Shown: positions 1 through 64,000 of the stretch, in pieces
Layout: the number at the start of each line of letters is the position of its first letter
How positions within the stretch are numbered: position 1 is the first letter of the stretch
Origin: Squalus acanthias
Taxonomy: Eukaryota
Length of the DNA: 64,000 nt
Direction: 5' to 3'
NCBI GenBank assembly: GCA_030390025.1
Contig: CM059432.1
Coordinates: 59,398,001 to 59,462,000 of the forward strand
Program-made: the position numbers and the translations under genes
Notes under the pieces: generated by a model
Told to the model about the DNA's origin: nothing
What the model saw: the letters and a program-made list of their open reading frames with translations, nothing else
The model's database searches: none

Positions 1-859
1 ACAGGTGAGACACAGACATAGATTTTCTGAATTTTGGGTGTTATTTTGTGCTAATTTTGGCCAAAGTCAGCTGCAAGGAATTAAATGATTTCTTTGTCAT
101 TAATAAAACAAAATGTCCATAATCCAAAAAAACTAGGAAACCAAAAGTCGAAACACAGGGCACTCAGTGCAACAGCAGGCAATGGACTGGATCAATAAAC
201 AGAAATCTATTTTTTGTGAAATAGTACGTCGTGTGGTGTGGTGCGGGGGGACGGGGGGCTGAGTTTTTCTATCTTGCCAATTTCCTTAAATTTCAAGGCG
301 ATATTAGTATTTTAGGGTTTCAGTATAAAAAACATGTTGGAATTTATTTTAGGAGGTCAATTCTCAGGTTAAAAGCACAAGATCTGTACATACACAAAAT
401 GACATTGAGACATTCATTACGGGTGTGCGTTGTGACATACACAGAAGGTGTTAGAGCTGCCACTGAGTCATACACATTACACAAGGAGATGGAATAAAAC
501 TTCATGCATTAATTAGCTGCCACTAAGATATACAAGACCCCATTTTCTGAAGTTCCAACAGTGGCACAAAGCTTTGCTGGAGGCGGTGGATGGTCAGAAA
601 ATATGGGCACAGCCTTGAGTGCCTAATTCACTGGACACCACATTTTGCAAAGCACAATTTCAGGGGTCAAAGTGAGGTAACACTACAGGTATGCATGAGT
701 CTCATTAGCATGGAAGACATTTATTTACAATTTGTCTTGCATCACTGTGATTTATACACTGCAGCTGCATAGCAGTTCTGTCCCTCTCAGTGATGGCAAG
801 CCAGTCAGGAGACCAGCATATCAAATTAACACAACCCAAAAAAATGGCAGGAGCAGGAA

Positions 860-1050
860 AACACAAACCATGTTCTGTACAAGATATGTACAGAAGCGGA
901 GACATACTCAGTATATACAAGATACAGAGACATTCACTGTGCAGACAGGAACTGAGTGTGACACAATCACTGTACATATAGGAGCTATTATAGAAACATT
1001 CTCAGTACGTACAGGAGCTGTCAGCTACACTGAGACATACACTATACAGC
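860..1050 (+). repeat. Degenerate minisatellite of about 30-35 bp (gagacattcactgtacagacaggagctg-like)
   Basis: Recurring acat(a/t)c(a/t)c(a/t)gt...caggagctg units; related units at about 400-490. Confidence 0.55.
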
Positions 1051-1135
1051 AGAAGACCCTATTACTATTTACCCATTGAGTGAGTACTGTATCGAGACCA
1101 TTTCATTATATTGGAGTGAGAAGCTGTCCCGTAAG

Positions 1136-1445
1136 ACATAAGAACATAAGAAATAGGAGCAGGAGTAGGCCAATTGGCCCCTCGAGCCTGCTCCGCCATT
1201 CAATAAGATCATGGCTGATCTGATCCTAACCGCCAATCTACTATCACAGAACCATCTCCTGAACCTAACAGAATTGGACACACGAAATAGGAGCAGGATC
1301 AGGCTACACGGCCCCTGGGCCCGCTACGCTACCCACAGGGCCATGACTGAGCCGAACCTAGACTCATGTCCAAATTCCTGCCTGCTCCCCATAACCCTTA
1401 ATTCCCTTTACTTCTAGGAAACTGTCTATTTCTGTTTTAAATTAT
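1136..1445 (-). mobile_element. CR1 3' end with a tandemly duplicated, diverged 3' UTR
   Basis: cataagaacataagaaataggagcagg tail nearly identical to the one at 35213; a second gaaataggagcagg unit at about 1284. Confidence 0.8.
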
Positions 1446-1599
1446 GGACATGGTTTCATACCACAAAAGTGGCCCATTACTGGTGTAACACCACATCTCG
1501 TTTTCTGCATTTCTAGATTGGGCCCATTTTCAGGAGTCCACTTATGGAAGAAACCAGTGGCACTGAACCAAAAATAGAATATCCAAAATTTATAACAGT

Positions 1600-2560
1600 T
1601 GAGCATACAGGATCAACACGCATCAAAAATGAACAATTTTAACTAAACAAATGTGATCCTGAATGGATTAATAAACAAATTAAAAGTGAGATAATGAGGA
1701 AAAATTGGCATAGCAGCGGAGGCTGATTTCTGAAGCAATGACAATCATTATATGGGAGCCAATGGACATTGGAGAGGTGCCAGAAGATTGGAATTGGTGT
1801 GGTGTCCATATTCAAAAAGGGTGACAAAACAGATACGGGGAACTGCAGACCCATTAGTCTTCCATTCCATGTAAAATTATGGAATTGATTGCCAGGTGTA
1901 AATTTGAGGCCCATCTCTACAGCTATAACCTATTTAAATTAAAATTCCACATAAAATGCTCTTAGTTAAACTCAAAGTTATGGGCATTCAGGATAAACAC
2001 TGAGAATGGATAAAAAACTGAGTGAAGGGTAGGAAACAACAAGTACTGGTTAGATGAGTAATGTCTGAATGGGGAGGCGGGTGGAGTATCTAAGGGCTTT
2101 GTGCTGTGGCCACTACTGTTTCTAATTTACATAAATTACTTGGATTTAGAACATGCAAACTAGGAGGGGCAGTGAAATCAAAAGAGACAGCTCTTCAGAA
2201 ATGACAGAATAAGGCAATACCTGTACGAGGAAAGACTGCAGAAGCTTCGGCTTTCATTCTGGAAAGGAGACGCCCGAGTGGTGATGTTATAGAGGTATAC
2301 GAGATAGTGAAAGGAACGGAGCAAGTAAACTCAGAATATAATTTTAAATTAAATTGTGAGATTAGAACGAAGAGACACAGGTTCAAACCAGTTAAAAGAT
2401 CATTTAAGGGCTGATACCAGGAAAATATTTTCACACAAAGAGTGATCAACATGTGGACTAAACTTGAAGATAGAACAACAGAGGCAAAAAGCAATGGAGG
2501 CAAAAATCCAGAAATAATTTAAGAAATATTGGATGCTAAAATGGTGGGGAGGGCTTCAGG
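1600..2560 (+). mobile_element. Old, decayed CR1 ORF2 fragment
   Basis: Remnants gaggtgccagaagattgg (EVPEDW), ttcaaaaagggtgac, agacccattagtct and ttcacacaaagagtgatcaac. Confidence 0.7.
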
Positions 2561-2624
2561 ATCTTTCTGGATTGAAAATTTAAGATATAACTATCTTGTG
2601 ACAGCAATTTTAAAAGAGTTTAAC

Positions 2625-2880
2625 ACAGGAACATAGGAATTGCTAGACGAAAAATGACCAAGGTCCATCTAGTTCGCCTTCTACCTTCCTGGCAGTCGCT
2701 TGACACAATGATAACAGAGTTGACTAATCATAGCAAGCAATCTCTATCAATTAGTCTACAACAGACCCAGACATGACACGAGGAAAACCCCAGTGCCGGA
2801 GAGCTTTAGGAACCATAGGTCCAAAGTCAGAAGTTCCTTCCAAGCCTGCCACATTTACCACATGTCATGTCTCAAATTAC
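2625..2880 (-). mobile_element. Probable CR1-family 3' terminus of a different subfamily
   Basis: ggaacataggaa tail followed by gaccaaggtccatctagtt, resembling CR1 3' ends. Confidence 0.5.
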
Positions 2881-3439
2881 TCATATACTGTATCCCAATT
2901 GTATTTAGATTCCAAAGAATCTCAGAAGCTACAAAAGGATTGACTGGGAAATGCATATCCAGTTTTGTACAGTACTCAGCAATGAAGCTGCAATCCGTAA
3001 ACGTATATTGGTTTTCCTTTGTTTGGTTAGCTGTGTGTGACAGGTGAATAAACCATGGAATTTGATAACAAAGTTCTTCCTCCAGTGGGTTCCAGGTTGA
3101 AAGCAACTCCAACAGAATGCTAATCAATCTGCAAATGTTAAACCATAAAGTAAAACTCCAATCTCTATGAATTAAATCAGTTGACCCACTGTGCCTGTAC
3201 CAGTGCTTATGATAACTCCACCTCAGAACTATCTTTTTTTTCTATATGCTGATGAACCTGTTTGTTTCTAGCATTTCTGTTTATATTTCTGATTTCTAGC
3301 ATTTTGTTTTTCTTTTAACAGAGAACCATCATGTCCCTGCTTTTTTCACATGTCCTTGAATATTCTTCAAGTGTTCATTTAATCCTTAATTTTAATGATC
3401 AACTTGATTTGAATAACCAATGATAATTAATTCAATATT

Positions 3440-3990
3440 CTAATTGCCAATATTAGGACCAGAAGCAAAAAGGGGGCTAAGAAAAGTAAGAATATTACAC
3501 CATGTGGAAATTACAGGCCTACCTCGCTGCTTTATGTGAACTATGAATTATTTAGCTAAAATCCTGGCAACAAATGTTGGGTTTGCATCCTCCCACACAA
3601 TTCACAAGGACCATATTGATGTTGTAAAATGACAATATTTCTCCAATAGTTAAGGAATCGCTCCCATTTATTATCTTGCTTGTCACACAGCTGTCACTCT
3701 GCTTAGTCCCATCACTGGATGTGGAGAAAGCCTTTGGTAGGATGGAGTGGAAATATTGATAGAAGTTTGATTTTGAGTCAACTTTATTCAACAGATTCAA
3801 AACAATGCACTTAGCTCCCTTACCATCAATTTTGCTGAACAGTACAAGCCCTTCTAGTTGGGCTAGGTATTTGGTACAACTGCCCTTCACTCCTACTACT
3901 GTTCGTAGTACCCACTGGAGAAGAGTACTGAATCCATGGTCTTAGCGTTAAAGACAAAAGCATTGCTGATGTTTTGTAGCTTATTCAAAA
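3440..3990 (+). mobile_element. Highly decayed L1/Tx1-clade RT fragment
   Basis: gctaaaatcctggca (AKILA), tcactggatgtggagaaagccttt...atggagtgg (SLD.EKAF..MEW) and a decayed GCPLSPLLF block. Confidence 0.6.
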
Positions 3991-4159
3991 TCCCCGATTC
4001 TTGATCCCACCATGCTCAGCTTAATTTTCAAATTGGGGAATATATCAGGTCATCTGAATAAGTTAGTGGCAGGTGTCACTAAACAGGCAACACCTCAATT
4101 GGGATATAAAACATTACAACTTTCAACGTTCTCCCAAAAGAACGATGGGGTTATTTTTG

Positions 4160-4800
4160 TTTGTGACACAGATTGGGCGGGCAGTGAACAGGGCAACTGC
4201 TCTGCCCACTCAATGATATTGGAGGGAAGTCCAATTGATTTTTGTGGCCAGACCTCATTTAAATATTGGAGCCAAGCTGCCGGCGCTAATTGTGCTGCTT
4301 ACAGGCAAGTCGCCATTTAAGAGAATGGGAAATACAGCTGCATGCTGCTGCTTAAAGCCAGTCTGCAGCTCTCAAAGGAGGTAGCGTTTTCAATGGTGGT
4401 GACTGGACAATGCATTACTGAGGCAGCAAGCAGAATGACAATGGCCAGAGCACCCCTATTTTCAGATATTGCCATGGAGATGCTTGTGGAACAAGTAAGG
4501 ACCATCAGGAGGTCCTCTCTCCTTCAGATTGGTGATAGTTGCCACAGCAAATTAGCCAGCAGTGATGGAGAGAGGTAGCTGGGCAGGTGACTACCAGCAG
4601 CATAGTTCCTAGGACCCGGCTGCAAGTGCAGGAAGAAATGTAATGACCTTACCAGGATTGCCAAAGCAAGTCTCCTCTTCCCATCTCTCTATACAGCCCT
4701 GAAACACCAGACATTAGCTCGAGCACTACGGCCCTCACAACTACTTTCCCTTCTTGCCCTCACTTGCCGCTTCTTCCTCCCAGCATTCACACTATGCTAA
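4160..4800 (+). mobile_element. Harbinger end with Myb/SANT exon-1 relic
   Basis: MARAPLFSDIAMEMLVEQV and CRKKCNDLTRIAK. Confidence 0.7.
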
Positions 4801-6937
4801 GCTGCCTCACGTATATTCACAACCCTTTAAAACAGGGAACACACTAACCCACTCCTATTCATCAAGGCATAAAATTGCCACGGTTTACAAGTTTAGTGAA
4901 AAAAATCAGCACAAGTACAAAACTGATTCTCACTCTGTATGAAAGCCAACTTTTCATGAAAATTTTTGTCAGAAGGAACAGCCAGAATTTTATCTGCGCA
5001 ATAGCATCTTACTCAAACCAACTACCAAAATATGCAACTAGAGAAATATTGTACATTTATTGAATGTTACAAGCTCTCATCTGTCGTCATTCCACATTAT
5101 TTTCCATTTCTCCAGTTTCTGCCAGACTCTTTGCTGAGGTTTGATGCCACCGGCACAGGCAGCTCACCCAAGGGGCCATTCTTCATACGTGCAATTAAAC
5201 AGTGAGTGTCGCCAGCCTATTCAACTGTCCTCATCCGAGACCAGACATGCAGGCTTTCCAGGTGGGTCACAAGATAGGGATCAGGAGTAAGAACACTTGG
5301 GGATTTCTCTCATCACTAGTCCAGGGGCACTGAGGCCAATTGTAGCGACCTTGTCATCCATCTGAGCTCAGCTAACAGCACAGACTGGTGGTTAAACAGG
5401 GCTTAGCACTAAACTGGGTGATAGATTTACCAAATGAGCCATCAGAGGAGCTTTAAACACACCTCTTGTTGGAGAATTGGATAAACAAATAATGAAAAAA
5501 ATATCGAATTTACACCATGGTATCTTTAAAATATTCATGATAATGCACCAAATTCTATGTAGTCCCTTGAGAAATACATTTTTTCCTTAATTTTAATACT
5601 ACATTTTTTACAGCCTCTGAATAAATAGAACACTGGAATTGTATGGGGTTACTTTGATAACTTTGAGTAATGAATTTTCTGGCAAGGCATTTGCACCTAT
5701 TTACACAAAAATATACCCAGTGCAACTACGTCCCAATTCAATTTCCTTAATGGAAAAGAAAATCACTGAAATCTAAACTTACTGATTTTTTCATTGAAAA
5801 TCACATCAGAAAAGATATATGATAGATTTTAGAAATTGATGAATGATACCACTTACTTAATGGTGCACAATTACAAACCTTGAAAAAGCAAGGGGGCACA
5901 ACAACCTCAACAAAAAGTGCAATTATTATGTTTACAAATATGTGAAGCTAGTATTTGCCAATGACGGGAAGTGAAATGCAGAAACACAGTAGTAATAGTG
6001 GATTCCACAGGCAGGGGAATAAACAGGTGTTTCTGTAGCTGCAACCAGGGATCTCAACTAGTGTGCTGCCACCCAGGTGCCAGAGTCGGGCATATCACAG
6101 AGCAGGTGCAAAATATTTGAGGGCAGTGGAACAGCCAGAAGTGGAACCAACAACATAGGAAAAATAAAATTGGTGTTCTGAAAATGAAGTTTCAGCAACT
6201 AAGCAATAGATTAAAGAACAGGGCCTCGAGGGTAGCAATCTCAGCACTGCTCCCACATGCCACAGTCTAGAATAGCAAGATAAGGGAGTTAAATGCGTTG
6301 CTAGAGATGACGTAGGAGGAAAAGGTTCAGGTTCCTTGGGATACAGCCATATTTTTTGATTGTCTCCCCTCCTTGAAGGCTGAGGCACTGACTGAAACTA
6401 TATATTCTGGTGATGCTCGACCATGCTCTGTACACTGAGAGCTTGTGATAAGCCCAGCGATACCGTTTATCGTTTGCCGCCCGCAAATACCTTCCACAGC
6501 CACTGGGAAAAGAAAGTTACAAACTGCAGCCTAAAGTAAATGCACATAGAATCGACACTAAAATATAAAAGGGCCAGATACCACAAGCCTGTGCAATGTT
6601 AGAGAATCATGTGGAAAATAGCAAGAATGGGGGAGAAACTATGGAACGTATACCTGAATATACAAAAACCGTTTAGAAGAGATATGAGAAGTGCAAAAAT
6701 GGCCTTGTAGATGAAAATAGCTAAAGAAACCAAGTGCAGTAATAAAACATTCTTCCAGTATTGTAAAAGCAAGAGCAATTAAGATAGGAAGCTAGAATTC
6801 TGGAAGAAAAAGTGGAGGTGACATTAAAGAGAAAATAGTCAAAATACTACATAAATATTTTCTGCAGGTACTTACTAAAAAAGGACACAAATATGTTGTT
6901 CAATTGTTAAAATGCTTCAAATATCCTACAAGACTAT

Positions 6938-8286
6938 GGCCTAGAAATTCGATTAAGCCCGAAAACGGGCGGTGCCACCGTGGGCCAAGGTTAACGGCCG
7001 CCTGTAAAAGAGCGCAGACAGCACCAGTATTTTGGTGCTGCCTGCTGACTTAAATGAGCGCAGCACAGAACCTCCCATGTAACGCACTCTTTCAGGCAAT
7101 AAAATCAGCAGGAGGCCGAAGGTCGGGTCTAAAGTATCTGTTAGACGTTATCAGGAAATCGCGATTGATGAAAGTGAAGTGAAATGTTTCCGGTTATGTT
7201 TCTCGGTTGACAGAGAGGGTATGCAGGATAAAACAAAGTGCAAAAATACACTAATGTCATATTTTAAAGAATGCAACCAATATTACCGATTCTACTCCCT
7301 AGAATACAAATAAAAACAGCCAATTCTTTTAATACGTGCATAGTGAATAAGCTTTGTTATTAAAGAGGCTTTTCACTGTAACTCTTTTTAAGAGTATATC
7401 TCTCTCGAAAGTAGCCAGATAAGCATTTTGAAAGGGCAGTGTTGTACTGGAATTGGGAGACTTGTTTGCAATACTGGATGTCAGAGCTGGCATAGGTGAT
7501 CCATGATTCCTTCCTGAATAGACCAAGAGATGTGAAAAGTTTACTGGAGACCCTGAACACCAGAATATCGATACGAGTAACTGCAGATGTAAAAATTCCT
7601 TCAGAAAGAGGAAAAAGTCGTTAGGTCTCTTAATTGAAAAAGTAATACTTCAGAGGAGCAGGATGCATATTCAATACGGACACTTGTAACAAAAACAGTA
7701 AACATTTACAAAGCCCAAATATCATTTCATTTCCAGTTTACTGACAACTGCAAGCGCTTATTAGTAAGATTTGAAAATCTGGTGTACAAGTGTACGTTTT
7801 GAGTTATACAACTGACCAACAGCAATGGATCAGGCTTTTAGATGCATTACAAGTCCCTCAGACTATTTGTAACCATATGCTGTTCTGTACACATTACGTG
7901 CCAGAACTCACTGACCTGCTCCAGTTTGAGTGCTGGCATCTAACGTGTATAGAACAGGCATTCAATCTGCTGATGAGTTTCTGCAGCAAAGACCACGAGC
8001 CATCTCACTGGACTGGACATACTCTGCATAGCTATTGAAGACTTTGGTGGAGACTTTCTCCTGGCTCTACGCACTGGCGACGGCTGCACGCACGGGCGTG
8101 GATCAAGTCGGCGTGACGTCAAGCTCCTGATCATTAAAATATTTGAGGCGAAAGCAGCAGGTAATGACAGAGCTGCTGACCTGCCAAACATGGCGGCCAC
8201 GTTCCGCGCCGCAATTGGGTGGGAGCAAGGTGGCCCCCATTTTTTCTTCAAAACTGGACGGCGCTAAAGGTTCCAATTTCTAGTCC
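6938..8286. mobile_element. Non-autonomous TIR element (Harbinger-like)
   Basis: ggcctagaaatt ... aatttctagtcc; CpG-rich subtermini; interrupts the old CR1 relic. Confidence 0.75.
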
Positions 8287-8774
8287 ATTGTGGCATATGT
8301 ACTGGGCAAGATAAAAGAGACTGAAGACAAAAAATACAAGGCTGTTAAAGAAGACCTACAAAATTTGGAGAGCACTGGCTTACATCATTAGAGAATTATT
8401 GAATGTTTGACACGCACCACAGGATTATGTTTGTGACGCACCACAGGATTGAAAGCAGGTAAATTTAATACCTATCTATCTATACCATATTAACTTCATA
8501 TGTCAGCACACATCAGACATCACACTCCAGATGGCAGAGTTATTAGAGATGCATAACAATCTGTGAGATGCATAACAATCTGTGAAATGCAGATTGAAAG
8601 CACCCAGCATTTTAACCTCCAGCCAAACATAATCCAATTTGCAAACTTCTCTCATCAACCAACAATAAAACTTTGAGTAACCTCAGGCTAAATTTACTTA
8701 CAGCAATTAGACTTTGTGGCCTTAAGGCAACAGGCTAGCTTCAATATTGGTCAACCTTAGCATATATTTACAAA

Positions 8775-8914
8775 TGATGCGGAGATGCCGGTGTTGGACT
8801 GGGGTGGACAAAAGTGAGAAGTCGCACAACACCAGGTTATAGTCCAACAGTTTTATTTGAAATCACAAGCTTTCGGAGCTGCTGCCCCTTCGTCAGGTGA
8901 AGTGACTTCTCACT
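8775..8914 (-). mobile_element. Penelope-like element terminal fragment with a short inverted end; 12-bp TSD TATATTTACAAA
   Basis: TSD at 8763-8774 and 8915-8926; nearly identical to 37867-37991; carries a hammerhead motif. Confidence 0.8.
8863..8900 (-). ncRNA. Minimal type I hammerhead ribozyme motif (sense to KCNQ3 intron 1)
   Basis: UCAC CUGACGA A GGGGC agca GCUCC GAAA GC UU GUGA. Confidence 0.72.
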
Positions 8915-11427
8915 TATATTTACAAAGGGAAACTAATCTGATCCAAACAACTAGAAGCCTATGAGCCTAACTTCTATATAAGTCAAAGTAATGGAAACCA
9001 TTCTAAGGGGTAGGCTTGAGTAACACACGTGTAGGAATAACCGAAGAAACAGAAAACATGGTCTTAGTAAGGAAAAGTCAAACCTAAAAACCTCTTATTT
9101 CACAATGTTTAAGTAGACAGTGGGATTTCTTATGATATGGTTTATTCCAAAGGGTTTTGATAAGGTTCTACATGAAAGATTTCTAATTGATCTAAAACCT
9201 GGGAATCCAGGATAAATTATGGGATTGGATAGAAAATTAGCTGAAGGACAGGAAACAGTGAGATTGTTTGTCAGAATAGGGGGAATTCTGCAGGAGTTAT
9301 TGCTTGAACCACTGTTGTATTTTATTTACATAAATGACCTGGAGTCAAGTGTTAGATTGTCAAATTTGTGAACAATTAAAATGGTTACAGCATTAAAATG
9401 CAATGATGCAGCAAAAGAATCTGGATTATTTATACGAACATATGGTAGATGAAATCTTACTGACAAATACATGGTGAGCCACATTGGCTGAAATAATATA
9501 CAATAATACAAAATAAATGGACTATAATTAGTGCACAGAAACTCAAAGTAGTAATACTGAACTTGACAATGTCAATGTCTAGACAATGTGATGAGTCAAT
9601 TAAAAATGCTAGCAAAATTCTGTGATATTTAGCCAGAACAGTGGTTTAAGTTTAAGGTTCTGTAATCAAGTGAAATCTGCTGTACTGATTTTCAACTACA
9701 ATCTATCTTTAGCCGTGAAGAAACTGGATTCAGACTTTATAGCCTGAATCACATAGTATAGGAGAGTATTTATTCTTCTGCTATCTGAAGACTAAGAACA
9801 CAAAAGAACTTGTCAATTCCAGGATACTACATATTGTAATGGAGCTGTCTGTTCAACCCTGTGTAAAGATGTATTACCAGATAATGTGTATGTGAAAAGT
9901 CACATTCCGATTGATAGGGGGTGAGGGCTAACGGGAGTGATCTTTGGTGCTGTGCACAAGAGAATTATCTGGTGGAAGCTTAAAAACATAACAGCTTATG
10001 AATTTGATTTCCTTTCCATTCTCATGAACAGAAACCATCATCATAGGTGCAACATGGTTTCATATTTACACTACTTTTCTGAATTTACACAATTACATTA
10101 CTTCACACTCTTCAGTTTAGTAAGTTCCAGCTGCATAAATACGGAGGAATGGCAACAGCACTACCATCCACGTAATAAATATTGAATACATTACATTGTA
10201 TATTATATTTTATTTTTAATTATACAAGAGTGTGTTCAAAGATGATGTAACGGAACCTTGCTCTCTTGACTACACACAACAGTCAAGCTTCATTTCTGTG
10301 GGTCATGATGTCACCAGATTGTGTTACACCCTTGCAACACTCCTTGACATCTATTAATCTCTCATGTTATGTTGAAAAACATAATATTTTGACTGTACTT
10401 GTACACAAGTGTAGACTCTAGTATATCAATAGGTTTAACAAAGTGTCTAAGTGGAAGACGTGTCCTTCGATTACAATGGTTAATGGGACCCGAATGATGA
10501 GAGGGCATGTTTCTCCCACCAGAAGGATATAAGGAAAGAAAGGGTAAACTTTGCTTTGGGCAAAGTGCATGCCCATATACAAAGGCGGAGGCAACATGTG
10601 CTACAATCTCTATACCTCCACACACTAGCCATTCCCATTGGAAAGTAGAGAGAAATCATTTTCTAGTGAAAGCAGAAAATTGATTTTTTTTAAAGCTGAT
10701 TAAATCTCTCTCTAAATAATATTAACTGATTTTTTAAATTGAATTTGCCTATAAATTTTCTCCCACACCTGGAGTGATTTCTTGTGTAGATGTAGGTTTA
10801 GAAGTACAAACAAAACTGTGGCAAAGTCAGTTATTGCATATCATTATCCAGGAGAATCCGCTCTCACTGGACTCCACGTTACAGCTTCACACAAGGTTCA
10901 GCAGCTTATTCCGTGACTGGTAGACCAATAATAATGCCCTGATCGTTATGGTGCCATCTAAACCTCCACCATACTGCACACCAATAGCCAAGTTCCTAAA
11001 TCAGATTTAGGTGTGGCTCTCTGGCACCAACGCACAATGTGTCCAGCAACAAAACAGATTCCCTTTTGTTATTATTTTACCTGAAATCATACAGGACTGT
11101 GCAAGAAATAACAGCATGGCGAAAGACATCGTGTGTGCATAGAATTTGACAGTTAATTATATTAAAATCATTTAAATAAAAATATATATTATATACTGAG
11201 TGAAATAAATTATAATTAACGTTTATTAACAGCGGTGACGAACGGCTGCCAAGGTTTGTGTTTGACTGACTTCAGGAGTAATACGAAGATGCCTTGTGCC
11301 AGTATTTTGGGGGTTAGACAAAGCGAGATATGGTCATTGTAATTTCATGCAACAAAACAGGAAGAAATCAGAGTGAAATCGCCCTGTTGTGCTACAAATA
11401 TGAAAGGAGGTTGCGACGAGTACTTAC

Positions 11428-11744
11428 ACGAAGGCGTGATAGACCAGTGCCCATCCTCCGGGTCTCTCCAGTGCATCATAGATAAAGTTCTGCAGTTTTC
11501 TGCATGTTGCTTTCCTCTTGCTTGGTCGTCTGTAGCTCAGGGGTTTGGTCAGGAGGCTGAGACCTTGCTTCGCTCCCGGTTTGCTGTCTTCTTTGCTCCG
11601 TCCTTCGAGAAGCAAAGCGCCGTCACGGTCCGCCCCGGAGCTCAGCCCCAGTCCCACCACCCCGGGCTCGGAATCAGCGGCGAAACCCACCCGCAGCTTC
11701 TTGCCATCGCCAGAGCCATCACCATTCCTGGACTTGAGCCCCAT
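11428..11744 (-). CDS. KCNQ3: First coding exon of voltage-gated potassium channel KCNQ3 (Kv7.3) N-terminus, up to the start of S1
   Basis: Translation MGLKSRNG...GADRDGALLLEG...RKLQNFIYDALERPGGWALVYHAFV matches the KCNQ2/3 N-terminus; MGLK, GAD(K/R)DG.LLLEG and IYDALERP are KCNQ3-like. The start has strong Kozak context (ACCATGG). The exon ends in phase 2 within the Val codon at a GTAAGT donor (11427-11422). DNAAF11 upstream on the same strand supports KCNQ3 over KCNQ2. Confidence 0.92.
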
Positions 11745-11853
11745 GGTCAGTAGGCACGCCGATCCTCAATGTAGGCAGGGTGGCAGAAAGCGTGGAGAAA
11801 GCAAATGCCATGGCTCGTAAACAGAGACCAGAGCTCAAACGGAGAGGTCCCAT
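11719..11853 (-). other. Out-of-frame upstream ORF overlapping the KCNQ3 start codon
   Basis: ATGs at 11853 and 11811 (GCCATGG context) lie in one frame that stays open to TGA at 11721-11719, past the main ATG at 11744. Confidence 0.5.
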
Positions 11854-12467
11854 CAGGATCTTTGGGGAGTGGAATGATCTCTCTCTGTCTCCCTCTTTTA
11901 ATCAGGTCGGATGGTGAGCATCACGCCCCTCACTTGCTTTTTTTTACCTGTTGTTGTAACGGATGCAGCCCTCAAGAAGAGCTGTGATTTAGTGAATGTT
12001 TGCACTGTGTTGTTACCGAGAGCTGGAATGTGGATTTGCTGGAAGGATTTTTCGGGAGGGAGGGAATATCGATGGCTGAAGCCAAAGGATATATTCTGGA
12101 TCCAGGAAGCACAGAAGCAGGTTCAGCCGATCTGCTCGTTTCACGCCAACACGTGACCAGCATCACAATTTGCATCTTTTAAAGACATTGGGCCACTTTC
12201 CACGGATCTTGATATAACCAATTTTAAGGACGACTTTTGTATGTGCAATTTCAATTTTTTTTTCAAATTATATAATGAATATACTTAAAAGAAGCAATGC
12301 CTCTTTTTTGACTACAATATACATCAACCCTGTCCTAACAACCCCCTGTGTAATATTTTCATCCCAAAATACTTTCCCTAATTTTAGTTTGCTTTTTATT
12401 TACAGTTGTAAAATACCAACATTTTCCACAGCTTCCAGTCATTTCCTCACAACACTCTTGTTTCTGG
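11745..12467 (-). promoter_or_regulatory. KCNQ3 5' UTR / proximal promoter region
   Basis: Repeat-free segment between the KCNQ3 ATG and the first CR1 insertion. The exon and adjacent sequence are CpG-rich relative to the flanks. The TSS cannot be determined from sequence. Confidence 0.5.
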
Positions 12468-14135
12468 CATAAGAATCATGGACTCTTACAGCACAGTAGT
12501 GGGCCATTCGGCCCTTCGTGTCTGTGCCAGCTCTTTGAAAGAGCAGTCCAATGTAGTCCCACACCCCAGCTTTTCCCCCATAACCCTGCAAATTAGTTCT
12601 CTTCAAATAGATGTCCAATTGCCTTTTGAAAGTTCCTATGGAATCTGCTTCCACCACACTTTCAGGTAGTGCATTCCAAATCATAACAACCCTCTGTGTG
12701 AAATCATTTCTCCTCATTTCCCCTCTAGTTCTTTTGACATTTATTTAAAATCTATGACCTCTGGTTACTGACTCACTTAGCAGTAGAAACTGTTTCTCCC
12801 TACTTGCTCTATCAAAACCTTTCTTAATTTTGAATACCTCTATTAGGTCTCCCCTTAACCTTCAAAGCTCTAAGGAGAATAATCACAGCTTCTCCAATCT
12901 CTCCACATAACTGGAGTACCTCGTCTGTACCCTCTCCAAGTGTTTAGCATCCTTCCTAAAGTGTGCTGCCCAGAATTATACACAATACTCCAGCTAAGGC
13001 CTAACCAGTGATTTGTAAAGGTTTAGCATGACATCCTTGTTTTGGTATTCAATTCCCCTATTTACAAAGCCAAATATCCCATACGCTTTCTTAACCACCT
13101 TATCAACTTGCCCTGCCACCTTCAAGGATTTGTGAATATGCACCTCCAGGTCCCTTTGCTCTTGCACCCCCCTCAAAATAGTACCATATAGATTATACTG
13201 TCTCTCCATGTTGTTTTTCCCAAAGTGCATCACTTCACACTTATTGAATTGCATCTGTCATGTGTCTGCCCATTTCACCGGTCTGTCTATGTCCACCTGA
13301 AGACTGCTGCTATCCTGCTCACTATATAATACGTTGCCAAGTTGTGTATCATCCACAAACTTCGAAATTGTACTCCCTATACCCATTCAGAAAAACATCC
13401 GTTCACCACTACACTCTGCTTCCTATCCCTTAGCCAATTACATACCCAAGTTACCACTGTCCCTTTAATCCCATGTGTTTCTATTTTCCGAATAAGTCTG
13501 TTATGTGGTACTTTATCAAATCTCTTTTGAAAGTCCATATATATAACATCTGCTGCACTACCTTCATCAACCCTCTCTGTTACTTCATCAAAGAACTCTA
13601 TTAGGTTAGTGAGACACGATTTTCTTTTAACAAATCCATGCTGGTTTTCCCTTATTAACCAATGCTCCTCCAAGTGAGAATTAATTTTGTCCTTGACAAT
13701 GGTCTCTAGTAGTTTTTCCACCACTGACGTTAGACTGATTGGCCTGTAGTTACCAGGTTTATCCATCTCCCCTTTTTGAACAGGGATGTAACATTTGCAA
13801 TCCTCCAGTCCTCTGGCAGCACTACCATATCTAAGGATGACTGAAAGATTGTGGTCAGAGCTTCTGACATCTCCACAGTTGCTTCTTTCAGCAACCTAGG
13901 ATGCATCCCATCTGGACCGGATGACTTGTTAACTTTGAGTGATGCCAACCTATTTAGCACCTCCTTTCTATCTATTTTTATCCTACCCAATATCTCTACT
14001 CCCCCCTCATCTACTGCAACATTAACTTCATCCTCTTCTTTTGTGAAGACAGATGCAAAGTACTCATTCAGTGCCTCAGTCATGCATCTACAAGATTTCC
14101 TTTTATGTCCCTAATTGGCCCACCATTTTTGAACT
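12468..14135 (-). mobile_element. 5'-truncated, decayed CR1 LINE (RT + 3' end)
   Basis: KSSGPDGMHPR, NYRPISLTS, DFQKRFDKVPH and FTQRVV fragments; cataagaatcatg tail. Confidence 0.9.
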
Positions 14136-14228
14136 ATCCTTTTATGTAGCAAAGTTACCCCATTAAAAAAACTAGTTCTGAATGCAAGCATAAACTGATT
14201 ATATTATGACTACAAAATATTAGGTTCA

Positions 14229-14415
14229 ACAACAACAACAACTTGTATTTATATAGCGCCTTTAACGTAGTAAAACGTCCCAAGGCGCTTCACAGGAGTA
14301 TTATAAGACACAAAATTTGACACCGAGCCACATAAGAAGAAATTAGGGCAGATGACCAAAAGCTTGGTCAAAGAGGTAGGTTTTAAGGAGCGTCTTAAAG
14401 GAGGAAAGAGAGGTA
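14229..14415 (-). mobile_element. L2 LINE 3' terminus
   Basis: (aac)n ttgtatttatatagcgcc tail; ORF end SLKPTSLTKLL resembles the L2 FK..LKT.LF region. Confidence 0.7.
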
Positions 14416-14429
14416 GCGAGCTCACAATA

Positions 14430-14730
14430 ACGCTATGGAACTGAGCCATACTGACTGGATAGGTCTCCAGTTCAATCCCTGGTCTGTGCCAAGTTCCCCA
14501 ATCACATTACAGGCCAGGATAGGGTTGTTACAATTGACCTCAGTGGTCATGGATGGAGAAAACCAACTAGGGTCCGTGCTCCTGATCATTATCTACTGAT
14601 TTCTGCTGGAAAGTGTGCACATGTGGATATCAACTGTAGGTACAATCAGACTCAGCTCTTATTTTCCCTTTTCCCAGTTAAGCCTCCTGCTAACGTTCAC
14701 TGTCTGGCCTCACACAAGGAATGGGAATTT
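14430..14730 (+). mobile_element. tRNA-derived SINE family; other copies at about 5110-5450(-), 20820-21200(-), 39595-39730(+), 50720-50850(+), and 53690-54780(+, split by a MITE)
   Basis: B-box-like gttcaatccc plus blocks shared between copies (ctgtgc..agttagctga, tacaattggcctcagtg, gctcctgat, ctcacaca). Confidence 0.6.
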
Positions 14731-16542
14731 ACTTGTCATCTATTTTTTTTGTATTGCCTCTCCACCTTGCTCTCCTCCTTGAAGAAGTTTTTTAAAACCC
14801 ACCTCTTTGACTACATTTTTGGTCACCCTCCCTACTATTTCCTTTGTTGGCTTGATGTCCATTTTTTGACTATGACTTCGGACTTTGTTTTTACATTAAA
14901 TTACTATACAAATGAAAGTTGTTTTTGTTGTTCCGAAATTCGTATGAAATGTTTGTCAAATTTTTCATTGTTTACGGAGCAAGAAGACCCCAAAAGAACT
15001 ATATGTTGTATTGTCATAATGACATCCAAGTGAAGCCATGATATGTTTCACCATGATATTAAACTGCAGTGGCTGGCCACGAGATGAATCGTTGGGTGGT
15101 AATATTTCCTCTGTGCTGTTGAACCCATCTTCAAAATGGACAGTGGATCTCTGGACACATGCAAAAAGTGAGTAAATAAAGTATTTAAAGTTTTTGAGAA
15201 TTGGGAATAGACATGATTGTCATAAATAAATTAAAATAAAATAAAGTTAAAATAATAAAAATACGTTGCATACTATCTCTAAATCTGTTACAAGTAGGAC
15301 ATTACTTAACTTATATTAACCCAGTTTAGACCAGCTATCTATAAAGTTTAGAAAAAGAGATCCAGAGAACAGAGGCAACAGAAACATACAGGAATTTTCC
15401 TATAAATGTAATGCTCATTCAATTACAATCGACTTGATGTTTCACTAGATAATGAACAGAAAATCTCACAATAGCACTGGTTTAATCAGAAGTGAAGTCT
15501 TCTTTCTTCTTTGTGAACTGGTCTCTCCCCAAACTATTTAACCCAATATAGACCAGCTATCCGTAAAGGTTTAGAAAAGGGATCAGTAGCACTGGTTTAA
15601 TGAGAAGTGAAGTATCCTCAGACTAGGGCACAATCTTCTGATGTTTTAGAAGATCTGGAGCTTGGCTGATTTCCAGTTGGATGGATTTATTTATCTATTT
15701 ATCTCCCATTTGTTTATTACAAAGTTCTGCCAACCTAGACAGTATTATCTGTTTTTCCTTAAAGCAGACATATAAGGGTCAATTTTTACCTGCTTCACCT
15801 GGTGCTAACAGGGCACCTTGAGATTGAAAATGGTGATGCAGTATTTAGCGCCCTGATTGTGCCTCTGTTGGCTCCACTGTCATTTTGATTTCCAGAAGGA
15901 GCCCAGCGGTCCAGGCATCCACCTGTATTAGGCAGCAACAGTATTTAAATAGGGTTCGACTTTGCAGAAAGAACCCCGCTCCAATTTTTAAATAAAAATT
16001 GTCACAGCTGCTCAGTGAAGGACCCGTTCAGGAAAGTGAGCAGCAGGGAATGTAAATATATTTAAAGGGGCACTCACTGAAGTTTATTGCATCATTTAAT
16101 ACATGTGTAAGTAAGCACTGATTATTGCATAGCTTTAAATTCGAAGGAAAGAACTTTTTTCTTGTATTTCTGGGTTTTTAGAATTGAAACAACTGAGTCC
16201 TCTTGAGCATGGGAGTAGTTCTGGCAACTCCTATCTTGGGGGCTGGAGGAGGAAGAGGAACATGAGCAGAAGAAGCAACAGGACAAAGAGGAGCAAGCTG
16301 CCCGGGAAGCTGGTGCAAGAATAGCAAGGAAGGGTCAAAAAAGACGCCAATGTCCACACAATAGGGTCTACAGAAACAAAATACCGTACCTCAATTTCAC
16401 CGAGGAACAATGTGTTTGGAGCCTCCGGTTCAGCCATGAGGCTGTCACTGCCTTGCGTCACTGCAGCCAGACCTGGAGCCCACATTGAGAGGTGGTCATG
16501 CATTGCCTGTGAGCCTCAAGGTTCCGATGGCCTTAATTTTTT

Positions 16543-16631
16543 TGAGAGGTCGCACAACACCAGGTTATAGTCCAACAGTTTTATTTGAAATCACAAGCTT
16601 TCGGAGCTATCGATCGCCCCTTCCTCAGGTG
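16543..16631 (-). mobile_element. Penelope-like terminal fragment inserted in a Harbinger transposase
   Basis: Same family as 8775. It interrupts the transposase between the ALNFF-like and ATGSFQ motifs. Confidence 0.8.
16591..16631 (-). ncRNA. Minimal type I hammerhead ribozyme motif
   Basis: CAC CUGAGGA A GGGGC gaucgaua GCUCC GAAA GC UU GUG. Confidence 0.68.
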
Positions 16632-19600
16632 GCCACTGGTTCATTTCAGGCTACAGCAGGTAACATGGCGCACATCAGCCAGTCAGCCGTAAACTCCTGC
16701 ATTAAGCAGGCTATAGACGTCATCTTCAGAAGAGCTGGCTGTCTCATCAACTTTGCCACAGACAGCAGGAGTTAGTATGAGCAAGCTGTTGACTTTGCAA
16801 CCATCTCAGGCTTCCCCCAAGTGCAGGGAGTCATCACCTGCACATATGTCTCCATCAGGGCACCTCCTCATGAGCCTGCAGCCTTTTTGAACAGGAAGTG
16901 CTTCAATTCAATAAATGTGCAGGTAATCACAGACCATGCAATGCAAATTATGCTTCCGTGCCATTTCTGGGGAGGTTCCATGTTACCATACTGCAACAGG
17001 CCACATTGCCTGCATTTTTACAGAAAGACCAGCATGTGCGTGGATGGCTCCTTGGCGATAAGGGCTATACTCTATCTACATGGCTCATGATACCGCTTCG
17101 GCATCCGCAGTCTCCCGCTGAACACCGCTACAATAATAGCCATGAGAATACCTGTGCTATCATTGAGCAGGTCTTCAGAATATTGAAGCAGTGCTTCAGA
17201 TGCTTGTCCAGTCAGGGGGAGCACTGCAATACAGGCCTCCAAGAGTTTTGCACACGGTGGTAGCTTGCTGCGTCCTGCATGATTTTGCTGTTGAGTATAG
17301 ACAGCTCCTGGCTGTGGATCAGTGAGAAGCCTTGCAGGACTCTGATGAAGAAGAGCTGGAAGAAGAAGGGGAACCCGCAGACCAACAAAATCTTGTAGCG
17401 CAAGAAGTCCGAGAATAAGCAAACAACCAGCGATTCCATTGAACTGAAGCAATCCCCCAAAACACAAAAAGACCGTTCTTCCCTTACATCTAGCCCAGTC
17501 CTCCCATCCTACCCAGACAAATGAAATCACTGCATGAGATGTACAAATGCCACCGCACAATGAAGGCCATGCAGCTCTTAATGAACCAATCTGCACAAAT
17601 TGACAGATAAAAGTCTGATTTTCTGTAATAAACTGAACAAATTCCACAAGTTACTATTCACTCAGGTACTACCCAATAGTGTCTCTCTTAAGTGTGCTTA
17701 TCCTACTGTAGTGGTCTTACGTTGTGCTGTCCCATGGCTTCAGCATGGCTGGTGGAAGGCTGTTGCTGTTGTAATGAGGGCACTGGGGGCCTCTAACTGT
17801 GCAGCTCTGAAAGGGACTGGCTGAAGACTGGCACATCTCAGCTGCTGCCAGGGCACGTGCGTGGGCATTGGCTGAGGGTCTGACAAGGGTGCAGGACGCA
17901 ATGTCTTGCGAAGAGTACGCAGCATCTGCAGCTCCCACAATGCCAACACCACTGCCACTCCCACAGAGCTGCGCAACTTCTCCCCTCCCATTGATCTGCA
18001 TGAGAGCAGACTGCAGGAGGTCAATGACCTGATCAAAGCCACTCTCCATTCGATCCCCAGCCTGTCAATGCTGCTGCACAGCCTTTCCAATCTGGAGGAG
18101 ACAGTAGAAGCCAGAGCCGCAGTGGCAGCAGTTTGGCCTTTGATCAAAGCTGCCATTGGTGGTGACTAGGGATCTTGCATTGCAAGCCTCACTGTAGCTT
18201 CCATAGAGGGCACCACCTGCTCCATGATGGACACAGAGAACTCATGCCTCACACCAGTTTGCCACACATGTTCGAGGTGGACTCCTCCATACTCTCAGCC
18301 ATGATGTCGCAGCTCCTTGGTAGGTTGTCCAATGCATTTACTGTTGGTGCAGTTTCGAGATCCTTCTCTTAAAGTCTGGGACGTTGAAATCTTTATCCCC
18401 ATCCTCTTCAGCAATGGTTGGATCCAGGCTCACCCTCCCGTCACCTCTGTCCTCTGCTGTCCTTCCCACCACTGCCAGCTCCTGCTCATTTGTGATGTGA
18501 ACTTCACCCTGTGCAGACCCCTCCAACTCACTATCATTCCCACCCAGAGCGCTGGTCTCTGAGCTGGTGCGTGCTGAAGTCTGATGGGGTGATGGTGCAG
18601 TCTGGCGAGGCTCTGATTCTGCAGAGGGACCTAGAAGTGTAAGAAACGATGGATTAATGGGGCAGGTTAGGGGGCCTCATACATATTGGAGTGGTGAGGC
18701 ATCAACAATTTGGGCAGCTCCCTGAAAAAGACACACATCAAGGGCAAATAGAAGAAAACAAATTGCAGACAGTCCTTATATGTTACTTCCACCTCAACAT
18801 CCCCAATGCTGACAGGGAGGCCTGTGCCCTGAATATCCAGGACTTTCTGCTCCATTGTACTGAGGACGTGGATGTGAGCAGGCTCTCCACTTGTTCCTGC
18901 CTGCTCCTTGGCATTGTGTACCAACTTGTCCTGCAAAAAGGGGAGCCTATTAGTGAGTGGCTCCATGTAAGGCTTGGGATTTGTTGCGAAGCATGCTGAT
19001 GTGTGACATTGAGCAAGCAGTAGGCAAAATGGGATGGTGTTACAGAGCGGAAAAGTGGCAGGAAGGTGATACGTGGTGGTAAGGAATCGAAAAGAGCGCA
19101 TAGCTTTCCTGGTGCAACCATGTGATGGAAATATGTTGCATGTGCTTGCTGTGAGTGCAACAACAGTTTCTGATAGTTCAGCTGCAAGGAGGAAGTAAGG
19201 CTTAGTTCTCATTGCTCATTAGAATATACACAAAGGCAGAGGGGGATGGAAGTGTTTGGGGTGGTGTAGAAGGTAAATGATGTGGCAAGATGTTATGCAA
19301 AGAAGGAGCCATGACAAGAAATAATTCTTACCTTGGCTGAATGTGTAAAGTCGTTAAATTTCTTGCGGCATTGAAGCCAGGACCCGGGTGTGAGGCCAAT
19401 GCCACTGTCCTGCTCAGTGATGTCCTTCTAGACCTGCCGCAGAGAATGTGAGGAGTCTTTGTTGAGGGGACAGGCCGATGACTAGGCCCGGAGCACCTGC
19501 ATCTTGCACTCAATTTGCTGCTTGATTTTTAGGTGCAAGGCCTATTTCAGGGGCAGGCCTGCACATGGAGTCTCCCAAACCATGTGAATAGCCCAGGGAG

Positions 19601-20249
19601 GATAAACATGGGTAGCTCCCTCCTCACCCGTACAGCTTACTATTCATTAGCACCACAGTGTGCCACAGAAAACTGGGCAAAAAGAGTGGCAACTGGGCTT
19701 TTGCTGTCCAGTTTACTTTTTTATAGAAAAACAGGCAGCCTGCTGAAAGAACAGACTGTCTAGCCAAAAACAGGATGAGTGAAAACTCTAGATATGAACT
19801 GTTCCTTAGGGACGTTTATTAGCAATTAGCTTTAACACATTTAAATATAAGAAACTATGCTTATTTTCTCCAAATAATAGGGGTTTCACCCTTTTGTTAA
19901 GTAAGGACAAATATAATATTTCCAGATATTAACGTTGTAAAGATTTCTGCTTTCTGAGGTGACAGCTATTTGAGTCTAGTGCTCCAATTAGCAAGTTAAT
20001 ATGCAAACAAAGAAAAGAGATTGGCAGCTAAATTGGTGATGGGAAGCCCCAGTGTGTTTAAATTGATGTTGGCTGGGTGTTATCTCAGGCTAAGCAGCTC
20101 TGCTGGTTTTGGAAAAGGCTCCTTCACCTCCCCAGTGCCAAAACAGTACTTCATAGTATGCCCTAGTGACAATTGGTGGAGTTGACCGAGGTGTGATGAC
20201 CTCTGTCTTCAGAAAAATAACATATAATTGAACTTTCTTACACCTGTGG

Positions 20250-20520
20250 CATAGGTCCAGAGTCTGAGATACAGGTTCTGGGAAAATCAGTGATTATAAG
20301 CATAGGCTTATGGAATATGCACTGTTCTTTGTAAGAATGGAATGGAATGCCATACCCGAAATAGTGGTAGAAGCAGAATTTATAATAGCTTTTAAAATGG
20401 AAATGGACAAATATTTGAAAAAGACACATTAAAAGGTTATGTGGAAAGGGCAGCGGAATGGACTAAGTAGAGCTAGCACAGGCAGGATGGACTTTGTAGC
20501 CTCCTTCTGTGCTAGATTCT
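20250..20520 (+). mobile_element. CR1 3' end fragment
   Basis: gtaagaatggaat...gtggtagaagcaga...tttaaaatggaaatggacaaatat...cctccttctgtgct. Confidence 0.6.
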
Positions 20521-21527
20521 AATTTAGATATAATCGTGAGTTACTGTGAACAAAGACAATGATTCGGATATGTGTTACATATTACAGGCAGGTAGTGATA
20601 TTGCATCAGACATATCCATGTGTAACCATGTACAAAGAGGATGCTAAAGTAAGTGAAGTATGATATGGACAGGTCGTGATGCTGAAACCTTTGAGACGTA
20701 ACGCCGTATGTATTGAAATGAGGGTTGATGTAAGCAATTACTGCACTAATATTGATGTTACAGCCATCTAATATCATTTATACCACTAACACCGTTAAAT
20801 GCATTTTTTTCCTCCTCTAAGTTCTCCCCTTAATACTTCGCTGCTGAAGGTGGCAATTTTTGCTGATGTACAGGTCCATGGGCCAGGGTGGTCCTTAGTA
20901 AATCACCCTAGTATTCTTCTTGTGTAAGCCTGGACAGTAAGTGTTAGCAGCCTATTCAAGCACAATCAACCCTAACTCCACTCTCATCTGGTGTCCATAG
21001 ATTTGTACTTCTAGCAGAGGTCACTGGGTAGAGATTAAATGTGTCGGAGTTTTCTTTCCTGGACTATTCCAGTGGGGCACTAAATTGCTGAACCCAATAT
21101 AATGTCCCCACTACTACTCTGCCAGAGATTGGCAAACTCAGCACAGAGTAGATAATTGAACTGAAGCCTTCCAGCTATTTATTGCTGAGCGCACCACCGC
21201 TAATTATAGGAAGAGCCAGAATATAATTTTGTTATTTAGTGGTCTCACATTGATTAATTTATGAAATAGTGCTGATGGGGATTTTTTTTTATTCCAGTTA
21301 ATCCCCAGGATCAGTATATATTTTAATAATTTCTCTATTAAAAATTCCTGCTTTGTTGATGAGGCGATTATTACTAGTACATATAGAACTAGTAATTGAA
21401 TTGGGCAGGTCAGGGAATTATACTCTACCAAGTATCTTTCTGTTATCAGCACTTAGTGGTAAGGATCCATAAATATGTTAAAAGTATCTTCTAAAACATA
21501 GACTGCTAGGAGTGAGTGAGAGATCAT

Positions 21528-22270
21528 GGGCCAAAAATTCATCCCGCGACGCGAGATGTACGCACTGCGTACTCGCACGTATTCTCTCTCCAATTGCTGG
21601 TTTTCTGCATGCCCTGCGCATGCGCTGAAAACCGGCACTTGGTCTTTTGAAAAGGGGGCGGTTCCTCGGTGCATCGCGTGCGCGCTACAGGCTGCGCGCA
21701 CGCTGTGCACTTCATGCTTTGGACGCGCAGGTAAGTACGGAAGATTTTAGAAATGGAAAAAGGAGGAGTAAGACCCACTTTTAACAAGGTAAGTAGTGAA
21801 TTAAGTATTTTTTTGAATTTTTTTTAACAGGTATATCTTTTTTAGAGACTTTAAAGACAGGTAAGTTTATTTTTATAACTTTTTAAAAGATTTTAAATTT
21901 TTTCAAAAATTTAATTTTTTATTTAAAATGGTTAATTTATTTAACTATACTTATTTTATTAATGTGATGGGTTTTTTTTTAAATTTAATTGAGGTTTAGC
22001 TGTTATTTTGGGGTGTGTAAGATTCATAGATTTCACAGCACGTATGTGAAACTTATGAATGGAAGATGGTGTGCTGCCATTGGCTCTAACTGAGTCACGT
22101 GATCCCACAGCTCGCACAAATTCACTACGCCGGTGGGATACGCAAGCACTGCCCAGCTGATGTCTGGAACATCAAGTTCGTGCGAGCTGGATCTGAAAAG
22201 CACAAGCGGAGTGAGAGATCGCGGGGAAGCCTTACCCCCGCGGGAACAGAGCGAGATCAATTTCTGGGCC
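21528..22270. mobile_element. Harbinger-type MITE, TSD CAT
   Basis: cat|gggccaaaaattcatc ... gatcaatttctgggcc|cat (13 of 16 TIR positions match); CpG-rich ends, AT-rich core. Confidence 0.8.
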
Positions 22271-22504
22271 CATGTGTGTGATCTATGCAAGTCATTGTGT
22301 GATCCTGAGTTATTTGGTACTCTTCCCCATACCACAGGATAAATTCCCTATCATCGGTTTGCCATCCAATACATTTGTTTATGTAATTTCAACTATTGAA
22401 CCGCAAACACAAATTCATTGAGGTAGTATGTCATAGAGTCATACAGCACAGAAAGAGGCCCTTCAGCCCATCGTGTCCGCGCCGGCCATCAAGCCCTGTC
22501 TATT

Positions 22505-25330
22505 CTAATCCCATTTTCCAGCACTTGGTCCGTAGCCTTGTATGCTATGGCGTTTTAAGTGCTCATCTAAATGCTTCTTGAATGTTGTCAGGGTTCCTGC
22601 CTCTACCACCCTTTCAGGCAGTGAGTTCCAGATTCCAACCACCCTCTGGGTGAAAAAGTTTTTCCTCAAATCCCCTTTAAACCTCCTGCCCCTTACCTTG
22701 AAACTATGCCTCCTGGTTATTGACCCCTGCACTAAGGGGAAAAGTTCCTTTCTATCTACCCTATCTATGCCCCTCATAATTTTGTACAACTCAATCAGGT
22801 CCCCCCTCAGCCTTCTCTGCTCTAAGGAAAACAACTCCAGCCTGTCCAGTCTCTCTTCATAGCTGAAGCGCTCCAGCCCAGGTAACATCCTGGTGAATCT
22901 CCTCTGCACCCTCTCCAATGCAATCACATCCTTCCTATAGTGTGGCGACCAGAACTGCACACAGTATTCCAGCTGTGGCCTAACTAGCGTTTTGTACAGC
23001 TCCATCATAACCTCCCTGCTCTTCCATTCTATGCCTCGGCTAATGAAGGCAAGTATCCCATATGCCTTTTTAACCACCTTATCTACCTGTCCTGCTGCCT
23101 TCAGGGATCTATGTACATGCACACCAAGGTCCCTCTGATCCTCTGTCCTTCCTAGGGTCCTACCATTCATTGTGTATTCCCTTGCCTTGTTAGTCCTCCC
23201 AAAATGCATCACCTCACACTTTTCAGGGTTAAATTCCATTTGCCACTGTTCTGCCCATCTAACCAACCCATCTATATCGTCCTGTAGCCTGAGGCTTCCC
23301 TCCTCGCTATTTACCACTCCACCAATTTTCCTGTCATCTGCGAACTTACTGATCATACCTCCTACATTCATATCTAAATCATTAATGTACACTACGAACA
23401 GCAAAGGACCCAGCACTGATCCCTGCAGTACACCACTGGACACAGGTTTCCAGTCACAAAAACAACCTTCGACCATCACCCTCTGCCTCCTGCCACTAAG
23501 CCACTTTTTGATCCAATGTGCCAAATTGCCCTGGATCCCATGGGCTCTTACGTTCTTGACCAGTCTCCCATGCGGGACTTTGTCAAAAGCCTTACTGAAG
23601 TCCATGTAGACTACATCAACTGCACTACCCTCATCCACACACCTAGTCACCCCCTCGAAAAATTCAATCAAATTGGTTAGACATGATCTCCCCCTGACAA
23701 AGCCATGCTGACTATCCTTGATTAATCCTTGCCTCTCCAAGTGGAGACTAATTCTGTCCCTCAGAATTTTTTCCAATAATTTCCCTACCACTGATGTTAG
23801 GCTCACTGGCCTGTAATTCCCTGGTTTATCCCTACTACCCTTCTTGAATAATGGTACTACGTTAGCTGTCCTCCAGTCCTCTGGCACCTCCCCTGTGGCC
23901 AGAGAGGTTCTGAAAATTTGTGTCAGAGCCCCTGCAATCTCCTCCCTTGCCTCACACAGCAGCCTGGGATACATCTCGTCTGGGCCTGGGGATTTATCCA
24001 CTTTTAAGCCCGCTAAAACCGCTAGTACCTCCTCCCTCTCAATACTAATTTGTTCAAGTACATCACAATCCCCCTGCCTGATTTCTATGCCTACATCGTC
24101 CTTCTCCATAGTGAACACAGATGTAAAATATTCATTTAAAACCTCACCTACATCTTCCGGCTCTACACACAGATTGCCACTTTGATCCCTAATGGGCCGT
24201 ACTCTTTCCCTGGTTATCCTCTTACCTTTAATATACTTCTAAAACACCTTGGGATTTTCCTTTATTTTGCCCGTCAGTGTTTTTTCATGCCCCCTCTTTG
24301 CTCTCCTAATTTCTTTTTTAAGTACCCCCCTGCACTTTCTATACTCCTCTAGGGCTTCCACTTTTTTTAGTCCTTTGTATCTGCCAAAAGCCTCCCTTTT
24401 GTTTCTAATCCATTCTTGTATATCCCTTGACATCCAGGGTTCCCTGGGCTTGTTGGTCCCACCCTTGACCTTTACGGGAACATGTTGGCATTGTACTCTC
24501 TCTATTTCCTTTCTGAAAGACTCCCACTGCTCTGATGTGGATTTTCCTACAAGTAGCTGATCCCAGTCCACTTTGGTCAGATCCTGCCTTATCATATTAA
24601 AATCGGCCTTCCCCCAATTTAGAACCTTTATTTCCGGTCCATCTTTGTCCTTTTCCATGACTACCTTAAATCTCACCGAATTATGGTCACTGTCACCAAA
24701 ATGCTCTCCTACTGACACTTCTACCACTTGCCCGGCTACATTCCCTAGAATTAGATCCAGTACCGCCCCCTCTCTTGTAGGACTTTCTACATGCTGGCTC
24801 AAAAAGCTCTCCTGGATGCACTTTAAGAATTCCGCACCCTCTAAGCCTTTCACACTCTGACTATCCCAGTTAATATTGGGGAAGTTGAAATCCCTTACTA
24901 TTATTACCCTATTAATTCTACACTTCTCTGAGATTTGTCTACAGATCTGTTCCTCTATCTCCCCCTGACTGTTTGGGGGTCTATAGTACACTCCCAGCAA
25001 AGTGCTTGCCCCCTTTTTGTTTTTAAGTTCTACCCATATGGCCTCATTAGAGGAACCTGCTAAGATATCATCCCTCCTTACAGCAGTAATTGACTCCTTG
25101 ATTAATATTGCGACACCCCCTCCTCTTTTACACCCCCCTCTGTCTCGCCTGCAGATTCTATACCCCGGAATATTGAGTTGCCAGTCCTGCCCCTCCCTCA
25201 ACCATGTCTCTGTGATAGCAACAATATCATACTCCCATGTGTTCATCAACACCTTCAATTCATCTGCCTTACTCGCGCAAGACTCCTTGCATTAAAATAA
25301 ATGCCATCCAGCCTTGCCATACTCCCTTGT
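22505..25330 (-). pseudogene. CR1 ORF2: AP endonuclease + reverse transcriptase; frameshift near 25270 and in-frame stop at 24239-24241
   Basis: YFNARS, AITETW, YYRPP, SDHN, KSPGPD, NYRPVSLTS, DFSKAFDKVPH, QGSVLGPLLF, FADD. The 339-aa and 537-aa ORFs are in the same frame. Confidence 0.93.
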
Positions 25331-25444
25331 GCCATTACATATTTGCTCTGCCTTCCAGGCGGACTTGTTTTTTCCTCTATATTTGGCTGTGCATCACCCC
25401 CTACTATAACTCCACTCCGTATCCCATCCCCTTGCCAAGTTAGC

Positions 25445-26391
25445 TTAAACCCCCCCCCCAACAGTACTAGCAAACCTCCCCGCAAGGATGTTGGTCCCGT
25501 TCTGGTTCAGGTGCAACCCGTCCGACTTGTACAGGTTCCACCTTCCCCAGAAGCAGACCCAGTGATCCAGGAAACTAAAGCCCTCCCTCCTGCACCAAAT
25601 CTTTAGCCACGCATTCATCTGCTCTATCCTCCTATTCCTATTCTCACTAGCACGTGGCACCGGGAGTAATCCAGAGATTACAACCTTTGAGGTCCTGCTT
25701 TTTAATCTGCTACCTAGCTCCCTAAATTCTTGTTGCAGGACCTCATCCCTCTTTCTACCTATGTCGTTGGTACCAATGTGAACCACGACCTCTGACTGTT
25801 CGCCCTCCCCCTTCAGAATGCCCTGCAGCTGTTCAGTGACATCCTTGACCCTGGCACCAGGGAGGCAACATACCATCCTGGAGTCACGTCTGCGGTCACA
25901 GAAACATCTATCTGTTCCCCTTACGATAGAATCCCCTATCACTATTGTTCTCCCACTCTTTTTCCTCCTCTTCTGTGCAGCTGAGCCACTCATAGTGCCA
26001 CGGACTTGGCCCTTGCTGCATTCCCCTGAGAAACCATCTCCCCCAGCAGTATCCAAAACGGAAAATCTGTTGGAGAGGGAGATGGACCCAGGGGACTCCT
26101 GCACTACCTTCCTAGTTCTTTTACTCTGTCTGGCGGTCACCCATTCCCTGTCTGCCTGTGCACTCTTACCTGCAGTGTGACCACCTCGTTAAACGTGCTA
26201 TCCACGAAGATCTCAGTTTCGCGGATGCTCCACAGTGACTCCAGCCGCAGCTCCAGCTCCGAAACCCGGATTTCGAGTAGCTGCAGCTGGAGACACTTCC
26301 TGCACATGTGTTCGCCCTGGATACTGAAAGTGTCCCTGACTGCCCACATAGCACAGGAGGAGCACTCCACGCTGCCGAGCTGCCCTGCCAT
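25445..26391 (-). pseudogene. CR1 ORF1: CxxC...CxxC zinc finger, leucine zipper and SGNH/GDSL esterase; one frameshift near 26140
   Basis: CSSCAMW...HMCRKC, LEIRVSELELRLESL, IVIGDSIVRG, CCLPGARVKDV, VHIGTND, DGLHLN. Confidence 0.9.
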
Positions 26392-28019
26392 GTCCTACTC
26401 TTAATTTGTTGGCTTCCCACCCAGCAGAAACGGAAACTGTGGGGAACGACTTATCACCCCTTTCCTGCAGTCTCTGTTGCTGTCAAAATCTTCCCCCGGA
26501 TCTACATCTGGGTGGCCAGTGTGCCCACCTGAGTCAGGTGGTAGATCTATTTAAAATACAAATCGGGATCCTATGATGTACATAGGACTCCATTTGCCAT
26601 TTTAGGAGTGTATTGAGCAGAGTGTGTACTACGCACGCTCCGCCCAGTATCAACTGCCGGTCCAGCCGAAGAGGAGCCAACAGCTAAGTTTATGTTTACT
26701 TTTGTGGGACTGGGAGGTGCAGAAGCCAGTGGTCTGCCGCAGTGCACTTGCTTTCTGCCTGCAGTCCACCAGTCGAATGCTCATGAGGCCTGGACCTCAA
26801 AATGCATTGGGCCTCTCACCAGGACTAGTGGATGGTCACCTGGTGCACTCCACCGGCCAACTGTGCCCAAAGTCCATTCTACCCCATTGTGTGAAGCATT
26901 TGGAATGTTTCAACATGAAATGCACTATATAAATGAAAACATTATTATTACATGTTATTACTGAAGCTATGAGTTAATTTTATTGTCTCCTCTAAAAAAT
27001 AAACATGATTTTTTTCTCGATTAGTATTTTAGTCATTCAGTTTTGTTATCATGTTAATCCTTTTACATTACCAGTAAAAATGTTTAGCTGTTTTAGTGAG
27101 AAGAAAGGCAAGGGCTTACAAAGGAAAGCAGGAATGGTAAGAGTTCCAAGAAAAATAAATACTGACGGCATCAATCTATTTTGCTGGACAGTGTTATTCA
27201 TTCCTTTAACATTCAATGATGGCATGGATTGAATATTATGTAAAACACACTGAGCTCAATCCATTATAAACTAGTTGGTACATCAGGACAAAGTGCAGTG
27301 CTGCCGAGATTCAATAAAGCTCTTTCTCAAGTTAGATCAATCATTTTATGTTATCAATCGGGGAAAATATTCTCTTTGTGCCATGTGTTACAAAATTGTA
27401 AACCCAGTCTTTATAAGTCAATTTTTAATTTTCTGTACAGTGCACAGAGGAAATCTCCCCCTATGGTTAATTTAAAGAAAATAACCTTTGCAGGTGAATG
27501 CTCCAGTAGAGCTACACAGATCCATTCCTTATTCCATCGGCTTGAGTAGTTCATATTTTGGAACAGATACAGTCAGTCACAAACATATCAAACATTCTGC
27601 TTGTTACAATTCAACCAAAGATACTGTAAGTATAATTAATGAATGACAAAGAAAACAAAAAAATCTTGCATAGTTAATTGTTAATTTAGTTATTTCTTTG
27701 CGTAATTTAGTTTTGATTCACATCTCATTAGTAACTCCATCTATAATGTTCATTATATGTGTGTGTATGCCTATCAGGAGGATTTGGGGTGTGCATCAGG
27801 GAAACAAATTGGACAGTGCTTGTACAAACTTCAAAGTGTTATCTAAACTCCTACAAGGTAGATGACACAGGAAGTGTTTGGAACAAGATGTGAGCTGTGA
27901 GCACATGGATAAGGAAGGTGAGATAATGAATAGCATATACAATATGTTTGAGATATTGGGGGCAAAATTGGTCAACATTAACTACCACGTCCGATTTGCG
28001 TTTTCTTTCATTGATTTCA

Positions 28020-28200
28020 GTGAGTATTCAACTTAGAGGCTACGACATGGTTGCCATTACTGAGACATGGCTGCAAGACGGTTAGGACTGGGAACTGAAT
28101 ATACCAGGTTATAAGGTCTACAGGAAGGATAAGGAATCTGGTAGAGGGGGAGGAGTAGCATTAGTGATTAAGGATGAAATTACTTCTATAATAAGAAATG
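28020..28200 (+). mobile_element. CR1 endonuclease fragment truncated by a Harbinger
   Basis: Reads GYDMVAITETWLQDG*DWELNIPGYKVYRKD...GGGVAL. Confidence 0.8.
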
Positions 28201-28202
28201 AT

Positions 28203-29390
28203 GGGTGCAAAATTTGGACCCGTAGTGCCTGTTTTTTGGGCGCTACGAGTGCCCCAAGAGCTCCAAAATGGCATCCGTAGCGCACCGCACACTTGTGGGG
28301 CGAATCGCAGCAAATGCTGTATTGGTGAGGGTGTTAGCATCCGCGCAGTGAATGCCCACCGGAGGTATGCAGAGCAGGCAGATCATGATGTCAATCAGCA
28401 TGCAACGCTGATTTGATGCCAGCGCTGCCATTTTGGAGCTCCATGCTCCAGCGAGCCCTCTCTTAACCTCGCACAGCTGAACACGCGTTCGGTAGCAGGA
28501 AGGAACCCTCACCAGCACTATTTAAAGGGATCATCAACTACTTATAGATAAGTTGCTGGTTGATTTCTTCTGGCTGTTGGCATGCTTCTACAAGTGTTTG
28601 GTGCTTTCTATAGTTGTTTGATGTTGCCAAAGTCTACAGGGAGGGTGTGACAGGTGCTGAAGATGTTTTCCTGAGTTCAAGGCTTCTGCACAAGCCACTT
28701 GCTGCCAGACATGGGTGCACTATAGTCAGAATTCCCCTTAGAATAGAACATGACTTGGAGAATGAACAGAGGCCACGCAGAGCAGGACAAGCTGCTGTAA
28801 GAGGGAGGAGGAGAGGATAAGGGCTCTCAGCAGGAGGCCATATCCGCCCAGGGTGTTCAGTGAGCAATTTTCCTACCTGAACCTCAGCGAGCAACAATGT
28901 GTGAGACGTCTGCGCTTCAGTAAGGACTTCCTCATTGAAATCTACCCCCTGCTGCAGCCACAACTGCAACCTCAGAGCAGGGTGACGACCGCAGTGCCAG
29001 TGACTGTGAAGATAACCATGGCCGTGAACTTTTATGCGTCGGGCTTCTTCCAGGCTGGACCTGGAGATATTTGCAACATCTCGCAGTTTGCCGTCCACTG
29101 TTGCATAAAGGAGGTCTCTGAGGCACTCTATTCAAAGAGAGCTAACTACATTTCACTCTCTCTTGCCAGAGAGCAGCATGCGGCTTTGCTAGGATTGCAG
29201 GCTTCCCCATGGTGTAGAGTGCCACTGACTGCACGCACGTCGCTTTGCAGACGCATGTACTGGAACTGAAAGGGATTTCACTCCCTCAATGTGCAGCTGT
29301 TGGGAGGCAAGGACTATCTGCTGACGACATGGCTCATGACACCGGTGCGCAACTCAGCACACGTGCACACCATGCATATAACGAACGGAG
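28203..29390 (+). mobile_element. Harbinger left end plus internally deleted transposase
   Basis: gggtgcaaaattt terminus; YLNLSEQQCVRRLRF, VKITMAVNFYASGFFQ. Confidence 0.85.
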
Positions 29391-29559
29391 TTATTATTCA
29401 CACAGCATCTTTGATTCCCTCTGTGCATGCATGCCTGTTTGGTACTGCGCTTGCGCACTCAATCCAGTCGCGCATGCGAACTCGATCCGGCCACACATGC
29501 GCAGCAACAAGCAGTGCAGGGCTGCGGCCTGCACCGCCACACTTTCCTTGGCTCCATGC

Positions 29560-29876
29560 AGAGAAGGTCAGGAGATCGGAATTGGGGGGCGGTGGGGGGA
29601 TGAGAGGGGATCGAAGTGGGGGGAGAGAGGAGAGTGGATCAAAGCAGGGAGAGAGGAGAGGGGATTGAAGGGGGGGGGGGAGAGAGGAGAGGGGATGGTC
29701 AGGAACTTGGGGGGCTGAGAAGGTCAGGAGCTCGGAGGGGGGAAGGTCAGGAACTCGGAGAGGGGGAGAAGGTCAGGAGCTGCGGCAGAGCGGGGAGGGG
29801 TCAGGAACTCGGGAGGGGGAGAAGGTGAGGAACTCGGGGTGGGGCGAAGATCAGGAGCTCGGCGGGGGAAGGTCAC
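29560..29876 (+). repeat. G-rich minisatellite, unit about 24-27 bp (gaaggtcagga(g/a)ctcgg + G-run)
   Basis: About nine recognisable units. Confidence 0.85.
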
Positions 29877-29889
29877 AAACTATAATGAT

Positions 29890-30310
29890 GACAGGTGTCT
29901 GTACCAAGCAGTTAGATTCCATGTGAGGCTTTTAGTGGGCTGATTACGGCTGTAAGTTGACAAACATTTCTAGGTGACGGCTGGGTATGTAAAGGGTACC
30001 GTGCTGTCTCTTGGACATTGATAAGAAATTCAAACACTGAATGAGAGGAGGTGCTGACATGCTTAGTACAGTGCATTCTTGGAAGGTGCAGCTGACTGCT
30101 TGCCCTGGTAAGATCACTAAATCTTTTACAGCATTGAGTTTCCATGCTTGCGGTGGCCATATTGACACTCACTGCCCTGGCCCTGTAACTCCATGCCAAA
30201 CAATGCCTCATTCCTCTCTGCATGAAGTCTGCCAAAGACTTTCACCACTTCCTCTGTTAATCTGAGTGCTCTGGACCCTTCAACAGACCTTACCGAACTG
30301 CCTGACATTC
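29890..30310 (-). mobile_element. Harbinger Myb/SANT exon-1 relic
   Basis: RALRLTEE...ERNEALFG and QCCKRFSDLTR. Confidence 0.6.
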
Positions 30311-30989
30311 TTCAAAATGGTAAACTTTGTTAGTTCTTAAACCAAAAAAGATTGTGTGTGGTGTAGTTCCTTCAAGCTACTTCCTGCCCCTAAAATAGTG
30401 AGATCTCAAATACTGGTGTTTGTAATGCTTACAGCGAACTGTTATTTTGGTAATTAGGCAGTGGGGCCAGCCTACTTCTGAGCGAATTGCGCAATGCTTT
30501 TTTTTTACTTGGGATTTCACTCAAGTGGAAAGTCTAATCTTAAGTGTTACCCATTTATGAACAAGGTTAAAATTAATACAGGAAACTAAATACAGCAACA
30601 ATGCACATATCTTTAATTAGGTTTGGACTTATTTCTGGACATTCTTCTGATTTTGAAATCTGGCCAATATGTTCAGAAGGTGATAAATGATGTAAGGGAA
30701 AATGAAATCACTTGCTTATTACACATGTATCCAACTAAATGCTACTCAGCGTTTTTTATTACATTTTTCCATACAGCACTCTATCAGTGTTATTTGGCAG
30801 TTGTGCTCTGCCAAAGTGCCACACTAAACTTAATACTTTTTTGCCAGCTCCACTTTAATAACGTTATCTGTTTCCTGTAACAGCTCTATTACCCACACAG
30901 GCCAAGATCAGGTTTCAGATAACAGGCCTCATCTTGCATTACTTCTAGTTTGAATCGGGTACAATTTTAGTCACAATTCAAGGTAAGAA

Positions 30990-31155
30990 AGGACACCAAG
31001 GTTGTGAATAGTCCGGTTCAACTTAAGACAGCAGCCAGGAAGGGGGATGAATTTGGTGGCAAGGGAATAGAGTTTGCGGGAGGGCTTGAAAATTATGCCT
31101 TTGGTCTTCCCAATGTTTAACTGGAGGAAATTGCAGCTTCTCCAGGACTGGATTC
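30990..31155 (-). mobile_element. Short L2 fragment
   Basis: ggacaccaaggttg and ttggtcttcccaatgtttaactggagg give NLGV and LQLNIGKT on the minus strand. Confidence 0.55.
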
Positions 31156-31696
31156 ACCCATAAGAAAATATTGTAATCAATGTTTTGAGCACTTGATTTA
31201 TTCTATTAAACCTATGATTAATATTAATTACTAATACAGGGACAATGCTGAACCGTGGTAATTGTCATAATTGTTGGAACCATCAATGCTAACACACTGC
31301 TTTCAAGTACAAACACACCATAGCATTGACCCACACACAATAATCCAGGCACTGGCTGCTACATCTGGATCGTACTTTTGTTGAAGTACTCTGGCTTTAA
31401 CACTTAACTTGTGGTAAAATGGCAACAAAAACAAGAATGTTGATTGAAGAGTGTGGTGTATAAATAAAGCTTATTTGTTTCATGTCTTACAAAGAATTTT
31501 GCCAGATTATTCTGCCCACCAGACAACCACCAGCCTGACACCAGTGGCATCAATCAAGCCACAGTCCATGCCAGATCTCCCTAAAGTTAGAACCTAGATT
31601 ATTCATTTGATCGGTAAATTAAAATTGATCCCACCAGAACAGAATAAAACATTTCTGGCAGGCAAAGCAAATCCAGTGGGAAGGATAACACATAAT

Positions 31697-34507
31697 GGTG
31701 CTTAAATTGGTTAGCCCCCGAAAACGGGCACAGGGTCGCGATGCATGATTAACCCGTGCCCGTTGAGTGGAATGCAGGCAGCGTGCCAACGTTGTGCTAC
31801 TTGCTCATTATAATGATTGCTGTTTACAGCCAGCGCTCCCTGCGCTGTTCATTGGCTGCACGCATCAGCAGGGGGCCCAATATCGTTATTAACTTGCACT
31901 ACTTAAAGCTAGCCTGCATTCCTTAAAAGGGGAAGTGCATTGTGGCTGGAACAGGTGCTGGGAGTCGTTCTGCAACTGAATCTGACCTGGGAAAGAGAGA
32001 AGAATGGCTGACCATGGTAGCGAGAGGGCACCTAGGTTTTCGGATCCTGGAGATCTTAGTGGAAGAGGTGGAAAGGAGGAGCGATGTCCTGTATCCACAG
32101 GAGGCCTTCCAGACACACGATGAGAAGGCAGTGGGAACAGATAGCTATGAATGGTGTAAGCACGCACTTCTTACTTTCTCCTCTCCCCTCACCACAATCC
32201 AACACTTTTTCATTTCAGATACCCAAGAACTGCAACCTGCCCAGGCAGTGGTGGAAGAGCAGGAAGACAGTGAAGATGAAGACACACCACCACTCGATTT
32301 CACAGTCGCAGCCACCAGCTCAGATACTGACACTGCGTGTAATTTAGAGGATAGCATAGAGGCGGGATCTGCACATGGTGAGAAACTAGGCATAAGTGCA
32401 CTGCAGCCAGGGCAGGGGGAAAGGAGAGCGCAGGTGCCAGCTCGCCGGAGGGCGAGGTCACACATTAGTTCTGCTGCAGAGGAGTCAGATGAGCACTTCG
32501 ATAGACCAGGGTACAGAAAAAGGCTGATGGGTGTACATACCGAAATGCTTGGTGCATTGGTAAGCCTGCCAGAAAGCCTGTGTTCAATGTCAAGGAGCAT
32601 GGAGGAGTCCAGCACCAACTTGGCACAGGGCTTTGCGCAGAGCTTGGAGCCATCCTTTCTAGCATGGAATGGGTGGTCACCTCCATCAACACACTTGTGG
32701 AACCAACCATGATGCAGCATCTGATGGCCGATATCTCAGCTTCCATTGCAGCACAAACAGCAGCCACCCAACGTCTGAATGCTGCAGTGGAAGATCAGAT
32801 TGCTGCCATCATGGCTCTGGATACTAGTGTTCAAAAGGGCTTCCAAGGTGTCACAGCAGTCCAATCCAATCTTCTCCAACAGATTACTAGGATTGCCGAG
32901 GCGCGCCCCGGGAGAGTGCCATGAAGCATGAACCTGCTGTCCTTTCTCATTCCTGCTCCCACCCCTGCTACTCCACCAGTGCCCTTGCCGTTGCCTGTCA
33001 GCCAGCCAGCCCAGACTGCTGCAGCCCAGGCCGAGACTGTGCAGTCTAAAGCCGGGCTCTCTAGGCCCAGAGCTGCTCGAGGTCGCCACCTGCAGTCTCC
33101 TCAATTGCAGGTCAGCAGCCTTCCACGCTGCAGCCACTGGTGAAGCTCCTCGTAAAACCTTCAGGACGCCAATAGTCTGATCCATCAGATTTCTTGTGGC
33201 AGCATAGCTCTCGTTGTATGCCTGCTGTGCAGGGTTGCAGACTGGAATCATGAGCCATGTCGTCAGTGGATTGCCCTTGTCGCCCAGTAGTTACCCTTTG
33301 ATTTGCCGAGGTGGTTGAAATACAGCTGGAACAGAGGACTGCTGCAGAATGAATGCCTCGTGACTGCTGCCAGGATACCGGGCATTGGCCTGCCTGAGGC
33401 CACACACTAGCTACACGTTGAGGGAGTGGAATCCCTTTCAGTTCAGGTACATGCAGAGTTGACATGAGGCACACGTAAAGCGATGTGCATGCAGTCAATG
33501 ACACCCTGTACCATGGGGAAGCCTGCAATCCTTGCAAACCCTCGTGCTTGCTCCGCCTGCTTCTCTCTGGCAAGAGGGAATGAAATGAAGTTTTCTCTCT
33601 TTGCATAGAGAGCCTCAGTGACCTCCTTATGCAGCAATGCACTGCAAACTGCGAGATGTTGCTCATATCTCCAGCAGCAGCCTGGAAGGAGCCAGACGGA
33701 TAAAAGTTCATCGCCATGGTCACCTTCACAGCCACTGGCAATGTCCTGCTCTGAGGTTGGAGTCATGGCTTCAGCAGTTAGCAGGTTTCAATGACGACCT
33801 CTTCAGTGAAGCGCAGATTTCTCAAACATTGGTCGTCACTCAAGTTAAGGTATGTGAATTGCTCCCTAAACACCCGAGGCAGATATGGCCTCCTGCTGAG
33901 AGCCCTTCTCCCCCTCTTCCTCTCTCTTCTAGCAGCTTGTCCTACTCTGCGTGGCTTCTGCTCATTCTCCCAGTCATTCTCAATGCCAAGACGTGTGGAA
34001 GCAATTGGTTTGTGCAGAAGCCTTGAAGTCAGCAGAAAAGTACTTCAGCACCTGCCAGACCACTCCCTGTAGACTTTTGAAACTTGAAACAACTATAGGA
34101 AGCACCAAAAACGTGTAGAATTGCACCATCAGCCAGAAGAAATAAACCAGCAACAAACCTGTCAGTAGTTGATGATTCCTTTACATAGCACTGGTGGGGG
34201 GTCCTTCATGCCATTGAACACATGCTCAGCTGTTGGATATTAAGAGAGGGCGCAGGCTGGTGCGTGGAGTGCCAAAATGGCAGTGCTGGCGTCAAATCAG
34301 CATTGCACGCTGATTGACGTCATGATCTGTCTGCTCTGCATGCTGCCGGAGGACATTAGATGCGCGCGCATTAACCCCTTTACCAGTATGGCGTCCGGTG
34401 CACTTCGCATCAGAAGCGTGCGCGTGCGATGTGGACGCCATTTTCGAACCTTAAGGGGCCTCGTAGCACCCAAAAAAAAGGGGTGCTACCGAGCCCAATT
34501 TCGCCTC
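31697..34507 (-). mobile_element. Harbinger element in reverse orientation, internally deleted (Myb remnant on + about 32004-33150; transposase on - about 33150-34000)
   Basis: Ends match those of 46989-48059 and 28203 in reverse complement; [23 protein letters not shown]. Confidence 0.87.
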
Positions 34508-36099
34508 AAACATCTTAGGAGTTTGCAGTCTGTGAAAAATATCCATTCAGCATTCACGGTTACATATTAAATGTTTTAGAATGTAGCAGCAACAGATTCA
34601 GGGACATATACAAACTACACCATAGACTGCAGTTGATGCGAATATTAATTGAAAATAATAATTTCTTCAGGATATTATCTAAATTACTGGTTGATCCTCC
34701 ATGACAAGAGTCCCAACAGAGTGAGGCCAGTGAAGCTGAGTCCAAAGATCAGAGAAGCTGAGTCTAGAGTTGGCCTGAAAGCAGGCGCAAATATGACGCA
34801 AAAGATTGCGAAAACTCGAGTTGCATTGAATGCAATTTGTGCTTAAAATTCCAAACTTTTGCGCCGGTTTCGCTGATAGTGGGGTAATTGCGCCGAAAAC
34901 CTGCACAATCGAGCGGAAACTCCAGGCCACTGAGTTTTAGGGGTCGATTTTAACTGTGAGCAGGATGGGTGCATGGGAGCCCGAAGTGAGCGGCGCACTT
35001 GGGAGTCATGAAGGAAGCAAGGACCAGTCGATTGTAACGGCCAGACCTCATTTAAACTTTTTAAATCCATCTCCCACATGAAGCCGGCAGAGTGGGAGTT
35101 GCAATTGGGGCGGAAGTCAGACGCTGCCAGGGACCCCTGTCCAGTGAGACCAAAGATTAACCTGCTCAGAAAAACAGTCGGTGGGAATTATATAATAAAC
35201 AGAAATTAGTTTTATAAGAACATAAGAAATAGGAGCAAGAGTAGGCCATTTGGCCCCTCGAGCCTGCTCCGCCATTCAATAAGATCATGGCTAATCTGGT
35301 CTTGGCCTCAACTCCACGTTCCTGCCCGCTCCCCATAACCCTTGACTCCCTTATCGTTCAAAAATCTGTCTACCTCCACCTTAAATATATTCAATGGCCC
35401 AGCCTCCACAGCTCTCTGGGGTAGAGAATTCCAAAGATTCATGGCCCTCTGAGAGAAGAAATTCCTCCTCATCTCCGTTTTTAATGGGCAACCCCTTATT
35501 CTGAAACGATGCCCCCCTAGTTCTAGATTCACCCATGAGGGGAAACATCCTCTCTGCATCTACCCTGTCAAGTTCCCTCAGAATCTTACACGTTTCAATA
35601 AGATCACCTCTCATTCTTCTAACCTCCAATGAGTATAGGCCCAACCTGCTCAACCTTTCTTCATAAGACAACCCCTTCATCTCCGGAATCAACCTCGTGA
35701 ACCTTCTCTGAACTGCCTCCAACGCAAGTATATCCCTCCTTAAATAAGGAGACCAAAACTGTACGCAGTTCTCCAGGTGTGGTCTCACCAATGCCCTGTA
35801 CAGTTGTAGCAAGATTTCCCTACTTTTATACTCCACCCCCCTTGCAATAAAAGCCAACATTCCATTTGCCTTCCTAATTACTTGCTGTACCTGCATGCTA
35901 ACTTTTTGTGTTTCATGTACAAGGACCCTCAGATCCCTCTGTACCGCAGCATTTTGTAGTCTCTCTCCATTTAAATAATAATTTGCTTTTTTTATTATTC
36001 CTACCAAAGTGGATAACCTCACATTTTCCCACATTATACTACACTTGCCAAATTTTTGCCCACTCACTTAACCTATCTATATCCCTTTGCAAATTCTTT

Positions 36100-36907
36100 G
36101 GGGGCGATTTTCCCAGCCCTGGGGAGGCGGGTATGGAGGCGGTACTGCCGGGAAAATGGCAGAACCTGGGAGTGGGTACCCATCCCGCCCCCAACCCGCC
36201 TCCGTGCCATCTTCCCAGGAGGCGGGTACCCGACCCGTGCCGGGTCCTGTCTCCTCGAGGCGGGAAGGGGATTAGTGCCAATTAACTGCCTGTTAACAGG
36301 TAGTTAACAGGCAGTTTTTTGGCTAATCCCTATTTTGAGCCCTAAAGTGTCAGCGAGGCAAGCCATGGGTCTGCGGGGGTCGGAGGGGCTGAAATGTCCG
36401 GTGTGCAGGTGAGTGATGAGTGCAAGTGTGGAGAGGTAAGTGTGTGAGGTGAGTGTAGAGTGTTTTAATAAGATTACTTACCTTTGCTTCTTCCTCCAGG
36501 CTTCATCCCTTTAGGCTGCGGAGCTGCCTCATCTCACCGGCAGAGAAAGCAGAATGGCCGCTGCATTCTTAAATGCAGCAGCCTTCTGCTTTCTACTCAG
36601 GAAAGCTTTCTAAGTGAGCCTGTGTCCTCGGTCTCAACTTAGAAGACAGATTGTCAGTGTTTGACAGCGTCACAGAGCTGTCAAACGATGACAATTCATC
36701 TGTCAAAAAATCTTGACAGATGAAACGTCATTCGCTGACATCATCTGTCATCAGTTTTCCCTTAATTGGCCGGCTAAGCCCGCTGGGTGGGCTTAACAAG
36801 GCCAATCAATGGAAAATAGCGTGGGTTGGCCAGACATCGATGGAGGCGGGACTAAAACCCGACAGCTTTCCTGCTTCCATCACGTCCCCATTGATACAAT
36901 CACCTCC
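36100..36907. mobile_element. MITE nested in CR1 RT
   Basis: Interrupts the CR1 frame; imperfect termini gggggcgatt and aatcacctcc. Confidence 0.75.
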
Positions 36908-37952
36908 ATGATGTCCTCTTCACAACTTGCTTTCCCACCCATCTTTGTATCACCAGCAAATTTGGCTACATTACACTCAGTCCTTTCATCCAAGTCATTA
37001 ATATAGATTATAAACAGCTGAGGCCCTAGCACTGATCCCTGTGGCACCCCACTAGTTACAGTTTGCCAACCTGAAAATGACCCATTTATCCTGACTCTCT
37101 GTTTCCTGTTAGTTAGCCAATCCTCTATCCATGCTAATATATTACCCCCAACCCCATGAGCTCTTATCTTGTGCAGTAACTTTTTATGCGGCACCTTATC
37201 GAATGCCTTCTGGAAATCCAAATACACTGCATCTACTGGTTCCCCTTTATCCACCCTGCTCATTACATTCTCAAAGAACTCTAGCAAATTTGTCAAACAT
37301 GATTTCCCTTTCATAAAACCATGCTGACTCTGCTTGACTGTATTATGATTTTCTAAATGTCCTGCTACTACTTCCTTAATAATGGACTCCAGCATTTTCC
37401 CAATGACAGATGTTAGGCTAACTGGTCTATAGTTTCCTGGTTTAAGTCTGCCTTCTTTCTTGAACAGGGGTGTTACATTTACGGTTTTCCAATCCGCTGG
37501 GACCTCTCCAGAATCCAGGAAATTTTGGTAGATTACAACCAATGCATCCACTATCTCTGCATCCATTTCTTTTAAGACCCTAGGATGCAGGCCATCAGGT
37601 CCAGGGGACTTGTCCACCTTTAGTCCCATAAGTTTGCCGAGTACTTTTTCTCTCGTGATGGTGATTGTTTTAAGTTCCCCCCTCCCTATAGCTCCTTGAT
37701 TATCTATTATTATTTTGATGCTTTTAGTGTCTTCTACCGTGAAGAACAATACAAAATATTCGTTCAAAGTCTCTGCCATTTCCCTGTTTCCCATTATTGA
37801 TTCTGCAGTCGCATCCTCTAAGGGATCAATGTTTACTTTAGTTACTCTCTCCTTTTTATATTCCTGATGTGGAGATGCCGGTGTTGGACTGGGGTGGACA
37901 AATGTGAGAAGTCGCACAACACCAGGTTATAGTCCAACAGCTTTATTTGAAA

Positions 37953-37989
37953 TCACAAGCTTTCGGAGCACTGCTCCTTCGTCAGGTGA
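37953..37989 (-). ncRNA. Minimal type I hammerhead ribozyme motif
   Basis: Mirror copy of 37995-38031 with loop II agu. Confidence 0.75.
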
Positions 37990-37994
37990 AGTCT

Positions 37995-38031
37995 TCACCT
38001 GACGAAGGAGCAGCGCTCCGAAAGCTTGTGA
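37995..38031 (+). ncRNA. Minimal type I hammerhead ribozyme motif
   Basis: UCAC-CUGACGA-A-GGAGC agc GCUCC-GAAA-GC-UU-GUGA: stem I, conserved core, stem II, and palindromic AGCU in place of stem III. Confidence 0.75.
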
Positions 38032-39800
38032 TTTCAAATAAAGCTGTTGGACTATAACCTGGTGTTGTGCGACTTCTCACATTTTATATTTCTGCAGAAG
38101 CTCTTACTATCTGTTTTTATATTTCTTGCTAGTTTACTCTCATAATCTATCTTCTCTCTCTATTATTTTTTTAGTCGTCCTTTGCTGGTTTCTAAAAATT
38201 TCCCAATCCTTTGGCCTACCACTAATCTTTGCATTATTGTATGCCTTTGTTTTCAATTTGATACCATCCTTAACTTCCTTAGTTAGCCACAGATGGTTAA
38301 TTCTTTACTTAGAGTCTTTCTTTCTCACTGGAACATATCTTTGCTGAGAGTCATGAAATATCTCCTTAAATGTCTGCCACTGCTTATCTACCATCTTACC
38401 CTTTAATCTATTTTCCCAGTCCACTTTAGCTAACTCTGTCTTCATACCTTTGTAATTGCCTTTATATAAGTTCAGGACATTAGTTTGAGACCCAAGTTTC
38501 TCACCCTCAATCTGAATTTGAAATTCTAACATGCTATGATCACTCTTCCCTAGAGGATCCTTTACTATGAGATCATTAATTAATCCTATCTCATTACACA
38601 TTACCAGATCTAAAATAGCCTGCTCCCTGGTTGGTTCCATAACGTATTGTTCTAAGAAACCATCCCAAATACACTCTATGAACTCTTCCTCAAGGCTACC
38701 TTTGCCAATTTGATTTGTCCAATCTATATGAAGATTAAAATCACCCATGATTATTGCAGTACCTTTCTTACAAGCCTCCATTATTTCTTACATTATTAGT
38801 TACAGCTTTGTTAATTTAATTTCATTAAGGGACACCCAATAAAAGTAAAACATGCTGTGAGAAGATGGAAAGGTTAGCAGATTTTCAATTTCAAAGGATC
38901 TTTTCTTGGCTATCAACATAATATTAATCAATTTAATCTGCTGAGGTAGTTCTGGGGACAGTTCTAATAAGAGAAACAACAGATATTAAATTAATCTCAG
39001 ATAGAGCATTAATCATTTTCTGAAGGAATGAACTTTCTCCTCCAATATTGATGATTCAGAATGATCAATATTTGTGTGAAAATAAGTGCCAATTTCAAAG
39101 TACAGTAAATGCAGTGAGTGAGAAATGTGCCTTTACACATTTTAATGTAATGGGATAGAAATAAAGAAATATGAACATCTATTTTTGGTGGCAGGTAAAC
39201 CATTTCACTAGTTCCCAAGCTGTGCAATTCAAGGAATAGTAAAGTTCCAGCTTCCACAGGCAAATAAATGAAGAAATTAAAGCTGAAACAAGTTTGGTTT
39301 TACATTCATGTTCAAGAAAATCTAGATGAAGCTGAGAATGTGTATGACCCTGTGTAACTGTGGCACCCTTAATGCTAATAAAAATACATAGGGGAAAAAT
39401 TCCCCATCCATAATATCCAACAAAATATCCATAATATCCAACAAAATGGTAAACATAATGCATAAGGAACATGCTTACAATTTTACTACAAATAGTGAAC
39501 AGAAGAAATCATTCTCAGTTTAATAGAAACTGCTGCAATTTATATTGTGTTCTTGTATGCTGACAAAGAACTTTGAAACTCATTTTGCAGAAGCGCCCAA
39601 TAGCTCAGCTGTTAAAGTCGCTGTCCAGCATAACAATTGATGAAGGTCTCAGAATCAATCCTCAATCTAGCTGAGCTCAGCCAAGATAGCAGTTGGAGTG
39701 CTACAATTGGACGTTGAGCTAGGGTGGTTCTGACAAAATTTAAATTGTGTCCTATTACAGAATACTTTTAATCTAATTTGAACAAATTCAACATATTGGT

Positions 39801-39983
39801 TGTAATTTTACACAACCACACTTCTGGCACACAGTCTCACCTACCAGGAATACATATCGGGAATTCCGGCATATGACCCTCCACGATTTTCCATCCATTA
39901 CTAGGAAGCACTCACCCGAGTTCCTGATATGTGCTCCTAGCAGGTGAGGCTCCATGTTGGGAGTGCAATTTCATAAAATTACC
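39801..39983. mobile_element. Small fold-back element (imperfect arms of about 68 bp)
   Basis: gtaatttta...ctcacctaccagga.tacatatcgggaatt is the reverse complement of gagttcctgatatgtgctcctagcaggtgag...taaaattac. Confidence 0.7.
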
Positions 39984-40009
39984 CTGACTGTCTCTGTAAA
40001 AGTCAAAAG

Positions 40010-42000
40010 CTCCAATTTTGCAAGTGCAGCAAAATCGGTGCTGCTCCCATTCAGAGCACAGCAGCACTGGAGGTGGGTGGGTGGCTTTGCCAAATTTTGA
40101 GACTATCCCCTCCCCCTAATTTTCTTATGCTCCTGCAAGAACATGTGCAGGGAGGTTGGCCAGTCGCATGATTCACAGGAGGATAAAAAAACCTAGCAAG
40201 GCAACAGCTCTTATACCTGCTGCTCACTTTTAAAGGGTTAAGTTGTCTATTTTATGTGATTACGGAAGAAAGGCAGTCATTGGTGCGGGGACAGCATGGC
40301 TTTTTTGTACAAAAATGAGGCCTTTGGGGAAGATTCCCTCATTTTCGGAGCAACCATTGAAGGTGCCACTGCTGGGGTGCAGCAAAGGAGGATGGCCATC
40401 TTTGGAGCAGAACACTACCCTCTTTTAAAACCACAGTTCAAGCTACATGGCTGGAGGGAGTGGAGCGAGTTAATGCAGATGCAGAAGAAATTCAGTGGCA
40501 TCAGAAGTGCCATGGAAAGTGTACCCACCTTTTCATACATTGTTATTGTTAGAGTGTAGAAGGCAAGAATATGAATGTTGAGCTGCTTCACCCTGAGGGA
40601 AATAGCATGCAAATCACAGAGTTAACCTTTGCCCTTTTCCCCATTTTTATTGCTCTTAGGCTGTGGGGCACAATTCTTGGGTGGGGTTGGGGGGAGTGGA
40701 GGAATGACACCTCACATTCCCTCACACACTTACAGTTCAAAGTTGTGCTCTGAATGAGACTTGCACCACAAACAGCATGCATGCTGCTTTGCAGTGCTGT
40801 TGCACAGGGGAGATGGACGAGGCACAGGGGTGACATTTGAGCTGTTCAGATACTTTCTTCACAGGCCAAGGCTGTCACAAAATAGAGAAAGGGTAAGAAC
40901 AAGTGGTGGGCTTGCTAAGTTAAAAGAGTTGTAATTTAAGGCGATCGCCTTACCCAGGGTCATTCTGGACAGGATTTTGTGAAGGTTATAGACTAGGGGA
41001 AATTTGGAGGCATAGTGCCACCATTCAAGTATCATTCATTTATTATTATTCTTTCCTACCCTTACTTACTTTCTCAATCATTTTCATGAAGAACTTTGCA
41101 CAGCAAAAGCATAATGCACAAATGTACTGTCATCTTATCTCTCCTTGAAGGTATTTCATTGGGAATCTATTGTAATTCTTCTTTCTTTTCTCTTTATCTT
41201 CCTGTAGCTTCTTCCCAAGATAATGATGATGACACACCAAGTGCCAGCACAGACTCAGGCCCATCACAGCAGCTTACAATAAACAGTGTATCTGTTACAA
41301 GCACAGCACGGATCCTAACAGTGTGTAGATTCTCAGTCATGAGGATGAATTAGGGGCGGCAGATAATCCATCACTCACAAATGAAGGTTGCAGGAGATAA
41401 AAAGGAAAGACCAAGCTGAGAGTCCAAGGAATTTCACTGCTATATGGTCAAGAGATTGGTACCCCATTGGGCCTTCCTTCAGACGGGAGTTAATGGAGGA
41501 GCAAAAGGCTATCGTGTTTTGCTTTAAAGTCTGCCATGAGTTGACTGAAGCTGCTGGTAGCGACTGTAAAGCAGTGCACCTCCACCATACAATCATGCAT
41601 GATGGTTTAGTGAAATGCAGAGAACCAGAGACTGAGTGGTATCTTCATGACTATTTGCAGGAAAATTAAAGCACAGAAGGAACAACTGCAGACCTACTTT
41701 CTCACTTTATAGTGACTGTCACGATTGAGATTTTGAACACCCACTTACAGACTGACACTGCTATATTTGATATGTGGAAGCTGGGAACAGCAATGACAGT
41801 GTGCTTCACTGACATCAGAAAGACCATATAACTGCTATCATGGTCATCCTACTAAGGAATGCAGCACCTGGTGGATGGCGGGAGAAGGGGCAGATGAGGG
41901 TTTCCGCAGATCTATCCATCCGTCTCAAATGATTGAAGTCCAACAATACCATGGCTGGTAGTCCATGCCAGAAAGATGGCAAATACCAGCAGCCATTCCA
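40010..42000 (+). mobile_element. Strongly decayed Harbinger Myb-gene relic
   Basis: FSEQPLKV, MQMQKKFSGI, and an acceptor followed by an acidic DNDDDTPS exon as in other copies. Confidence 0.45.
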
Positions 42001-42654
42001 TTGCTGGACGTGGCTCCAGCTATTGTAAAGTCATCTTGTGACCCTGGACTGAGTCATTTAATGTCACAAGCATCCATTGTGATCTACAATATCAAATATC
42101 AGCCTGAAAGCACATTTTGCTGAAGCGAGACTTTTTTCAACATATAATGGGCTGAAAATTCAGGTGGTTTGCGCCACCCATTAATGCCATGAAATGTCAA
42201 AGAAACGGAGGCTGGCACTCTTCCACCAGATGGTGAGAAATCCCGCGGTGGGTGCCATTTTGCAAGGGCCGGTAGAAGTACCGGTAAACGTGATCACTGG
42301 AGGAATTGAAATTAACCAGATTGTGATGTCAGTGCATGTGCAACGCTCACTTGATGCCCGATCTGCAGCATTCGATTGTGCCGTTCAACTTACCGGCATG
42401 GCTAAACAATGACAGGGAGAGCAGGCATTCAACAGCTGGAAGGAGGCTTCAGCAGCGATATTTAAAGGCAGCATCAGCAACCAGTTGCACCTGACATGGT
42501 TATACAGTTTGAGTGTGTCTGTGCTACTTTCTGCAACTCCAACAGCTTTCTTTACTTCCTTCAAGGTTCTAAAGTAACAGCGAGTGTTGTTACAAGTGCA
42601 GAGCTCCTTCATTATTTTTTAAAAGGCTTCTGCTCACAACACTTACTCACAATC

Positions 42655-43832
42655 ATGGGGGCTATACTGGCAGTCAATCTCGCCCTCCAGGAGCTACGGC
42701 ACAGGGAGCGAAGTCAGCAGGGATGACAGAAACCTGCGTGCAGAGGGAGGAGGAGGAGGGCCATGAGGGGCTCTCAGCTGGAGGCCTTACCCACCTATGG
42801 TCTTCCGACAGCACTTCTCCTACCTACAATTAAGCGAGGAGCAGTGTCTTAGGAGGCTACGCTTCACCAAGGAGGTGGTCATAGAACTCTGCCACCTCCT
42901 TGCAACCAGACCTGCAGCCTCAGAGCAGGATGACCATGGCTCTCCCAGTGACAGTCAAAGTTACCGTGGCCCTCAATTTCCTCGCCAGCGGATCCTTCCA
43001 GTCTGCAGCAGGGGACACAGATAACATCTCACAGTTCACCGTCCATCGCTGCATCCGGGAAGTCACTGACACTTTCTGCTCCAGGAGAAGGGACTACGTT
43101 GGCTTCACTCTCAGCAGAGAGAAGCAGGACGAGCATGCATGTGGCTTTGCCAGGATAGTGGGCTTCCCCATGGTTCAGGGCGCCATCGACTACACACACG
43201 TGGCTTTGCGGGTGCTGTATAACAATCCTGAGATCTTCCGTAACCGCAAAGGCTACCACTCACTTAATGTGCAGTTGGTGTGTGACCATGCACAGCGAAT
43301 CCTCAATGTCAATGCCTGCTATCCTGGCAGCAGCCATGAGGCCTTCATCCTGCGCCAGTCCGGTGTGCTAGCAATCTTCCAGCCACCACAGCAAACTTGA
43401 GGGTGGCTGCTCTGAGACGGGGGCTATCCACTCTGCACCTGGCTCATGACTCCCCTTCACAACCCCAACACTTGTGCCCAGCACTGATATAATGAGAGCC
43501 ATGCTGCCACCAGGAACATCATTGAGCAGACCATCGGGTTACTGAAGCAATGGTTCTGCTCCCTTGACCGCTTGGGAGGAGCCCTCCAGTACTCGGCAGA
43601 GCGGGTGTCCCATCTCGTGGTGGTCTACTGCATGCTTCACAACTTGGCCATCATGAGGGCACAGCCCTTGCCACCAGGAATTGTGGGACCACCTCAAGAG
43701 GAGGATGAGAGAAAGGAGGATGAGGAGGAGAACAAAGAGCATGATGAAGAGGAGGAAGGAAGGAGGCAGGCAGCCAATAGTCCATCTGGACGGGCTGACA
43801 ATGAACTGCTCATCAGACTCCGATTTGAATGA
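42655..43832 (+). pseudogene. HARBI1-like DDE transposase (decayed)
   Basis: VTVALNFLASGSFQ, FPMVQGAIDYTHV, FRNRKGYHSLNVQLVCD, YPGSSHE, MLHNLAI and an acidic tail; several stops and frameshifts. Confidence 0.9.
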
Positions 43833-43885
43833 ATGAAACCCCAGATCCCCGTTGCTCACCAAATCCCCATCATACCATCCCTGTC

Positions 43886-45660
43886 TCACGGAATATCACA
43901 ACGCCTCTTGGGCACAAAGCTGATCTGTTGTAGCACAGATTGCTGGGCTGCTACAACATCCTGCAAGCCTTGGTCGATGGTGGTAAACCCAGCCACGATG
44001 GTCGCAGTCAGAGCTTGGGTGGCATCACACTGAGACTGCATGAGAGCTGTCTGAGTGTTGATGGCACCAAGAAGAGATTGCAGGAGAGCAGTCTGAGATT
44101 CTGCTGCAGCACTAAGATGTTGGGTTGCTTCCGCCGGTGCTGCAATGGAAGCTGCGACATCACTCCTCATGCGCACCATCACGTCTGTGGCGACACAGAC
44201 TCTCTGGGAACGTACCATCAGTTACAGGCTGGAAATCCTGGGCTCCATGCTCTGCGCAGAGCCCCGTGGAATGTTGGAGGCAGACTCCTCCATGCTCCTT
44301 AACATTGCCGAGAGGTTTGCTGGCAGTCTTGCCATTCCACCTATCAATTCTGTGTGCATGCCCATCACCCTTCTTCTGAAGGCTTCCCCATTGAGATCCT
44401 CATCGGAGTCCTGTGCAGCCAAACTCGCACGCGAACTCGCCCTCAAGGGAGCTGGCCTCCGAGCTACCCTTTCCCCCTGGCCTTGCTCGTGCTCGGTGCC
44501 TCACTTCTACACTAGGCTTTAAAGTTCGCGTAGTGCCAGTTTCTGAGCTGGTGTCTGCGAGTGACAGATGCAGTGACATAGTGTCTTTTTTCTCCTCTTC
44601 TTGTCCCCCCTGGCTCTCTGCGGTATCCTCGGGGACAGGCTGCTCGGGTGCTTGTTGATTATCTGAAAGCAGAAAGGCACAAGAGTCGGGTTATGGTGAC
44701 ATAAGAACATAAGAAATAGGAGCAGGAGGAGGCCATTCGGCCCTTCAAGCCTGCTCCACCATTCAATGAGATCATGGCTGATCTTCTGCCTCAATTCCAT
44801 TCACCAGCCCCATCACCATATCCCTTGATGTCCTTACTAGTCAGAAATCTATCGACTTCTGTTTTGAATATACCCAATGACTGAGCCTCCACAGCCCTCT
44901 GGGGTAGAGAATTCCAAAGATTCACCACCCTCTGTGTGAAGAAATTTCTTCTCATCTCAGTCCTGAATGGCCTACCCTTTAGCTTGAGGCTGTGGCCCCT
45001 GGTTCTAGACTCCCCAGCCAAGGGAAACATTCTCCCAGCATCCATCCTATCAAGCCCTGTAATAATTTTGTATGCTTCAATGAGATCCCCTCTCATTCTT
45101 CTGAATTCAAGAGAATACAGGCCTAGTTTACTCAATCTCTTCTCATAAGACAGTCCCGCCATCCCAGGAATCAATCTCGTGAACCTTCGCTGCACTCCCT
45201 CTATGGCAAGTATATCCTTCCTTAGGTAAGGAGACCAAAATTGTACACAGTACTCCAGGTGTGGTCTCACCAAGGCCCTATATAATTGGAGTAAGACTTC
45301 TTTACTCCTGTACTCAAATCCTCTTGTAATGAAGGCCAGCATACCATTTGCATTGAACAGTGTGTGAGGCTTGGGTGCAGATGGTGGTATGTGACATTTG
45401 CTGAAGCCTTCACTCACCTTGACCACCCATGTGAGGTCATTAAACTTCTTCCTGCACTGGGTGGGGTTCCTTGGGACCACAGTGCTGGCCGTGATGTTGT
45501 CTGTAATCTCCCGCCACATGGTTCGGGATGTGTAGGGCGAGGGCTTCCTGCCAGTTTGCGGGTATAGGTCCATCCAGCTCCTCTCCACCGTAATTACCAA
45601 TGCCTCTAGAGCTTCATCTGAAAACCTCCGGGCTCTCTCCCTTGGTTGAGGATTTACCAT
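43886..45660 (-). pseudogene. Harbinger Myb/SANT-like DNA-binding gene, spliced (exon 45660-45418; last exon from 44662)
   Basis: RERARRFSDEALEALV...WREI...RNPTQCRKKFNDL; AAG|gtgagt donor and tttctgctttcag acceptor. Confidence 0.85.
44700..45352 (-). mobile_element. CR1 3' fragment nested in a Harbinger Myb gene
   Basis: LYRALVRPHLEYCVQFWSP...FFTQRVVNLWNSLP; cataagaacataagaa tail. Confidence 0.92.
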
Positions 45661-46988
45661 CACAATTTCTAAATAAATCTTGCTTGTCCTTCACCTTCTT
45701 CTGTTTGTTGTTGGGGCAGCTGAAGACCCAACCACCCTGATAATGAGGTGCTGCAGCATTAATGCACTTTCTCTTTAAGTAGTGGAAAAAACCTATGGCA
45801 AACATGACTGTGAATTAGACTGGCCCTGATATTGGTCCACCTGTTGAGCATTAAGCCAAGGAGCATCAGTTTTAGCACTGAAATCATGACTATGATCATG
45901 TTAATGAAGAGTGAGCATGAATTTTGCGTGCTACCTAGACCATTTTCAGGTGGCATAGCTTAACCTCATTTAGTCTTAACACTGCCCATTTTGTGGCTAT
46001 ACCCAATCTTTAGCCCAATATTTCTAAGTTGCTAGGATCAGGTTATCAAGGGTTAAAATAATATTACCCAAGGTTTCTCGGGGGAATGGAATCATAGCTG
46101 CCCACCGAGCAATTAAACTGCTTAATTATGCAAGTTACAGAAACTTGAAACAATGGGCAGAGCCCCCAGGAGATCAGTTAGCTGAAATAGTCATATCACT
46201 GATAAGCTTCTTGGGAAATGAATAAAGGCGATTTCCTTTGTCCTCACTCAAAGCTGGTGCAGCATCCATTGTGGGTGAACTAAATTATGAAAGATATTGT
46301 CCACCTGTAGACTTAAGGCAAGAGAAAGAGAAGTCTCTCTGTCACTCTCTGCTGGACAGTTGTGAAATTAGCGGGCAGCAGCAGAAAATTTTCTGCACAT
46401 TAAAGGGTGGATTTTCACCGAGCCAAATCAGCATTAATGGTAATGGTTTCAAAATGACTTACTGCCCCGTTAACGCTACTGCTATTTTTAAAGAGACATT
46501 ACTTTGAACGGCCGAAGCGTCCACCTGTTTCAGGTGGTAGGCCTCTTGATTAAGCAAATCCGGGTCCTATCACGTAATTAGGACCCCAGTTGCAATTTTT
46601 AGGGAGTGTTCCTTCTGGCGCCACTAAAATATTGGAGGTCACTGCTGGCCCAGACTTGCCCCCTCAACCTCCCTGCGTTCGCCTCCCTGTGGACCTACCT
46701 ATGGGTTGGTGCGTCATCTGAGCCACTTGGTCTAAATCAACTTAGCTTTGAATAGCTTAGCTAGACAAGTGAGCCTACATTTACAGAGTTAGTAAGTTGC
46801 ATTTTTATTATTTTTCAAAATAGATCCCTGGGTTATGCTATCATTTAACTAGGTAATGGGAAGTAAAAGGTGCACTTCCAAATTACAGAGGCACAAGGCT
46901 CGTTTATGGGAGTGACCGGTGATGCTGAACCTGAAAGAATATCAAGTGCAAAAACCCAAAAATAGTGGCACAATGAAATCTTACACAT

Positions 46989-48059
46989 AGGGTGAGAAAC
47001 GGGGCTCTGTAGCACCCATTTTTTAGGTGCTACGTGGCCTCCTGATGGTCGAAAATGGTGTCCACAATGCACGCGCACACTTCCAATGGGAAGTGTGCCC
47101 GATGTAACCTTGGTAAAGGGGTTTGCGCATGTGCACCTAATGACTGCCGGCAACATGCAGAGCAGGCAGATTATGACGTCAATCAGTATGCAATGCTGAT
47201 TTAATGCCAGCGCTGCCATTTTCGAACGCCACGCACCAGCCTATGCCCGGTCTTAACCTCGCACAGCTGAACACAACATTAAACGGAATGAAGGAGCTCC
47301 CATCAGCGCTACTTAAAGGGATCATTAACTACTTACAGGTTAGTTGCTGGATTATTTCTTCTGGATGTTGGTGCAATTGTATGTGTTTTTGAAGCTTTCC
47401 TGTACTTGGCTAAAGTTAGAATAGTCTACAGGGAGTGGTCTGGCTGGTGTTGAAGTACTTTTGTGTTGATTTAAAAGCTTGAACAGTGGATGAGATGGTG
47501 TAGTTGGTAGAATATGCCATTTGAAGATGAACTTACTCACCTTCACAACTTATGTGAGATCATTAAACTTCTTCCTGCACTGCATCCAGGTTCTAGGGGC
47601 AACACTCGTGGCATTGACCTCCACCACTACTTGTTCCCACTGCCTCCTGAGCATGTGTCTGGAGGGCCTCCTGACCCCCTGTGGACACAGGACATCTCTC
47701 CTCCTTTCCACCTCTCCCACCAAGGCCTCCAGTGCATTATTGGAAAAAGTTGATGCACGCTCTCTTGCATGTTCAGCCATTCAGTTCATAAAGGACTCCC
47801 ACCACCTATTCCAGCCACAATGTACCTCTCCTTTAAGAGGTGCAGGCTGCCTTTAAGTAGCGCTAGGCACTCGCCATATCAGGCCCCCTGCTGATGCGTG
47901 CAGTCAATGAACAGCACGGGTAGCGCTGGCTGCACACAGCAATCATGTAAAACAGGCAGCACAAATTTACCGTGCTGCCTGCAACGCAACGAACGGGTGC
48001 AGGTTAATCACGCACCGCGATCCTCGCGCCAGTTTTTGGGTCATACCCAATTTAACCCC
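46989..48059 (+). mobile_element. Non-autonomous deletion derivative of the same Harbinger family, TSD CAT, retaining Myb exon 1
   Basis: Both family ends present; cat flanks at 46986-88 and 48060-62; MAEHARERASTFS...QCRKKFNDLT at 47780-47550(-). Confidence 0.85.
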
Positions 48060-48864
48060 CATTGTACTCCCAAAGAACATGCAGCAAATTACTCTCTACA
48101 AAAGCTAAGCTGTCATCTTTTGACCCCTTCCCAACACTTGTTACCTTTCCACATCCCTTCCCAACAAGCATTGTCTGCATTAAGGAATAATAAAGTGATC
48201 GTAACTAATTTTCTGTAATCTACATTAATGAAGACCTTTAAGTACCACCATCATGCTTTCCCTCAGTGACAATATAAGGTGTACCTCTCCTATTGCATAA
48301 CCTGGTGCTATGTCTAAATGCTCCATGAGAGGAGGAACAACTTCGTTATTGCAATGTATGACAAATTGGATTTTGCCTGGGTTGCTTGGTAGAATACAAT
48401 ATAATAGCAATGTATCCTCTCCCCCACTTCTCCCATCCCATTGCAATAACATAACCACTAATTTCTCATCAGCAATGTCATGGGAGATCTGCTAGTAATA
48501 AAAAGTAAATTAAAGCCATTAAGCCTAAAAAATGAGGCTTACTAATCAAAACGTTGGTGCTCTCGGGTGCAGTTGAAAACACTAACCCATGGTAATATTT
48601 AATAACCCTGATAAAACTGAAATTGTGTATAATAAAAACAAATTTTAAATGCTCCAATATTCACGAAAAAGAACCTGTGAGGATGGAAGGGCACTTGATG
48701 CTTAGCTGGAAGCAAGATAATTACATTTAACGTTGCTATTTTCTTCCAGTAATAAGTCTGTAGCACCAGAGCAAGCATTTTCCATGCTGAAGCACATCCA
48801 CTAATTTAAGCAGCTGTGTAAGTAAGCCTTGTATAGAGCAATTCTAACTTGGCATTTAAGAAAG

Positions 48865-49100
48865 ATTGCCTTTTTATAACACCTTTCACAACCTCAATAT
48901 GTCCCAAAGTGCTTTAGGGACAATGTAGTACTTTTGAAGTGCAGTCGCCATTGTAAGGTAGGGAAATGCATCAGCCAATTTGCGTACAGCAAGGTCCCAC
49001 CAACAGCAATGAGATAATGACCAAGTAATCTGTTTTTTGATGTTGGTTGAGGATAACTGATTGAAGAGTGCTGGTGAGCACTGGAAGCTGCTTTTTAAAA
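48865..49100 (-). mobile_element. Partial DeuSINE copy
   Basis: Colinear with 50853-51090 (gtcccaaagtgcttta...tacttttgaagtg...gataatgacca). Confidence 0.7.
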
Positions 49101-49479
49101 TAAATTTGTGCTTCCTCAAAGCATAGCTCTTTTTTTCCCTTCTTAAATTTGTAGATTGCGTTGAAGGCTGCCATTATCTACTCTTCTGTATTTTAAAACA
49201 GGACAATCGACATGTGAAAATCTTTGTTTTGTATTTAAGAAACAATATTGCCTTTCCAAAAATTGCTTGAGAGAAAAAGACCTCAAATTCTGGAAAGCTG
49301 AATTAAAAACAACATTCTGGAAATGCACAGCACTCAGTCAGTATCTGAAAGAGTAAAGATAGGTTTATAGTCCAGGTGAGATCCTTCATCTTAATGTTTT
49401 GGAATTCTTCAACTTTATGATAGAAACTACACAAACAGGAGGCTTCCTCAATGGCTCAGACAGTTTTTTTTTATTGTTC

Positions 49480-50722
49480 CTGGGATGTGGAAGTCACTGG
49501 CAAGTCAGCATTTATTGCTCATCCCTAATTGCCCTTGAGAAGGTGGTGGTGAGCCGCCTTACTGAACCGCTGCAGTCCCTGTGGTGAAGGTACTCCCACA
49601 GTGCTGTTAGGGAGGGAGTTCCAGGATTTTGACCCGGCGATAATGAAGAAACGACGATATATTTCTAAGTTAAGATGGTGTGTGACTTGGAGGGGAATTT
49701 GCAGGTGGTGGTGTTCCCATGCACCTGCTGCCCTTGTCCTTCTAGGTGGTAGAGGTCGCGGGTTTGAGACGTGCTGCCGAAGCGTTGGCAAGTTGCTGTA
49801 GTGCATCTTGTAAATGTTACACACTGCAGCCACGGTACGCCGGTGGTGCAGGGAGTGAATGTTTAAGGTGGTGGATGGGGTGCCAATCAAATAGGCTGCT
49901 TTGTCCTGGATGGTGTCAAGCTTCTTGCGTGTTGTTGGAGCTGCACTCATCCAGGCAAGTGGAGAGTATTCCATCACACTCCTGACTTGTGCCATGTAGA
50001 TGGTGGAGAGGCTTTGGGGAGTCAGATAGTGAGACACCCGCTGCAGAATACACAGCCTCTGACCTGCTCTTGTAGTCACAGTATTTATGTGGCTGGTCCA
50101 GTTAAGTTTCTGGTCAATGGTGACCCCCAGGATATTGATGGTGGGGGATTCAGCAATGGTAATGCCATTGAATGTCAAGGGGCAGTGGTTAGACTCTTAC
50201 TTGTTGGAGATAGTCATTGCCTGGCACTTGTGTGGCGCGAATGTTACTTGCCACTTATCAGCCCAAGCCTGAATGTCATATAGGTCTTACTGCATTTGGG
50301 CATGGACTGCTTCATTGTCTGAGGAATTGCGAATGGAACTGAACAATTATCAGCGAATATTCCCACTTCTGACCTTATGATGGAGGGAAGGTCATTGATG
50401 AAGCAGCTGAAGATGGTTGGGCCTAGGACACTGTCCTGAGGAACTCCTGCAGCGATGTCCTTGGGCTGAGATGATTGGCCTCCAAGAACTACAACCATCC
50501 TCCTTTGTGCTAGATATGACTCCAGCCAGTGGAGTTTTCCCCCCGATTCCCATTGACTTCAATTTTACCAGGGCTCCTTGATGCCACAGTCGGTCAAATG
50601 CTGCCTTGATGTCAAGGGCAGTCACTCTCATCTCACCTCTGGAATTCAGCTCTTTTGTCCATGTTTGGACCAAGGCTGTAATGCGGTTTGGAGCCAAGTG
50701 GTCCTGGCGGAACCGAAACTGA
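49480..50722 (-). mobile_element. Jockey/CR1-L2-group LINE, 3' part of ORF2
   Basis: ALDIKAAFD, GVPQDSVLGP, ILGVTID, QVRSVMEYSPLAW, SLHHRR, WNSLP; A-rich tail near 49465. Confidence 0.85.
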
Positions 50723-50852
50723 GCTAGTTAAGCCAGTGACTAGAATCAACTATTCAGATAAGGAAGGGATCAGGTTCGATCAACTTGTCTGTGCTAAATT
50801 AGCTGATCTTAGGTGGGACAGAATGGCATTATGAAAATGCTGCAGGCTAAAG

Positions 50853-51250
50853 AAAGATTTGCATTTATATAGAGCCTTTCACAACAACCGGACGTCCCAA
50901 AGTGCTTTACAGCCAATGAAGTACTTTTGAAGTGTAGTCACTGTTGTAATGTAAGAAACGCAGCAGCCAATTGGTGCACAGCAAGCTCCCACAGACAACA
51001 ATGTGATAATGACCAGATAATCTGTTTTTAGTGATGTTGATTGAGGGATAAATATTGGTCAGGACACCAGGGATAACTCCCCTGCTCTTCTTCGAAATAG
51101 TGCCATGGGATCTTTTACGTCCACCTGAGAGAGAGCAGACTCCGTTTAACATCTCATCCAAAAAATGGCACTTCCGACAGTGCAGCACTCCCTCAGTACT
51201 GCACTGGAGTGTCAGCCTGGACTTTTGTGCTCAAGTGTCTGTAGTGGGAC
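50853..51250 (-). mobile_element. DeuSINE (SacSINE1/AmnSINE-like) element
   Basis: Deu-domain-like blocks (tagtgccatgggatcttttacgtccacctga; cagtgcagcactccctcagtactgcactgg) and an L2-like tail ttgcatttatatag. Confidence 0.75.
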
Positions 51251-53290
51251 TGAGGAGTTGTAAATGGTGCTGAACACTGTGCAGTCATCAGCAAACATCC
51301 CCATTTCTGACCTTATGTTGGAGGGAAGGTCATTGATGAAGCAGCTGAAGATGGTTGGGCCTAGGACACTGCCCTGAGGAACTCCTGCAGTGATGTCCTG
51401 GGGCTGTGATGATTGACCTTTAACCACCACAACCATTTTTTTTGTGCTAGGTATGACTCCAGCCAGTGGAGAGTTTTCCCCGATTCCCATTGACTTCAGT
51501 TTTACTAGGGCTCCTTGATGCCACACTCGGTCAAATGCTGCCTTGATGTCAAGGGCAGTCACTCTCGCCTCACCTCTGGAATTCAGCTCCTTTGTCCATG
51601 TTAGGACCAAAGCTGTAACGAGGTCGGGAGCTGAGTGGTCTTGGCAGAACCCAAACTGGGCATGAGTGAGCAGGTTATTGGTGAGTAAGTGCCGCTTGAC
51701 AGCACTGTCGATGACACCTTCCATCACTTTGCTGATGATTGAGAGTAGACTGATGGGGCAGTAATTGGACGGATTGGATTTGTGGACAGGACATATCAGG
51801 GCAGTTTTCCACATTGTCGGATAGATGCCAGTGTTGTAGCTGTACTGGAACAGCTTGGCTAGAGGTGCGGCTAGTTCTGGAGTACAAGTCTTCAGCACGA
51901 CAGCCGGGATGTTGTCGGGCCCCATAGCCTTTGCTGTATCCAGTGCGCTCAGCCGTTTCATGATATCACGTGGAGTGAATTGAATTGGCTGAAGACTGGC
52001 ATCTGTGATGGTGGGCACCTCAGGAGTAGGCCGAGATGGATCATCCACTTGGCACTTCTGGCTGAAGATGGTTGCAAATGCTTCAGCCTTGTCTTTTGCA
52101 CTCGCGTGCTGGGCTCCACCATCATTGAGGATGGGGATATTCATGGAGCCTCCTCCTCCCGTTAGTTGTTTAATGGTCCACCGCCATTCACGACTGGATG
52201 TGGCAGGACTGTAGAGCTTTGATCTGATCTGTTGATTGTGGGATCGCTTAGCCCCATCTATAGCATGCTGCTTCCACTTTTTTGCATGCATGTAGTCCTG
52301 TGTTGCAGCTTCCCCAGGTTGGCACCTGCATTTTTAGGTACGCCTGGTGCTGCTCCTGGCATGCTCTTCTACACTCCTTATTGAACCAGGATTGGTCCCC
52401 TGGCTTGATGGTAATGGTAGAGTGAGGGACATGCCGGGCCATGAGGTTACAGATTGTGGTGGAATACAATTCTGCTGCTGCTGATGGCCTGCAGCGCCTC
52501 ATGGATGCCCAGTTTTGAGCTGCTAGGTCTGTTCTGAATCTATCCCATTTAGCACGGTGGTAGTACCACACAACACGATGGAGGGTGTCCTCAGTCTGAA
52601 GACGGGACTTCATCTCCACAATGATTGTGCGGTGGTCACTGCTACCAATACTGTCATGGACAGATGCATCTGCGACAGGTAGATTGGTGATGACGAGGTC
52701 AAGTAGGTTTTTCCCTCATGTTGGTTCCCTCACCACCTGTTGCAGGCCCAGACTGGCAGCTATGTCCTTCAGGACTTGGCCAGCTCGGTCAGTAGTGGTG
52801 CTACCGAGCCACTCTTGGTGATAGACATTGAAGTCCCCCACCCAGAGTACATTCTGTGCCCTTGCTACTCTCAGTGCTTCTTCCAAGTGGTGTTCAACAT
52901 GGCGGTGTACTGATTCATCAGCTGAGGAAGGGCAGTAGGTGGTAATCAGCAGGAGGTTTCCTTTGCCCATGCTTGGCCTGAAGCCTTGAGACTTCATGGG
53001 GTCCAGAGTCAATGTTGAGGACTCCCAGGGCCACTCCTTCCTGACTGTATACCACTGTGCCGCCACCCTTGGTGTGTCTGTCCTGCCAGTGGGACAGGAC
53101 ATACCCAGGGATGGTGATGGAGGAATTTGGGACATTGGCTGAAAGGTATAATTCTGTGAGTATGACTATGTCAGGCTGTTGTTTGACTAGTCTGTGGGAC
53201 AGCTCTCCTAATTTTGGCACAAGTCCCCAGATGTTGGTGAGGAGTACTTTGCAGGGTCAACTGAGCTAGGTGTGCTGTTGCCGTTTTATT
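51250..53290 (-). mobile_element. Second copy of the same LINE family: APE + RT part of ORF2
   Basis: PDIVILTE, VGDFNV, KAMGPDNIP, PISLLS, LDIKAAFD, GVPQGSVLGP, FADD. Confidence 0.88.
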
Positions 53291-53822
53291 GGCAGAAGAT
53301 TTGATGCATGAATCCAAGTCAGCTCAATAGTGATATATACAGCCAAATTGCAAAGTTAGGTTAGAAAATTTGCGTTAAAAATAGTTGGGAATTTGCTCCA
53401 GTTCATTTACAACAGCAGCTTGTGATTGAGAGTATAAAAAACAGTAATTAAAAACAAAATCAAAAATGTTGAAAAATACAGCTGAATACTGTTTTTGTAT
53501 ATCTATTTTTAAACCACAAAAGCTTTCAAGTTTAAATAGGATATAGAGTACTGACAAACCTGGCCTGATACATAAGGAAATGGATGAATTCCAAATCGCA
53601 ACAAAACAGATACCCCAAATGGCTGATCCAAGGATTCCAGTCAGGCCAATGAGGAAAATAAGGGTGTTGAGCATCAAAATTTCTCATTACCTAATAGCTC
53701 CCATTCCTGATTGCCATCTTGTGACCCTCCTACTGCAAAGTGCATGTGTATGGACATGGGTTAAGAACAGGATTGGGCTTGGCTTTCATGCCCTCTGTAT
53801 TTAAATACCTTGCAGACACTTA

Positions 53823-54165
53823 GGGCTGGATTTTGTCTTGGGGTCGGGTTGGGGTCGTGTAATCCGCATTTCGTGTTTCCACCCCCCCCGACTCCAGATT
53901 AATGTGGATGCCTGATGCAATTTTCACTTAATTGGGCAATTGAGTTGCAGCATGTGGGAACCCATGAACTAATTAGTGGTTTCAGTCTGAAAGCCGCCTC
54001 TGATGATGTCATCATTGCTGACTGGCTAGTCTCAGAGACTGTTAGTGAGAGAGGACCTGCCTGGCTTTTGATGTGGGTGGACCTGGATGCAAAAATGGGG
54101 GGGGGTAGGAGGGAGAGAGGGAGAGAGGGAGAGAGGGAGACAGAGAGACAGAGAGACAGAGAGAC

Positions 54166-54196
<31 letters not shown>

Positions 54197-54679
54197 CAGA
54201 GAGAGACAGAGAGAGAGAGAGAGAGAATTTTTTTGCCAAGCAAGTCCTCCCAGGCAGTCTCTGAAGACATTCAATGCAGCACCATCAGAGGCGACGTTCA
54301 CACCTAATACTACTACTACTACCTTCATCACATCTCCGTTGTAACAGTGGGCCTGCAGCCGATAGTCAGCTATCCACTTGTGCTCCCGCCAGGTTTCACT
54401 GGAGTGTTTCACACCAGGCGTGCTTCACGTCAGAACAGGGTTAAACTAGCTACAGCGTTTCAAAATGGCATTACAGAGCCAATTTAGAGCTTGTTAAGGG
54501 CTTTAATGGCCTCTCCCGCCTCTTGAAGGCGGGACGGAGTCGGGAACCCCGCGACTGATTATGTCAAAATTGCGTGGAGGCGGGATGGAGTCGGGATGGG
54601 GTCGGCAACCCCGACCCCGCAAATTTAACCCCCCACACACCTCCAAACCCGACTCCATGGGTCATTCAAAATCCAGCCC
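53823..54679. mobile_element. Tourist/Harbinger-type MITE with perfect 13-bp TIR GGGCTGGATTTTG and TSD TTA, inserted in a SINE
   Basis: tta|gggctggattttg ... caaaatccagccc|tta. Confidence 0.9.
54110..54225 (+). repeat. (GA)n/(GACA)n microsatellite inside the MITE
   Basis: Direct observation. Confidence 0.95.
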
Positions 54680-56495
54680 TTAATATCTACTCACACATGA
54701 CGAATGACACTTAGGTCAAGACACCAATAGTACTGAATCGCCAACATGAGTCACTGCCTTCCGAGGAGAATAGAAAATTGGATTAAAAAAATTGGGATAA
54801 AAAAAATCATGATTGCATCCTTTTGGTTAATGCATGATGACAAACAAATATCAAGGCAGCTAAAAGCAGTTTATCATCAGTGGAACAGAACAGAATGATT
54901 CATTGTATGTTGTACCAGAGGTATGCATAACTATTGCAAATTTCTTAATCCAAGCATCAATATAATTAACAAGAAACTACAGTGATGCATGATTTAAAGG
55001 ATGCCTTCTGGTAACAGCCGAAATAAAATATTTCCATTAAAGATAACAAGGGTTTGAACTTGCATAACAAAGCAAGCAGTCCTGATTCTAAACACCACCA
55101 GTAATTGTCTGGAATGTATAATCCAAAAGTTTTTTTTATGGACAAAAAAAGGACATTAGGCCAGAACTTGCAACACTGGGTATCAAATTTTCAATGACAA
55201 GGCAGCTGGACACTTGGAAGCGTCAATAGTATAAACATGGTTAAGGGCAGCAAGCTGCATCTCTCACATGGTTAGCAGGGGAAAGCCTGACTACACTTTA
55301 ATCAAAATTAATTCGAATGTAGCTGTTCTATAATCTATTCTTGCCTCCAAGTTGAATATGAGAAGTTGTTTCCCCAAGTCTTAGCAGTGCTTGCAATGCA
55401 ATGTCACTTGAGCTACAGTCCACATTGGATTAGAGTTCATGTTAGCTACTTGACTGCAGTCTTAAGATGAGGCTGCCTTCCAATTAAAACACAGATGAAT
55501 ATAGCTCTAATAACCCCAGTAAACTGTAGGCTTACTCAATCTGCCCTGTAAACTGCACATCAAAACCAACCACATTAATACAACAGTAACACAAAACTAA
55601 AACAGCACAAAGAACGGTAATAGACATACTGCTCCAAAGGATTAAGGAAGATTACAGCTTCCAGTTCCAATATTCGATGAGGTGAATTTTCACTGCTATA
55701 TGGGAAATGGGCGGTAGTGGTTCAGCCACCTGTTTTACACACCGCCCGGTTTTTGTTTCCATCGTGGAAATCGGTTTGTCTCCAACTCTCTAAGAACCCA
55801 TCACACTGACCGGTTTCATTCTAGCAATGCATGTGTATCTTTCCCAAAAATAAAGATCAATTACCTACCTGATAAAAGTTTTCTTCATGCTTCAAATGAT
55901 TTGTACAAGCCACAAACTGTAGAAGTTTAATTTGATATGTTTTAGAGAAACCACACGCTGAGCACACACATAAAAATATTGTCATGACATTGCATATGGA
56001 CAGTGCTGCACATAGCCTTCTACTCCAGTGCTGTCTGCTCGCTTGCACCATTGTGGCAGCTTGTTTTGTTACTGAAACAAAATTAATTAGCCGCTAAAAA
56101 ATAAGCTACCTTTCCCAAAACTATACTCCTGCATGATCTGCAAGGAGGTTTGGGTAGAATCTTGGATTCAAATCTGTGGCTGATTCCGTGTTAAGCAAGC
56201 GTTATGAACAGGGCACTTGGAAATTACTTGGCCAGTAAGTGGCAATCAATAAGATACTTGGATAAAAATGACTTTAGTTTCTCTTTGAAGCTTAGTTCTG
56301 ACAAACAAAGATTTAGCTGGTCCCTTACTATTATACTCAGTTATAAATCCAACTAGCTAACAGAACGATATATATCTAAATAAACTAAATTTGCTTTTTT
56401 GTAATTGATGCAGGTGTAATTGATGCAGGATGACCTGAGTCAATAAGAAACATCATCATCATGGCCAGACAGTTCTAGTAATGGATGCCTTTCTG

Positions 56496-56501
56496 TTTAT
56501 T
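56496..56501 (-). terminator. Candidate polyadenylation signal AATAAA of DNAAF11
   Basis: tttatt on + equals AATAAA on -, about 125 nt after the stop codon. Confidence 0.55.
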
Positions 56502-56625
56502 ACTGCTTAATCACTATACAGTTTCTCTAATTTAAGGTTAAATTTACAGATTAATTAACTAAGTAGAAGAATTTCACTATATCAGATGTCCAGATAATCG
56601 GTGCTGATTCATATCTAGTCTTAAT

Positions 56626-56809
56626 CTAGAGCAATGGTGGAACCTCAGGGTTATCCTGGAAGTCATCACTGTTCCTTTCTGGTACCTTCTGTTGATGAAA
56701 TTGGAGGGGACCTTGAGCAACTGATTTCCTCTCCGTCGCTATATTGGTCAAGTCAACACATAAATGTTTGCTTGGATCCACTTCTAACTTCTCAATATGT
56801 CGAGTTGCT
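56626..56809 (-). CDS. DNAAF11: Last coding exon of dynein axonemal assembly factor 11 (LRRC6)
   Basis: Acceptor ttactccacag at 56820-56810, then ATRHIEKLEVDPSKHLCVDLTNI...DDFQDNPEVPPLL-stop. This matches the LRRC6 C-terminal motifs EKLEVDPSKH and F.DNPEVPPL as I recall them. It is syntenic with KCNQ3. Confidence 0.9.
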
Positions 56810-57587
56810 CTGTGGAGTAATATGACAAGACATTCGGTAAGATTATTGCACTGTTTAAATCTCTCCACCAGTCCACTGAGTTTACACATTTACTGCTGGA
56901 CTGCGCCAAGCTCTTTCATTGGTAATCATGTTATCCTTTGGTCACATTACAGCTGCAAATGAATTTAAAGCTTTGGCACACTCACATCTTCAAACATCTC
57001 ACACATAAAAGCACTATAACAGATTAGCTACAAGATCCAAGGTCACTCAGGATGGGCTGCAGATCAAGCACGTCATTCGCTGTGCATCTGCTCCTTCAAC
57101 TTACAATATGTAAAGTACTCTGCTTGCATGACAACAGTGCACGTATTATATGGAATCAGACCTGAACTGGCGGAGGAATCAGAAACTATTATCCATTGAC
57201 TCCTTTTCAGAAGGCCACTCTGAAAACCCTGCCTGAGCATTGAAAAGAGGAAAAAGTCATAAGACTTCTCCAAAACAATGGGCTAGTGCCCATCCAGGTC
57301 TTAATTCCTGCCCACCTTCTCTCTCACTCCCATACATGCAAACAAATAGCACATACTTACTATCTTGTAATGTAAGGTGTTATGGTGCTGGTTGGGAACA
57401 GCATTGTAGTACAGTATTTATAATTTTTTCTGACCTTGTAAGCCTGTAACAGCAGCCTGTCAACAGTGCCAGTGAGTCAGGACAACAGTCCATCACAGAA
57501 CCTTGCATCCCTCTCACTAACGTTTGTAAGCACCAGCATATAAACTTACATCCTGGAGGTTGTAGTTTGTGAACCTGAGGTAATACT

Positions 57588-60500
57588 GGCTGCAAAATTT
57601 GGCTCCGTACCGCCCGTTGTTTGGACGCTACGTGTGCCGTTTAGGTTTCAAAACAAAGTCCGCGGCACGTGCTCACATTTCTCGTGTGAGCCGCGCCGGA
57701 TGCCATCTTGGTGAGGGCGTTAGCACATGCGCAGGGAGCGTCCACTGTAAGTATGCAGCTCGTGACGTTAATCAGTGTGTAACACTGATTTGACGCCAGT
57801 ACTGCCATTTTTTAGCTCAACGCTGGAGCTAACGCCCTTTCTTAAGCATGCATAGCTCAGCACGCGTTCAGCAGCAGGAAGGACCCCCCACCAGTGCTAG
57901 TTAAAGGGATCATCAACTACTTACAGGAGATTTGCTGATTGATTTCTACTGGCTGTTGCTGTGATTGTGGAAGTGTTTGGTGATTTCTAGAGTTCTTTAA
58001 AGTTGCTAAAGTCTCAGGGAGTGGTGTGGCAGGTGCTGAAGGACTTTTTCCTGCCTTCAAGGATTCTGCAAAAACCACTTGCTCCCAGACATGTGCAGTA
58101 GTAGGCATTCCCCTTGGACTATAGCATGACAAGGAGAATGAGCAGAGATGACACAGAGCAGGACAAGCTGTTGGCAGTGGGAGGAGAAATAGGGGGAAAA
58201 GGGCTCTCAGCAGGAGGCCATATCCACCCAGGGTGCTCAGGGAGCCATTCACCTACCTGAACCTCAGCGAGGGAAAGTGCGTCAGAAGTCTGTGCTTCAG
58301 TAAGGACGTCTTCACTGAAATCTGCCACCTGCTGCAGCCACAACTGCAACCTCAGAGCAGGGCGAGGACCGCATTGTCAGTGGCTGTGAAGGTGACTGTG
58401 GCTGTGAACTTTTATTACATAGGATTACATAGGATATACGGCACAGAAACAGGCCATTCGGCCCAACCAGTCCATGCCGGTGTTATGCTCCACTCGAGCC
58501 TCCTCCTGTCTTTCCTCATCTAAATCTATCAGCATAACCCTCTATTTCCTTCTCCCTTATATGCTTGTCTAGCCTCCCCTTAAATGCATCTATACTGTTC
58601 GCTTCAACCACTCCCTGTGGTAGCGAGTTCCACATTCTCACCACTCCCTGGGTAAAAAAGTTTCTTCTGAATTCCCTATTGGATTTCTTGGTGACTATCT
58701 TATATTGATGGCCTCTTGTTATGCTCTTCCCCACAAGTGGAAACATTCTCTCTGTATCCACTCTCTCAAAATCTTTAATAATTTTAAAGACCTCTTTTAG
58801 GTCACGTTTCAGCCTTCTTTTTTCAAGAGAAAAGAGACCAGCCTGCTCATCCTTACCTGATATGTATACCCTCGCATTTCTGGTATCATCCTTGTAAATC
58901 TTCTCTGAACCCTCTCCAGTGCCTCTATATCCTTTTTATAATATGGCAACCAGAACTGTACGCAGTGCTCTAAGTGTGATCTAACGAAGGTTCGATACAG
59001 GTTTAGCATAACTTCTCTACTTTTCAATTCAATCCCTCTAGAAATAAACCCAAGTGCTTGGTTTGCTTTTTTTATGGCCTTGCTAACCTGTGTCACAACT
59101 TTTAGTGATTTGTGTATTTGTACTCTGAGATCCCTTTGTTCCTCTTCCCCACCTAGACTCGCACCCTCCAAGTAATAAGTGACCCTTTTCTTCCGACCAA
59201 AATGTAATACCTCACATTTATCTGTGTTGAACTTCATTTGCCAATTATATGCCCATTCTGCAAGTTTATTAATGTCCTCCTGTAATTTGTTGCAGTCCTC
59301 CTCAGTATTGACTATACCCCCCAATTTGGTGTCATCCGCAAATTTAGAAATTGTGTTTTTGATTCCAAAGTCTAAATCGTTAATGTAAATTGTGAACAAC
59401 AGTGGTCCCAGCACTGATCCTTGTGGAACACCACTACCCACCTTCTGCCACTCTGAATAGCTGCCTTTTACTCCTACTCTCTGCTTTCTGTCTTGAAGCC
59501 AGCTAGCTATCTATTCTACTACTTGTCCCCTGACTCTGCATTCTCTGACCTTGTTCCCAAGTCTATTATGGGGTACCTTATCGAAGGCCTTTTGAAAATC
59601 TAGATAAATTACATTTTATGCGTCAGGCTCCTTCTAGGCTGGAGCAGGAGATATTTGCAATATCTCCCAGTTTACTGTCCACGGTTGCATAAGGGAGATC
59701 ACTGAGACTATTCCAAAAGAGCTGAATACATTTCCTACTCTCTTGCCAGAGAGCAGCAGGCAGAGCGAGCACGTGGCTTCATGAGGATTGCAGGCTTCCC
59801 CATGTTGCAGGGTGCCATTGACTGCATGCAGGTCGTTTTGCGGGCCGCTGTGACATCTGCATTTAAGCCACCACGACAAACCGAAGGGTGACTACTGTGC
59901 GACAAGGGCTATCCTTTGATGACATGATTCGTGACTCCAGTGCGCAACTCACGCACACGTGTGTAGCATGTATACAATGGAAGCCATGCTGCCACACGAA
60001 ATGTGGTAGAGCACACCACTGGCGTGCTAAAACAACACTTCCACTGCCTGGACTACTCTCGGCAGAGCACGTGTCAAGATTCGTGCTGGTCCGCTGCATG
60101 CTGCACAACCTTGCCACATGAGGGCACAGTTAGTGACCATCACAGCATCCGCTTGGCCACAATGCAAAAATAAAAGCCAACACAAAATAAACATTTAAAA
60201 CCAAATTTATAAATCAAAGCATGCCATATTGCATACAAACATCAACTAATCACCCTTGTTCATTCCCTTAGTGCCCGTCTTCAGTGTGCCTTTGCCTGTC
60301 CTGGCGCTCCTACGCAGTGCTACCCCAGTGGCTGCAGCATGGCTGGTGGAAGGCTGCTGATTTTCAGTGGGGGAGACTGCAGATGGCTTTGCAGGAAGAT
60401 CTCGAGCAGCTCTGGGCCTAGAAGGCCCGGCTTCGGACTGCACCATCTTGGCATGGGTGGCAGCAGTCTGGGCTGGCTGGCTGACAGGCAATAGCAAGAG

Positions 60501-61800
60501 CACTGGCGGAGTGACAGGGGTGGAAGGAGGTGCTGTCATCCTGAGAAAGGATAGCAGATTCGTGCTCCACGGAGCCACTGTCACTACCCTGAGGTGGCAC
60601 CTTAGCAATCCTAGTAATCTGTTGGAGGAGAGATTGCTGGACTGCTGTGACACCCTGCAAGCCCCTTTGAACACTGGTATTTGCTGCCACGGCAGCATGC
60701 TGAACTTGCATGAGAGCAGTCTGAGCTTGCATGGCAGCAAGCTGACCTTGCATGACAGAAGTCTGAGCTTCCACTGCAGCACTCAGACATTGGATGGCTT
60801 CTGCTGTGCTGCACTGGAACCTGAGACATCAAACGCTGCACCATTTTTGATTCTGCAGGTGTGCTAATGGAGTTGGCCACCACTTCTATGCTTGAAAGGA
60901 TGGGCTCCAAGCTCGGCGGAAAGCCCTGTGCCAAGTTGGTGCCTGACTCCTCCATGCTCCTGCCAATGCACCAAGCATTTCATTGTGCACACCCATCAAT
61001 GTTCTTCTGTCTGCCGCCCTATCGAAGTGCGCATCTGCGTCCTCTGCGGCAGAACTCGTGTACGACCTCACCCTCCAGCAAGCTGCCACCTGCACTACCT
61101 TTGCCCCCTGCTCTGGCTGCAGGCCACTTGTGCCCGGTGTCTCACCATGTGCAGACCCCACCTCTAAGCTATCCTCTAAATTACGCGCAGTGTCAGTATC
61201 TGACCTAGTGGCAGCGAGTGTGAAATCGAGTGACGGTGTTTCTTTTTCATCGCTGTCTTCCTGCTCTTCCACCTGTTGCGCTTCCACCATTGCCTGGCCA
61301 GGTTACAGTTCTTGGGTATCTGAAAGGAGAAAGGCACAAGGGTAGGGTTGTGGGGAGGCGAGGGGTGGGGGGGAACAAGAGGTGCATGCTTACAGCATCT
61401 GCACCTTGTAAATCAGAAGAGATTGTGGAATGAGGGGGATGTGGGATATGAGAGGATACCGTCATCTTCAATGGTTTCAGCCCTGCCGCTGGCCACAGCC
61501 TCAGCGATGGCCGCTTGAATGATGGCGACCACCATCTCCTCCATCGGGGTAAGGACGTGCAGCCATGCCTGTCCCGTCAGTTAGCTGCGGCTGTCTCCGG
61601 TTAAGCGTCAACTTGTTCTGCGAGAGGGAAGTGTGTCAGTGAGTATAGTGCAATCGGTTTGGGTGATGTGCCTGTCATGGTTGAACAGCTGGCAGTGTGT
61701 GCAAGCTGTGAGATGTGGGTGTGAGGCTTGCAGCAGTGTGTGAGGGTGAGGTGAAGCTATGAAAGTTAGGTGAGTCCTGATTGATAGATTGTTGGATGCT
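57588..61800 (+). mobile_element. Harbinger element in the DNAAF11 last intron (transposase on +, split by a CR1; Myb exons 2-3 on -)
   Basis: ggctgcaaaattt terminus; YLNLSEGKCVRSLCF, MLHNLA; Myb-gene last exon 61319-60246. Right end not found. Confidence 0.85.
58416..59613 (-). mobile_element. CR1 3' fragment nested in a Harbinger transposase, TSD TTTTAT
   Basis: GVPQGSVLGPLLF, FADDTKLGG; tacatagga repeated tail; ttttat at 58410-58415 and 59614-59619. The host ORF resumes exactly after the second copy. Confidence 0.92.
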
Positions 61801-62240
61801 CACAGCAGGGACTAGCCAGGAGTGCCAATGCTGATGCTGCTGTCTTTTAGGTTGGCAGCACTTCCACAGCACTCTGTGCCCCACCTCCCATGATTCCTCA
61901 AGCAGGGCTGGGCTGTCCCTGCTGCCCAGAAGCCAGCACTTGATGGCACCCTAAAATATTACTGGTTAAAATATTTGTATCAGAACAATAATTATGATAA
62001 TTTCAGAATGCAAGCATTGGTGGAAATCATTGTAAAGCTTGGGATTCTGAATCTTTTTACAGAATTGATCTAAAGGAAAGGTAATAAAAGTTACAGAGGT
62101 GTGAAGAAGAAACCAGATGGCCCCTGTTCACTGGTGAAGTTGTTGTAATAAATGAAACAGTATAGTTGCTCAGTGCTCAATTATTTATAAAGTTGTAGTC
62201 ATACAAAAAGGGGGCCCTTATCTCATGCTCAGTTATTTAT

Positions 62241-62588
62241 GAGCTCCGATTTTAACCTGGGATGAGAGGTGAGCAGTGGGCTTGCCCTGAATCGCTGGCA
62301 TGAGGTCTGGGCCATTTTAACTCCCGAGCCTGTGGGCGGGAGTGGGGTGAATATGGTAGGCAGTTAATTTTGCATCAGTATCCAAATTACATCATCGGAC
62401 CTCGACTTTTGAATATTTACAAAGCTCTTGTTTGCCTGCAGTGAAGGGCTCACGCTTTATCCCAAATTTGCCTGTAAAAATGGTGCAGGGTGTGAGTGTG
62501 GTGTCCTTCCTGAGGGAAAAACGCTGCCTCTATTTTAACCCCCTTGCACGCCCCGCTCTCGTCAGGCGTGGGGAATTAAATTCAGCCC
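62241..62588. mobile_element. Short decayed MITE, TSD TAT
   Basis: tat|gagctccgattttaac ... ttaaattcagccc|tat. Confidence 0.55.
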
Positions 62589-63599
62589 TATGGAGCTTAC
62601 AAAGACTTGCATGTTCAGGTACGGGCAAAGAGATCTGAATTGCTGTGAGATTCTACAATATTTACAGTATTGAAGGAATTATAATTTCTCAGAAGCAGTG
62701 GAAATGGAGTAATAACAGTTGTGATAAAGGGAGTCTATTGGATAAAGGAGAACACTTCATGGATAAGTTGATTTCAAAAGCCCCCTTGCAGCCGGCACTG
62801 AGGAGAACTCCGAGTGATAGTCCTCATGCTGAACTATTCCATGCTCCTCTGCCTCCAAAGCAGCTGGGGTCACCGCCCCTGGAATCTCCATGTCCAGAAC
62901 TTTTTGGATAGCAAAGTTGTGCAGGGCTCAGCAAGCTACAACAAAGCAGGATACACGCTTGGTATCAGAATGCAGAACCCTTCCTGATCTATTAAGGCAG
63001 CAAAAGTGCTGAAAAGTTAAGAACCCTATGGTTTTTTTCAATCACAACTCTAGTAGAGACATGTGCCTTCTTGTAGCAATCCTCAGTTGCTGTTCTTGCC
63101 ATTTTCAAAGGGTCATTATGCAAGGGATACACTTGGTTACCCACAAGCCATCTGATTATTTGACTAACTTCCTTGAAGAGCTTAAGGAGGGCAGAATTCC
63201 TGAGGATGAAACCATCAGGACAACTTCCACCAAATCTTCATGGATGTGAAGAATTCTTTGCATCTGGTCTTACATAATTCAATCTTGATATTTAGGTACT
63301 CGAACTCTTTTCTATTCATAACATTGAGGGGGTAAATTGTTTAATTCCTACATATCACTATGGTTTCAACTGTTCTGCTGTGGTGAGGCAGGGGAGTAGG
63401 TTTAATGGTGCAGTTATCCCCAAGTTGCTTTGCATACATCCAGTGGCTGGTGGAATTTTTTAAATAGAATCAAGATTGTTGTTTGCGACTGAAGAAGCTA
63501 CTTTCTCACTAAGGTTGGGAGCACATATTCAGCTGCCTCTGCTGCTTCCTCCCTTTCTCCATTCCAACCAAGCCAATCCTCATTCCAGGCTCCCCTGCT

Positions 63600-64000
63600 C
63601 CAATCCTGAACCATATCTCTCTCTATTTTCTCTCCCATCTCTCCTCATGCCCTCTCTGAGCTTATGTCATCCATAAGACCCACTTCCTGTTCCCTTGACC
63701 CTATTTCCATTAAACTGTTACCCACCCAACTTCCCTTCCAGGTCCCCATGCTAGCTGACTTTGTAAATGGTTCCCTCTCCTCCTTTCCAAAACCACCATC
63801 ATCACCTTCCTCTTAAAAAAAAAACCCACTCTTGACCCCCTCTATCCTTGAAAACTACTGCCCCATCTGCTGCTGAAATCCTCATCTATGCCTTAGTCAC
63901 CTCCAGACTCAATTATTCTAATGGTCTCCTAACTGGCATTCCATCATCCACCCTCCGTAAACGTCAGCCCATCCAAACCTATGCTGCACCAAATCCCGCT
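63600..64000 (+). mobile_element. L2 LINE ORF2 fragments
   Basis: tcctgttcccttgaccctatt (SC.LDPI), ctcttaaaaaaa..ccactcttgaccc (LLKK..LDP), ctcatctatgccttagtcacctccagactc (LI.ALVTSRL). Confidence 0.75.

Follow-up and report, generated by a model that had tools for sequence, protein, structure and literature searches.

The locus and its setting

The 64-kb stretch of DNA analyzed here, called the window below, is rich in repeats. Pfam matches were obtained in 13 of the 23 open reading frames (ORFs) scanned in it, and they include reverse transcriptase (RT), endonuclease and esterase domains of LINEs together with Harbinger-type DDE and Myb domains. One old LINE ORF2, of a clade that we take to be CR1, is interrupted by a long palindrome (Table 1).

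The inverted arms of the palindrome, at 37900-37991 and 37993-38084, are 92 nt each and are arranged around the single base T37992. They differ at one position, A at 37970 against C at 38014, inside loop II of the ribozyme motif described below; this is a CG/TG change, which can post-date the insertion. Under a rule of at most one mismatch and a spacer of at most 10, the runner-up inverted repeat in the window is 15 bp. The left arm is extended by a tail of 35 nt that lies outside the inverted repeat. The whole insertion amounts to 220 bp and codes for no ORF, and on each strand a match to the hexamer AATAAA stands 3′ of the hammerhead motif. The insertion is bounded by a target-site duplication (TSD) of 13 nt with one mismatch (TTTTATATTCCTG on the left, TTTTATATTTCTG on the right), whose left and right copies share 2 nt and 3 nt, respectively, with the ends of the element. 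The score of this duplication was reached by 0 of 2000 random position pairs, in a null drawn without matching of AT content. The AT fraction of the flanks is 0.65 at the palindrome, and 0.75 and 0.60 at copies B and C described below, against 0.555 for the window.

The arms, the centre, the mismatch in loop II, the one-sided tail, the two hexamers, the absence of an ORF and the AT-rich TSD had all been claimed in an initial annotation of this DNA, and each is present in the sequence. The start had been placed at 37867, and the insertion begins 2 nt further left, at 37865. It had also been called young; with two differences among 105 duplicated positions, one in the arms and one in the TSD, it is so in a relative sense only.

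The two parts of the interrupted ORF2 are collinear. By tblastn against the other LINE of the window, the RT part gave 50% over 337 aa and the endonuclease part 33% over 215 aa. The LINE match ends at 38146, in the endonuclease, and restarts at 37857, in the RT; the gap between them is the insertion with its duplication, and the R-N-I-K codons of the CR1 frame occur on both sides of it. No empty site was found by blastn among the other LINE copies of the window, and collinearity at the protein level was used instead.

Table 1. Positions of the insertion, its parts, its host LINE and the two further family copies in the window.
Feature	Position	Strand	Basis or remark
Copy B, full unit with tail, then 12-nt inverted arm	8775..8915	-	perfect 12-nt TSD, 8763-74 / 8915-26
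Copy C, single unit without tail, longer loop II	16543..16631	-	alignment to other units
RT part of decayed, presumably CR1-type LINE ORF2	36868..37857	-	Pfam RVT_1, E 1.5e-26
TSD, left copy, 13 nt, AT-rich	37854..37866		last 2 nt common with element end
35-nt tail, 3′ extension of this arm only	37865..37899	-	contig loose ends at 37865
First PLE terminal unit copy, sense on minus strand	37900..37992	-	5′ end at A of 37992
AATAAA hexamer, 3′ of minus-strand hammerhead	37942..37947	-	sequence match
Minimal type I hammerhead motif, without helix III	37953..37989	-	sequence and motif scan; predicted cut 37957/37956
Unpaired centre base, head-to-head junction of two 5′ ends	37992..37992		contig centre variants
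Second unit copy, inverted, without tail	37993..38084	+	loose ends at equivalent positions 37895-37905
Minimal type I hammerhead motif	37995..38031	+	motif scan; predicted cut after 38027
AATAAA hexamer, 3′ of plus-strand hammerhead	38037..38042	+	sequence match
TSD, right copy	38082..38094		first 3 nt common with arm end
Endonuclease part of same LINE ORF2	38146..38787	-	Pfam Exo_endo_phos_2, E 6.5e-06, just under cut-off

Other copies in the window

Two further copies of the family are present in the window. The 5′ end of copy B is at the same base as that of the palindrome units, and its 12-nt arm ends at the inner site, which corresponds to the outer end of the tail-less arm of the palindrome. 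Relative to the 5′ end of the other copies, the start of copy C is displaced 4 nt downstream, and no TSD was found around it. The inverted second arm thus measures 92, 12 and 0 nt in the three copies, and the inverted head-to-head arrangement is seen in two of the three. Four of the five unit 5′ ends lie within the equivalents of 37988-37992, immediately 5′ of the ribozyme; the ribozyme cut site coincides with none of the five. At three positions the two arms of the palindrome have the same variant and copy B a different one.

The hammerhead motifs

A minimal hammerhead had been claimed for each strand, with a predicted cut at 38027 on the plus strand, and the candidate motif was found in both places. 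On the plus strand, stem I consists of 4 bp (TCAC 37995-98 with GTGA 38028-31) and stem II of 5 bp (GGAGC 38007-11 with GCTCC 38015-19); the core is made up of CTGACGA (37999-38005), one extra A, and GAAA (38020-23). The self-complementary AGCT at 38023-26 occupies the place of a would-be helix III. The mirror image reads on the minus strand from 37989 to 37953, and each motif points outward from the centre. The earlier description of these ribozymes as complete holds for the minimal type only, for helix III is absent.

The motif with stems I and II occurs in all four aligned units, where 35 of 36 cells are paired. Among the nine stem pairs, counted in only four sequences, there are no double changes and there is one A-U/G-U change. 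The differences within the ribozyme are at N7, at that one stem II pair, in loop II and, in copy C, at the first base of stem I, which is also where copy C begins. The sequence 3′ of the ribozyme is conserved as much as the core. With no double changes and equal conservation downstream, conservation of the motif is no independent proof of selection.

An Rfam search of the whole window gave no family at gathering score. At E up to 10 there were ten sub-threshold matches around the locus, none of them to a hammerhead model, and the ribozyme call therefore rests on motif and context. The best of the sub-threshold matches are to generic miRNA-hairpin models; a miRNA reading was dropped, these being generic hairpins.

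Contigs from public runs

A total of 21 runs in nine studies were listed, and the contigs of four public runs were aligned to 37640-38008. Three of these runs are DNA-type or unlabelled (X1, X5 and X6); two studies of organism A and a single study of organism B supplied them, and X1 is possibly the window’s own sample. The fourth, X16, with 2,029 contigs, is RNA by guess and was excluded from arguments on expression. From the three DNA-type or unlabelled runs 17,860, 11,045 and 6,242 contigs were aligned, and the summed depth of the unit was 16, 44 and 4 times that of the LINE flank; summed contig depth is not copy number, and these values support the word abundant and nothing beyond it.

Among the loose ends listed, those with long unrelated flanks (agreement 0.36-0.44) cluster at 37865-68 and at 37895-905. 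Among those listed there were at 37865 140 such contigs in X1, 115 in X5 and 51 in X6, the last run having 60 more at 37868; between 37895 and 37905 the corresponding counts were 45, 66 and 42 in X1 and 20 and 34 in X5. The two junction clusters, 30-40 nt apart, are the two ends of the palindrome insertion. A shared continuation beyond 37992 was found in 41 contigs of X6 (agreement 0.9), 44 of X1 (0.54) and 19 of X5 (0.51), and longer copies of the element therefore exist; the upstream consensus beyond 37992 covers 30 letters. The peak of loose ends at 37992 itself is uninformative on the clustering of 5′ ends, since the query leaves the parent there in any case. Clustering of the 5′ ends rests on the three window copies and a few joints. 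Of the three variants shared by the arms of the palindrome, two account for about 34% and 48% of the depth in X1, which fits one template family.

Depth at 38004-08 was 1.2%, 1.1% and 0.06% of the pre-centre bin in the three runs, so that contigs do cross a centre of this kind. The centre was 3 nt shorter in 14 contigs (nine in X1, four in X5 and one in X6). An inverted arm made of the tail only, with the joint 37901/37992, was seen in one contig each of X1 and X5, and in one X5 contig 37992 was joined head to tail to 37865 with 24 letters between them.

These data bear on the possibility that the palindrome is an artefact of assembly or of library preparation, which is hardly credible. Palindromes are difficult to assemble, no listed contig spans the whole aligned stretch, and none of those listed spans the palindrome locus from end to end. 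Against this, there is a one-base difference between the arms, both a TSD and a tail are present, the flanks are a collinear LINE, and contigs that cross the centre occur in runs of the two organism A studies and of the organism B study. As far as it can be tested in this way, the palindrome is not an assembly artefact.

Pattern scans for relatives of the unit gave 0 and 0 loci in viral contigs, 0 and 7 in metagenomes, and 0 and 8 in prokaryote genomes. In each of the 15 metagenome and prokaryote loci the match extends over no more than 19-23 nt of the unit, and all were set aside as chance.

Identity of the insertion

The palindrome is almost certainly one insertion of an endonuclease-positive (EN+) Penelope-like element (PLE) of which the terminal unit, or pLTR, was copied twice. 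This identification follows from the head-to-head inverted pLTR, the one-sided tail, the target duplication and the minimal hammerhead. Each of the four testable features of such insertions was found: the minimal hammerhead, the tail with two 3′ ends, the inverted head-to-head copy and the AT-rich TSD. The outer end of the tail at 37865 would be one of two start sites of reverse transcription, and the outer end of the tail-less plus arm would be the inner one.

The initial proposal of a PLE origin with an inverted arrangement matches the published signature. In the available text of these papers, EN+ PLE insertions have a 5′-truncated terminal unit adjoined by an inverted head-to-head pLTR, with a 31-bp tail and a TSD of 8-10 bp (PMC3846280) and a tail of 30-40 bp at one end (PMC8557442; see also PMC8969392), and both solo minimal hammerheads and pairs on opposite strands are noted along with the description of the motif (PMC4209133). 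The arrangement is thus already published, both as paired opposite-strand minimal hammerheads (PMC4209133) and as inverted pLTRs that meet head to head and come with a tail and a TSD (PMC3846280; PMC8557442). The palindrome is real but ordinary, and its structure would not surprise a specialist. A search of mainly open-access literature returned no paper that treats the family of this unit or reports 5′ ends at a fixed place ahead of the ribozyme. The word shark in PMC6155905, in the text available, denotes a motif shape only. The window was also inspected in all six reading frames for motifs of an RT/GIY-YIG ORF belonging to the unit, and none was found.

The description of the palindrome as a cassette was not supported. 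The lengths of the arms and the centres vary between copies, in the window and among the contigs, and the mirror half was therefore most likely made anew at each insertion, not inherited as a cassette.

An inverted repeat with a target duplication would also be expected of a MITE or fold-back DNA transposon with long terminal inverted repeats. Such an origin deserves almost no weight: the tail lies outside the inverted repeat and makes the termini asymmetric, copies with a single arm (C) or a 12-nt arm (B) exist, and 5′ truncation and two 3′ ends are traits of retroelements. Two classes of short repeat were also considered and rejected. For a tRNA-derived SINE, ARAGORN returned 0 genes in the window and there was no Rfam match; for a non-LTR retrozyme, the pair here is inverted and the other window copies are single, not tandem units.

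Formation of the insertion

The best overall explanation of the locus is a single retrotransposition event, and this is very likely what took place. Much of the detail can be modelled on PAc of Anolis carolinensis. According to the available text of PMC11167929, the PAc protein nicks and extends both target strands and prefers AT-rich sites, reverse transcription begins internally, at two sites between which the tail lies, and insertion does not depend on the hammerhead, which cleaves only with the protein.

By such a pathway the GIY-YIG endonuclease of the element would nick AT-rich DNA at staggered positions separated by about 8-13 nt. The left target strand would prime reverse transcription at the outer start, at the end of the tail, and the right target strand at the inner start, each priming being aided by 2-3 nt of microhomology. 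Both cDNAs would end at one common stop immediately upstream of the hammerhead, and they would be joined head to head at their far ends. The common stop would be the 5′ end of the RNA, the unit would be the leader of the parent element, and the cDNAs would be run-offs. Twin priming of both target strands is probable, if by no means certain; the reading of the common stop as the RNA 5′ end, with the unit as the parent’s leader, is an evenly balanced proposition.

The alternative put forward in published accounts is self-priming, possibly on an antisense template (PMC3846280; PMC8557442), and PMC3846280 attributes junction palindromes to self-priming on an antisense template, not to twin priming. 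Applied to this locus, one cDNA would fold back on itself, and the endonuclease would resolve the resulting hairpin at the inner site, so that the tail is left over. The arms are nearly identical and share diagnostic variants, as fold-back demands and as twin priming allows too, and their lone difference, being a CG/TG change, may be later than the insertion. A fold-back, however, copies the sequence next to the turn, whereas the 12-nt arm of copy B and the tail-only arm come from the far end; an extra jump would be needed for these, which a shared 5-mer could allow in copy B. In vitro, moreover, both strands were extended from both start sites (PMC11167929). Self-priming is regarded as somewhat unlikely. 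Two primings are favoured because the short arms of copy B and of the tail-only joint are anchored at a start site and not at the turn.

Several other readings were rejected. Ribozyme cleavage accounts for none of the five 5′ ends in the window, and a joint at the cut site (37956) was seen in one X5 contig only. A splice acceptor at the 5′ end would require an AG at the boundary, which the upstream consensus lacks. Fold-back on a short CTTC/GAAG stem near the end would give asymmetric arms.

The initiator consensus is YYANWYY. When the upstream consensus is added, the centre base becomes the A of an initiator-like word, a weak match of a kind expected about 1 time in 32 by chance. At the other end, the consensus beyond the end of the tail reads into an ATG in three runs of organism A. 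The fixed 5′ ends, the initiator-like word and the ATG beyond the tail suggest that the unit is a leader and the cDNAs are run-offs.

In its fullest form this proposal would make the 128-nt unit exactly the leader of the parent mRNA, running from an initiator 3 nt upstream of stem I to a start codon at the end of the tail. The internal start of reverse transcription would lie inside the leader, and the resulting run-off cDNAs, of fixed length, would be joined as hairpins by a dimeric enzyme that primes on both target strands. This remains tentative, at somewhat less than an even chance. If true, the family would mass-produce ribozyme palindromes as a by-product and would be a genome-wide source of dsRNA, and with so many copies it would offer a natural data set for telling twin priming from self-priming. 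No paper was found in the literature search that states this leader and run-off reading.

The abundance of the unit and its recurring 5′ end could also point to a self-propagating, non-autonomous mini-element, akin to a SINE or a retrozyme, in which the 128-nt unit or the whole palindrome is transcribed from an internal promoter of its own and is mobilized by the PLE protein. Penelope of D. virilis has an internal promoter and a 34-bp repeat at the start of its ORF (PMC2377424), non-autonomous derivatives of PLEs exist (PMC8557442; bioRxiv 10.64898/2026.07.22.740005), and the one X5 contig with a head-to-tail joint of 37992 and 37865 would be in keeping with this. Such a mini-element is nevertheless quite improbable. 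There is no tandem array, no helix III and no tRNA-derived head (0 genes by ARAGORN), the ends are off the ribozyme cut site, and longer sequence exists upstream; the variation in centres and arms means that the palindrome is not copied whole.

Folding and predicted ribozyme activity

The initial annotation had proposed that self-cleavage and formation of the long hairpin would compete in transcripts of either strand. The folding computations do not favour this. In read-through RNA from either side the antisense arm is synthesized first, the hairpin is computed to be favoured by 58-62 kcal/mol, and nascent read-through RNAs are computed as already paired to their last bases. For read-through RNA, the computed probability that stems I and II form while the core stays free is about 1e-41 (plus strand) and 1e-44 (minus strand), compared with about 2-3e-4 for RNAs that start at the centre. 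Read-through RNA is predicted to fold into a 92-bp hairpin without self-cleavage.

Ribozymes of this minimal type are reported to need a dimer or the protein of the element for activity, and in the available text of PMC4209133 a minimal hammerhead monomer did not cleave in vitro. Each read-through RNA from the palindrome holds one sense ribozyme only. Pairing as a dimer would be open only to divergent RNAs that start at the centre, where the other arm now stands in place of the upstream sequence.

A functional switch made of two ribozymes, with self-cleavage set against formation of the hairpin, would agree with the intact state of both cores and with the location of the one mismatch in loop II. 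Intact cores, however, are expected from low age alone, and the locus lies inside a dead LINE. The computed energy of the hairpin, the early synthesis of the antisense arm on both strands, the single sense ribozyme in each RNA and the inactivity of the tested minimal monomer (PMC4209133) also count against a switch, which is a remote prospect. On these predictions the ribozymes in the palindrome are passengers, and the locus very probably does nothing as a ribozyme.

Significance

The locus is a dead repeat that sits within another, and it is very probably functionless; if it were transcribed, it would yield a 92-bp hairpin. The family is of modest interest, as the origin of the inverted repeats and tails of PLEs is still unsettled. 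Short, well-preserved insertions, with both junctions, a TSD and a clean centre, record the copying reaction directly, and the main use of the palindrome is as a record of how PLEs copy themselves.

Comparison with known systems

The following comparisons are with the available text of the papers cited. The motif resembles the hammerheads in the pLTRs of metazoan PLEs (PMC4209133) in its CUGANGA/GAAA core, the extra base before stem II, the G10.1-C11.1 pair, a palindromic 15.2-16.2, a helix I of 4 bp and the absence of helix III, and in being mostly solo. Stem II has 5 bp here as compared with 7-8 bp in the schistosome families, and the cores of the paired hammerheads are 13 bases apart here as compared with about 100-700 bp in that study. 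Sharks are not named in the available text of PMC4209133.

Non-LTR retrozymes (PMC7229834; bioRxiv 10.64898/2026.07.22.740005) are likewise short and non-coding, carry a type I hammerhead and are related to PLEs. They are, however, head-to-tail tandem repeats that are processed into circles, whereas the palindrome is an inverted pair with no release of a monomer.

PAc, a Poseidon-type PLE of Anolis carolinensis (PMC11167929), shares with the unit two 3′ ends that bound a tail, an AT-rich target, start sites that lie downstream of hammerhead stems I and II, and ends that are not at the ribozyme cut site, as judged here from the three window copies. The ORF of PAc starts at stem II, whereas the unit described here lacks an ATG, and the loose ends hint at one at the end of the tail.

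Pen2a and Pen2 of Adineta (PMC3846280; scheme in PMC8557442) differ in having an ORF between the repeats; at the present locus there is none, the inverted units meet directly, and the total is 220 bp. In other respects the likeness extends to the head-to-head inverted terminal unit, the one-sided tail of 30-40 nt, a TSD of similar size, a palindrome at the junction, a retroelement as the target, and an initiator-like word in the pLTR.

Other copies and repeats in the window

Two further copies of the Penelope-like element (PLE) terminal unit, B and C, are listed below with the other repeats. The junction of copy B is a small palindrome, and it has two bases in common with the upstream sequence of the parent, full-length PLE. 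The 8-nt loop II of copy C contains a palindromic stretch; no target-site duplication (TSD) was found for this copy, which is positioned upstream of a Harbinger-type DDE fragment. The numerous Harbinger-type fragments in the window are interrelated, being 65-79% alike, and the two clusters of short inverted repeats probably belong to a Harbinger-derived non-autonomous element. ORF2 of the near-complete LINE is interrupted by one stop.

Copies of the PLE unit and other repeats, with their positions
Feature	Position	Strand	Description
Copy B	8775-8915		Complete PLE unit, inverted arm of 12 nt, perfect 12-nt TSD
Copy C	16543-16631		PLE unit without tail; loop II of 8 nt
DDE fragment	16874-17263		Harbinger-type
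LINE, near-complete	22505-26188	-	Esterase (GDSL) ORF1; endonuclease-RT ORF2
Harbinger-type fragments	28200-34500, 42700-48100, 57600-61400	both	DDE_Tnp_4, Myb/SANT
Inverted repeats, clustered	36276-36323, 36650-36758		Short, imperfect, 18-28 nt
Tandem duplication	39406-39447		21 nt, perfect

Contig depth and A>G differences

Relative to the unit, contig depth crossing the centre of the palindrome (38004-38008) was about 100-fold lower in run X16 than in X1 and X5, and the ratio of unit depth to that of the LINE split by the insertion was 263 in X16 vs. 16 in X1 and 44 in X5; these are contig data from a run whose RNA nature is unconfirmed, and the X16 figures are not readable as expression. 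At 37924, 37929 and 37952, A>G differences reached 1.1%, 4.0% and 0.7% in X16, guessed to be an RNA run, compared with 0.07-0.6% in the DNA runs X1 and X5. This excess offers no more than a hint of A-to-I editing of hairpins, of which such a pattern is expected, but A>G stood at 6.1% at 37952 in a further run, X6, two other A>G sites had no X16 excess or a reversed one, and the runs come from different animals.

Sequence beyond the tail and at the centre

Past the end of the 35-nt tail (37865), the consensus of loose ends terminates in an identical five letters in X1, X5 and X16. Read on the sense strand, these letters run into an ATG, which may be the start codon of the parent PLE or part of a recurrent neighbouring element. 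At 37992-37993, on the - strand, a G precedes the 5' A in place of the pyrimidine of the upstream consensus. This G is compatible with a cap-templated base that pairs with the second cDNA's end, but it could equally be no more than the base with which the other arm begins.
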